DNA from: Candidatus Fermentibacterota bacterium
Lineage (GTDB): Bacteria; JAFGKV01
Assembly (NCBI GenBank): GCA_016928395.1
Contig: JAFGKV010000057.1
Span: 1-37,623, forward strand
Direction: 5' to 3'
Length of the DNA stretch: 37,623 bases
Shown here: in pieces, positions 1-37,623 of the stretch
How the letters are laid out: the number at the start of each line of letters is the position of its first letter
How positions within the stretch are numbered: position 1 is the stretch's first letter
Made by a program: the position numbers and the translations under genes
The notes under the pieces: model-generated
What the model was told of the DNA's origin: nothing
Databases searched by the model: none
The model's input: the letters and a program-made list of their open reading frames with translations, nothing else

Positions 1-96
1 CTAGTCGTTCTAGTCTGAGCGGCAGTAAAGCGTCACCGGCGCACGGGGCGCTGGTAAGATGGTACGTTACTGAGTGTGGTAGTGTCGTTCGGGGGA

Positions 97-116
97 CTAT
101 TCTCATTTTAGAATAG
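97..116. promoter_or_regulatory. Palindromic motif CTATTCT-N6-AGAATAG, copy 1 (putative protein-binding site)
   Basis: ctattct-catttt-agaatag, extending to a...t. The same arms and spacing recur at 6480 and 24050. Confidence 0.5.
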
Positions 117-376
117 TGGTCAAGTCGAGGCGCAGGAAGCAAGCCGGCAGTCGGCCCGCGTCGCGGGAGACTCGAAATCAGAGATGCGAGACTCAATTCT
201 AAGGCTCCAGGGCCACAAAGGAGCGGCGGAGGCATGGTTTCACACTGACCAAGGCACAGTAACTTGACAATTCAGCAACGGCCCCGAAGCTCCACGGGTA
301 TCAAAACGGTGAGGGGACTTGCCGCGCCGGGTGTGGAGGCCTACGAGTGCCGGGTGCAGAGAAGCGGAGGATTGCC

Positions 377-1360
377 ATGGTGGTGAAACGGGTATGGGTA
401 GTGGCCATGGGTGCGTTGATTCTGCTTGCCGTGTTCGCCTGCTCGACAAAGCAGACCTACGTGACCATCGGGACAGGTGGCGTCACGGGGATCTACTACC
501 CCACCGGCGGCCATATCGCTAAACTGGTGAACAAGAAACGCGCTGTCTACGGCCTCCGCTGCACCGTGGAATCAACTGGCGGCTCCGTGTTCAACATCAA
601 TGCAGTGGCCTCGGGCTACTTGGAGTTTGGCATCGCCCAGTCAGACCGGCAATACCAGGCGCTTTACGGCCTGGCGGAATGGGCTGACACGGGGCCGATC
701 GCTTCCCTCAGGGCAGTTTTCAGCATCCATCCTGAGGCAGTCACCTTGGTGGCGGCCGATGACGCGGGCATTATGACCATCGACGACCTCCGAGGCAAGC
801 GCGTCAACCTGGGAAACCCCGGATCGGGCCAGCGGCAGAACGCCCTTGATGCACTGACTGCCAGCGGGCTGAATTGGGAATCGGACATCCATGCGGAGGC
901 CGTCAAGGCTGACGCGGCACCGACTCTCCTGCAGGACGGCCGCATCGACGCCTTCTTCTACACGGTCGGGCATCCCAGCGGCAACATCCTCGAAGCCACT
1001 GCCGGCAGGCGGCGAGTACGTTTCATTCCCATCGTGGGTGCCGGGATCGATTCCCTGGTGATCGCCAAGCCCTACTACGCCAGGGCGACCATCTCCTCGA
1101 GGCACTACCCGCGGGCCCTGAATGCGTCAGACGTGCCGACCTTTGGCGTCAAGGCCACGGTGGTGACTTCCGTCGACGTACCCGCCGACATCGTCTATGC
1201 CGTCACCAAGGAGGTGTTCGACAACCTTCCAGCATTCAAGAAACTCCATCCCGCCTACGAACACCTGACCGTAGCCACCATGAGGGAAGGTCTCTCCGCC
1301 CCCCTCCATGAAGGGGCACTGCGTTACTTCCGTGAAGCAGACCTCATGGAGGCCAGATGA
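377..1360 (+). CDS. TAXI-family TRAP transporter solute-binding subunit (probable lipoprotein)
   Basis: Motifs TIGTGGVTGIYYPTGG, VESTGGSVFNI, GNPGSGQR, DAFFYTVGHP, APLHEGALRYF. Hydrophobic N-terminus ending in VFAC (lipobox-like). GGAGG at 366-370 precedes ATG 377. Confidence 0.95.
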   Translation: MVVKRVWVVAMGALILLAVFACSTKQTYVTIGTGGVTGIYYPTGGHIAKLVNKKRAVYGLRCTVESTGGSVFNINAVASGYLEFGIAQSDRQYQALYGLAEWADTGPIASLRAVFSIHPEAVTLVAADDAGIMTIDDLRGKRVNLGNPGSGQRQNALDALTASGLNWESDIHAEAVKADAAPTLLQDGRIDAFFYTVGHPSGNILEATAGRRRVRFIPIVGAGIDSLVIAKPYYARATISSRHYPRALNASDVPTFGVKATVVTSVDVPADIVYAVTKEVFDNLPAFKKLHPAYEHLTVATMREGLSAPLHEGALRYFREADLMEAR

Positions 1361-1452
1361 CGAAATGCCCCCATAGGGTTCCTTCGAGCTCCCAGATGAG
1401 TTCCTGGGCAAAGATGGGTGTTGCAGCCGGCTGAATCCCGAATCCCTGCCTC

Positions 1453-3486
1453 ATGACGGACACGAGAGACACGCCGCTGCCGCCTGAGGCATCTGAGGCT
1501 GACGAGGGGGCCAGAACCAGGGCCCTGACCGGGCTGTCCGCCCGCATCGTGTTCGTCATTGCCGTGCTCTGGTCTCTCTTTCAGCTTTCGATAGCCAGTT
1601 GGTGGATTCTGGATTCGGTCACGATCCGCTGCGTGCATCTTTCGTTCGCGCTGATGCTGGCGTTCCTGACCTATCCCTGGCGCCGACGCGGCTACGCCGA
1701 TGCCGCTGCCACCGGCATCTCACGCGTGGATCTGGTGCTGGCGGGGCTCGGTGCGCTGGCGGCACTCTATCTCGCGTTGGACTACGTCGGTATTGCCGGA
1801 AGACAGGGCAGCCCCATTCTGCGGGATTTGCTGACAGGATTCGTGATGCTGCTGCTCCTCCTGGAGGCGACCCGCCGCGTGGTCGGCCCGGCCCTTCCCC
1901 TTATCTGCAGCCTCTTCTGCATCTACAGTTTTGTCGGGCCCCATATGCCGCATGTGATTTCGTTCAAGGGCGTTTCGCTGGGGCGTTTCGTGGGCCAAAT
2001 GACCATGTCCACCGAAGGGATCTACGGCATACCGCTCCACGTGTCGGCATCGGTGGTGTTCCTGTTCGTGCTCTTCGGCGCCATGCTGGAGAAGGCCGGT
2101 GCGGGTGCGTTCTTCCTGCGCCTGGCACTTTCCCTTCTGGGCGGTTTCCGCGGCGGACCCGCCAAGGCGGCTATCCTGAGCAGCGCCAGCACCGGGTTGT
2201 TCTCCGGATCGAGCATTGCCAATATCGTCACGACGGGAACCTTCACGATTCCCATGATGAAGCGGGTCGGGTATCCGGCCAAGAAGGCGGCGGCCATCGA
2301 GGTGGCGGCCAGCACCGACGGACAGCTCATGCCTCCCATCATGGGCGCCGCGGCCTTCATCATCGCCGAGTACGTCAATGTCCCGTATCTGGAGGTCGTC
2401 AAGGCGGCGGCCATCCCAGCCTTGGCGTCATACGCGGCGCTGTTCTACATCACCCATCTGGAGGCCTGCAAACTGGGACTGCGCGGTCTGCCGCGGGAGG
2501 AGCTTCCCCGGCTTCGGTCGGTGCTGTCCAGCGGGTGGCACTACCTCGTGCCTTTGGCATTCCTGCTGTATCAGCTCATCGTCCTGCGGCGATCACCCGA
2601 TGCGTCGGTGTTCAATGGTATCTGGCTCCTGGCGCTGATCATGCTGATTCAGCGTCCCATTCGCGCCCTGGCCAAAGGGGAGCCGATGGCACCCGCGCTT
2701 CGTCTCGGTGTCGAGCAGATCATGCAGGCTTTGTCCCGGGGCGCGCGCAACATGGTGGCAGTCGCCTTGGCAACCGCGGCGGCCGGTGTCATCGTCGGCG
2801 TGGTCACCATGGGGCTGGGAGGGCTGGTCACCGAGGTGATCGACGTACTGTCGGGCGGCAACATCCTCCTGATGCTGATCATCACGGCTATTGCCAGTCT
2901 GATTCTCGGCATGGGGCTCCCCACGACCGCTACCTACATCGTCATGGCATCGCTCACTGCCCGGGCAATGGTGGAATTGGCGGCATGGAACGACTTCGTC
3001 ATGCCGCTGTTGGCTGCGCATCTGTTCTGCTTCTACTTCGGGATTCTGGCCGATGACACGCCGCCCGTGGGCCTGGCGGCCTACGCGGCGTCTGCTATTG
3101 CCCGCTCAGCACCCATCCCCACGGGATTGCAGGGCTTCATGTATGACATCCGCACGGCCATCATCCCCTTCATGTTCGTCTACAACACCGACATCATCCT
3201 CCACGGGATCACCAGTTGGCCTCTGGGCATCCTGATCCTGGTCATGACGTCGGCCGGCGCGTGCTCCTTCGCGGCGGCTACCCAGGGATGGTTCATCACG
3301 CGCAACCGATGGTACGACACAGTGCTGCTGCTGGCGGCAACCTTCTCCCTCATGCGCCCTGACTTCATCGCGCAGACGCTCTTGGGCGACCCAGCCCTCC
3401 GCCACGCCACCTACCCCATCGGCCTGACCATCCTCGCCGCCACCTGCCTACTCCAGCGCGCTCGCCGATCTCCCAACAGCTCGTAG
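1453..3486 (+). CDS. TRAP transporter 4TM/12TM fused permease (TAXI type)
   Basis: Polytopic membrane protein with RGGPAKAA, SGSSIANIVTTGTFTIPMMK, GQLMPPIMGAAAF, LGMGLPTTATY, ADDTPPVGLAAYAA. Adjacent to the TAXI binding protein. Confidence 0.95.
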   Translation: MTDTRDTPLPPEASEADEGARTRALTGLSARIVFVIAVLWSLFQLSIASWWILDSVTIRCVHLSFALMLAFLTYPWRRRGYADAAATGISRVDLVLAGLGALAALYLALDYVGIAGRQGSPILRDLLTGFVMLLLLLEATRRVVGPALPLICSLFCIYSFVGPHMPHVISFKGVSLGRFVGQMTMSTEGIYGIPLHVSASVVFLFVLFGAMLEKAGAGAFFLRLALSLLGGFRGGPAKAAILSSASTGLFSGSSIANIVTTGTFTIPMMKRVGYPAKKAAAIEVAASTDGQLMPPIMGAAAFIIAEYVNVPYLEVVKAAAIPALASYAALFYITHLEACKLGLRGLPREELPRLRSVLSSGWHYLVPLAFLLYQLIVLRRSPDASVFNGIWLLALIMLIQRPIRALAKGEPMAPALRLGVEQIMQALSRGARNMVAVALATAAAGVIVGVVTMGLGGLVTEVIDVLSGGNILLMLIITAIASLILGMGLPTTATYIVMASLTARAMVELAAWNDFVMPLLAAHLFCFYFGILADDTPPVGLAAYAASAIARSAPIPTGLQGFMYDIRTAIIPFMFVYNTDIILHGITSWPLGILILVMTSAGACSFAAATQGWFITRNRWYDTVLLLAATFSLMRPDFIAQTLLGDPALRHATYPIGLTILAATCLLQRARRSPNSS

Positions 3487-3602
3487 GTGGGGTTCGCGCA
3501 GCGTATCCCGACGACCCTCCATCCATCAGTAAGGAACTTAGGGGACATTGGTACCGAAGGTACTTGATGAGAGTCCGGGGAGATGGTAGAGTTGACTGCA
3601 CT

Positions 3603-3681
3603 ATGCCACGAGGACCACGGTTAGACGCCCCCGTCGCACTCCACCATGGGATGGGCTCGAGGGATCGATGGGCTGACGATC
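3603..3681 (+). pseudogene. N-terminal remnant of a REP-associated tyrosine transposase (RAYT / IS200-like Y1)
   Basis: Reads MPRGPRLDAPVALHHGM, then after skipping one G near 3654 reads ARGIDGLTI. This matches the typical MPRxxRLDAPGxLHHVxxRGIE start of this family. No continuation to an HUH motif was recognised. Confidence 0.6.
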
Positions 3682-3810
3682 CTGCAACTCCGGCCCTTGA
3701 CCTTCCCGGAAGAGGGAACCTACCGTCTCGTCGCGAAGCCCGCAGGCGGCCGGACCCGTGCGCTCTACTCCTTCGATGTCAGCATCGTACGATGAGGATC
3801 AGTCGCTGCG

Positions 3811-3830
3811 CTATTCTCAGCTTGGAATTG
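3811..3830. promoter_or_regulatory. Degenerate copy of the CTATTCT-N6-AGAATAG motif
   Basis: ctattct-cagctt-ggaattg: perfect left arm, 2 mismatches in the right arm, intergenic. Confidence 0.35.
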
Positions 3831-4335
3831 TGCTGCAGAAGACGCTTCACGGCTCAGTCGATTTGTGGCGCACGGGACGGAGGAGCTCGGGGGCAAATCC
3901 TGGATCTACACTCATCCGTCCCGCGGCCTTGGCAGTGGCCTCCTTGGGCTAGCTCTCTCCATCCCCGCCTGGATTCCTCGAACGGGTCGTTCAATGACAA
4001 GGGGAGCGCGGGTGAACCGAGAGAAATGAGGAGCACAGCCGTCATCACCCGATTCATCCGGGCGATCCAGGACTTCGGCGCTGAGTGCCCGAACCGAAAC
4101 ATAGACCGGGGCAGCAGATGCATGACCCGACATGGATTCCTTCACTACGAGCCGGGCCCTGACCTTACCGAATCGAGCCAGTGTCGGCCAGCAGAGTCAC
4201 GAACCGGAATGAGCGTTGCGCACTCTCGTTCACTGGAATAAGCTGCACGTACAGCTTGTGGCCGGGGCCTGCTCCCGGTCAGGCTGCGGGAACACTTCCA
4301 GCAGCCACGCGGTCTTCGCAGCAAGGAGGAACCAC

Positions 4336-6174
4336 ATGTACGTGCGCACCTCATCCTTGGGTCTCGTCGTTGTGCTCACGCTCAGTGTCGCAGGATTCGG
4401 TAGCGCCCGCGCCGAGATCCCACAGGTCATCAGCTATCAGGGCAAGATCACGGATGGAACCGGTACTCCTGTTCCCGACGGACCCTACAACATGCGGTTC
4501 AACATCTACGATACCGAGACAAGCGGCACGTCGCTGTGGTACAGCAGCACGGTGAACGTACAGGTCACTGACGGAGTGTTCAGTGTTCTCCTCGGAGGGA
4601 GTGGGCAGCCGGCAATCGACCTTCCCTTTGATGCTGACTACTGGCTCAACGTGTGGATAGAAGGCACTACGCAGACGCCACGGCAGAGGTTGGGCAGCGT
4701 GGGGTATGCTTACATGGCCAGCGGGGTAGTGCCGGGGACCGAAGTCTCAGGTCCCGTGACAGGCGGGAGCCTCACCGCCCTGAAAGCTACGAATACGTCT
4801 ACGACTGGATCAACATTCGGTCTCTACGGGACGAGCACGTCCACCGCCGGAACCGGGGTCAGGGGAGATGCGCTGGCGACCACAGGCACGACCTTTGGGG
4901 TTCGCGGTGCGTCGCTATCGACCTCGGGAGCCGGCGTCTACGGCTCGGCCGACGCCACCGCTGGCACCGCCTCCGGCATCTATGGTTTGAGTTTCTCGAC
5001 ATCGGGGAGAGGCGTCTACGGCGCCGCAGCAGCAACGTCGGGAGTCACCCATGGCGTGTACGGTGAGACGATCTCCGGGTCGGGGAGGGGCGTCTACGGG
5101 GTTGCGGGGGCGAGCACGGGCACGGCGTACGGCGTCTACGGGAAGAGCTCCTCGACAGCCGGAACCGGCGTTCGAGGCTCCGCTGAAGCATTATCCGGTA
5201 ATACGGTAGGGGTCTATGGCAGCAGTTCATCTCCCACAGGAAAGGCACTGTACGGCGAGGCCCTGGCAACATCGGGGATTGCGTTCGGTGTCTTCGGATA
5301 CACCGCATCTTCGTCGGGGAGAGCCGTAGCAGGCTTCGCTGCAACAGGGGGAGGATCAACGTACGGTGTACACGGCCAGAGTGCTTCGACCTCAGGAAGG
5401 GGCGTGTACGGCTGGGCCTCGGCGACTGGCGGTACTACGTATGGTGTGCACGGACTGTGCCAATCAGGCACTGGGTATGGGGTCTATGGAGAGAATAGCT
5501 CAACGTTGGGATTCTGCGCAGGTGTGTACGGAACGAGCGCGTCCCAGGCAGGCTACGGCATGCTGGGGGAAAACACTGCCACGACCGGCACATGCTACGG
5601 CGGAAGGTTCGAGAGCGAATCCGACGGCGGCAGAGGCGTCTATGGGTATGCGTCGGCGTCGAGCGGCACAACGTATGGTGTATACGGGAGAAGCGACTCT
5701 CCATCAGGCTACGGCGTCTACTACTCAGGTGGGATCAACGGTTCCGGGCTCATGCGAACGGTTGTGTTGACCTCGCAAGGACCAACTGGCCTTGATGCCC
5801 TGTCGGCAGCCGGAAGCTGGGTCGAGGATTTCGGCGAGGGGCGGCTGATGAAGGGTCGCTCTCACATCGACCTGGATCCCCTCTTTCTGGAGACCGTGAC
5901 CATCGACGATGCCACCCCGATGAAGGTCTTCGTCGAGCTCAGCGGGAGATGCCGCGGCGTCTATGTTGAGCGAGGCCAGACGGGTTTCGATGTCATCGAG
6001 CAGGACGATGGCACCAGCGATGTAGGCTTCTGCTATCGCGTGGTCGCCAAGCGCCGGGGTTTCGAGGAGAAGCGCCTGGACTACTGTGAGGCGGCGGAGA
6101 GCGATTCCCATTTGTTCCCCGAACTTCGTGAGAGGGAACGCCAGGAGGGGCAGGAACGAACCCAAATGCAGTGA
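4336..6174 (+). CDS. Secreted Gly/Ser/Thr-rich repeat protein (tail-fibre/adhesin-like, probable beta-solenoid)
   Basis: AAGGAGGA before ATG 4336; signal peptide ending ARA-E; N-domain IPQVISYQGKITD...VTDGVFSVLLG...PRQRLGSVGYA; 26-aa repeats; C-domain EDFGEGRL...LDPLFLETVTID...FCYRVVAKRRGFE. Confidence 0.75.
   Translation: MYVRTSSLGLVVVLTLSVAGFGSARAEIPQVISYQGKITDGTGTPVPDGPYNMRFNIYDTETSGTSLWYSSTVNVQVTDGVFSVLLGGSGQPAIDLPFDADYWLNVWIEGTTQTPRQRLGSVGYAYMASGVVPGTEVSGPVTGGSLTALKATNTSTTGSTFGLYGTSTSTAGTGVRGDALATTGTTFGVRGASLSTSGAGVYGSADATAGTASGIYGLSFSTSGRGVYGAAAATSGVTHGVYGETISGSGRGVYGVAGASTGTAYGVYGKSSSTAGTGVRGSAEALSGNTVGVYGSSSSPTGKALYGEALATSGIAFGVFGYTASSSGRAVAGFAATGGGSTYGVHGQSASTSGRGVYGWASATGGTTYGVHGLCQSGTGYGVYGENSSTLGFCAGVYGTSASQAGYGMLGENTATTGTCYGGRFESESDGGRGVYGYASASSGTTYGVYGRSDSPSGYGVYYSGGINGSGLMRTVVLTSQGPTGLDALSAAGSWVEDFGEGRLMKGRSHIDLDPLFLETVTIDDATPMKVFVELSGRCRGVYVERGQTGFDVIEQDDGTSDVGFCYRVVAKRRGFEEKRLDYCEAAESDSHLFPELRERERQEGQERTQMQ
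4777..5712 (+). repeat. Twelve in-frame 78-bp (26-aa) tandem repeats, consensus GVYG-x10-GVYG-x8
   Basis: Counted from ALKATNTSTTGSTF-GLYGTSTSTAGT to GVYGYASASSGTTY-GVYGRSDSPSGY. The 14+12 aa periodicity has no indels. Confidence 0.9.
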
Positions 6175-6479
6175 CGGACCATCCTCCTAATGCAGGAGCT
6201 TCCGGTCGTCGCACCGAGACTGTAGAGACCTCGGGGGGTTGTCTGAAGACCCATCTCGGAATACTCCAGAGAATGGGAAGGATCTTGAGATCACTATTCT
6301 AATCTCTTGATCATCCGTCCCGCGTACGTGGCTGTGGCCTCCCGTGTCCGTCTTTGTCCGCCCCGGTCTGGATTACCCCAATCAGTCGGGCAATGATGAG
6401 GCAGCCGGTTGAGGCACACAGCCCCATCGGGAGCGACAGCTGCACTAGCGAAGAACGGAGAGAAGCCCGGCGGCGACAG

Positions 6480-6499
6480 CTATTCTCACGTGAGAATAG
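6480..6499. promoter_or_regulatory. Perfect 20-bp palindrome CTATTCTCACGTGAGAATAG, motif copy 2
   Basis: Read directly. Lies between convergent genes ending at 6174 (+) and 6646 (-). Confidence 0.5.
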
Positions 6500-6645
6500 T
6501 CTGCATCGAGGTCTTCCAGAGGTCTCATCAGCCGTCTGTCATGCGCCGCAGAACCGCACGGCGTCAAGACGAGCCATCCTTGCACCCCCGTGGTGCCGCG
6601 CGAGAACCGCCGCACAGGGAGTCACGCCACCCCCGCCTGAACTGG

Positions 6646-7254
6646 TCAGCGAACCAGGAGACGGGTGCCGCAGTGGGCCGCGAGCTCCCGGGCAGCCGAT
6701 ACTTCCTCGGGACTGAGTACCGCGCCCACCACGGATGCCCAGGCGTCCGGTAGATGGCGGACCGCCCTGCGAAGGAATTCTACGACCCAGGGCCACGCCT
6801 CGTCGCCGGCAGCCGGGCACGAGACCCGAACATAGCTGGCGGCATCGGGCGCGTTCAGCGACACATTGACGCGATCAATGCACCCGACGAGCCGGGAGAT
6901 GATGTCCGTGTGGTGAATGAGTTCGGCCTGCCCGTTGGTGTTCAGGCGTACCGGCAGGCCCTGTGTCGTGGCCCACCGGGCGATCTCCAGCAGTTCCTCG
7001 ATGCGCAGCGTGGGCTCACCATACCCGCAGAACACGACCTCGATCGGATCACGGCCGGCGGCGAGTCGGCGCTGTAGAGCGGCAAGATACGCGGCAGCCG
7101 GATGCTCCCGGGATAGACGAAGATCGAACTCCCCGAGTCGGAAATGGTGGGCTGTCCGCCCGCAGAAGGTGCATTCATTGGTGCACCGGCTGGTGAGGTT
7201 CACGTAGAGGCGTAGCGGGCGGTACTCGTAGATCAGGCAGTCCATATGCCTCAT
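6646..7254 (-). CDS. Radical SAM protein, TatD-associated type
   Basis: LYVNLTSRCTNECTFC (CxxxCxxC), EVVFCGYGEPTLR, VRLNTNGQ, VSLNAPDA. ATG at 7254 overlaps the upstream TGA (ATGA); alternative start at 7245. Confidence 0.88.
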   Translation of the reverse strand: MRHMDCLIYEYRPLRLYVNLTSRCTNECTFCGRTAHHFRLGEFDLRLSREHPAAAYLAALQRRLAAGRDPIEVVFCGYGEPTLRIEELLEIARWATTQGLPVRLNTNGQAELIHHTDIISRLVGCIDRVNVSLNAPDAASYVRVSCPAAGDEAWPWVVEFLRRAVRHLPDAWASVVGAVLSPEEVSAARELAAHCGTRLLVR

Positions 7255-8567
7255 CCCCGCCGTCGCATCACCCATGAGAGAATCCGGTCGGCCCCATGCG
7301 CCGCCGCCAGGATCAGGATGGAATCCCCTGGTATGCGGTAGCGGATACCTCCGTGGAAGAGCGCGTGCATCGCCAGATACCCAAACCAGCTCATGACCGA
7401 CATGGCCACAACCGGGTGCCGCCACCCGGCGAATCCGCCCGCCGAGGCCAGTGCCAGGAGCAAGGCAAATGATGCGCTGCCGGCGAGGTCGGCGAGACCT
7501 GATCGCACCGTAGATCCCGTGAACCTGAGGTACCAACGTACCCGCAACCAGCACAGGTGGACAAAGTATCGGGGATTGCAGCGTATGTACAATTTGGCTC
7601 GCGCCAGCAGCACACGGTTACGCTGCACCTCGGGCATGGTCTCGGGAAACTGAGGAAACTCCTCCAGTTCGCGGCACGTGAGACGATCCAACAAGGTACG
7701 CGGGATCGGCAACCCGACACGTTCGAGCTGAAGCTGCTGAATGCCGGGATGGTTCTGCATCCAAAGATTCAGGCCGTCCTTCGTCGGCATCAGACGATAC
7801 TCGCCCATGACCACGCCATTGCGGATCACCCAGGGGGCTGTCGTCAGAGCAAAGGCCAGGAGAGCGAAGGGAAGCGATCGCGCCGTCGTGCGGCGCATCA
7901 CGGCTGCGATGACCACCGCCAACGCGCCAACGGGCAGCATGGCTGACCTGGCGAGAAAAGCCGCCCCCGACGCGAGCCCGAACAAGAGTGCCCGACCCTT
8001 CCCGGGAACCGCAATCCACCGCGCCCATAGGGCTAGAGCGACGGCCTGCAGAAAGATGAACAGGGTCTCGGTGGTCACCATGCCCGTGTAGTATACGGCA
8101 TGGGGGAAGAAAGCGAAGCCCAGGCTGGCCAGCAGCCCCACGCGAGAGGTCAGCGTCGCCCCAGCAATCCACAGGGCCACAGCCGTGAACGCGCCCAGCA
8201 GCGCCTGCGCAATTCGTATCAGCGGGACATTCCCCGCCGATACCGCGTCCAGCCCTCCCACCATGAGTGGATAGAGCGGCTCGATGATGGCGGTCTGCTT
8301 CCCCTCCAAGGCGACACCCATGCCTGGGTCATATGGATCGATCCAGTACTCGAAGACCTTCCGCTTCCACTCCCCTCCCTCCAGGGGATGGTACTCGCGG
8401 GGCGTGAGGGTCAACCCCTTACCCTCGGCCACCGCCCGGCCCATGCGCAGGTACATGCGTTGATCCTCCAGGGGCCGCATGAGCTCCGGGCCCCTGGGGA
8501 TAACGAATGCCAGGCGGATCGCTAGAGCGACAGAGAACACGATCCAGGCCGGCTTCAGTCGCACCAT
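7251..8567 (-). CDS. GT-C (ArnT/PMT-like, GT39/GT83-type) membrane glycosyltransferase
   Basis: Multi-TM protein with an acidic ED motif after TM1, EPLYP, TETLFIFL, PWVIRN, GLNLWMQN and RYRIP. GGAGG upstream of GTG/ATG at 8570/8567. Confidence 0.8.
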   Translation of the reverse strand: MVRLKPAWIVFSVALAIRLAFVIPRGPELMRPLEDQRMYLRMGRAVAEGKGLTLTPREYHPLEGGEWKRKVFEYWIDPYDPGMGVALEGKQTAIIEPLYPLMVGGLDAVSAGNVPLIRIAQALLGAFTAVALWIAGATLTSRVGLLASLGFAFFPHAVYYTGMVTTETLFIFLQAVALALWARWIAVPGKGRALLFGLASGAAFLARSAMLPVGALAVVIAAVMRRTTARSLPFALLAFALTTAPWVIRNGVVMGEYRLMPTKDGLNLWMQNHPGIQQLQLERVGLPIPRTLLDRLTCRELEEFPQFPETMPEVQRNRVLLARAKLYIRCNPRYFVHLCWLRVRWYLRFTGSTVRSGLADLAGSASFALLLALASAGGFAGWRHPVVAMSVMSWFGYLAMHALFHGGIRYRIPGDSILILAAAHGADRILSWVMRRRG

Positions 8568-8748
8568 CACGGGGAAGCCTCCCGAAGAGATGGCATGACG
8601 AGCGGTATCGCCGAACGAGATGCCCCACGCGTCTTCAGGAGGCATCCGGTCATTTCAGACGTAGGGGAAGCCGCGCCCTCCCCATCGAATACGCGGCCCG
8701 GAAAAGCCGACGCGGATAGCCACGGGAAGCCGCGCCCAGGCGTGCAGA

Positions 8749-9999
8749 TCATGGGCTTGTCATCCTCTTCGCGGCAGTGATCCACAGTCGAAGCTCCATG
8801 GCTGAGGGAGGATCCTCCCCCCACCGTGCCATGAGAGTATCGGCATTGCATCGGGCCAGTTCGGCAACCCTGCAGATCCCCAGGCCTTCCAGCTCCAAGG
8901 CCCGGGGAAGTCCCAGTCCGCGGTGCCGGGCCATATCCAGAAGCCGGCACCAGCGATCAGGAACCACCTTCCCTTCGGACAATGCGGGGCACAGCTCGAA
9001 GGCGACACGGTGCGCCGGGATTCCGATGGAATCATCCCATCCGGGAAGGTCCCTGGCCAGGGGCACGAATGACCTGACGGAGCCATGGTCTATCAACGCG
9101 AATCCCGCTATGCTCACCGGTATGGTCACAACGAACGACCACAACAGCCTCCGAGCACACACTCCACGTGCTGTTGCGTGGCCATCGGCATTGAGGCGAC
9201 GTACCGCCGACCAGAAGGAATAGGTGGCTAGCGCGAACGGCGGAAACCCCAGAAACCCAAGGATGGGCATCTCGAATACCTTGCCTTCCTCCAAACCCGG
9301 TACCGTGTAGATCCACCGGCTCAAGGAGTATGCGTTGAACAACTCCCACAAGCCCCCCACCACGAATCCGGCGGTGAGCAGCCGAAGCAGTGTCGCGGGG
9401 CGCCCCTGTGAAAGCTCCGTCAGGATGGTGGATACGCTCCTTCGGGCCACGCAGGGCTCGATCAGAAGCGGGGCGAACAGCCACGTGAGGGGGAAGCAGC
9501 AGCGTGGCCATGCCAGGGACAACAGCAATGCGACTGCTCCTGCCACCATAATGATTCGAAGGAGGCGACCCGTGAGGTCGAATTCCGGCCACTTCGTCTT
9601 CCCGAAGAGCCCGATGTGCCGCAAAGCATCGTGGGTAAGCAAGGTCAACGGGATCACGGTGGCGAATGCGGTCCAGAACCCACACCAGCGAAGGCCCCTG
9701 GACGGAGGCAGCATCACATAATACCAGTTCTGGAGCCGAAGCCCCACGATATCGAAGAACACCCACCAGACTACCGACCACGGAAGCACAACGAGGAAGT
9801 CTCTCCCCCACGCCTCCAACGGGCGGGGCCTGATCGCGGCCAGAACTCCAGCCAGAATGCCGAGGTAGCTCCACCATGAGGCCTGATAGAACCACATACC
9901 CCACGCCAGGTCCCCCTCGAGAACCCTACTCCAGGCCAATCCGTGAACCCCGACTCCCACCACACAGAGGATGATGCCAGACACCCGTGTTGGCATCAT
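8749..9999 (-). CDS. Integral membrane protein with probable C-terminal DUF4332/HhH-like segment
   Basis: Several TM helices; LQNWYY, GGLWELFN, WIYTVP, FEMPILGFLGFPPFAL. C-terminal RGLGLPRALELEGLGICRVAELA is HhH-like. Confidence 0.65.
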   Translation of the reverse strand: MMPTRVSGIILCVVGVGVHGLAWSRVLEGDLAWGMWFYQASWWSYLGILAGVLAAIRPRPLEAWGRDFLVVLPWSVVWWVFFDIVGLRLQNWYYVMLPPSRGLRWCGFWTAFATVIPLTLLTHDALRHIGLFGKTKWPEFDLTGRLLRIIMVAGAVALLLSLAWPRCCFPLTWLFAPLLIEPCVARRSVSTILTELSQGRPATLLRLLTAGFVVGGLWELFNAYSLSRWIYTVPGLEEGKVFEMPILGFLGFPPFALATYSFWSAVRRLNADGHATARGVCARRLLWSFVVTIPVSIAGFALIDHGSVRSFVPLARDLPGWDDSIGIPAHRVAFELCPALSEGKVVPDRWCRLLDMARHRGLGLPRALELEGLGICRVAELARCNADTLMARWGEDPPSAMELRLWITAAKRMTSP

Positions 10000-10274
10000 G
10001 TGCCGGGTGCCTCGATGAGCCCGGTGACGGAACCCAGGGCGACTCCGTCCGAAGAAGAGAAGGGTCTCGTCCTCGGCATCGAGTCACGGCCCGTGCGACA
10101 CATGCCAGCCGCGGCATTCAGTGATCGGTGCATGCAAAACTTTCCTCAGGCACAGAGTCGGCGCTCCTCGGGTATCGTGTGGGGCGCAGTTGTCGATTCG
10201 TCCAAGTATGGCTCCGCGCCGGGCTTGCGCAACGGGGCCTCGGTCGGCATGATGGCGTGACATAGTGGGAACTG

Positions 10275-12863
10275 ATGGATTACGAGAAAGGAGAGGCGCA
10301 CCGGCCGATGATTACCACGAGGACCTACACGGTCACCCCCCGATTGCCAGACGCACTCCGTCCCATCGAAGACCTGGCCTACAACCTCTGGTGGACTTGG
10401 AATCCTTCGGCTCAGGACCTGTTTCGGAGCATCGATCCCGATCTGTGGGAGGAGACCCGCCACAATCCGGTCAGACTCCTCGGCGGCGTTCCTCCCCGGA
10501 AGTTGGAGCGCCTCGCCCGCGACGAGCACTTCATGCACCGTTTGCAGCAGGTCCATGACCGGCTCACCCGATACCTGGGATACCAGACATGGTACACTCG
10601 GACCCACGGCGACACCGCCGTCGGGACCATCGCCTATTTCTCCGCCGAGTACGGGCTGCATGAGTGTCTTCCGATCTATTCAGGCGGTCTGGGGGTGCTG
10701 TCAGGGGATCATCTGAAGTCGGCGGCGGACTTGGGCCTCCCACTTATCGGCGTAGGGCTGCTGTACCGCCACGGCTACTTCGGCCAGCGCATCAACCGAG
10801 ACGGATGGCAGCAGGAATCCTATCCTGAGAATGACTTCTACACAATGCCCATTCAGCCCGTGAAAGATGACGGGGGGCGTGACATCACGGTCATCGTCGA
10901 TATTCTGGGGCGAAACGTTGAAGTCGGCGTGTGGAAGGCGAGCGTCGGCCGCGTACCCCTGTACCTCCTTGACACGAACCGAAAGGCCAATGCTACGGAA
11001 GACCGCGCCATCACGGGCGAACTCTATGGGGGCGACCAGGATACCCGCATCCGCCAGGAAATCGTGCTGGGGATCGGCGGCATGCGTGCCCTGGCCTCTT
11101 TGGGCACCATTCCTGCGGTGTGCCACATGAATGAGGGGCATTCGGCGTTCCTGGGCCTGGAGCGCATGCGAACCCTGATGCACGAGCATGAACTGAGTTT
11201 CGCCGAGGCAGTCGAGATAGTCGCGGCCTCCACCTTGTTCACCACCCACACGCCGGTGCCGGCAGGTATCGACAGCTTCCCTCCCGACTTGGTGATCCGG
11301 TACTTCGGCAGTTACATTGAAGAATTGGGAATCTCCAAAGACGAGTTCCTCAACCTTGGCCGGCGGAACGAAACCGACAACACAAGCCCGTTCAGCATGG
11401 CGGTTCTTGCCCTGCGGCTATCTGGCCACGCCAATGCGGTGAGCGCGTTGCATGGAGAGATCTCCCGCCGCATGTGGGAATCCATGTGGCCAGGAGTTCC
11501 CCGCAGTGAGATCCCCATCGGCCATATCACCAACGGCGTCCACACCAGAACCTGGCTGTCCGACGAGTTCGAGCGCCTGTATGACCTCTACTTGGACCCC
11601 ACCTGGGTGGAGAACCCCATTGACCGCCGGCCCTGGATGCGGGTCGATCGAATCCCTGACGCCGAGCTCTGGCGAAGCAAGGAGCGGCTCCGCGAGCGGC
11701 TGATCGCCTATGCACGACGAAAGTTGCGCGGCCAGCTTGAGCACCGCGGCGCCCACAAGAACATAATCCTTCAGGCCAGCGAGGTCCTGGATCCCGAAGC
11801 CCTGACCATAGGTTTCGCGCGACGATTCGCGACCTACAAGCGGGCGACCCTCATCTTCCGCGACCCCGACCGTCTCCATGCACTTCTGTCGGATCCGCAC
11901 CGGCCAGTCCAGCTACTCTTCGCAGGCAAAGCTCATCCCCGGGATCTTGAGGGCAAGGAGTTCATCCGAACCGTGGTGAAGTTCGCCAATGAGGAACGGT
12001 TCCGTCAGCATATCGTGTTTCTGGAAAACTACGACATGATGGTAGCCCGTTACATGGTCCAAGGCGTCGACGTATGGATGAACACTCCGCGGCGCCCCAT
12101 GGAGGCCAGCGGCACCAGCGGCATGAAAGTACCCATCAACGGCGGCATCAACATGAGCGTGCTGGACGGGTGGTGGTGTGAAGGACACAACGGCGAGAAC
12201 GGGTGGGCCATAGGCGCGGGCGACGAATTCGAGGATTTCGCCTACCAGGACGAGGTCGAGTCCATGGCCCTCTACGGCCTCCTGGAGGACGAGATAGTAC
12301 CGCTGTTCTACCAGCGAGGCCCCGACCGGCTTCCCCGCGACTGGATCGCCACCATGAAGAACTCCATTAAGTCCCTCTGCCCGTTCTTCAATACCAACCG
12401 GATGTTGGAGGACTACACCCAGCAATACTACCTGCCGAGCATCTTCCAGTGGAACGTACTCACCAAAGACGACATGGCCGAGGCTCGGCAGTTGAGCACG
12501 TGGCGTGAGAAAGTCCGCAACGAGTGGGATAACGTGCGGGTTCTGGGCGTCGAGGCCGCCGTAGATCAACCGATTTCCATGGGAGGAGATCTGAAGGTCA
12601 AGGCGATGGTCGTGTTAGGCGCCCTGTCGCCGTCTGATGTGGCGGTGGAACTGTACCATGGCCCGGCGGACCCTGACGGCCGTGTGATCGACGGAAGACC
12701 CATTCGTCTGAAGCCCAGCAAGGCACGTCAGGATGACGCGTGGGTGTTCACGGGCTTGAGCCCGTGCGATTTCGCCGGTCGCCACGCATTCTCCGTACGC
12801 GTGGTCCCCTGGCGGCCGGGCATGGCTCAGCCGCTGGAGATGGGCTACATGACCTGGTGGTAG
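10275..12863 (+). CDS. glgP: Alpha-glucan (glycogen/maltodextrin) phosphorylase
   Basis: LAYNLWWTW, YFSAEYG, YSGGLGVLSGDHLKSA, HMNEGH, FTTHTPVPAG, GFARRFATYKR, and the PLP-lysine motif EASGTSGMK. Start may be 10308. Confidence 0.96.
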   Translation: MDYEKGEAHRPMITTRTYTVTPRLPDALRPIEDLAYNLWWTWNPSAQDLFRSIDPDLWEETRHNPVRLLGGVPPRKLERLARDEHFMHRLQQVHDRLTRYLGYQTWYTRTHGDTAVGTIAYFSAEYGLHECLPIYSGGLGVLSGDHLKSAADLGLPLIGVGLLYRHGYFGQRINRDGWQQESYPENDFYTMPIQPVKDDGGRDITVIVDILGRNVEVGVWKASVGRVPLYLLDTNRKANATEDRAITGELYGGDQDTRIRQEIVLGIGGMRALASLGTIPAVCHMNEGHSAFLGLERMRTLMHEHELSFAEAVEIVAASTLFTTHTPVPAGIDSFPPDLVIRYFGSYIEELGISKDEFLNLGRRNETDNTSPFSMAVLALRLSGHANAVSALHGEISRRMWESMWPGVPRSEIPIGHITNGVHTRTWLSDEFERLYDLYLDPTWVENPIDRRPWMRVDRIPDAELWRSKERLRERLIAYARRKLRGQLEHRGAHKNIILQASEVLDPEALTIGFARRFATYKRATLIFRDPDRLHALLSDPHRPVQLLFAGKAHPRDLEGKEFIRTVVKFANEERFRQHIVFLENYDMMVARYMVQGVDVWMNTPRRPMEASGTSGMKVPINGGINMSVLDGWWCEGHNGENGWAIGAGDEFEDFAYQDEVESMALYGLLEDEIVPLFYQRGPDRLPRDWIATMKNSIKSLCPFFNTNRMLEDYTQQYYLPSIFQWNVLTKDDMAEARQLSTWREKVRNEWDNVRVLGVEAAVDQPISMGGDLKVKAMVVLGALSPSDVAVELYHGPADPDGRVIDGRPIRLKPSKARQDDAWVFTGLSPCDFAGRHAFSVRVVPWRPGMAQPLEMGYMTWW

Positions 12864-13178
12864 ATACCCTCACTGCGCCAGGAGTTCACGGTTCGGCGTC
12901 TCTTCGCGGCGTGTTCACGGTGAATTCTTCTGATGAACGCCAGTACCCGTGGAGGAAGGCCCCGAACCCGGGGGTCAATCGGCAGTCGGCAGTCCGGCAG
13001 TCCGGCCTGATTAGTGAACCCTGAACCCTTGTTTGAGAGAACATGCAAAGCTCATACAGATACGCGTACTCGCGCTCGAGTGCCCAGCTCGTCGATTACG
13101 ATTGCGATTACGACACCGAGAGCGAGACCGACCCCGAGCTCTCTCGCCGGTGGGCGAGCAGGGGCGAGCATGGACAGA

Positions 13179-13236
13179 GTGGGAGGGCCTTCAGGCCCGA
13201 CAGGGGTGGCGTGTCGCGGCTGAAGCCGCTCCTGCA
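13179..13236. repeat. Inverted REP-like pair (REPIN-like)
   Basis: GTGGGAGGGCCTTCAGGCCCGACA on + faces GCAGGAGCGGCTTCAGCCGCGACA on -. Each is a GTRG-like tetramer followed by a hairpin around TTCA. Confidence 0.7.
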
Positions 13237-13456
13237 GGGAAGCCGCGGCACCGCGCACCTGCAATGCGCCGTCCTCTCAACCTTGAACACCCTGAGTGCC
13301 TTCGCCGTCGGAGGCCCGACTGAACCCTGAACCCTGGAGCCTGCGAGCGAAGCGAGGCCGGCAGTCGGCAGTCGGCAGTCCGGCAGTCCGGCCTGACCCG
13401 TGAACCCTTCTTTGAGAGTCCGCGTTCAAAGGGCTCGTGGTAAACCGCCCCAGGCT

Positions 13457-13510
13457 GTAGCCACGTCGCTCTGTGACGTGTCGCCCGGCGCAGAGCGCCG
13501 CGGCTTCTAC
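13457..13510. repeat. Second inverted GTAG-type REP-like pair
   Basis: GTAGCCACGTCGCTCTGTGACG on + and GTAGAAGCCGCGGCGCTCTGCGCCG on -. Confidence 0.6.
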
Positions 13511-13731
13511 AACTCGGCGTACCCTCAACCCCGAAAGATCTGAGTGCGCCCCGCGCCGTCAGAGGTCCGACTGAATACTGAACCCTGCTATCTGAAGGAA
13601 CCGACCGCCTCATTCACCTCGTGTTCGGTGGTGGCGCCCCAGGCAAAAGGGCCATATACTGCGGCGGCTGTGACGCGCTCTTTCACGAAACATCAGATGA
13701 TACTGTATGCCTCTCTGCCACAGGAGACCCC

Positions 13732-15129
13732 ATGGCGAACCATCCCCTGGTGATCGGCCCGACTTTTGAGGAGATGCTGCATCCCTGGAAGATACCGGCT
13801 GCGATCCGCTCCCACGCGCAGCGCATGCGCACCGAAGACCCACTCGATCCCATCAACCTATTCAATATTACGTGGCGCACACCTGATGACTCCATCGCCT
13901 ACATGCTGTTGCCCAAGGAATTCACCGGCGTTGAGGCTCCCATCGCGGTGCTCTACAGCAAAGACTTCCCTACGGGCTCTCACAAGGTGGGAGCTGCCTA
14001 CTCAGTGCTGGTGGAGAAGGAACTGACGGGTGAGGTGGACCCGGCCCGGCACACTCTTGTGTGGCCATCCACAGGAAACTACGGGATCGGCGGCGCCTGG
14101 GTCGGATGCCGGATGCAGTTCGATTCACTGGTGATCTTGCCAGAGCTCATGAGCACCGAGCGATTCGACATCGTCCGCAGCTACGGCGCCCGCCTGGTAC
14201 TGACGCCGGGATGCGAGAGCAATGTCAAGGAGATCTACGACAAGTGCAAGGAACTGGTGGCCGCGGATCCCGAGAGAGTGCGCGTACTCAACCAATTCGA
14301 GGTCATCGGCAACTACCGCTTCCACTACTTCGTCACCGGCAATGCCATCATCGAGCTTGCGGAGGAACTTCACCATCGTGGGATCGGCTCGGGGCGGGTC
14401 GCAGCCTTCTGTTCCGCCATGGGCTCCGCCGGTACTATCGCCGCCGGCGACCGGCTGAAACAGGTTTTCCCCGAGACGCTGACCATAGGTCTGGAACCGA
14501 TCCAATGTCCGACCCTGATCCTCAATGGATACGGCGGCCATGATATCCAGGGCATCGGCGACAAGCATGTGACATGGATTCACAATGTGATGAACATGGA
14601 TGCCATGATGGCCATCGACGATATCGAATCCAAGCAGGGGCTTCAGCTTCTCCTCGAGTCGCCGGGCCCTGAGGTGCTGGTAAGCCGGTACGGCGTACCC
14701 GAGGACTCATTGTCCCTGATGAGAGAGATCTTCGGCATCAGCGGCGTCTGTAATGTGCTGGGCGCCATCAAGACAGCCAAGTACTACCGTTTGGGCCCCC
14801 AGGATTTGATCGTCACGGTGTGCACCGATGCCAGGGATCGTTATGGCAGCGTCATGGCACAGCTCACCGACACCTTCGGCCCCATGGACGAGACCGAAGC
14901 AGCGGTCAGGTTCGTGAGCATCTTCGGACGCCAGAAGACCGACTGGATCCAGGAGGGCGACCGGGCGACACGGCTTCGATGGCATCACTTGAAGTACTAC
15001 ACGTGGGTCGAGCAGCACGGCAAGGACATCAAGGAGCTGGATGCGCAGTTGTCCCAGGAGTACTGGGTGGCCCACCAGGAGCGAATCCAGGAGATCGACC
15101 GCCTGATTACAGGAGCCCGTGGCGCATGA
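13732..15129 (+). CDS. Fold-type II PLP-dependent enzyme (cysteine synthase/Trp synthase beta superfamily), function unknown
   Basis: FPTGSHKVGAAY (PLP lysine), PSTGNYG, MGSAGT, HDIQGIG, GISG. AGGAG precedes ATG 13732. Confidence 0.85.
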   Translation: MANHPLVIGPTFEEMLHPWKIPAAIRSHAQRMRTEDPLDPINLFNITWRTPDDSIAYMLLPKEFTGVEAPIAVLYSKDFPTGSHKVGAAYSVLVEKELTGEVDPARHTLVWPSTGNYGIGGAWVGCRMQFDSLVILPELMSTERFDIVRSYGARLVLTPGCESNVKEIYDKCKELVAADPERVRVLNQFEVIGNYRFHYFVTGNAIIELAEELHHRGIGSGRVAAFCSAMGSAGTIAAGDRLKQVFPETLTIGLEPIQCPTLILNGYGGHDIQGIGDKHVTWIHNVMNMDAMMAIDDIESKQGLQLLLESPGPEVLVSRYGVPEDSLSLMREIFGISGVCNVLGAIKTAKYYRLGPQDLIVTVCTDARDRYGSVMAQLTDTFGPMDETEAAVRFVSIFGRQKTDWIQEGDRATRLRWHHLKYYTWVEQHGKDIKELDAQLSQEYWVAHQERIQEIDRLITGARGA

Positions 15130-16832
15130 TGCCTTCAGTTGACGGAACACCTCAGATCAACGCGGCCGGCAGGCGAACGCTTCGCGTGGTGTTCAACGGC
15201 ACGCCCACCACGGCCGTCCACGGCGCCACCGTGGCCGAGCTGTTGCGCGACTACCCCCATCCTAATCCTCTGCCGCCGCTGGGAGCTCTGGTCTCCTACC
15301 GGCTTACCGGGCTTCACTATGAGCTGGTGTCGGATTGCACCGTGCACACCGTTGACTATGCCAGCAAGGGTGGCGCGTCCATCTACCGGCGCACAGCCAC
15401 CGTCATCCTCCTGGAAGCGGTCACTGAGCTCTTCCCCGGCGCAAGGGTGGAAGTCGGCCAGTCGGTGGGCCACGGCTACTTCTTCGAGATCTCCATGCCC
15501 GACGGCCGCCCCCTGTCCGAGGCCATTGTCGAAGGCGTGTGTGCCCGCATGCACGAAATCGTCAAACGAGACCTCCCCTTGGTGCCGATACGCATCTCGG
15601 TGGAAGAGGCCATCGAGGTGTTCAACGGTTCGGGCTATCCCGAAAAGGCCCGACTCCTGCAGACTCTGCCTCACTCCAAGATCTGGTGGATCGACCTGGG
15701 CGGGTACGAAGATATCCTCCACGGCCCACTGGCTCCGTCCACTGGCGTGGTCGATGTGTTTGCACTGGAAGCGTACGAGCACGGAGCCATCCTCCGGTTT
15801 CCCGATCCGAAGTTCCAGATGCGGTACTCGCGAGGCCGGCAGGACAAGTTGTTCTCCGTATTCAGGGAGACCCGGGCCTGGAATCAGGAGATCGGCATCC
15901 ACAATGTCGCCGACCTCAATGCCGCCGTGCTGCGAGATGAGACTGCCGAGGTCATCCGGGTAGCTGAGGGCTTCCAGGAGAAGAAACTGGCCAGCATCGC
16001 CGATCAGATCTCGCAGGAACGGGGCAAGATCCGGCTGGTGCTGGTGGCCGGGCCTTCCTCATCCGGGAAGACGACTTTCACCAAGCGATTGGGTGTGCAG
16101 CTCAGGGTGAACGGCCTGCGCCCCGTCGCACTCAGCATGGACAACTACTATGTCGACCGGGAGCGAACCCCCCGGAATCCTGATGGTACCTACAACTTCG
16201 AGTCGCTGGATGCCCTTGATGTAGATTACCTCAATGCCGACCTCGCACGCCTCCTGGACGGCGAGTTGGTAGAAACCCCCATCTTCTCATTCACGGAAGG
16301 GAAACGACGATCAGACAAGACAAACCGCCTTCTGCTGGGGCCGGATCACGTCCTCGTGATGGAGGGGATTCATTGCCTGAATGAGCGCATTTCCAAGGCC
16401 GTGCCCCGGGATGCGAAATTCAAGATTTATGTCTCGGCATTGACTCAGCTCATCATAGATTCCCATAGCCGCATTTTTACCTCCGATTCCCGGCTCATTC
16501 GTCGAATCGTCCGCGACCGGCTCTTCCGCGGCTATTCGGCGGAGCAGACCATCGATGGGTGGGACAGCGTACGCGCCGGAGAGAATCGCTACATCTTCCC
16601 CTTCCAGGAAGAGGCCGATGTGCTGTTCAACTCGGCGCTGGTCTACGAGAAACCCGTGCTGAAGACCTATGCGCAACGCTTCTTGCTGACCGTGCGGCGC
16701 AATACCCCCGCCTACACTGAGGCTCATCGGCTGCTGGCATTTCTGGACTACTTCGTGCCCATCTTTCCCGAGGAGGTTCCACAGAACTCCCTACTCCGGG
16801 AGTTCATCGGCGGCAGTTCATTCACGTATTGA
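15126..16832 (+). CDS. Nucleoside (uridine) kinase with N-terminal ThrRS-like domains
   Basis: N-terminus YRRTATVILLEAVTELFPG...GYFFE...DILHGPLAPSTG; P-loop AGPSSSGKTT; LSMDNYY, MEGIH, RLIRRIVRD, GENRYIFPFQE, SLLREFIGGS. ATGA overlap with the upstream gene. Confidence 0.88.
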   Translation: MMPSVDGTPQINAAGRRTLRVVFNGTPTTAVHGATVAELLRDYPHPNPLPPLGALVSYRLTGLHYELVSDCTVHTVDYASKGGASIYRRTATVILLEAVTELFPGARVEVGQSVGHGYFFEISMPDGRPLSEAIVEGVCARMHEIVKRDLPLVPIRISVEEAIEVFNGSGYPEKARLLQTLPHSKIWWIDLGGYEDILHGPLAPSTGVVDVFALEAYEHGAILRFPDPKFQMRYSRGRQDKLFSVFRETRAWNQEIGIHNVADLNAAVLRDETAEVIRVAEGFQEKKLASIADQISQERGKIRLVLVAGPSSSGKTTFTKRLGVQLRVNGLRPVALSMDNYYVDRERTPRNPDGTYNFESLDALDVDYLNADLARLLDGELVETPIFSFTEGKRRSDKTNRLLLGPDHVLVMEGIHCLNERISKAVPRDAKFKIYVSALTQLIIDSHSRIFTSDSRLIRRIVRDRLFRGYSAEQTIDGWDSVRAGENRYIFPFQEEADVLFNSALVYEKPVLKTYAQRFLLTVRRNTPAYTEAHRLLAFLDYFVPIFPEEVPQNSLLREFIGGSSFTY

Positions 16833-16872
16833 TGAGCCCGGGCCGCACGCCGCGATACTCATAGGAGGATCC

Positions 16873-18126
16873 ATGTTCGATCTGCTCTCCCCCCATGTGG
16901 CCCACCGGGAGGCCTGGCGGTGTCTGGTGTGCTGGGATGCCCCGTGCACTGCCGCCTGCCCCGTGCATGTGCCGATCCCCGAGTTCATCGCGCGGCTGCG
17001 ATCCAACGATGTGGTAGGCGCCGAGGAGCTGGTCAGGGAGGCCAACCCCCTCATCAGCACCTGCGGCGAGATTTGCCCCGACGAGCAGTATTGTTCCCGC
17101 GCCTGCGTCCTCCGTGATGCCGAAGGGCCCATCCGCGTACGCGAACTCCATCGCTTCGTCACCGCCAGCGCCCATGCGCCCTGGCCGGCATGGGCTCCCT
17201 CCAGGCCCGAACGTCTCGCCGTGGTGGGTGCCGGGCCGGCCGGCATCGCCTGCGCCCGGGAGCTGGCTGCTCTGGGATGGGGTGTGGATGTGTACGAGCG
17301 TGATGCGGCGGCCGGAGGGGTCGTCCGCCATGCTCTGGCGGTAGGGCGCTTCGCCGTGGAGCGGCTCGACAGTGATCTCGATGCCCTTCGCGGAGCTCCC
17401 ATCACGTGGCACATGGGCCACGCTGTCCCATCTTTGAGAGAGATCCTGGAATCCTACGCCGCGGTCTTCTATGCACCGGGCACCCATCGGGATGTACTCC
17501 TGGACCTTCAGGGAGAGGATACGCTGATGGTATCGGGCATGGAGTTCCTGCGGGGATGGCGTATGGGCCAAGGCCTGGATCTGACGGGAAAAGAGGTTGT
17601 GGTCGTAGGCGGCGGCAATGCCTCGCTGGACGTTGCCTTGACCGCATGCCATGCGGGCGCGGCGAGGGTCGTGCTGGTCTACCGGCGCGGGCCCCGGGAG
17701 ATGCCCGTGTGGCGCCGCGAGCTGGAGCAAGCCTCATCCAAGGGCATCAGCGTTGAGTACTATGCCCATCCGGTGGGGATCATCGCGGAAGCAGGGGTTG
17801 TGCGAGGCCTCCAGTGCCGCCGCACGAGACTCGTGGATCACGGCGGGCGCCGCCCTGTTCCCGAAGACATGGAGGGTTTCGATTTCATCCTGCCCGCAGA
17901 TGTGCTACTCCGGGCCGTGGGATCCGAGCCTGAGCGTGACGAGGATGTCGACGTGCGCTGGGGCAGCAAGGCAACGGTGCCGGTCACCGAAGCGATGGAA
18001 ACCTCCAGGCGCGGGCTGTTCGCCGGCGGCGACCTCGTGTCCCGGGAGGGTACGGTGGTGGCCGCGGCATCCCACGGCCTGCGTGCCGCCCGCGCCATCC
18101 ATCGTATGCTGGGGGGACGATCATGA
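16873..18126 (+). CDS. preT: Dihydropyrimidine dehydrogenase PreT-like subunit (GltD family, FAD and Fe-S)
   Basis: CLVCWDAPCTAACP, CGEICPDEQYCSRAC, VVGAGPAG, VVGGGNASLD, YRRG, FAGGD. AGGAGG RBS; coupled to preA. Confidence 0.85.
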   Translation: MFDLLSPHVAHREAWRCLVCWDAPCTAACPVHVPIPEFIARLRSNDVVGAEELVREANPLISTCGEICPDEQYCSRACVLRDAEGPIRVRELHRFVTASAHAPWPAWAPSRPERLAVVGAGPAGIACARELAALGWGVDVYERDAAAGGVVRHALAVGRFAVERLDSDLDALRGAPITWHMGHAVPSLREILESYAAVFYAPGTHRDVLLDLQGEDTLMVSGMEFLRGWRMGQGLDLTGKEVVVVGGGNASLDVALTACHAGAARVVLVYRRGPREMPVWRRELEQASSKGISVEYYAHPVGIIAEAGVVRGLQCRRTRLVDHGGRRPVPEDMEGFDFILPADVLLRAVGSEPERDEDVDVRWGSKATVPVTEAMETSRRGLFAGGDLVSREGTVVAAASHGLRAARAIHRMLGGRS

Positions 18127-19343
18127 GCGCGCCGGCACTGCGTCCGAGTCCCACCGTGAATCTGGAAACGGCCTTTCTCGGCCTTCGGCTGGAGAATCCC
18201 TTTCTCCTGTCGGCAGCCCCCAGCACCGATGATCTGGACATGGCTCGCCAGGGCCTGGACGCGGGCTGGGCCGGCGTAGTGCTCAAGACCACCAGCGTGG
18301 AAGGAACGCCGGTGCCATTGGCGTATCCCATGATGTCCGCCATGGAGTGGGCGGGCCGGCGGCTGGTCGGCATGGGCAATATCGATCTCATCTCAGAGCA
18401 TCACATCGACGCCGTGGAAGAGCGCGTGCGCATTCTCACCAGGGAGTTCCCCGCCAAGCTCATCGCCGCCAGTATCATGGGGTCTCGCAAGGAGGACTGG
18501 CAATCCTTGGTATGGCGCTTGCGCGATGCCGGGGTTCACCTCATTGAGTGCAGCTTCTCGTGTCCCCAGGGCTCCATGGGCGAACGTGCCGGCGCCATGG
18601 TGGCCCAATCGGCATCGGCAACCGAAAAGGTAGCCGGATGGGTCAAGGAAGCGGCGGAGCACACACCGGTGCTCATCAAGATCACTCCCCAAGTGGCGGA
18701 CGTGGTGGAGATCGCCCGGGCGGTGAAGAACGGCGGTGCAGACGGCATTACCGCGTCCAACTCCGTGCCGGCCCTCATGGGAGTCGACATCGACACGTTC
18801 GCGCCCATCCCCAGCCTCGGCGGCCTCGGCACATACTCAGGCTTCACCGGCCCGGCCATAAAGCCTCTGACCCTGCGTACCGTGGCCGAGATCGCTCGCC
18901 ATGTTTCCATCCCCATCAGCGGCAATGGGGGCATCTGCACCTGGAGCGACGCGGTGGAGCTGTTCGCCGTGGGGGCTCAGAACATCCAGATATGCTCCGC
19001 GGTGATGCATCATGGCTTCAGGATCATCGATGATCTGAAGAGCGGCCTGGCGCGGTACATGGAGCGCAAGGGCTTCACCTCAGTGAGCGACATAGTGGGC
19101 AAGGCCCTGCCGCATATCGTCGACCATGATGAGCTGCCCCGGCGCACACTACGCAGCAGAATCGATGAATCGGCCTGTCTCCGCTGCGGCGTCTGCTTCG
19201 TTGCCTGCCGTGATGGCGGCCACCAGGCCATCGCTATGCGCGAGGATCGCCTGCCCGTTGTTGATGACGAACGCTGCGTTGGCTGCGGCCTCTGCCCACT
19301 GACGTGTCCGGCCGGGTGCATCCGCATGGAGATCATCCCGTGA
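18123..19343 (+). CDS. preA: Dihydropyrimidine dehydrogenase PreA-like subunit (FMN and 2x[4Fe-4S])
   Basis: NPFLLSAAP, GWAGVVLKT, GNIDLISE, SCP catalytic Cys, KITP, GPAIKP, ISGNGGI, C-terminal CLRCGVC and CVGCGLCPLTCP. Confidence 0.88.
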   Translation: MSAPALRPSPTVNLETAFLGLRLENPFLLSAAPSTDDLDMARQGLDAGWAGVVLKTTSVEGTPVPLAYPMMSAMEWAGRRLVGMGNIDLISEHHIDAVEERVRILTREFPAKLIAASIMGSRKEDWQSLVWRLRDAGVHLIECSFSCPQGSMGERAGAMVAQSASATEKVAGWVKEAAEHTPVLIKITPQVADVVEIARAVKNGGADGITASNSVPALMGVDIDTFAPIPSLGGLGTYSGFTGPAIKPLTLRTVAEIARHVSIPISGNGGICTWSDAVELFAVGAQNIQICSAVMHHGFRIIDDLKSGLARYMERKGFTSVSDIVGKALPHIVDHDELPRRTLRSRIDESACLRCGVCFVACRDGGHQAIAMREDRLPVVDDERCVGCGLCPLTCPAGCIRMEIIP

Positions 19344-20644
19344 GGCTCTATACCGACGCCCTCATCATCACCAACGATAGCGAAGACCGCGTGATCGAAG
19401 CCGGATGCATCGGCGTGGAGGATGAGAGCATCGTCTTTGTCGGGCACACCAAAGATGCGCCTCGCGACGTCGAAGAGAGGATCAGCCTGGCTCACCGTGT
19501 GGTCATGCCGGGACTCATCGTGGCCCATACGCACCTCTACAGCTTCCTGGCCAGGGGCCTGGCGCCGTCCGTGGCTCCTGAAAACTTCGTGGGAGTGCTT
19601 GAGCATGTGTGGTGGCGGCTGGACCAGGCACTGGGGCCCGATGACGTCTACTGGAGCGCCATGGGCGGGGCTGTGTCGGCCCTGCTGCGGGGTACGACGA
19701 CCCTCATCGATCATCACGCCAGCCCGTCGTGCATCGGAGGCAGCCTGGAGAAGATCGCCATTGCCTTGGGCCAGGTCGGCATCCGAGGCGCTCTGAGCTA
19801 TGAGATCACCGACCGCCACGGCCACGAAGGCGCCATGGCGGGCATGGAGGAGAACCTGCGAGGGATGGCCCTGGCAGCCCGAAGCCCCGGGTGGCTTGCC
19901 GCACGCATGGGCCTTCACGCCTCTTTCACCCTTGATGACGCTACTTTGGATGCCGTAGCCGGGCAGGGATGTGGCGTGCATGTCCATGTTGCGGAAGACC
20001 GCGCCGACGTGACCGCCTCCGTGGAGCGATTCGGTGAGACTCCCCTGCAAAGGCTCTCCCGCCGGGGACTGCTGTCGCCGGAGAGCATCATCGTTCATGG
20101 AGTGCATTTGACCGGCGACGAAATGCAGACTTTGGCGAGTTCCAAAGCCTTTCTCGTGCACAATCCCCGGTCCAACATGAACAACGGCGTGGGTGCCGCC
20201 GACCTGGCGGCCATGGCCAGTGCCGGGATTCCCCTGGCCATAGGGACCGACGGCATGGGACCTGACCCGGGCCCGGAGGTCATGACGGCCCTAGTGCTCG
20301 TGCGTCACGAACAAGGCGACCCCGCCGCGGGGTGGGATCTCGTACGCCACGCCTACTGCGCCGGCAATGCGGAGCTGGCCTCGCGCACCTTCGGACGGAC
20401 GCTGGGCAGGCTGGAGGTGGGGGCCGAGGCTGACTTCGTCGTACGGGTATACGACCCGCCGACTCCCTTGACCCCCGCAACGTGGTGGGGCCACTTCCTG
20501 TTCGGCCTCTCGGAATCACCCGTGGACCGCGTGGTGGTGGGTGGCAGGGAGCTGGTCAGAGGCGGTGAGGCGGTATGGCTGGATGCCGAGATGATCTGGC
20601 GCGCCTGCCGCGAGCAGGCAGGCAAGTTGTGGTCGCGATGGTGA
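19340..20644 (+). CDS. ssnA: SsnA-like metal-dependent amidohydrolase
   Basis: MPGLIVAHTHLYSFLARG, WWRLDQAL, GTTTLIDHHASP, GLHASFTL, HVHVAED, HNPRSNMNNGVG, GTDG. GTG 19340 overlaps the preA stop (GTGA). Confidence 0.85.
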   Translation: MRLYTDALIITNDSEDRVIEAGCIGVEDESIVFVGHTKDAPRDVEERISLAHRVVMPGLIVAHTHLYSFLARGLAPSVAPENFVGVLEHVWWRLDQALGPDDVYWSAMGGAVSALLRGTTTLIDHHASPSCIGGSLEKIAIALGQVGIRGALSYEITDRHGHEGAMAGMEENLRGMALAARSPGWLAARMGLHASFTLDDATLDAVAGQGCGVHVHVAEDRADVTASVERFGETPLQRLSRRGLLSPESIIVHGVHLTGDEMQTLASSKAFLVHNPRSNMNNGVGAADLAAMASAGIPLAIGTDGMGPDPGPEVMTALVLVRHEQGDPAAGWDLVRHAYCAGNAELASRTFGRTLGRLEVGAEADFVVRVYDPPTPLTPATWWGHFLFGLSESPVDRVVVGGRELVRGGEAVWLDAEMIWRACREQAGKLWSRW

Positions 20645-21882
20645 GTTGCCTGGCATGCGTCACCTGCGACGCATGCTTCACCCCCGACGAACACACCATG
20701 ACGTGCCCCAGGTGTGGACCCGAGCTGGGCACTCTCGATTATCGGTTTGACCTGGATACACTCGCCACGCGGTATTCCCGTCCGGCGATCTCCGAGGGGT
20801 TGGCAACGTGGCTGCCGCTGCTACCCATCGCTGGCGCCTCGTCGCTTCCGCCTCTTCCTTTGGGACCGACGCCTTTGATCAAGGCGTCCCGGCTGGCCCG
20901 CCATCTTGGCCTCAAGGACTTCTGGTTGAAGCTGGATTCCTTTCTTCCCAGTCTCTCCCTGAAGGACCGAGCCTCGGCTTTGGCATTGGCCCAGTCGGCG
21001 GAGTGGGGGAGCACGACCATCATCGCGGCATCCACCGGCAACGCCGCCTCCTCGCTGGCGACGTTGGCGGCAGCCACGGGGCAAAGGGCGGTGCTGGTAG
21101 TGCCAGAGGATGCCCCAAGGGCGAAACTGGCGCAGATCGCGCTGCATGGCGGGGTACTGGTCCCGATTCGCGGCACCTACGACCAGGCATTCGACCTGTC
21201 CACCCGGGTTGCCGCCCTTCAGAGTTGGTACGTGCGCAGCACCGCGGTGAATCCTGTGCTGGCCGAAGGCAAGAAGACCGTGGCCATGGAGACGGCGCTG
21301 CAACTGGAGTGGCGGGTCGGCGACGTATGGTATGTGGGCGTCGGCGACGGGTGCATTCTCGGTTCGCTGTGGAAGGGGTTGTCGGAACTTCTCGCCCTGG
21401 GATGGATCGATACGATGCCTGCCCTGATCGGCGTGCAGGCGTCGGGCGCGGCACCCCTGGCCCACGCCTGGGAGTCGGGAAGACCGGTAGAGCCATGGCC
21501 TCTCACCGATACGTGTGCCGACAGCATCGCGGTGGGCCATCCCCGGGATTGGGTCAAGGCGCTCCGCGCCGCCCGAGCCAGCGGGGGAGCGATCCGGACC
21601 GTTCCGGACGAACGGATCGCACAGGCCATGCGCCTGCTGGCGGACCACGCAGGGGTCCTGGCGGAGCCCGCAGGCGCCGCATCGGTTGCCGGGGTGCTGA
21701 CCGCGCTGGAGCAGGGGCAGGTGGGCAAGTCTGACCGGGTTGTTGCGCTCATCACGGGGCATGGGCTGAAGGATCAGGCGGCTCTACGCCGCATGTTCCG
21801 GGCGCCCACACCGGTTGCCGCCACGCCCGAGGCGGTGCTGGCTGCGGCGGAGGCATGGCGGAGGAATGGAACGAGGGAATGA
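20638..21882 (+). CDS. Threonine synthase-like PLP enzyme with N-terminal CxxC...CxxC zinc ribbon
   Basis: CVTC...CPRC, GPTPL, SLKDR (PLP lysine), ASTGNAA, EGKKT, VGDG, ADSIAVG, AEPAGAA, ITGHGLKD. Confidence 0.82.
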   Translation: MVSCLACVTCDACFTPDEHTMTCPRCGPELGTLDYRFDLDTLATRYSRPAISEGLATWLPLLPIAGASSLPPLPLGPTPLIKASRLARHLGLKDFWLKLDSFLPSLSLKDRASALALAQSAEWGSTTIIAASTGNAASSLATLAAATGQRAVLVVPEDAPRAKLAQIALHGGVLVPIRGTYDQAFDLSTRVAALQSWYVRSTAVNPVLAEGKKTVAMETALQLEWRVGDVWYVGVGDGCILGSLWKGLSELLALGWIDTMPALIGVQASGAAPLAHAWESGRPVEPWPLTDTCADSIAVGHPRDWVKALRAARASGGAIRTVPDERIAQAMRLLADHAGVLAEPAGAASVAGVLTALEQGQVGKSDRVVALITGHGLKDQAALRRMFRAPTPVAATPEAVLAAAEAWRRNGTRE

Positions 21883-21948
21883 GGGATGGGTGAAAGGATG
21901 GATGAGTGGACGATTGGACGATTGGATGGATGGCTGGATGAAACGACT
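21862..21948. repeat. Degenerate ~8-bp-period purine-rich tandem repeat
   Basis: ...tggacgat tggacgat tggatgga tggctgga tgaaacga, immediately after the operon end. Confidence 0.6.
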
Positions 21949-21959
21949 GGTGCGTGAAC

Positions 21960-22150
21960 ACCCAACATCGAACGGCAGCCGGGGCACACCATGAACCGTG
22001 TATCACTCGCGCAGAGGGGCCTCCATACCTTCAACTCCGAAAGGTTTGAGCTCCCACGTACGACGAGGCACGCCTGAACCTCCTGGCCCGAACCCTCCAC
22101 GCAGCTCCCGAAGCGAGCCGCAGGGTGGTCCGTGACCTGCAGACTGTGGA
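21960..22150 (-). ncRNA. Candidate structured non-coding RNA (family not recognised)
   Basis: Two long hairpins (22092-22126 with a cUUCGg loop, and 22019-22069) whose G-U pairs form only on the minus strand. The ends can partly pair. Confidence 0.3.
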
Positions 22151-22275
22151 CGTACCGAATCTATTGCGCTGTGGGCCGGCCGAATGAATACTCCCGCGAT
22201 GCGATGGGCTGTCGCACAAAGGCGAGATGACCAACCTTCAGGCCCGGCGAGTTGCTTCAATCCAGGAGGAGAACG

Positions 22276-23448
22276 ATGACGCCACGCAAGACTGCCAAGA
22301 CGGCCGAACCGCCGGCCGGCGCGGCCCAACTGGAGATCGGTGTTCCCAAGGTCAGCCTTAGGAGCACCAAACAGGAACTGCTGGAGGCGTATCAGGAGGT
22401 CCTCTCCAGGCAGCAGGAAGATGAGCCCACTCCCCGCAAGAAGGCGGAGGCGGAGGTGAAGCGGCGCGAGGAGATCGTGGCGTCCGCCCGGGCTACCACT
22501 GTCTCGGGCATTGTGGATTCCATCGGAAGGCTCAAGCTCGATGTCTCCACAGTACTGAACGATCTGTCGCAAAAGCTCATGGCGCAGACCGAGCGTTTGG
22601 AGGAGATCGAGAATGCCATCGCCGCGGAGACTTCACGCCTGTCGCGGCTTCACGACATCGACATCGCAGCGGACACGCTGGAAGACTTGCTACGGCGTCA
22701 CAACGAGGCGGAGACCGACTTCACGCTGCGCATCGACCAGAGGCGGGCGGAAGTCGAGGAGGCCTTAACCACGGCCAAGGCTGAGTTCGAGGAGTGGGTG
22801 GCAGCGACGCGGGAGCAGTTGGAAGAGGAGATGGCGACCACCCGTGAGGCATGGGAGCGGGAGCGTCAGCTCCACGAGCAAGACATGAAGGAACGCAACG
22901 AGAGGCTCAAGCGCGAGCGGGAACGCGAGGCCGAGGAGTACGCCTACGGACTGAAGCTGAATCGGCAGAGGGCTGACAATGAACACGCAGCCCGACTGGC
23001 TGCGCAGGAAAAAGAACTGGCCGCGGCGAGGGAGGCCCACCAGAGGGAGTACGCCGATCGAGAGGCGTCCCTGGAGCGACGGGAAGCGGAGTTGGCCGAC
23101 CTGCGGGCCCAAGTGGAGTCTTTCCCCAAGCAGCTGGACAAAGCGGTTACGGAAGCCCGCGCATTCGTCAAGAAGGAAGCTGAGAAGGAGGCAAAGACTG
23201 CCTGGGACCTGCGCGAGAGAGAGATCCTTGGAGAGCGCGAGGTGGCGCGCCTGAGAATCGAATCCCTGGAGGCAAAGGTGAAGGAGCAGGCCGCACGCGT
23301 GACCGAGTTGAACCGTGCCCTGGATGCCGCCTCCACCAAGGTGCAGGAGATCGCTGTCAAGGCCATAGAGGGCGCCGAAGGCCGCAAGGCGCTCTCCGCG
23401 GTAAACGAGATCGCCCTGGAGCAGGCGAAGCGTCCGAGGGACAGCTGA
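22276..23448 (+). CDS. Long coiled-coil protein of unknown function
   Basis: AGGAGG before ATG 22276; Glu/Arg/Ala-rich heptad composition; STKQELLEAY, REREAEEYAY, FPKQLDKAV, VQEIAVKAIEG. Confidence 0.8.
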   Translation: MTPRKTAKTAEPPAGAAQLEIGVPKVSLRSTKQELLEAYQEVLSRQQEDEPTPRKKAEAEVKRREEIVASARATTVSGIVDSIGRLKLDVSTVLNDLSQKLMAQTERLEEIENAIAAETSRLSRLHDIDIAADTLEDLLRRHNEAETDFTLRIDQRRAEVEEALTTAKAEFEEWVAATREQLEEEMATTREAWERERQLHEQDMKERNERLKREREREAEEYAYGLKLNRQRADNEHAARLAAQEKELAAAREAHQREYADREASLERREAELADLRAQVESFPKQLDKAVTEARAFVKKEAEKEAKTAWDLREREILGEREVARLRIESLEAKVKEQAARVTELNRALDAASTKVQEIAVKAIEGAEGRKALSAVNEIALEQAKRPRDS

Positions 23449-23481
23449 GCGGATGGCCAGCCCGATCCGGGGGAGTGTGGT

Positions 23482-23916
23482 GTGAGTACGTTTGTACGTC
23501 GTGGCGAGCGCGGAATCTCCCGAACCTGGGTGATCGCCAGCATGATTGTATTCCTCATGACAGAACTCGTGATAGGTACCGTCGTGGGCAGCCTCTTCGC
23601 CGGCCATCCCGGTCATGTGGTCCACATGCGCATCGAGATGCTGGTGATGCTGGCCAGCTACTTCGTCGGCGGGTTGGTCATGGGCTTTGTCTCCCGGGGC
23701 TCGCGGCTGGATGAGCCCATCATCGCCGCATTCCTGGCGGTGGTGATCACGTTCTGCCTGACCTTGTTCACTCCCCTGCGATTCTTTCGCTTCTCAGTGA
23801 CTCGCGTTCTCATCGGCGGCGTCATCGCCGCCGGCTTCGCGGTGGCGGGAGTTGACCTGGGGGCGCGGGCCGCAGCCGGGCTCAGTCGGAGAACACACCG
23901 GGACGGGAAGGGCTGA
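23482..23916 (+). CDS. Small membrane protein (~4 TM)
   Basis: Four hydrophobic segments; GGGGAG before GTG; directly follows the coiled-coil gene. Confidence 0.7.
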   Translation: MSTFVRRGERGISRTWVIASMIVFLMTELVIGTVVGSLFAGHPGHVVHMRIEMLVMLASYFVGGLVMGFVSRGSRLDEPIIAAFLAVVITFCLTLFTPLRFFRFSVTRVLIGGVIAAGFAVAGVDLGARAAAGLSRRTHRDGKG

Positions 23917-24045
23917 GCATTGTGAGGAACGACACCAGGCCCGGCCTCGATCGCAGGAGGTGCACCAATCGCATGCCTGAGCCTCTGGGAGGCCGCGGGC
24001 GTGGCCCCCTTCCCGGTTGCCATGCGAACCCATTCATGAAATCCC

Positions 24046-24073
24046 GGAGCTATTCTACTAGTAGAATAGCTCC
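24046..24073. promoter_or_regulatory. Perfect 28-bp palindrome GGAGCTATTCTACTAGTAGAATAGCTCC, motif copy 3, upstream of the RAMP gene
   Basis: Read directly, ~70 bp upstream of the likely start. Flanked roughly symmetrically by ATTCAT (24032) and ATGAAT (24083). Confidence 0.6.
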
Positions 24074-24144
24074 CCACACCGTATGAATCACCAATCCTCC
24101 CGTCGGTGGGCACTCTTCCCACCGCACACCCGAAGGGGCTGGTA

Positions 24145-25230
24145 GTGAAACGACGTCGAAAGCCATCGCAAAGGGGGCGAACAACCAAGACTCGATCCTC
24201 AGTGGAGGCGCCTGCCTTGGTGCTGGATCTGAACGTTCTCTCCCCTGCATTCGTGCCCGGCGGCCCCGGCCGTGAATCCGCTGGAATCCAGGCCTCCACC
24301 GTCAGAGACCTCCTGCGGTGGTGGTACAGGGCACTGGTGGGGCACGAGGCGGTCTTGGGTGTCACCGACGTGGATCTGGCTGAGACACGTCTGTTCGGAA
24401 ACTCCTTTCAGAGAGTTCGCTGCCCGCTCAAAATCCAGGTCGTACCGTCACGTTCCTTCGGCGTCATCCCCAGAGGCGAAGAACCGCCAAGAACCGGCGT
24501 CACCGTTCACGTCACGCCCCCGCAAGACGCCCTCATCTACCTTGCAGGTTCGTCAGTCACTCCGCTTTCGCGCGGCGAGCGCGATGACCAGGGCAAAGCG
24601 CTGGACCCGGCGTTTGACGACCCCGTGACAGGCAAGGCCCGGCGCGGACCCGTCTTGCGGCAGGAGGCCGTAACACCCGGATCACGGTTCGCGGTCCACA
24701 TCGGCTGGAAGCCAGGCGCCCTTGACGATCGCCAGATCGAAGACCTGGTCCGCTCGGCGGCCTCTCTTGTCACGCTGGGCGGCCTGGGCGCTCGAAGCCG
24801 CAAGGGATTCGGCGCATTGGCAGGGGATCTCGACGCTCTGCTGATCCCCGAGGCCCGCGCCTGGTGGGACTCACAAACATATGGCATTCTCCATGGCCCA
24901 CCCCTTTCGGCCGCCTCGGGATTCCCTCCCTTCCCATGTCTCGCCTATGCCATCGTGACCAGCGACCCACGCCTCTCCCCGACCTGGCAACAGGCATTGG
25001 GCAGGCTTGGGCGTCACTACGCGGCCATTCGGCCCAGGGAGACGGCGGCGTGGATCGCGGGGTCGGTCCGCCCGAAGAGGGAGTCATCCCTTCTTTTCAC
25101 CTTGTGCCGGGAACCTGGAGGCTACCGTGGAGTCGCGACGTTGATTCCCAGCCTGCCGGACGGCGAACACGCCGAGGAACTCGGCCGCTACGCCGCATCG
25201 TTCAAGGAATCCCCCTGGCCTGAGGAGTAG
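24145..25230 (+). CDS. cmr1: RAMP-superfamily protein, Cmr1-like (type III-B CRISPR effector subunit homolog), solitary
   Basis: LSPAFVPGG, STVRDLLRWWYRAL, ETRLFG, the Gly-rich loop LGGLGARSRKGFGAL, and a C-terminal WQQALGRLGRHY...RESSLLF. Start uncertain (GTG 24145 after GAAGGGG, or 24106). Confidence 0.8.
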   Translation: MKRRRKPSQRGRTTKTRSSVEAPALVLDLNVLSPAFVPGGPGRESAGIQASTVRDLLRWWYRALVGHEAVLGVTDVDLAETRLFGNSFQRVRCPLKIQVVPSRSFGVIPRGEEPPRTGVTVHVTPPQDALIYLAGSSVTPLSRGERDDQGKALDPAFDDPVTGKARRGPVLRQEAVTPGSRFAVHIGWKPGALDDRQIEDLVRSAASLVTLGGLGARSRKGFGALAGDLDALLIPEARAWWDSQTYGILHGPPLSAASGFPPFPCLAYAIVTSDPRLSPTWQQALGRLGRHYAAIRPRETAAWIAGSVRPKRESSLLFTLCREPGGYRGVATLIPSLPDGEHAEELGRYAASFKESPWPEE

Positions 25231-25445
25231 CACAGCCCCGATCGCGTGCGCAGTCATGGCGATGTCGTCATGCCAGTCGTCAGGTGCTCCAATTGCGGGC
25301 TGCGTCCCGGTCTTCTCCCGGTGATCCGACAACCTGTGCTGCATCGCTCGGAGTGACGGCAAAGTACCCTCCACGTGCCGAGGAGCGCGGATGTCCTTAT
25401 GTCATGATGCAGGAAAGGCCTCACCGCTCTCGGCGGTCGGGCTGC

Positions 25446-26018
25446 CTACTTCATGCCGAGCCTTGTTCCCTTGGCCAGCACATCGGCCACCTGCTTCATC
25501 CTGCGAACCCGTGTCTCTTCTCTTTTCGCTTCGGCCACCCAGCTTAGGTACTGACGGCGATGTGACGGCGGAAGCCGCTGGAAGTGTGCCCACGATGCCG
25601 GGTTCTCCTCAAGAATCGCCATCAGCTCCTCAGGCACCGTATCCACCCTAGGAGGTGTGTGGACGAGGCCCTCAGTCTCGAACTTCACCAGAGCATCACC
25701 GAGCATCGCGAGGCCTGCTGCGGTCATCTGCCCCTCATCGATCATTCTTCGAGCACGCCGGAGGTTCAGCTCCGACCATGATCCTCCCATCCTTCGGGGC
25801 GTGAACTTCTGCATGAATGTGCTGTCGTCTCTCCGCTTCCGGATCCCATCAATCCACCCGAAACAGACAGCTTCCTCGACCGCCTCGTCGTAGCGAAGAC
25901 CCTGCTTTCCCGTGCGCTTCTTCTCGAAGACGACCCACAGCTCATTGTGGATGGCGTGATTGGCGGTTAGCCACTCCCGCCATCCCTGGCGGCTCTTGAA
26001 ACCCTGTGCTTCGCTCAT
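25446..26018 (-). CDS. YdeI/OmpD-associated family protein
   Basis: WREWLTANH, YDEAVEEAVCFGWIDG, FTPRR..SWSELN, GQMTAAG, WVAEAKREETRVRR. Confidence 0.9.
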   Translation of the reverse strand: MSEAQGFKSRQGWREWLTANHAIHNELWVVFEKKRTGKQGLRYDEAVEEAVCFGWIDGIRKRRDDSTFMQKFTPRRMGGSWSELNLRRARRMIDEGQMTAAGLAMLGDALVKFETEGLVHTPPRVDTVPEELMAILEENPASWAHFQRLPPSHRRQYLSWVAEAKREETRVRRMKQVADVLAKGTRLGMK

Positions 26019-26027
26019 GACAACTCC

Positions 26028-26858
26028 TCACGGCCTGGCATAACAGTAGAGACACTGGCCAAGACAACGGTGGTGGGCGTAACAGCCGATGTCGATGCTT
26101 CGGTGACACCCGCAGCCCTGGTGGCGGCGCTGCCCACCATCGGGTTCGACCCGCAGGGGAAGACCGCTGCTGGCAGTCAGCAGCTCGGCGTCAATGCATC
26201 GTCCCGGCCGCACACCCAGAATCGCAGTGAGGGCGGGCTCGCAACAGGTGTGAATTGTAAACCCCATGGACTGCAAGATCCGCGCCCGGGGCGCGAACAC
26301 CGTCGCCTGCTCCTCTTCCGAAAGGTAGCGAAAAGTCAGGGGCGTGGACGAAACACGGCGGTCGATCTTGCGGTAGCGATCCATGAGCGAGACGGTCACA
26401 TCCCGCAGGCCGGCCGCAGCCACGCGGGCGGCGATGACGTCCAGACTCCCAAGGTTGTCGTGCAGCACGCCGCCCTGCTCCCAGCATACGATGGGATCGA
26501 ATCTCCAGCGCACGGCACGGGGGCCGTAGGCCGCGACGAGCCGCTCGAGCTGATCCAGCCGATGGGATAGAGGGGGCAAATCCGGCTCCAGAAAGCTCAC
26601 GGGCGTGGTGATGGTGAAGTGGAAGAAGAGGGGCCATCCCTCAAATGCCTTCCGCCTCCGCAGGTAGGGGCCGAAATCTTTTGACCACAGCACGAGCACG
26701 GCACTTTGGTCCGGTGCCAACGAGAGCTCCATGGGGCGCTGGTTGAACGGATGGTGCCACCGGAAGCGGCGCTGCCGCACCTCCCGCTCCAGAAGATCCA
26801 GGTAGAACCTGGGCATGTCGGTCCGCCGCGAGGCGGAAATGATGACCGGGTCGCTCAC
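26028..26858 (-). CDS. DUF1848 family protein (C-terminal Cys cluster)
   Basis: IISASRRTDMPRFY, WSKD, WRFDPI, TCCE, CID, CGCHRSIDIG..CxxxCLYCYA. GTGA overlap with the TPR gene. Confidence 0.88.
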   Translation of the reverse strand: MSDPVIISASRRTDMPRFYLDLLEREVRQRRFRWHHPFNQRPMELSLAPDQSAVLVLWSKDFGPYLRRRKAFEGWPLFFHFTITTPVSFLEPDLPPLSHRLDQLERLVAAYGPRAVRWRFDPIVCWEQGGVLHDNLGSLDVIAARVAAAGLRDVTVSLMDRYRKIDRRVSSTPLTFRYLSEEEQATVFAPRARILQSMGFTIHTCCEPALTAILGVRPGRCIDAELLTASSGLPLRVEPDGGQRRHQGCGCHRSIDIGCYAHHRCLGQCLYCYARP

Positions 26859-28075
26859 TGCAAGAGCCTGGAACGGGCCCGGGCGGCGTGGGGGCTGGCG
26901 GGAAAGCGTTCGAGCACCTCCATGTAGAGGATCCGGGCGCTATCGGGCATGCCCGCCGCCGTCAGGCAGTCGCCGGCGCCCAGGAGTACCACCGGTCCCT
27001 CTTCTCCCGCCGGGTCCAGGCGCCCCCACGCTTCGAGGGCCTCGTCGAGCCTCCCGGCGCGCTCCAGGCACCGCGCCTCGCGGATTCCCCAACGTATCCG
27101 CGCATCCCCATCCGTGGCCCGGCGCACCTCGCTATACCCCTGGGCTGCGGAGGCGAATCGGCCCCGCAGCTCGTGGCGCAGGCTTTCCAGCGCTCGCTGG
27201 CGCACCTTCGGCTCCTGGGGCAGATGGGAGGCCAGTTGTGCCACGTCGTAGGCATCATTGGCCTCAGCCATACCCGGCCGGAGACGGGCTGCGGCCTCCA
27301 AGGCCCGGGCCAGTGAATCGGTTCCCTCACGGGAGAATCGGATCATAGCGGCAAGAAGCTCCGCCTCCCCTCGCTCCGGCCTCCCTCGGGGTATCTGGCC
27401 CAGGAGATCAAGAGCGTCATCGTCCTTGCCTTCGCCGGCCATCAGCCTGGCCCGCGCTACGGCGGCCTGATGCCTGAGGGTCCCCGGCGAGCCCGACGCA
27501 AGAAGGCTGTCGAGAAGAGCGGCGGCTTCCGACTCTGCGCCGCACCGTGCCATGGCCTCGGCCAGATGGATCACCGTGAGTTCGGTCCACGATCCTCCGT
27601 GCGCCCTTAGAAGGCCGTATGCCCAGACCACCGCAGGATCATGACCGGCCTCCTCGGCCTGCATGCCCAGCGCTTGCAGAGAGGAGACGCGTAGATCGCG
27701 GATGTCCAGGAGCGCCGTGAGCGAATCCACCCTCGCCCAGTCCCGCCTGCCCGATGCCAAAAGCAGGAGAACCTCGCCAAGATGCGGTGCATCAACTGAA
27801 ACCAACGCCGGAGGGAGTGCCTCAGCAGATCGCGGCGACAGCCGCGATTGTGCGCTCAGGGCCACGTTGGTCGGATCGACTCCTCGCTCCAGAAGCCCCT
27901 TCATTGCCCATGCCGCGCGCTCCATGTCGTCATGCTGGAGCGCCGCATTGAGTGCGCTGCGAAGAGCGATTGTCTCCGAATGATCGGCGGGCTGCCGCAG
28001 TGTCTGGGATGCCCCGGCGCCGCCCAGCGCACACGCGGCGGCAATGATGCTAAGGGCGAGGCTGCGATAACGCAC
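26855..28075 (-). CDS. Exported tetratricopeptide-repeat protein
   Basis: Signal-like N-terminus from GTG 28075; helical Ala/Leu/Arg repeats; C-terminal ARILYMEVLERFPASPHAARAR. Start is inferred. Confidence 0.72.
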   Translation of the reverse strand: MRYRSLALSIIAAACALGGAGASQTLRQPADHSETIALRSALNAALQHDDMERAAWAMKGLLERGVDPTNVALSAQSRLSPRSAEALPPALVSVDAPHLGEVLLLLASGRRDWARVDSLTALLDIRDLRVSSLQALGMQAEEAGHDPAVVWAYGLLRAHGGSWTELTVIHLAEAMARCGAESEAAALLDSLLASGSPGTLRHQAAVARARLMAGEGKDDDALDLLGQIPRGRPERGEAELLAAMIRFSREGTDSLARALEAAARLRPGMAEANDAYDVAQLASHLPQEPKVRQRALESLRHELRGRFASAAQGYSEVRRATDGDARIRWGIREARCLERAGRLDEALEAWGRLDPAGEEGPVVLLGAGDCLTAAGMPDSARILYMEVLERFPASPHAARARSRLLQ

Positions 28076-31000
28076 GAAAGTACGCCTCGATGGCGTCGTG
28101 GTATGCCGCCGGGTAGGGATCATCTCGCCGGGGCGGTGGCGCGGGAGCAGGGGCGTGAACCGCGCCCGGCAGCTTCTCACCGGGAACCGTTGTCTGCGCC
28201 CGGGCAGGTTCCGACATCCGCCTGCGGGCCAATCCTTGCCGGCGCACCGATCGCTGGGCATCGAGAAGCCGGGTAAGCACCCGCCGTTGCCGCTTCACCG
28301 TCTCCTCGTCAAGCCCGTGCTGCCCAAGCTGTTCTGCCAGATCCTCCATCTCCTCTCCGATGGCGCCCAGGTCACCGGTGACGCCACGGCCGTCTTGTCC
28401 CTGGGCCATTCGTGCCAACTGGTCGCGAATCCAGTGCTGTCGGGCAGCCAGAGCAGAGAGTGTCTCACGGGGGAGACCGCCGGCCCGCGGCAGCAGAGAT
28501 TGGCACGAGCGATTGAGCTGGCCCTGGGCCTGGGACAGACCGAAAAGGTCGTCCATGCCGGGATTGCCGGCGCATGACATCGATTCCATGTCTCGCCGCA
28601 AGGCGCTCAACGCGCCCGAAACGGTATTCAGGGCGCGCAATGCCGCCTTCCGGTTCCCCGGAGTTGGCGATCCGCCCGCCCGGTCCAGATCGTTCTGCGC
28701 CCTGGCCATGGTGCCCAGCGCATCGGCCGTGGCCGGGCCCACACCCCTGCACGAAGTCTCCATTTCCTCCCGAAGCAGCCTCAAGGCCTCCGTCACGCCC
28801 ATCTGGCGCGCCTGATCAGAGCGCTCGTCGCCCGAAGGCCTGGTCAGGAGTTCCTGCTCGTAGGCCAGATCCGAGACAATCCGCTCGGCCCGGGCAAGCT
28901 CCTGCCCCAGTTGCGCGGCATCGGCCCCCCGCATGGAATTCTCCGCCGCCTGCAGGTCAGCGGTCAACTGCTGAAGGCCGGCCAGGGCCTTGGTCTCATG
29001 ATCGTACGCCTGGGGTGAATCGGAACGCAGCGCCTGCGCGGCCTGTTCCATGGCCTGTTGGGTTTTCGCGTCCTGCACCCGATCCACCGCGGCGGCCAGA
29101 CTCTCACTCAGCGCCGGCGTCATGGTCGACAGGTCGGCACTGAGCTGGCGGATTCCCTCCTCAAGGCGGTTCATCTCCTGACCAAGGCGCTCCTGCCGCT
29201 CTGCTTGGGCAGCCGTCTGCGGCGCCTCCATCACGCCCTCCTGCTCATACCTGAGTTGTTCCGCCACTCTGGTGAGCGATGAAAGCCGCTGGGCTGCCTC
29301 GATCTGTTTGAGCATCTCGATGGCGCGGTCAAGACCCTCCAGGATCTTCTCCTGGTTGGCCGCCAGCCGGCTCAGGGCCTGCTGCAGCTCTTGTGGATTC
29401 ACGGTATCGAGGGCCTCCTGCAGCTCTTCCAAGGCGCGTTCCAGTTCCGGGAGATGAAGATTCCGCAACAGGTTCTGTACTGTGGCCACCTTGTCCAGCA
29501 GTTCCGCCGTGAGCAGCTCCTCTTCCGTGGCCTTTCGTTCGAGTTGGGCCAGGTCATCGGCGATCTGAGCCAGCCGCTCCCCCATGTCCCGCTGCGCCTC
29601 GGCCAAAGCCCGCAGATCCTCCCTCGTGCCCCAATCCGTGGCTTCAGCGCCGACTAGATTTGCGGCAATGCTCCTCAGCTCCTCCTGCAGGTCGGTCCCC
29701 TCACCGGCCAGTGCCTCTAAGCTGTCGATAACACTGGTCTGCTCCTGGCCCACCGACGCCACGATCTCCTCCAAGGAGGGGAAGCGGAGGCAGAACCACC
29801 GGCTAGCGGTGGTCTTGCGGCCGCTGACCGCGTCATTGTCGGTCACCTCAAACCGGTAGGTTACGACATCCTCCGGCAGCAGATCAAAGCTCGACAGGTC
29901 CCAAGTTCGCGCCCACGTACCATTGATCCCTAATGCCCCTTGGGCGAGGAGCAGAGTGTCTTCGCGTTCTCCCATGGCATACCGTACGGAAACCCTCGAG
30001 ATGCCGAAATCGTCATGGGCGGTCACGCCCACGGCCACCGAGAGATCCCGGGGCATCTCCGTGTCGCCATCCGGCTTCGTGGCATCGATCATGGGAGGCT
30101 CATCGGGAATCACATGCACCGGGATCGGCCCTGTGGTTGCGCGTTGCCAAAACCCGTCGATCGCGTGAAAACTCGCTATGGCGGGGCCGTCTACGGAAAA
30201 CCGGCCCGAGGCGCCGGCGCCTTCTACCGAGAGACTGCACGGCTGCCCCCTCCAGCGATCCTCCACGCACGCCGCCAAGGGGTTATTGCATAGCAGCGTC
30301 AGATCAATGCTGCTGCCCTGGAGCGCGCGGATCTCCCTCGGAATGCCCTGGGTCATCACGGGCACAAGGCCGGCGTACCGGGGGGGTTCGTAGACCATGC
30401 GGGCATCGACGAACTCAAGGGCTCGGTACTCGTGCACGGCAAACCACCGGCTGACGGTGTCGCCAACGGCCACGCGATACTGGCGGCCCCCGTCATGGGA
30501 TAACAACTCGGCACTCATCTCGCTGCGCTGCCCGTGCCGCGAAGTCAGTGAGAGCGCCACCGTCTCGGTCATCTCTCCCGGGCGCCGAACCTCTACCACG
30601 GCCGTAGCCTTTCCCAGTTCCCAAATCGAGGCTCGAACAGAGATCCTTGCCCCGGCTACCGTGCTGGTATCCCCCGGCGCCACCGCCAAGATCCGTGGCA
30701 AAGGCGGAGGCGCGTCGAGCCATGGCAGAGCACCGGCGATCCATGCGGGCGCTCTGTTCCCTGAGGACGCCGCCAGGAACAGCACCAGAAGCACACCCAA
30801 GGCCGGTGCGCGCCAGGGCAAGGGCGCCCGAATTCCCAATAGGGCGTACCCGTCGATCCGTGCAAGCCGTTCCAGCGCCTGTTCCTGCGCCATGGCGGCC
30901 AACTCTTCGCTGGTCCCCACCGGTACGTGAAGAGCAAGATCAACAGCGGGCCGCAATCGACCGCCCAACACGGGGGCAACGGACTCCAGAGCCCGGGCCG

Positions 31001-31256
31001 TGTGGGCCTCGCCACGCTGCGCCAGATCGCCGATGGTTCGACTCCCGTGCACCGCCATGGCGGCCGCGGCCGCCAGTAGCATCCACCGCAGCATGGCCGG
31101 CGGCGTGCCCAAGCCCGCGATGCAGGCCAACACGGATGCCCCGATGAGTCCCCACGCAACCGCGGACACGGCCCATCGCAGCGTCGCCCTCCTCCGTCGG
31201 GCGGCCTCCAGGCGCCGCAATCGGCGAATGAGCTCAGAACCGTCGAGGGAGGTCAT
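28050..31256 (-). CDS. DUF4175-like membrane-anchored protein (Ig-like domains plus long coiled coil)
   Basis: Three N-terminal TMs; PPRYAGL, DEPP, AHDDFGI, YRFEVTDNDAVSG; Gln/Glu-rich coiled coil; RQRRVLTRLLDA and a YHDAIEAYF end. Confidence 0.75.
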   Translation of the reverse strand: MTSLDGSELIRRLRRLEAARRRRATLRWAVSAVAWGLIGASVLACIAGLGTPPAMLRWMLLAAAAAMAVHGSRTIGDLAQRGEAHTARALESVAPVLGGRLRPAVDLALHVPVGTSEELAAMAQEQALERLARIDGYALLGIRAPLPWRAPALGVLLVLFLAASSGNRAPAWIAGALPWLDAPPPLPRILAVAPGDTSTVAGARISVRASIWELGKATAVVEVRRPGEMTETVALSLTSRHGQRSEMSAELLSHDGGRQYRVAVGDTVSRWFAVHEYRALEFVDARMVYEPPRYAGLVPVMTQGIPREIRALQGSSIDLTLLCNNPLAACVEDRWRGQPCSLSVEGAGASGRFSVDGPAIASFHAIDGFWQRATTGPIPVHVIPDEPPMIDATKPDGDTEMPRDLSVAVGVTAHDDFGISRVSVRYAMGEREDTLLLAQGALGINGTWARTWDLSSFDLLPEDVVTYRFEVTDNDAVSGRKTTASRWFCLRFPSLEEIVASVGQEQTSVIDSLEALAGEGTDLQEELRSIAANLVGAEATDWGTREDLRALAEAQRDMGERLAQIADDLAQLERKATEEELLTAELLDKVATVQNLLRNLHLPELERALEELQEALDTVNPQELQQALSRLAANQEKILEGLDRAIEMLKQIEAAQRLSSLTRVAEQLRYEQEGVMEAPQTAAQAERQERLGQEMNRLEEGIRQLSADLSTMTPALSESLAAAVDRVQDAKTQQAMEQAAQALRSDSPQAYDHETKALAGLQQLTADLQAAENSMRGADAAQLGQELARAERIVSDLAYEQELLTRPSGDERSDQARQMGVTEALRLLREEMETSCRGVGPATADALGTMARAQNDLDRAGGSPTPGNRKAALRALNTVSGALSALRRDMESMSCAGNPGMDDLFGLSQAQGQLNRSCQSLLPRAGGLPRETLSALAARQHWIRDQLARMAQGQDGRGVTGDLGAIGEEMEDLAEQLGQHGLDEETVKRQRRVLTRLLDAQRSVRRQGLARRRMSEPARAQTTVPGEKLPGAVHAPAPAPPPRRDDPYPAAYHDAIEAYFRALSQPRP

Positions 31257-31282
31257 GGGAAAGAGTCATGGAGTGGAACGAA

Positions 31283-31330
31283 TGGAACGATGGAATGGTG
31301 GAACAATGGAATGGTGGAACAATGGAATGG
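31283..31330. repeat. 8-bp-period tandem repeat (TGGAANNN)x6 inside the operon
   Basis: tggaacga tggaatgg tggaacaa tggaatgg tggaacaa tggaatgg, followed by a loose ~7-bp-period tract to ~31378. Confidence 0.75.
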
Positions 31331-31391
31331 GACCGGAAACCGAGAACAGACCACGAACCACCGGCAACTGAGAACGGCGAGCATCGCGTGC

Positions 31392-32036
31392 CTAGTGCGT
31401 GAGCGCGTAGGCAACGATGTTGACCCCCATCTTGAGGGCTGCCTCCCGCAGGTACGGCGGGTCGTTATGCACCCGTTCGTCTTCCCAGCCGTCGCCCAGG
31501 TCGCAACTGAAAGTGTACACCACCATGATGCGCTCCCCATCCATCACCGCCAGGGCCTGGGCCGGGGCGCCGTCATGCTCGTGAATCTTGGGCACGCCTT
31601 GGGGAAAGACGTGATGGATGGAGAAAATTGGGTGGTCGGGCGGGAGAACCACCAGATCGCGATCGGGAAACACCCGGGCGATCTCGCGACGGAACGACGC
31701 ATCCATGCCGTAGTTGTCGTCCGCATGAAGGAAGCCTCCCCCCAGGAGAAACCGGTGAAGGCGGGAGACCTCATCATCGGTCAGCCGTATCTCACCGTGA
31801 CCAGTCAGGTACAGAAAAGGGTGCCGGAACAAATCCGCACTGCTCAACTCAACGACATTCTCCCGCTCCGCCACCGCAATGCCCAGGTCATCACCGATCC
31901 TACGGAGCAAGTTGGGCAACGAAGAAGGGTCGGCATACCAATCACCGCCGCCGCCATACTTGACACGGCCGATCGTAAACGGGGCCGGCCCCGGATCAAC
32001 GGCGCCCAGCAGCAGTGCCAAGAGCAGCACACACAC
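31392..32036 (-). CDS. DUF4159 domain protein
   Basis: RVKYGGGGDWYADPSSLPNL, PFLYLTGHG, GGFLHADDNYG, PKIHEHDG, DLGDGWED, ALKMGVNI. GTG 32036 overlaps the upstream TAG. Confidence 0.92.
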   Translation of the reverse strand: MCVLLLALLLGAVDPGPAPFTIGRVKYGGGGDWYADPSSLPNLLRRIGDDLGIAVAERENVVELSSADLFRHPFLYLTGHGEIRLTDDEVSRLHRFLLGGGFLHADDNYGMDASFRREIARVFPDRDLVVLPPDHPIFSIHHVFPQGVPKIHEHDGAPAQALAVMDGERIMVVYTFSCDLGDGWEDERVHNDPPYLREAALKMGVNIVAYALTH

Positions 32037-35000
32037 TAGGGCCTCCGCACCACCTTGGTCTCGGCGCGGGCCGCGAGGCCGCCACCCTGGACCGACAACC
32101 GCATAAGATAGACTCCCCCAGCAATCCGGTCGCCGTCGGCATCCAGGCCGTCCCAAGGCATGAGGTTCGTACCCCGGAATGGATTGGCCAGCTCGATGGT
32201 TCGGATGAGCCTGCCGCTGACCGTGTACACCCGGGCCTCGGCCACCGCGGCATCGTCGGAGAGAACGAAGCGAAGCGTCGTATGGTCGGTAAACGGACTG
32301 GGGATTGCGGCGAACCCGGCGACGCTCAGGCCGCCTCCCGCCCGGACGGTAACGCGATGGGCCGCCTCATTGCCATAGATGTCCGCCACCCGTACCACCA
32401 AAGCATGACTTCCGGCCTGCATCAGGGGGAGTTCGAACAAGACTGACCCCTCCTGCGGGCTGCCAGGTGGTGACTCATAGGTTGGCGCCACCGCCTGGCC
32501 GGCCAGAGTGATACGAATGCTGGATCCTAGAATCCCGTCGTGGTCAGTCAGGGATGCGCGCATCCATTCGCCCCCTTGGACGAACTCGCCCTCCTGAAAC
32601 AGCTGCCAGGCGTTGTCGCGCTGGATCTCAATTGAGGGCATCACGGGGGGGTCACGGTCATACACCACCAGCACCGTGAACTGGCCCGCGGCCGGGGCCT
32701 CGGCCTCTACGCGCCCACCCACGACACTGCCCGGCAGGCCCACCCACCGGCCAAGCCCCGCATCCCACACGGCTGCCATCAGGCTGTCCACATCCGCGGG
32801 CAGTACCCAGTTGGTGTCATAGGCCAGGCGCAGGGGGAGCGGGATACGCCCGTTTTCGCCGCTGTCGAAACCAACGGTGTACGCCCGTCCCGAACCGGCC
32901 CCGGGCACGGGGCACACGTCAATCCTCCGCTGGTCAGCCACTCTGGTCACCGGTCCCACCGCGATGCGTACCACCGTGGTATCATCCACACACCACGGCG
33001 GCACGGTCACCAGGATATTGCCGTTGTTGCTCGCCACGAACCCTCCACTGCCCGTCTCAGGCGTCACCAGGGCAGTATCGACATTGGCGGGGCTGGTGAA
33101 CTGTGCAAGGGTCAGAGCTTCGGCCGCGCCGCTGCGAGCCCACACCCGCAGTGCGCCGGTGCCGGGCGGCGGAACCTCCGCGATAGTCAGTTCCGAGGTA
33201 AACGGAAGAGTCACCGTCTGAGATCGGGATGCCAAGAGAATGCCGAAGGCGTCAACCAGATCCATGCGTAGCTCGGCGGAGGAGACGGCCTCCCAGGTCA
33301 GCGTGCCCGAGACTGCGGTACCGTGAGTCACCACATCAGGGACCACCGAGGCTGCCAGGTCGCCCGCCGACGGCACAGGCAACTCCGAGGCGGGATCCCC
33401 GAGCAGCGAATAGGCGCGGCATACATAAGAGAGATCGGTCTGGATCTTGGCCACCTGGATGGCGAGACCGATCTGGCGAAGCCCTCTGTCCAGCAGCGCG
33501 CGATGCAGGTTTACGGAAAGAATGCCATTGTCCGAGGGGTAGCTTTCCCGGGATGAGCTGAAAAAGGCCAGGGCGCCTTCGCGCCAACGGGTGAAATGCT
33601 CCGCCATGACGATATCGTAGTCCGGATCGTCAAACCGCCCCGTATCGCAACTGAAGCTCGTGATGAGCGGATAGTCTGGTGCCGTGAGCATCTCGGGTGC
33701 ATCGTCCGTGGTGATGATCCACTCAGTGGCCCAGGTATTGATCCCGCCGTGCCCGACATAGGTGAGAAGCAGCATGCCATCGCGGATGGTATCCAGAATC
33801 CACGGCCGGTAGTATGCCTCACCCTTGGCCCGGGAGTGCAGCATGGTGGGCCGGTCGTTCCAGGCATCATTGGATCCGCCGTTGTAGCTCAGGTAGATGC
33901 GCTCGGGAAAATAGGCAGGGCTGACGCTGGCGATAATTGTCTCACAGTCGACGGCAAAGCCCGGCTGGCTGGCGGTGCCGCTGGCATCATCGGCGAAGAA
34001 CGCAATTCGGGCATGGGCATGGGAGGGGGCATTCAGGGTCTCCGCCGCAATGATCTTGTCAACAAAGTCATTCGCCTGGGCGGCCGTCTGCACGCTGAGA
34101 CGGCCCAGGGCCACATCAGGCAGCCGGCGGGAATCATTGTCCACATCGGCATACGCATTCTCGTCGGCCACGCGGCTAATGAGCCGTACGGGAATCAGAT
34201 TGGGCGAAACCTGGTTGCCGTGGCGCTGCCGTGCGGAGCCATCGCCGATGAGTACCACGAAACCGGGCCGCGGATCAAACGCTCCGTAGGCCCACGCGAT
34301 GAACTCATCAATGGCCAGGCTTGATGGATAGCCATAGCCGAACCGATCGAAAACCTCATTCACATCAACGACCAACGTGCTGAGCCCCCGTGTTTCCCGG
34401 TGAGCGGCAAGACGCGCGGCGGCGCTTTGGAAGAGCGGATGGGTGATGGCCAGGTAGTCCGCACCGGTCGCCCCCGCCAAGGCGCCTGCGGTGCGAAGCT
34501 CCATGGCAGGCCTGGAGACGCCCCGGTCCGGGGCGAAGGCCATGTACCGCCGCGGCGAGTCACCTGCCACAGAGTCGCCGAAGGCCACTGCATATCCGCC
34601 GGACGAGGGGTCAACCGTATGGCCTGTGAGACGAACAGGGTCAGCGGGATCGCTGACATCCAGCAGCATGACCTCCGGATAACGGAATCCCTCGAGGCGG
34701 TAACGCCGCAACGCCTGGTCACCGGCCTCGCCGGCGAAGAGAAGGCTGTCCATGGCGGCCGTGCCGGTGTGAAAATCCAGGGTCAGGCTCTTCAGCCAGA
34801 TCTTGTCCGCGGCGGTGGATTGGCCGATGCCCTCAACCTTGACCACGTTCGTGCCGACATAGACCATGTCTTCCTGTACCGGGGCCGACACGGTGAAGGG
34901 CCCCCTGTTGGTCCACGTGGTGTCGACCAAGACCCGGCCACCCATGGACACCCTCAGGCGATGCGTGGTCCAGGCATCGGCACTGCCGGCCAAGGTGAGG

Positions 35001-36166
35001 TTGATTGGGCGGCTCTTGTCCACCGTAGAGACGGAGAAGCTCAGGTTCGCCACGCTGATCTGGCCGGGCGACTGGGTCTCCACCTTGGCCCACCACCACT
35101 GCAGCGCATCTCCCGTCGGCGTGTAATCGGAGTGATCCAGCTCCTCGGCCACGACCAGCGACACGGGGTGGGAGGTCACCTCGGGCCCGGCGCCGGGGGT
35201 GGCATCTCGCTGCCGCATGGCCTGCAATCCACCCCCGCGCCCCAACCACATGACATTCTCGAATGCCTCATCCGCGTACTCGGGCGGGAGTGCCGGCGAG
35301 ACGAAGGCGATGCGCGTCAACGCACCGCCGCTGGTTTCAATGACACAGGGCAACTCTTCGCCTTTCCAGGTCAGCGAAAGCTCATCTGCGGGTGCAGCCG
35401 CCAGGTCGGGAGCTACCGCTGCGAGCGCCTCGCGGGAGATTGCCACCGGCCGGCCAGAAGGCACGGTGATCTTCACCGCAGGATACGGGGGCGCCCACGC
35501 CGCGGGACGGAGTGTCGGCAACGTAGTGCCGACCCAGGTGGCCGTTTCCGGGTTGATGACCATACTCTGCAGCACTGGGAGATACCGGGCCTCTACCGGA
35601 ACGCCGCCGCGATCCACGGTCGAATCCCAGGTGATCTCCACCCGCATACCCAAATTCTCCAGCAACTGCGAACCACCCAAGCGCTGTTGCAGCGGCGTGA
35701 TCTTCAATGCATAGAGCGTCACACCGCGAAATGTGCCCCACGGCTCGATGCCTGCCCATACCGAAGGGTACAGCGCGCCGCTCATATGGGACGGCACGCG
35801 ACTTGTGCGATCGACCCGAAGCCCCTCGGCGGTGGTACTCCACACACCCACGGGTACCGCCCTCAGCGCATGCTCTTGGGCAATCCCGGCGGTGGCTACA
35901 TGCCTAGGCTCACATCCCGGAGGAACTGCGAACAGCAGATAGTACACGGGCAGTTCCGGCCAGCCGGTCTCGCGGGTGAGGGCCGCGCCCGTGGCGCGGA
36001 CAACCGCCTCGTCCCCATCCAGCGGAAACGAAATCCACGGCGCGGCGGCCAGGGAGATATCCAACCCGTCGACCCGCTCGGTGACACCCCACTGGGGCGC
36101 CGGCGGCACGGCGTGGCCGGAGGCAACAAGAACTGCGGCAGTGAACAGCAGCACATACACACGCAT
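32036..36166 (-). CDS. C25-family cysteine peptidase (gingipain/PorU-like) with propeptide and C-terminal FlgD-Ig/T9SS-CTD-like domain
   Basis: Signal peptide; GWPELP propeptide motif; ADYLAITH, VVLIGDG, DVALGRL; catalytic-dyad context YVGHG and SFSCDTG; YSLLGDP; C-terminus PSPF...VYTVSGRLIRTI...WDGLDADGDRIAGGVYL. Confidence 0.88.
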   Translation of the reverse strand: MRVYVLLFTAAVLVASGHAVPPAPQWGVTERVDGLDISLAAAPWISFPLDGDEAVVRATGAALTRETGWPELPVYYLLFAVPPGCEPRHVATAGIAQEHALRAVPVGVWSTTAEGLRVDRTSRVPSHMSGALYPSVWAGIEPWGTFRGVTLYALKITPLQQRLGGSQLLENLGMRVEITWDSTVDRGGVPVEARYLPVLQSMVINPETATWVGTTLPTLRPAAWAPPYPAVKITVPSGRPVAISREALAAVAPDLAAAPADELSLTWKGEELPCVIETSGGALTRIAFVSPALPPEYADEAFENVMWLGRGGGLQAMRQRDATPGAGPEVTSHPVSLVVAEELDHSDYTPTGDALQWWWAKVETQSPGQISVANLSFSVSTVDKSRPINLTLAGSADAWTTHRLRVSMGGRVLVDTTWTNRGPFTVSAPVQEDMVYVGTNVVKVEGIGQSTAADKIWLKSLTLDFHTGTAAMDSLLFAGEAGDQALRRYRLEGFRYPEVMLLDVSDPADPVRLTGHTVDPSSGGYAVAFGDSVAGDSPRRYMAFAPDRGVSRPAMELRTAGALAGATGADYLAITHPLFQSAAARLAAHRETRGLSTLVVDVNEVFDRFGYGYPSSLAIDEFIAWAYGAFDPRPGFVVLIGDGSARQRHGNQVSPNLIPVRLISRVADENAYADVDNDSRRLPDVALGRLSVQTAAQANDFVDKIIAAETLNAPSHAHARIAFFADDASGTASQPGFAVDCETIIASVSPAYFPERIYLSYNGGSNDAWNDRPTMLHSRAKGEAYYRPWILDTIRDGMLLLTYVGHGGINTWATEWIITTDDAPEMLTAPDYPLITSFSCDTGRFDDPDYDIVMAEHFTRWREGALAFFSSSRESYPSDNGILSVNLHRALLDRGLRQIGLAIQVAKIQTDLSYVCRAYSLLGDPASELPVPSAGDLAASVVPDVVTHGTAVSGTLTWEAVSSAELRMDLVDAFGILLASRSQTVTLPFTSELTIAEVPPPGTGALRVWARSGAAEALTLAQFTSPANVDTALVTPETGSGGFVASNNGNILVTVPPWCVDDTTVVRIAVGPVTRVADQRRIDVCPVPGAGSGRAYTVGFDSGENGRIPLPLRLAYDTNWVLPADVDSLMAAVWDAGLGRWVGLPGSVVGGRVEAEAPAAGQFTVLVVYDRDPPVMPSIEIQRDNAWQLFQEGEFVQGGEWMRASLTDHDGILGSSIRITLAGQAVAPTYESPPGSPQEGSVLFELPLMQAGSHALVVRVADIYGNEAAHRVTVRAGGGLSVAGFAAIPSPFTDHTTLRFVLSDDAAVAEARVYTVSGRLIRTIELANPFRGTNLMPWDGLDADGDRIAGGVYLMRLSVQGGGLAARAETKVVRRP

Positions 36167-36262
36167 GGAGTCTCCCGGGAAGGGCGGCGCGAATGGGCCG
36201 GAGTGATCTCTAGTCGGTACTCAGAGGAATGTACCCGATGCTTTAGGACAGGATCCTGAATC

Positions 36263-36910
36263 TCAGCGAATCATCCGCCTTCCCACGGGGATGAGCAACC
36301 ATGGCTCCTCCATGATGGCCAGCGCACTCTTGACCTGGCCCTCGTAGAATGCCCCGATGGGAACCGAGGCCAGGCCCAAGGCAACGGCCTCCAGCATGAC
36401 GTTCTGCGCGGCATGCCCCGCCTCCAGTATCGCGTACTGGGGAGCACGGTCACCATACTTCTCCGCCGTAATTTCCACCGATCCAGCAACAATGATCACC
36501 ACCGCGGCCTGGCGAAGCGCCTCCTGCTGTAAGGCTGCGGCCCACAACTCCAGGGGCACGTGCGGCGCTCGTGTAGCCGCCAGAGCGTGGGTATGCGGGA
36601 GATACCGGTACACCGCGCTCTGAAGCCCGTCCACCGCGCGAACCGCCGCGTAGAGGGTAAGAGGATAGAGTCCTCCGGCCGAGGGGGCGGTCCTGAATCC
36701 CTCAGCCGACGTCACGCCTTGCCCTGCCCATAGAAGCTGCCCAAGATCCTTCAGGTCTATGGGAGAATCCGTGTATTCCCGAACCGACCGCCGCTGCGCC
36801 AGAGCCTGGTGCAGTCCCATGCCATCAGAAGTCTGAGGCGGAGGGAGCTGAACGGGCTCTCCTCCTGATCCGGCAACCCCGGCGAGAATGAGCATTAGGG
36901 CAGTCTTCAT
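36263..36910 (-). CDS. SagB/ThcOx-family nitroreductase-like oxidoreductase
   Basis: RRSVREY, LLWAGQG, RTAPSAGGLYPL, EAGHAAQN, IGAF. GGAGG RBS; short hydrophobic N-terminus. Confidence 0.9.
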   Translation of the reverse strand: MKTALMLILAGVAGSGGEPVQLPPPQTSDGMGLHQALAQRRSVREYTDSPIDLKDLGQLLWAGQGVTSAEGFRTAPSAGGLYPLTLYAAVRAVDGLQSAVYRYLPHTHALAATRAPHVPLELWAAALQQEALRQAAVVIIVAGSVEITAEKYGDRAPQYAILEAGHAAQNVMLEAVALGLASVPIGAFYEGQVKSALAIMEEPWLLIPVGRRMIR

Positions 36911-37300
36911 GATGCACCTCCGTGTGTCGTCTTCCTACATGTCTTCTACTCGGCGTGCTCTCGCGAGGCAAGGAGAAGACAAGGTTTCCCTCAGATATCG
37001 TAGTCGCACTCGTGCGAATCCACTTCACATCAATGTACTCATTTCGCTCTCGTTCGCATCGCCCACTGCTTTCGGGTAGTGGGCGGCCCGATCGTTGAGT
37101 CCTAGCTGCTGCACACTCCTCCCGTAGCGTCCTCGCGAGGCAGTATCTGTTCACGCTGTGCGATCCGCAGCCCTCGGCAACTATAGTTCCTTCCCCACCT
37201 CGCTTCATCGGTTCCTCACTCCCTCACGCCAGTACCCCTTCGCGAACACGAAAGACCCACCAGAAGACTCCGAGACTCCTGAGCATATAGGACTCCTCAT

Positions 37301-37320
37301 ATATAGGATACGTCCTATAT
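37301..37320. promoter_or_regulatory. AT-rich inverted repeat ATATAGGA-TACG-TCCTATAT (possible operator)
   Basis: Read directly. An extra ATATAGGA half-site lies at 37285-37292, upstream of the minus-strand run. Confidence 0.35.
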
Positions 37321-37623
37321 CCTCTCAACGCTTTGTCGTGTCCTGGAAATCCGCACAGCCGGCTCACCCGTGCTTCATTGCCACGCTCGCAGGCCGACTC
37401 CGTCCTTGAACTCGGCGGCATCTCTCGCTACACTACGAACCCATGAGGCCACACCCACGCGGCCCGGGTACGCTCCGCGCGAGCCCTCCCACGGCCCATC
37501 TCCGCCACAGTGAGGGACATTGTGAAGGCATTCGTACTGTATGCAGATTGGCAACCGAGATCGGGCTACGCGCCCTCGGAGCGCGAGCACGCCTCTCGAA
37601 AGGCGGCGCAGGCCTCCCGGGTC

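Follow-up and report, generated by a model that had tools for sequence, protein, structure and literature searches.

Among the closest described relatives of the system reported here is the uricolytic locus of E. coli K-12 (ygeW-ygeX-ygeY-hyuA-yqeA ... ygfK-ssnA-ygfM-xdhD), which encodes a reductive uric acid/2,8-dioxopurine pathway according to two preprints (Li et al., bioRxiv 10.1101/2025.05.19.654654; Dodd lab, bioRxiv 10.1101/2025.04.24.650524). Li et al. also describe clusters of the C. difficile type in which YgfK is replaced by UacX, a homologue of PydA/PreA, and an older study (Barba et al. 2013, PMC4016543) describes the neighbourhood of a "dehydrogenase X1". In outline, replacement of YgfK by a PreTA-type reductase is already published. 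E. coli also has an NAD-dependent dihydropyrimidine dehydrogenase composed of two subunits, PreT and PreA.

We here analyze an operon in a 37,623-nt stretch of DNA (the window) from an uncultured sediment bacterium, which most likely encodes central steps of oxygen-free uric-acid breakdown and includes a pair of PLP enzymes; our literature search found no paper describing this SsnA-linked pair of a ThrC-like protein and PLP1. Six ORFs on the plus strand fill the interval between positions 13732 and 21882 (Table 1). The initial annotation had reported six co-oriented genes with overlapping start and stop codons at four of the five junctions, and the junctions as read from the sequence confirm this; its gene names also agree with the Pfam and NCBIfam domain assignments. 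The SsnA gene likely starts at the GTG listed in the table rather than at the longest-ORF start (19304), and the ThrC-like gene likely starts at ATG 20638 or GTG 20641 rather than at 20575. The flanking genes are unrelated: the one upstream encodes an alpha-glucan phosphorylase, and those downstream encode a coiled-coil protein and a RAMP protein. Neither the window nor the 870-nt gap upstream of the operon gave an Rfam match.

Table 1. Genes of the operon and the junctions between them, with window coordinates
Feature	Coordinates	Strand	Length (aa)	Models or sequence
PLP1, fold-type II PLP enzyme	13732..15129	+	465	Pfam PALP, 68 bits
PLP1/Udk junction				ATGA overlap
Long uridine-kinase-like protein (Udk)	15126..16832	+	568	Pfam PRK, residues 307-503
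Udk/PreT junction				40-nt gap, AGGAGG ahead of ATG
PreT-like subunit	16873..18126	+	417	Pfam Fer4_20, Pyr_redox_2
PreT/PreA junction				ATGA overlap
PreA-like subunit	18123..19343	+	406	Pfam DHO_dh, Fer4_21; NF006183 PreA
PreA/SsnA junction				GTGA overlap
SsnA-like amidohydrolase	19340..20644	+	434	GTG at 19340; NF005540, TIGR03314
SsnA/ThrC-like junction				ATGGTGA, overlap 7 or 4 nt
ThrC-like PLP enzyme	20638..21882	+	414	Pfam PALP, 232 bits

As in E. coli, where the order is ygfK-ssnA, SsnA directly follows the reductase; the window, however, has a split PreT and PreA where E. coli has the 1032-aa YgfK, its operon contains two other fold-type II PLP enzymes but no YgeX, a nucleoside kinase is inserted, and the remaining genes are dispersed. 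The pairing of a dihydroorotate (DHO)-dehydrogenase-family (PF01180) reductase with SsnA is shared with the UacX and X1 clusters. Li et al. describe UacX as having no FAD domain and as probably ferredoxin-dependent, and C. difficile keeps YgeX in their account of the shared genes, whereas the window has a translationally coupled PreT with FAD/NAD(P) and Fe-S domains and its genome has no YgeX. The E. coli PreT/PreA pair has the same two-subunit architecture and domain set, but the window pair is coupled with SsnA rather than with pyrimidine genes.

The window PreT consists of an N-terminal 2x[4Fe-4S] domain followed by a GltD-family FAD/NAD(P)-binding domain, and in NCBIfam it matches the equivalent regions of YgfK, AegA and YgfT; we propose that it is the electron-input subunit of a heterocycle reductase. 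PreA combines an FMN-type DHO-dehydrogenase barrel with a C-terminal 2x[4Fe-4S] domain and exceeds the cut-off of the PreA model NF006183 (426.8 against 335 bits). Its identity with E. coli PreA is 37%, and that with homologues adjacent to SsnA is 55-56% (loci L028 and L065) to 62% (L152 and L153). We propose that PreA is the catalytic subunit, reducing the substrate's pyrimidine ring as the equivalent of YgfK or UacX.

SsnA is by far the best NCBIfam family for the amidohydrolase, by a margin of about 250 bits over the runner-up family (156 bits), and the protein is 37% identical to E. coli SsnA, in line with the link to the anaerobic urate cluster drawn in the initial annotation. An alignment of nine sequences including E. 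coli SsnA shows no variation at the HxH pair or at further His/Asp columns, and we propose that the enzyme is the ring-opening hydrolase for the reduced heterocycle. Since it falls below both curated SsnA cut-offs (NF005540, 412 against 444 bits; TIGR03314, 405 against 455.5), its substrate may differ from that of the E. coli enzyme.

To see which genes accompany SsnA we examined the best 80 of at least 598 matching loci, which come from many phyla, scoring neighbours by tblastn (E<=1e-10, query coverage >=50%). Among these best 80 loci a PreA-like reductase was found in 32, a YgfK-like one in 27 and either in 57, and PreT/YgfT-like genes or domains in 25; the PreT/PreA-type reductases are either split or fused as one protein of about 830 aa. 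The idea that PreTA takes the place of YgfK is therefore well founded. Other neighbours in the same 80 best-matching loci were a Mo-hydroxylase subunit (27), ThrC-like (18), YgeY (16), PLP1 (8) and YgeX (5), and YgeX never shared a locus with ThrC-like or PLP1 (0/80). In one locus (L028), hyuA-ygeY-carbamoyltransferase-yqeA-PreT-PreA-SsnA-ThrC-like all lie on a single strand.

A similar picture emerged from a sample of 401 genomes (PLP1 at E<=1e-40, SsnA at E<=1e-50): 63 have both PLP1 and SsnA, 8 PLP1 alone, 12 SsnA alone and 318 neither, and since the sampled genomes are interrelated, Fisher values for these co-occurrences overstate their significance. At E<=1e-72, a threshold set after viewing the match list, the ThrC-like gene was detected in 54 of the 401 genomes, 52 of which are SsnA-positive, and all three genes are present in 46. 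The distance to SsnA is at most 20 kb for the ThrC-like gene in 26/52 genomes and for PLP1 in 19/63. YgeX exceeded its cut-off in 12 of the 401 genomes, 7 of them SsnA-positive, and none of these seven has a top-tier ThrC-like gene; the two are not strictly exclusive, since one genome (G016) carries both a cluster-type ThrC-like gene and YgeX. The two PLP enzymes proposed as SsnA partners from the window alone thus recur across many phyla, and the variant is widespread rather than special to the window's genome. Conservation within the phylum by itself says little, because local synteny in its three genomes takes in the unrelated upstream phosphorylase as well.

The ThrC-like protein is the only ThrC homologue in the genome. 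It barely passes the thrC model TIGR00260 (167.6 bits, cut-off 167.1), falls short of NF006050 (247 against 303) and of the YgeX model NF006058 (48.7 against 276), and has T. thermophilus ThrC as its closest PDB match (183 bits). With class-I threonine synthases (T. thermophilus 1UIM, B. subtilis 6CGQ) it shares the fold family and the PLP-lysine motif S-x-K-D-R, but it has an additional Cys-rich N-terminal segment, which may be zinc-ribbon-like judging from the Cys pattern alone (a Pfam search of the segment matched no family), and reads K-D-R-A-S and S-T-G-N-A where the class-I enzymes read K-D-R-G-M and S-T-G-N-T. The motifs K-D-R-A-[ST], S-[TS]-G-N-A and N-P-x-[LT and others]-x-E-G-K-K are common to 44/44 SsnA-linked ThrC-like sequences. 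The Arg of the N-P-x-R motif of ThrC, which presumably binds the substrate phosphate, is kept in class-I ThrC paralogues, PDB 1UIM and E. coli ThrC but changed in the SsnA-linked sequences, which form a separate 40-row clade in the tree (SH-aLRT 99). Homoserine dehydrogenase (PF00742) was found in none of the three genomes of the phylum, with 14/14 controls positive; no thrB scored over its cut-off, and E. coli ThrC and the homoserine dehydrogenase half of ThrA gave no match as queries. The initial annotation would have been contradicted by a housekeeping threonine synthase at this position; the clade, the changed motifs and the lack of a detectable homoserine dehydrogenase indicate that the protein is not one. 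SsnA lies within about 7 kb of 12 of 20 fetched top-tier ThrC-like genes, and other pathway genes lie within the same distance of 4 more. We propose that the ThrC-like protein functionally substitutes for YgeX, a diaminopropionate ammonia-lyase, or else acts as a lyase on some related 3-substituted alanine.

PLP1 has the fold of cysteine synthase, a beta-substituted alanine synthase, with additional N- and C-terminal helical segments (AF2 model, pLDDT 91.8); among PDB structures, CysK and beta-cyanoalanine synthase are the best fold matches, at target-normalised TM-scores of about 0.8. It shares this fold, with a Lys in the expected place, with CysK, beta-cyanoalanine synthase and the O-ureido-L-serine synthase DcsD, but it is only 22-30% identical to CysK-type synthases, is longer by about 70 N-terminal and 150 C-terminal residues, and reads H-K-V-G after the lysine position where the CysK-type comparison has K-D-R. 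No curated NCBIfam model was passed, the cysK/cysKM models scoring about 122 bits where about 344-351 would be required. In an alignment of 30 homologues (mean column identity 61%) the Lys85 column is invariant, and from its position in the motif Lys85 would be the PLP lysine. PLP1 is a single-copy gene in the genome and represents an uncharacterised family that co-occurs with SsnA, with pathway genes within 1.5 kb in 11 of 28 PLP1 loci outside the genus. It is not simply a YgeX substitute, since it occurs alongside YgeX in 4 of the 7 YgeX-positive SsnA genomes.

The long kinase joins a C-terminal PRK/uridine kinase domain to an N-terminal part resembling the N-terminal editing region of ThrRS, as seen in its PDB matches to uridine kinases (residues 305-501) and to the ThrRS N-terminal domain (residues 69-207), and scores 91 bits with udk models (cut-offs 180-220). 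It is single-copy in the genome and keeps its adjacent position in each of the phylum's three genomes. The initial annotation had counted it as a member of the set, but it was absent near SsnA from all of the best 80 of at least 598 loci, and we regard it as probably a passenger or a nucleoside kinase with a housekeeping role.

Other genes resembling the E. coli uricolytic set are spread over at least four contigs, each beside unrelated neighbours. These encode an XdhD-like enzyme with a YgfM-like FAD subunit (C97; 39% identical to E. coli XdhD, 50-57% to cluster-linked homologues), YgeY (C293; 487 bits, cut-off 321, and over cut-off in 3/3 phylum genomes), a carbamate kinase (also C293; 44% identical to YqeA), a carbamoyltransferase (C93; 46-52% identical to cluster-linked ones) and a hydantoinase- or dihydropyrimidinase-like protein (C218; TIGR02033, 341 bits, cut-off 393). 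A search of the genome retrieved no YgeX, and E. coli queries (E<=1e-8) no urate/xanthine permease of the XanQ/UacT type. The two PLP enzymes had been suggested to replace both YgeW and YgeX; since the XdhD-like enzyme, YgeY, carbamoyltransferase and carbamate kinase are all retained elsewhere in the genome, only YgeX appears to be replaced, and replacement of YgeW is unlikely. In its overall interpretation the initial annotation is supported in large part, though only in part.

We consider it probable that the operon encodes the core of a variant pathway for reductive (2,8-dioxopurine) uric-acid/purine degradation that employs two PLP enzymes; its substrates and all of its chemistry are what we infer. 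PreT/PreA, as a split NAD(P)H-linked iron-sulfur flavoprotein, would do what YgfK does in E. coli and UacX does in C. difficile and reduce an oxidised purine in its pyrimidine ring, with 2,8-dioxopurine formed by the XdhD-like enzyme as the likeliest substrate. SsnA would then open the reduced six-membered ring hydrolytically, and the ureido groups would be trimmed by the hydantoinase-like protein, the carbamoyltransferase with carbamate kinase, and YgeY. The ThrC-like enzyme, in place of the missing YgeX, may convert a 3-substituted alanine (2,3-diaminopropionate or ureido-alanine) to pyruvate and ammonia via aminoacrylate, and PLP1 may carry out a second beta-elimination or a beta-replacement on such an intermediate; beta-elimination is itself something that we infer for these enzymes. 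The long kinase would be co-transcribed by position only, outside the conserved system.

The same enzyme logic could act on an N-heterocycle other than urate or 2,8-dioxopurine, such as another oxidised purine or a substituted pyrimidine, with the PLP pair reflecting an end product other than 2,3-diaminopropionate. We regard this as unlikely but worth weighing: the window SsnA scores below the curated cut-offs, it shares only 35-45% identity with its homologues in the best 80 of at least 598 loci, YgeX is rare (7/75 SsnA genomes) in an environmental sample in which the PLP pair is common, and the E. coli pathway as published has no PLP1 counterpart. The accompanying XdhD-like enzyme, YgeY, carbamoyltransferase and carbamate kinase, however, match the published urate set, and the fact that YgeX and ThrC-like nearly exclude each other is consistent with a like-for-like swap.

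Because PreA passes the equivalog model for uracil/thymine dehydrogenase and the genome holds a dihydropyrimidinase-like gene, a pyrimidine substrate must also be considered. PreTA would then reduce uracil or thymine, SsnA or the dihydropyrimidinase-like protein would open dihydrouracil, and the PLP enzymes and the kinase would serve pyrimidine nucleoside salvage or unrelated amino-acid metabolism, a role that the uridine-kinase-like gene in the operon would suit. This is improbable, as the M20-type N-carbamoyl-amino-acid amidohydrolase (TIGR01879) was found in 0/3 phylum genomes, PreA is nearer to its SsnA-adjacent homologues than to E. coli PreA, the kinase is absent from the best 80 of at least 598 SsnA loci, and across phyla SsnA, PLP1 and ThrC-like recur together with genes for Xdh, YgeY and carbamoyltransferase; fold-type II PLP enzymes are not known to act on beta-alanine or beta-ureidopropionate.

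It is hardly credible that housekeeping threonine synthase, cysteine synthase and uridine kinase genes lie by chance beside a PreTA-SsnA module with no shared pathway, as the sole-homologue status of each, the narrowly passed thrC model and the synteny of the phosphorylase might allow, given the overlapping junctions, the lack of homoserine dehydrogenase or thrB to supply a threonine synthase, cysK scores far below cut-off, the clade apart from ThrC, and the tracking of SsnA by ThrC-like (52/54 genomes) and PLP1 (63/71), unlike general biosynthesis.

If the uric-acid reading is true, the operon is a widespread environmental version of the recently solved pathway for oxygen-free uric-acid breakdown, and both of its PLP enzymes are unstudied proteins that are mislabelled in databases as threonine and cysteine synthases.

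The six-gene operon at 13732-21882 lies on contig C87 of a metagenome-assembled genome (MAG; G000) of 4.79 Mb in 343 contigs, which is 94% complete with 3% contamination and belongs to a phylum of three species in the collection searched; a search of the assembly for 16S found none assembled. The junctions between the genes read, in gene order, ATGA, a 40-nt spacer with AGGAGG, ATGA, GTGA (where the PreA stop codon overlaps the SsnA start codon) and ATGGTGA, bearing out the overlapping start and stop codons that the initial annotation had counted at four of the five junctions. The flanking genes, which code for an alpha-glucan phosphorylase, a coiled-coil protein and a RAMP protein, are unrelated. 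Scanning 12800-22400 for promoters and terminators retrieved sites not in excess of those in shuffled sequences, and Rfam gave no match in the window at gathering score and none in 12700-13900 at E≤1.

Features of the window and related genes on other contigs (positions are those of the window unless a contig is named)
Feature	Position	Strand	Remarks
PLP1, cysteine-synthase-like PLP enzyme, 465 aa	13732-15129	+	first of six operon genes
Long uridine-kinase-like protein (Udk), 568 aa	15126-16832	+	second of six
PreT	16873-18126	+	third of six
PreA	18123-19343	+	fourth of six
SsnA-like amidohydrolase	19340-20644	+	fifth of six; likely start GTG at 19340, later than longest-ORF start
ThrC-like PLP enzyme with N-terminal Cys-rich segment	20638-21882	+	sixth of six; likely start ATG at 20638, later than longest-ORF start
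Alpha-glucan phosphorylase	10275-12863	+	DUF3417 and Phosphorylase domains (Pfam)
ORF with RAMP-superfamily domain (Pfam)	24106-25230	+	possibly type III CRISPR-Cas or related module
Very long ORF, 1068 aa	28050-31256	-	
Very long ORF, 1376 aa	32036-36166	-	
XdhD-like Mo/Fe-S subunit and FAD subunit	G000, C97		39% identity to E. coli XdhD; 50-57% to cluster-linked homologues
YgeY	G000, C293		487 bits, cut-off 321; 44-48% identity to cluster-linked ones
Carbamate kinase	G000, C293		44% identity to YqeA
Carbamoyltransferase	G000, C93		behind sigma-54 regulator; 46-52% identity to cluster-linked ones; below YgeW and OTC cut-offs
Dihydropyrimidinase-like (hydantoinase-like) protein	G000, C218		341 bits, cut-off 393
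SelD	G000, C199:54349-55278		one of two SelD genes
SelD	G000, C22:4999-5931		one of two SelD genes
Xdh-type set	G000, C199:47516-51071		
PLP1 of ~489-aa subfamily (L134)	G002, C159:836-2302		
Third ThrC-type clade (L172)	G305, C1:404000-407700		
Third ThrC-type clade (L183)	G151, C11:346900-350600		

Of the other two genomes of the phylum, G001 carries all six genes in the same order; G002 has no PLP1 at the operon locus and carries one of another subfamily on another contig. The phosphorylase appears to be conserved directly 5' of the operon in both, judging by same-sized ORFs at that position, so that synteny inside the phylum reaches past the functional unit. For signs of expression we turned to two RNA libraries that stem from the study behind the probable source sample, and compared their contigs with the window. 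A 221-nt contig matches 16826-17046 without differences, over the Udk-PreT spacer and the 5' end of PreT; it extends just 7 nt on the Udk side, shows no visible transcript structure and possibly represents DNA carry-over. The remaining pieces, of 18-46 nt and each partly on the window, resemble conserved motifs at 90-99% and probably come from other organisms.

It took until 2025 for the anaerobic urate pathway to be solved, in E. coli and clostridia. According to two preprints, XdhD reduces urate to 2,8-dioxopurine, YgfK acts as ring reductase (its C. difficile counterpart being the PreA/PydA homologue UacX), HyuA opens the hydantoin, the ureido groups are taken off by YgeW (or UacY) and YgeY, and YgeX converts 2,3-diaminopropionate to pyruvate and ammonia (10.1101/2025.05.19.654654; 10.1101/2025.04.24.650524). 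A DHO-dehydrogenase-family protein, "X1", beside ssnA, ygeW, ygeY, hyuA and xdh genes had been noted already in 2013 (PMC4016543).

In the operon, PreA scores 426.8 against a cut-off of 335 for NF006183 and consists of a DHO-dehydrogenase barrel with a 2x[4Fe-4S] tail, while PreT combines Fer4_20 with an FAD/NAD(P) domain (Pfam); by equivalog score and partner domains the pair has the make-up of a dihydropyrimidine dehydrogenase. Its context is SsnA and not pyrimidine genes, a dihydropyrimidinase-like gene being found elsewhere in G000, and the M20-type carbamoyl-amino-acid amidohydrolase model TIGR01879 found no match in the three genomes of the phylum. A tblastn search of plasmids with PreA gave generic PreA matches alone, at 39-41% identity. 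The SsnA protein scores below both curated models (412.1 against 444 for NF005540; 405.1 against 455.5 for TIGR03314), but SsnA is its best family by about 250 bits, the next scoring 156, and it shares 37% identity with E. coli SsnA. H63, H65 and further His/Asp columns are invariant in a nine-sequence alignment including the E. coli protein; these include the metal-ligand positions of the amidohydrolase superfamily.

Searching the rest of G000 retrieved candidates for the whole urate-pathway set except YgeX, though the scores of the carbamoyltransferase and of the hydantoinase-like protein are under curated cut-offs. All three genomes of the phylum have a YgeY that passes its cut-off, and in none was a YgeX found. 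A search with E. coli queries found no XanQ/UacT-type permease. SelD is encoded in all three genomes, including a copy with an in-frame TGA, which fits selenium-dependent Mo hydroxylases. G001 and G002 have the same pair of SelD genes as G000. In G000 the copy on C199 is part of a 783-aa open frame, probably a fusion, and sits a few kb away from the Xdh-type set of that contig; the C22 copy, which has the in-frame TGA, is probably a selenocysteine SelD.

Since the operon's ThrC-like enzyme is the sole ThrC homologue in G000, a housekeeping threonine synthase would be favoured at first sight, and this is one of the findings that the initial annotation had named as refuting its proposal. The protein just passes TIGR00260 (167.6 against 167.1) and falls below NF006050 (247 against 303), as it does below the YgeX model NF006058 (48.7 against 276). 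However, the three ThrC motifs, K-D-R-G-M, S-T-G-N-T and N-S-x-N-P-x-R, are all altered in the window protein and in every SsnA-linked homologue: the 44 such homologues in the alignment have K-D-R-A-[ST], S-[TS]-G-N-A and N-P-x-x-x-E-G-K-K without the Arg. In contrast, class-I ThrC paralogues, whether of the same or of other genomes, and T. thermophilus ThrC (1UIM) have K-D-R-G-M, an S-T-G-N-T-like motif and an Arg three residues past N-P/N-I; E. coli ThrC differs at K-D-R-G-M but keeps the other two. The Arg missing from the SsnA-linked clade is, we assume, the one that binds the phosphate of O-phosphohomoserine in ThrC. A phylogeny against true ThrC, as the initial annotation had proposed, set the SsnA-linked proteins apart: in a quick IQ-TREE run on 67 rows, a branch with SH-aLRT 99 separates 40 SsnA-linked rows (20 chosen by similarity, 19 by position beside SsnA) from the remaining 27, among them E. 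coli ThrC and two clades of ThrC type. Three of five other carriers also encode an ordinary ThrC as a second paralogue. Moreover, 14 of 14 controls have the homoserine dehydrogenase domain PF00742, which was found in 0 of the phylum's three genomes (MAGs 82-98% complete); no thrB passed its cut-off, and neither E. coli ThrC nor the dehydrogenase half of ThrA gave a match. Motifs, tree, second paralogues elsewhere and the failure to find hom and thrB together count against a housekeeping threonine synthase, as far as MAGs of this completeness can show.

A third ThrC-type clade, of ~415 aa with K-D-R-V-V and S-T-G-N-L-A, occurs in two unrelated genomes (L172, L183), each time adjoining an ordinary class-I ThrC, and falls outside both the SsnA-linked and the class-I clade. 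Detectable fold-type II PLP proteins in the 4.8-Mb MAG number three: PLP1, the ThrC-like enzyme and a DcyD/ACC-deaminase-like protein whose gene is split between contigs C311 and C183; TrpB, IlvA, CysK and CysM had no match in G000. So few fold-type II PLP proteins, with no homoserine dehydrogenase, suggest several amino-acid auxotrophies or unknown alternative enzymes.

PLP1 reaches 121.8-122.5 bits against cysK/cysM cut-offs of 344-351, about a third, and does not match the YgeX model NF006058; no curated family model names it, and the ESM Atlas yields generic names alone. Although it falls short of the curated CysK/CysM score, it has the CysK fold and a predicted PLP lysine: its AlphaFold model (pLDDT 91.8) shows a CysK / beta-substituted-alanine-synthase core with helical N- and C-terminal additions, the target-normalised TM-score to CysK structures is about 0.8 (Foldseek; 22-30% identity), and the Lys85 column is invariant. 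This modelled fold would argue for chemistry via an aminoacrylate intermediate. The protein is single-copy in every carrier genome and conserved at full length, at 41-68% identity across phyla; over 30 sequences, column identity averages 61%.

Two subfamilies of PLP1, 45% identical, were seen in the phylum, one of ~465 aa (G000, G001) and one of ~489 aa (G002, L134). The ~465-aa proteins are 59-68% identical to those of seven further genomes (G024, G091, G198, G227, G251, G349 and G397), and the different location of the ~489-aa gene in G002, a member of the same family as G000 and G001, suggests replacement or transfer inside the phylum. The most conserved C-terminal motif of PLP1 (14983-15024) is matched at 90-95% by short contigs of two RNA libraries from sediment and of two DNA runs, which then diverge, indicating that PLP1 homologues of other organisms are present in those libraries.

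To follow these genes across genomes we searched G000 and 400 relatives, mostly one to three per family, for PLP1 (E≤1e-40), SsnA (E≤1e-50), the ThrC-like enzyme and YgeX. PLP1 was found in 71 and SsnA in 75 of the 401 genomes, with 63 carrying both, 8 PLP1 alone, 12 SsnA alone and 318 neither; since the genomes are mutually related, Fisher values overstate the significance, but the pattern still spans many families. ThrC-like matches grade continuously into ordinary threonine synthases, and at E≤1e-72, a cut-off set after the list was inspected, they occur in 54 genomes, 52 of them with SsnA; all three proteins are found in 46. The YgeX model was passed in 12 genomes, 7 of which have SsnA. 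None of these seven is among the 52 ThrC-like/SsnA genomes. Four of them have PLP1, which argues that PLP1 is not simply a replacement of YgeX; as a direct YgeX substitute it is unsupported. In 26 of 52 genomes the ThrC-like gene and SsnA are no more than 20 kb apart, as are PLP1 and SsnA in 19 of 63.

Both the six operon products and the proteins of the E. coli cluster were compared (E≤1e-10, ≥50% coverage) with the best 80 of at least 598 loci retrieved by an SsnA-alignment scan of one genome per species, which span many phyla at 35-45% identity. Among these best 80, a PreA-like protein (≥30% identity) is encoded near SsnA in 32 and a YgfK-like one in 27 (one or the other in 57), a Mo-hydroxylase subunit in 27, the ThrC-like enzyme in 18, YgeY in 16, PLP1 in 8 and YgeX in 5; no locus of the 80 combines YgeX with the ThrC-like enzyme or PLP1. 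The 20 of these 80 loci that contain ygeY, ygeW, yqeA or hyuA have the ThrC-like enzyme in 9 cases, PLP1 in 8, YgeX in 5 and none of them in 3. One locus, L028, encodes on one strand HyuA, YgeY, carbamoyltransferase, carbamate kinase, PreT-PreA, SsnA and the ThrC-like enzyme. Starting from 20 top-tier ThrC-like genes (E≤1e-72) with ~7 kb on each side, SsnA was found in 12 regions and carbamoyltransferase, carbamate kinase, hydantoinase or Xdh in 4 more; the other 4, one of them a 4.8-kb contig, had no pathway neighbour. Outside the genus, 11 of 28 PLP1 loci showed such neighbours, here with a flank of 1.5 kb only.

Many of the PreA-like genes at the best 80 of at least 598 loci are PreT-PreA fusions of ~830 aa that end 12-190 nt from SsnA, a predicted third reductase architecture alongside YgfK and split PreT/PreA. 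Such fused frames upstream of SsnA were seen in many Anaerolineae-type loci (L045, L049, L051, L054, L057, L066 and others).

The co-occurrence analysis upheld the gene set of the initial annotation for SsnA, the YgfK/PreA-type reductase and both PLP enzymes, and not for the long kinase, which is near SsnA in none of the best 80 of at least 598 loci and is rejected as a pathway member. The kinase has a PRK/uridine-kinase domain (Pfam PRK over cut-off) but at 91 bits is below the uridine kinase cut-offs of 220 (TIGR00235) and 180 (NF004018), and its N-terminal part resembles the N-terminal region of ThrRS. All three members of the phylum have it at this position, and it is found nowhere else in the sample; among the compared PLP1 loci it adjoins PLP1 in G001 alone. 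We read the kinase as an insertion particular to this lineage.

Most likely, the operon encodes the central steps (reduction, ring opening and PLP chemistry) of a variant reductive purine/urate pathway, for which we infer substrates and chemistry as follows. PreT/PreA would be a split equivalent of YgfK, and SsnA would open the ring, on a predicted route from reduced 2,8-dioxopurine to ureidomethyl-hydantoin. The ThrC-like enzyme would most probably do the job of YgeX, and PLP1 may add a second beta-elimination or beta-replacement step. That the PLP enzymes also replace YgeW, as initially suggested, was not borne out, a carbamoyltransferase being kept on C93. We consider it a serious if slightly doubtful prospect that the ThrC-like and CysK-like enzymes are two new families which together make up a hitherto undescribed last branch of anaerobic purine degradation, replacing YgeX in most environmental SsnA bacteria. 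One possibility for such a branch is a D-specific diaminopropionate lyase or a ureido-alanine lyase, paired with a beta-replacement enzyme through which the C3 unit would be recovered as serine or cysteine.

Among the papers listed by our search of abstracts and main texts, none mentions these two PLP families in this pathway, and the text of the Dodd-lab preprint contains none of the terms threonine, cysteine synthase, pyridoxal, PreT, PreA or dihydropyrimidine (10.1101/2025.04.24.650524). In Li et al., PF00291 serves as the marker for "YgeX" in a neighbourhood network (10.1101/2025.05.19.654654), so that the ThrC-like enzyme and PLP1 would be included unnoticed as "YgeX". The window contributes a three-species candidate phylum as setting, a split PreTA coupled directly to SsnA and the ThrC-like enzyme, a threonine pathway that was not found, and other urate-pathway genes dispersed over several contigs.

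In the sampled environmental SsnA genomes YgeX is rare (7/75), with PLP1 in 63/75 and the ThrC-like enzyme in at least 52/75. Public annotations label the ThrC-like enzyme as threonine synthase and PLP1 as cysteine synthase, and these wrong names skew any prediction of amino-acid prototrophy, besides concealing that purine fermentation is a trait of sediment and soil bacteria. Once identified, the substrates of the two enzymes would complete the pathway for most carriers and add two enzyme functions. For the three-species phylum itself, the gene content points to purine or urate fermentation as a probable part of its way of life.

What the first reader, a model, noticed from the sequence alone, without database searches (positions are those of the whole stretch)
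24145..25230. Solo Cmr1-like RAMP gene with no cas genes or CRISPR array nearby, possibly an exapted RNA-binding protein
Seen: an uninterrupted ORF with Cmr1/RAMP hallmarks (LRWWYRAL, ExRLFG, GGLGARSRKGFG). I found no cas10/cmr2-6, cas6 or repeat-spacer array in the ~24 kb upstream or ~12 kb downstream. The usual Gly before LRWW is Asp here (STVRDLLRWW), and there is a very basic N-terminal tail (KRRRKPSQRGRTTKTR). Known: Cmr1 is a Cas7-group RAMP that binds the 3' part of the crRNA in type III-B complexes and is normally encoded in cmr operons. Inference: an intact, diverged stand-alone copy with its own palindromic upstream site may be repurposed (for example as an RNA-binding regulator) or may act in trans on a distant Cmr complex.
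Basis: partly seen in the sequence, partly recalled or inferred. Interest (0 to 1): 0.8.

Follow-up and report, generated by a model that had tools for sequence, protein, structure and literature searches.

The report
Stand-alone, remodelled Cmr1 RAMP gene
A gene for one subunit (Cmr1) of the type III-B CRISPR machine survives alone, intact and conserved, in a small uncultured bacterial lineage where no other part of that machine was found, so it has probably been recruited for another, still unknown, nucleic-acid-binding job.

Summary
Window 24145-25230 (+) is an intact 361-aa ORF. It has the Cmr1 fold (AlphaFold2 pLDDT 92.5; best PDB matches are Cmr1 of A. fulgidus, P. furiosus and S. islandicus) and matches Cmr1 profiles. 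It is the only RAMP found in its 94%-complete MAG. That MAG shows no Cas10, Cmr3-6 or Cas6; it has only a complete type I-C system on another contig. The same-genus MAG (82% complete) has the ortholog, no Cas10 and no Cas1.

Of 134 loci with Cmr1 relatives, 121 carry other cmr genes beside them. The exceptions are this clade (2 loci) and 11 cases at contig edges. The clade has six distinct proteins at 53-85% identity and is monophyletic. It sits on a long stem inside operon-encoded Acidobacteriota-type Cmr1. dN/dS is about 0.13-0.22.

The clade is remodelled:
- a Gly found in 87 of 87 other Cmr1 is Asp or Glu here;
- several conserved Arg are lost;
- the body is near neutral, against a median of +13;
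- an Arg/Lys-rich N-terminal tail is added.

The upstream palindrome is real but is one of 86 dispersed copies, not a private operator. The best reading is an exapted stand-alone Cmr1 derivative. Its function is inferred only. The scan had already noted the ortholog in the sister genome (e1-3375000).

The parts
24145..25230 (+). Coding sequence of the solo Cmr1-like RAMP protein (361 aa from GTG 24145; stop included). Alternative starts are GTG 24106 and TTG 24217.
   Evidence: The ortholog's ATG with a GAGGTG Shine-Dalgarno-like site aligns with 24145.
24145..24216 (+). Arg/Lys-rich, predicted disordered N-terminal tail. It is specific to the clade.
   Evidence: pLDDT is 48-67 over residues 1-30 of the model. 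The tail has 9 K+R in 24 residues. Basic tails also occur in P0004, P0007, L010 and L071. Among 87 other Cmr1 the median N-terminal extension is 3 residues.
24229..24819 (+). First RAMP (RRM) domain; Pfam PF03787 match.
24301..24330 (+). Helix alpha-1 motif V-R-D-L-L-R-W-W-Y-R. Arg, Trp-Trp and Arg are kept. The Gly invariant in the 87 other Cmr1 of A3 is Asp here (codon 24307-24309).
   Evidence: mutational data on the equivalent S. islandicus residues are in PMC5737701
24778..24813 (+). Glycine-rich loop GGLGARSRKGFG, the RAMP hallmark; conserved.
24817..25209 (+). Second RRM-like domain (residues about 238-368 of the 374-aa numbering).
   Evidence: Secondary structure of the model. Full-length structural matches to two-domain Cmr1 chains.
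24047..24074 (.). 28-bp perfect palindrome between the upstream membrane-protein gene and the RAMP gene. It is one copy of a dispersed repeat, not a gene-specific operator.

Best explanation
This is a domesticated (exapted) derivative of Cmr1, the cap subunit of type III-B CRISPR effectors. An ancestor of this small Candidatus Eisenbacteria-labelled lineage inherited or acquired cmr1 from an Acidobacteriota-type cas10-cmr3-cmr4-cmr5-cmr6-cmr1 operon. The rest of the operon was lost or never came. The lone gene was kept under purifying selection while it was remodelled. It keeps the two-RRM fold, the glycine-rich loop and the Arg/Trp-Trp/Arg face of helix alpha-1; in S. islandicus Cmr1-alpha that face grips crRNA and target RNA. 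A Gly invariant in the other Cmr1 compared became Asp or Glu. Several conserved arginines and most of the net positive charge of the body were lost. A disordered Arg/Lys-rich N-terminal tail was gained. I infer that it works as a monocistronic, stand-alone nucleic-acid (most likely RNA) binding protein, outside any Cmr complex. The tail would supply general affinity and the retained groove would hold a few nucleotides. Shown: fold, family, solitary state in the assemblies, clade-specific changes, selection. Inferred: ligand, RNA binding and cellular role.
For: Fold and family: AF2 pLDDT 92.5, pTM 0.87. The top Foldseek PDB matches are Cmr1 chains: 9l7c_A at 6e-15, then 4l6u, 4w8x and 6s6b_J. 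The family profile against PDB sequences gives 4l6u at 1.2e-25. Solitary state: PF03787 gives 1 hit in G000. Cmr2, Cmr3, Csm1 and Cas6 give none. HMMs built from 134 cmr loci found only this gene among 44,876 six-frame ORFs. The sister MAG has one RAMP, no Cmr2, no Csm1 and no Cas1. Contrast: 121 of 134 loci with relatives carry other cmr genes; the 13 without are L010, L071 and 11 cases at contig edges. Nearest outside relatives are operonic, e.g. L011 with cas10-cmr3-4-5-6-cmr1-csx1. Descent: the clade has 100 SH-aLRT support and a stem of 0.96, inside a 99-supported group of 20 rows. Selection: NG86 dN/dS 0.13-0.22 in 3 pairs. Position next to the DUF1848 block is kept in both genomes. Remodelling: G68 is D/E in 6 of 6 against G in 87 of 87; E60, R62, R186 and R315 are lost. 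Body net charge is -6 to +6 against a median of +13; tails carry +9 to +13. Published data say Cmr1 joins the complex only through crRNA and that Cmr2-6 is an active core without it (PMC5737701, passages), so Cmr1 is the most detachable subunit. A 240-nt contig identical to 24910-25149 lies in a metatranscriptome library of the likely source study.
Against: Both genomes are fragmented MAGs (94% and 82% complete; 343 and about 500 contigs), so a cmr operon on unbinned DNA cannot be excluded. No ligand, partner, conserved neighbour or flanking non-coding element was found. The near-neutral body and the acidic residue in the alpha-1 groove could mean RNA binding is weakened, not retained. The window's own tail is less certain than its orthologs', because TTG 24217 with a GGAGG site is a plausible alternative start. 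dS is saturated (1.5-2.7), so the dN/dS values are rough. The RNA-library contig does not prove transcription; DNA carry-over is possible. The clade is small, with six distinct proteins, and context is visible for only three.
Confidence: 0.6

Rival explanations
1. It is a displaced but ordinary Cmr1 subunit that serves, in trans, a Cmr complex encoded on DNA missing from the MAG (an unbinned contig, plasmid or island).
For: MAG completeness is 94% for G000 and 82% for G001. Displaced cmr1 genes serving a distant operon were noted elsewhere in this scan (e1-3054404; not tested here). The RNA-contacting alpha-1 residues and the G-rich loop are kept.
Against: No Cas10, Cmr3-6, other RAMP or Cas6 was found in either of two independent MAGs. 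A Gly present in 87 of 87 other Cmr1 is acidic here; by residue spacing it is one of four S. islandicus residues whose joint mutation removes Cmr1 from the complex. Positive charge is lost, a new tail is gained, and the stem branch is long.
Confidence: 0.13
2. It is a one-protein RAMP effector that uses its own small guide or ligand RNA encoded elsewhere. This would be the logic of the phage VIPR systems, but derived secondarily from Cmr1.
For: Solo RAMP proteins working with non-CRISPR guide RNAs are now described (VIPR preprint 10.64898/2026.04.26.720920; abstract and sections 4 part 1, 9 and 20 read). The groove residues and G-rich loop are retained.
Against: No run of 4 or more YNNGG units in the window, L010 or L071. 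No Rfam match in the window. No conserved non-coding sequence flanks the orthologs. Intergenic spaces are short: about 230 nt upstream and 215 nt downstream here, and about 70 nt downstream in L071. The protein has two RRM domains and nests within CRISPR Cmr1, unlike Vipr.
Confidence: 0.08
3. It is a leftover of a decayed type III-B locus with no present function, intact only by chance.
For: There are no conserved operon partners. The gene lies at a synteny break, and its orientation relative to the neighbouring block differs between the two genomes.
Against: Six distinct full-length proteins at 53-85% identity to the window's protein show no stops. dN/dS is 0.13-0.22. There are 69 invariant columns across the eight rows of A1 (seven distinct sequences, one of them the outside relative P0008), including the RAMP motifs. 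The clade-specific changes are coordinated and shared.
Confidence: 0.04
4. It co-operates with the type I-C Cascade encoded on contig C168 of the same genome.
For: A complete cas3-cas5c-cas8c-cas7c-cas4-cas1-cas2 set plus the start of an array exists in G000.
Against: The I-C set is complete by itself and lies on another contig. The sister MAG carries the solo gene but gave no Cas1 hit. I know of no link between Cmr1 and type I complexes (own knowledge).
Confidence: 0.03

Closest known systems
Cmr1 of type III-B (Cmr) effector complexes: A. fulgidus AF1868 (PDB 4l6u, 9l7c), P. furiosus Cmr1 (4w8x), S. islandicus Cmr1 (6s6b chain J)
   Same: Two-RRM RAMP fold, glycine-rich loop, the alpha-1 Arg/Trp-aromatic/Arg motif and similar length.
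   Different: Not encoded with cas10/cmr2-6, and no type III genes were found in the genome. The otherwise invariant alpha-1 Gly is Asp or Glu. Conserved Arg residues are lost, the body is near neutral, and an Arg/Lys-rich tail is added.
Operon-encoded Cmr1 of Thermoanaerobaculia/Acidobacteriota-type loci (e.g. L011, L014, L072-L085), the nearest relatives at 30-40% identity
   Same: Same subfamily: a 99-supported group in the tree, with full-length alignment.
   Different: Those genes are the last gene of cas10-cmr3-cmr4-cmr5-cmr6-cmr1 operons. They start a few residues before strand 1 and have pI 9.1-10.6.
Displaced cmr1 genes that serve a cmr operon elsewhere
   Same: A lone cmr1 among housekeeping genes.
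   Different: In that case a cmr1-less Cmr operon was reported in the same genome (note not tested here). Here none was found in two MAGs, and the protein is remodelled.
VIPR systems (Vipr RAMP plus vrRNA; bioRxiv 10.64898/2026.04.26.720920)
   Same: A RAMP-fold protein encoded without other cas genes or a CRISPR array.
   Different: Vipr is described as a single-RRM, early-branching, mostly phage-borne protein with a vap gene and YNNGG-repeat RNAs. This protein has two RRM domains, nests within Cmr1, lies in chromosomal metabolic context, and has no YNNGG repeats nearby.
Other exapted class 1 modules (HRAMP of Haloarchaea, CAST Cascades, STAND-associated Cascade; review PMC8730458, passages only)
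   Same: Cas effector proteins kept outside adaptive immunity.
   Different: Those retain several subunits (Cas5 plus Cas7 and others) and partner genes. Here a single cap subunit stands alone.

Membership tests
Cmr1 (type III-B RAMP, TIGR01894 / PADLOC Cmr1) | Sequence-profile match to Cmr1 models | tested here: met
   TIGR01894 gives 29.4 bits against a cut-off of 28.65, which is marginal. PADLOC Cmr1 gives 1.1e-12. The family profile A2 matches PDB Cmr1 4l6u at 1.2e-25 and 4w8x at 6e-19.
Cmr1 (type III-B RAMP) | Two RRM-like domains with a glycine-rich loop (Cmr1 fold) | tested here: met
   Model pLDDT 92.5. The top four Foldseek matches are Cmr1 chains aligned over 356-385 columns. The G-loop is GGLGARSRKGFG.
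Cmr1 (type III-B RAMP) | Invariant alpha-1 residues I-x-G-x-x-R-W-F-x-R (S. islandicus I52, G54, R57, W58, F59, R61) | tested here: not met
   R71, W72, W73 and R75 are kept and V66 is conservative. The Gly position is Asp here, D/E in 6 of 6 clade members, and G in 87 of 87 others. I matched it to S. islandicus numbering by residue spacing only; that paper's supplementary alignment was not seen.
Cmr1 (type III-B RAMP) | Encoded in a cmr operon with cas10/cmr2 and cmr3-6 | tested here: not met
   None in 24 kb upstream or 12 kb downstream, and none in the genome. In contrast, 121 of 134 loci with relatives carry them.
Cmr1 (type III-B RAMP) | Subunit of a crRNA-bound Cmr complex that caps the crRNA 3' end | not testable with these tools
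   Needs biochemistry.
VIPR (Vipr RAMP with vrRNA) | Single-RRM RAMP in a clade separate from Cas5/6/7 | tested here: not met
   The protein has two RRM domains and nests within operonic Cmr1. The criterion is taken from the preprint's section 4.
VIPR (Vipr RAMP with vrRNA) | Flanking YNNGG tandem-repeat RNA genes (at least 4 units) | tested here: not met
   No run of 4 or more perfect units on either strand of the window, L010 or L071. Degenerate variants (NNNGG and the like) were not scanned.
VIPR (Vipr RAMP with vrRNA) | Adjacent vap accessory gene; phage or prophage context | tested here: inconclusive
   Neighbours are a coiled-coil protein, a small membrane protein, YdeI/OmdA and DUF1848, and they are not conserved between orthologs. 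No vap models were available.
Type I-C CRISPR-Cas (same genome, contig C168) | Being one of cas3, cas5c, cas8c, cas7c, cas4, cas1 or cas2 | tested here: not met
   All seven are present on C168 without it. The solo gene matches Cmr1/Csm3 models, not Cas7c.

The most novel reading that the evidence does not exclude
A single class 1 effector subunit has become an autonomous one-protein module. The remodelled Cmr1 would bind a specific cellular or guide-like RNA through its retained alpha-1/G-loop groove and its new arginine-rich tail, and act as an RNA-programmed or RNA-sensing regulator in a lineage without type III CRISPR. That would be a secondary, CRISPR-derived counterpart of the solo-RAMP logic just reported for VIPR.
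Probability: 0.1. Interest if true: 0.85.

Novelty: new variant of a known kind. Interest (0 to 1): 0.55.

Why it matters
The exaptations of class 1 CRISPR machinery named in the one review I consulted (PMC8730458, passages only) keep several subunits together: CAST, HRAMP and STAND-linked Cascades. In three full-text searches I found no description of a lone Cmr1 kept under selection in genomes without type III systems. If confirmed, it shows that the detachable cap subunit of Cmr can have an independent life. It also offers a small (about 40 kDa), naturally simplified RAMP whose ligand could reveal what a RAMP groove recognises without a complex. The shared Gly-to-acid change and the loss of body charge give direct handles for mutational tests.

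Tried and rejected
- Homodimer prediction (complex prediction, 2 copies): no answer, score 0.00. I use it neither for nor against binding.
- VIPR-type YNNGG repeats: none.
- Conserved non-coding sequence around the three orthologs: only one weak 16-nt match (E 0.05). In L010 it falls on the start of the divergent GyrI-like gene. I do not take it as an element.
- Sigma-70 promoter and intrinsic terminator scan of 23850-25500: 0 and 0. Uninformative for a phylum whose promoters are unknown.
- Rfam on the window: no match.
- Genome-wide k-mer search for CRISPR-like arrays: four candidates on C198, C292, C338 and C280. All are tandem or dispersed repeats without unique spacers. The true I-C array start at the end of C168 was seen only by eye.
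- Conserved operon partners: neighbours differ among the window, L010 and L071.
- RNA-library contigs cover only 24910-25149 of the gene. The uncovered parts say nothing.
- Small-share runs X3 and X4 are not used for habitat claims.
- Paper searches for a described solo or orphan Cmr1 gave no such report. I read only listings and passages, and subscription journals are not covered.

Full report
WHAT IS THERE. The frame 24070-25230 (+) is open. Candidate starts are GTG 24106, GTG 24145 and TTG 24217. It aligns with the ATG of the same-genus ortholog, which has a GAGGTG site. In that ortholog, any start that keeps beta-strand 1 must include most of the basic tail. In the window, TTG 24217 with a GGAGG site is a credible alternative, so the window's own tail is likely but not certain.

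FAMILY AND FOLD.
- Pfam RAMPs PF03787: E 1.4e-11.
- NCBIfam Cmr1 TIGR01894: 29.4 bits, just over its 28.65 cut-off.
- PADLOC Cmr1: 1.1e-12.
- AlphaFold2 on a 93-row alignment: pLDDT 92.5, pTM 0.87, with only residues 1-30 disordered.
- Foldseek against the PDB ranks Cmr1 chains first: 9l7c_A at 6e-15, then 4l6u, 4w8x and 6s6b_J. Csm3/Cas7 chains follow.
- A profile of the family matches the PDB sequences of Cmr1 4l6u (1.2e-25), a 'Cmr1-MntA' chain 9z7q_I (1.6e-25) and 4w8x (6e-19).

IS IT REALLY ALONE? The window has no CRISPR-like repeat and no Rfam match. Of the 23 other larger ORFs I scanned, those with a Pfam match are:
- a TRAP transporter, a radical-SAM enzyme, a glycosyltransferase and a phosphorylase;
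- PLP-dependent enzymes, uridine kinase, and dihydropyrimidine dehydrogenase and dihydropyrimidinase-like genes;
- YdeI/OmdA, DUF1848, a TPR protein, DUF4159, a C25 peptidase and a nitroreductase.
The ORFs without a match include a coiled-coil protein and a small membrane protein.

In the whole assembly (G000; 343 contigs; 94% complete) I found the following:
- PF03787 hits only this gene.
- Cmr2 (TIGR02577), Cmr3 (PF09700), Csm1 (TIGR02578) and Cas6 (PF01881) give nothing.
- HMMs for cas10 and cmr3-6, which I built from 134 related loci, find nothing among 44,876 six-frame ORFs. The cmr1 HMM finds only this gene.
- The genome does have CRISPR-Cas: a complete type I-C set (cas3, cas5c, cas8c, cas7c, cas4, cas1, cas2) and the first repeats of an array at the end of contig C168.

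RELATIVES AND THEIR CONTEXT. The 5.8-billion-protein search gave only 7 hits, one of them the window's own protein. Five hits lie at 53-85% identity and one at 35%. The exhaustive representative search gave 351 hits at E up to 0.001, 25 up to 1e-10 and 17 up to 1e-30. The close clade holds six distinct proteins: P0001, P0003, P0004, P0005 (encoded by L071), P0006 (encoded by L010 in G001, a MAG titled Candidatus Eisenbacteria) and P0007.

The held set for the GTDB phylum has only 3 genomes. G000 and G001 (same genus) have the gene. G002 (another genus, 98% complete) does not. G001 has this single RAMP, no Cmr2, no Csm1, no Cas6 and no Cas1.

I fetched 54 loci from genome contigs and 80 from metagenome contigs. 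Of these 134, 121 carry at least one other cmr gene on the same stretch. The 13 without are:
- L010 (10 kb of flank on both sides) and L071, both from the solo clade;
- 11 loci where the homolog touches a contig end or the contig is short.
I looked at four of those 11. L096 has CARF-, MNT- and HEPN-like neighbours by eye. L086 is the same type as the full operon in L089. L118 and L147 are cut at the side where the operon would lie.

The nearest outside relatives (30-40% identity) are the last gene of cas10-cmr3-cmr4-cmr5-cmr6-cmr1 operons. PADLOC confirmed this for L011, which also carries csx1 and a PrimPol.

DESCENT AND SELECTION. I built a quick maximum-likelihood tree of 35 rows. The rows were:
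- the window;
- the 18 loci closest to it, leaving out L076 (cut by a contig end) and L082 (the same sequence as L081);
- 16 hand-picked distant loci out of the 134.
The three solo rows form one branch (SH-aLRT 100) on a stem of 0.96 changes per site; the median terminal branch is 0.47. That branch lies inside a group of 20 rows with support 99. The other 17 rows of that group all carry cmr genes on the same stretch, mostly in the cas10-cmr3-4-5-6-cmr1 order with cmr1 last. Sister relations inside that group are not resolved.

Pairwise NG86 dN/dS for the three available coding sequences is 0.22, 0.13 and 0.15, with dS 1.5-2.7. dS is saturated, so these are rough values.

In both genomes the gene lies next to the DUF1848 end of a conserved block (C25 peptidase, DUF4159, a 1068-aa protein, TPR, DUF1848). 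Its orientation relative to the block is inverted and the intervening gene differs. L071 shares its downstream genes with L010. There is therefore no conserved operon partner.

REMODELLING. I compared the clade with 87 other Cmr1 in alignment A3. A3 holds the window protein, 5 clade members, and 87 of the hits; I dropped fragments, fusions over 600 aa and hits beyond P0108.
- The Gly of helix alpha-1 (100% G elsewhere) is D/E in 6 of 6.
- E60 (89%), R62 (91%), R186 (86%) and R315 (82%) are replaced.
- R324 becomes K, and A326 becomes D/E.
- R71, W72/W73, R75, E93, F97-G98 and the G-rich loop are kept.
- By residue spacing, the alpha-1 motif corresponds to S. islandicus Cmr1-alpha I52, G54, R57, W58, F59 and R61. 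There W58A/F59A impairs target-RNA capture. The I52A/G54A/R57A/R61A quadruple mutant is largely lost from the complex (PMC5737701, passages; its supplementary alignment was not seen).
- Net charge of the body is -6 to +6 in the clade. In the 87 others the median is +13, and 3 of 87 are at or below +3. N-terminal extensions elsewhere have a median of 3 residues. The three tails present in the A3 rows carry +9 to +13.

EXPRESSION HINT. In Logan contigs of a metatranscriptome library from the study that probably yielded this MAG, one 240-nt contig is identical to 24910-25149. Two other RNA-library contigs lie on neighbouring genes. This shows presence in an RNA library, not proven transcription.

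THE PALINDROME. 24047-24074 is a perfect 28-bp palindrome. Its 20-nt core (8 nt, 4 variable, 8 nt) occurs 86 times in the genome with up to 2 substitutions, including window 97-116 and 6480-6499. The flanks are variable but mutually complementary and GC-rich. A stricter 22-nt search gave 13 sites against 0 for the reversed control. None occurs in L010, L003 or L071.

READING. The gene is best read as a Cmr1 derivative kept for a role outside a Cmr complex. RNA binding through the retained groove plus the new basic tail is the most economical mechanism, but it is inferred. The main rival is a missing cmr operon in both MAGs. The same conclusion was reached earlier in this scan for the ortholog in the sister genome (e1-3375000). 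I reached mine from my own calls before reading that note.

Noticed in passing
window 97-116, 6480-6499, 24050-24069; 86 sites genome-wide: Dispersed AT-rich palindrome (core of 8 nt, 4 variable nt, 8 nt) in a 60-68% GC genome. Its flanks are variable but mutually complementary and GC-rich, giving potential hairpins of up to about 19 bp. One copy lies between convergent genes (6480).
   Followed up: partly
G000 contig C168 (L006) 437-8582: Complete type I-C CRISPR-Cas (cas3, cas5c, cas8c, cas7c, cas4, cas1, cas2) beside a tRNA gene. The array is cut after its first repeats by the contig end.
   Followed up: partly
G000 contigs C198 1-320 (L008) and C292 1-430 (L009): Arrays of 3-5 copies of a related unit of about 85 bp at contig ends. 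There are no unique spacers, so they are not CRISPR. Nature unknown.
   Followed up: no
G000 contig C338 1-600 (L007): Repeats of about 93 bp. Each combines a GAT/ACC/AGC-rich stretch with a conserved GC-rich hairpin-like core. Possibly a repetitive coding region.
   Followed up: no
window 31273-31330: Tandem 8/16-nt repeat (TGGAACGA-like units, up to 6.6 copies) in the short gap between the 1068-aa gene and the DUF4159 gene.
   Followed up: no
L013 and L085 (Acidobacteriota-type cmr loci): The cmr4-cmr5-cmr6-cmr1 module is duplicated in tandem within one locus (two cmr1 copies).
   Followed up: no
L096 7948-11666; PDB 9z7q chain I: Some Cmr1 genes are flanked by, or fused to, MNT/HEPN-type genes (the 'Cmr1-MntA' chain in the PDB). 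L096 shows a nucleotidyltransferase-like ORF upstream of cmr1 and a HEPN-like ORF downstream, judged by eye only.
   Followed up: no
window 23966-23995 (minus strand): A 16-nt match (E 0.05) to the ribosome-binding site and start of the GyrI-like gene that lies divergently upstream of the ortholog in L010. It may be a relic of that gene in the window.
   Followed up: partly
window 24820-25142, run X3: Short DNA contigs from a different sediment study differ from the gene by 3-5 letters per about 150 nt. A close relative therefore exists elsewhere. Four of the six differences listed inside the gene fall on third codon positions.
   Followed up: partly
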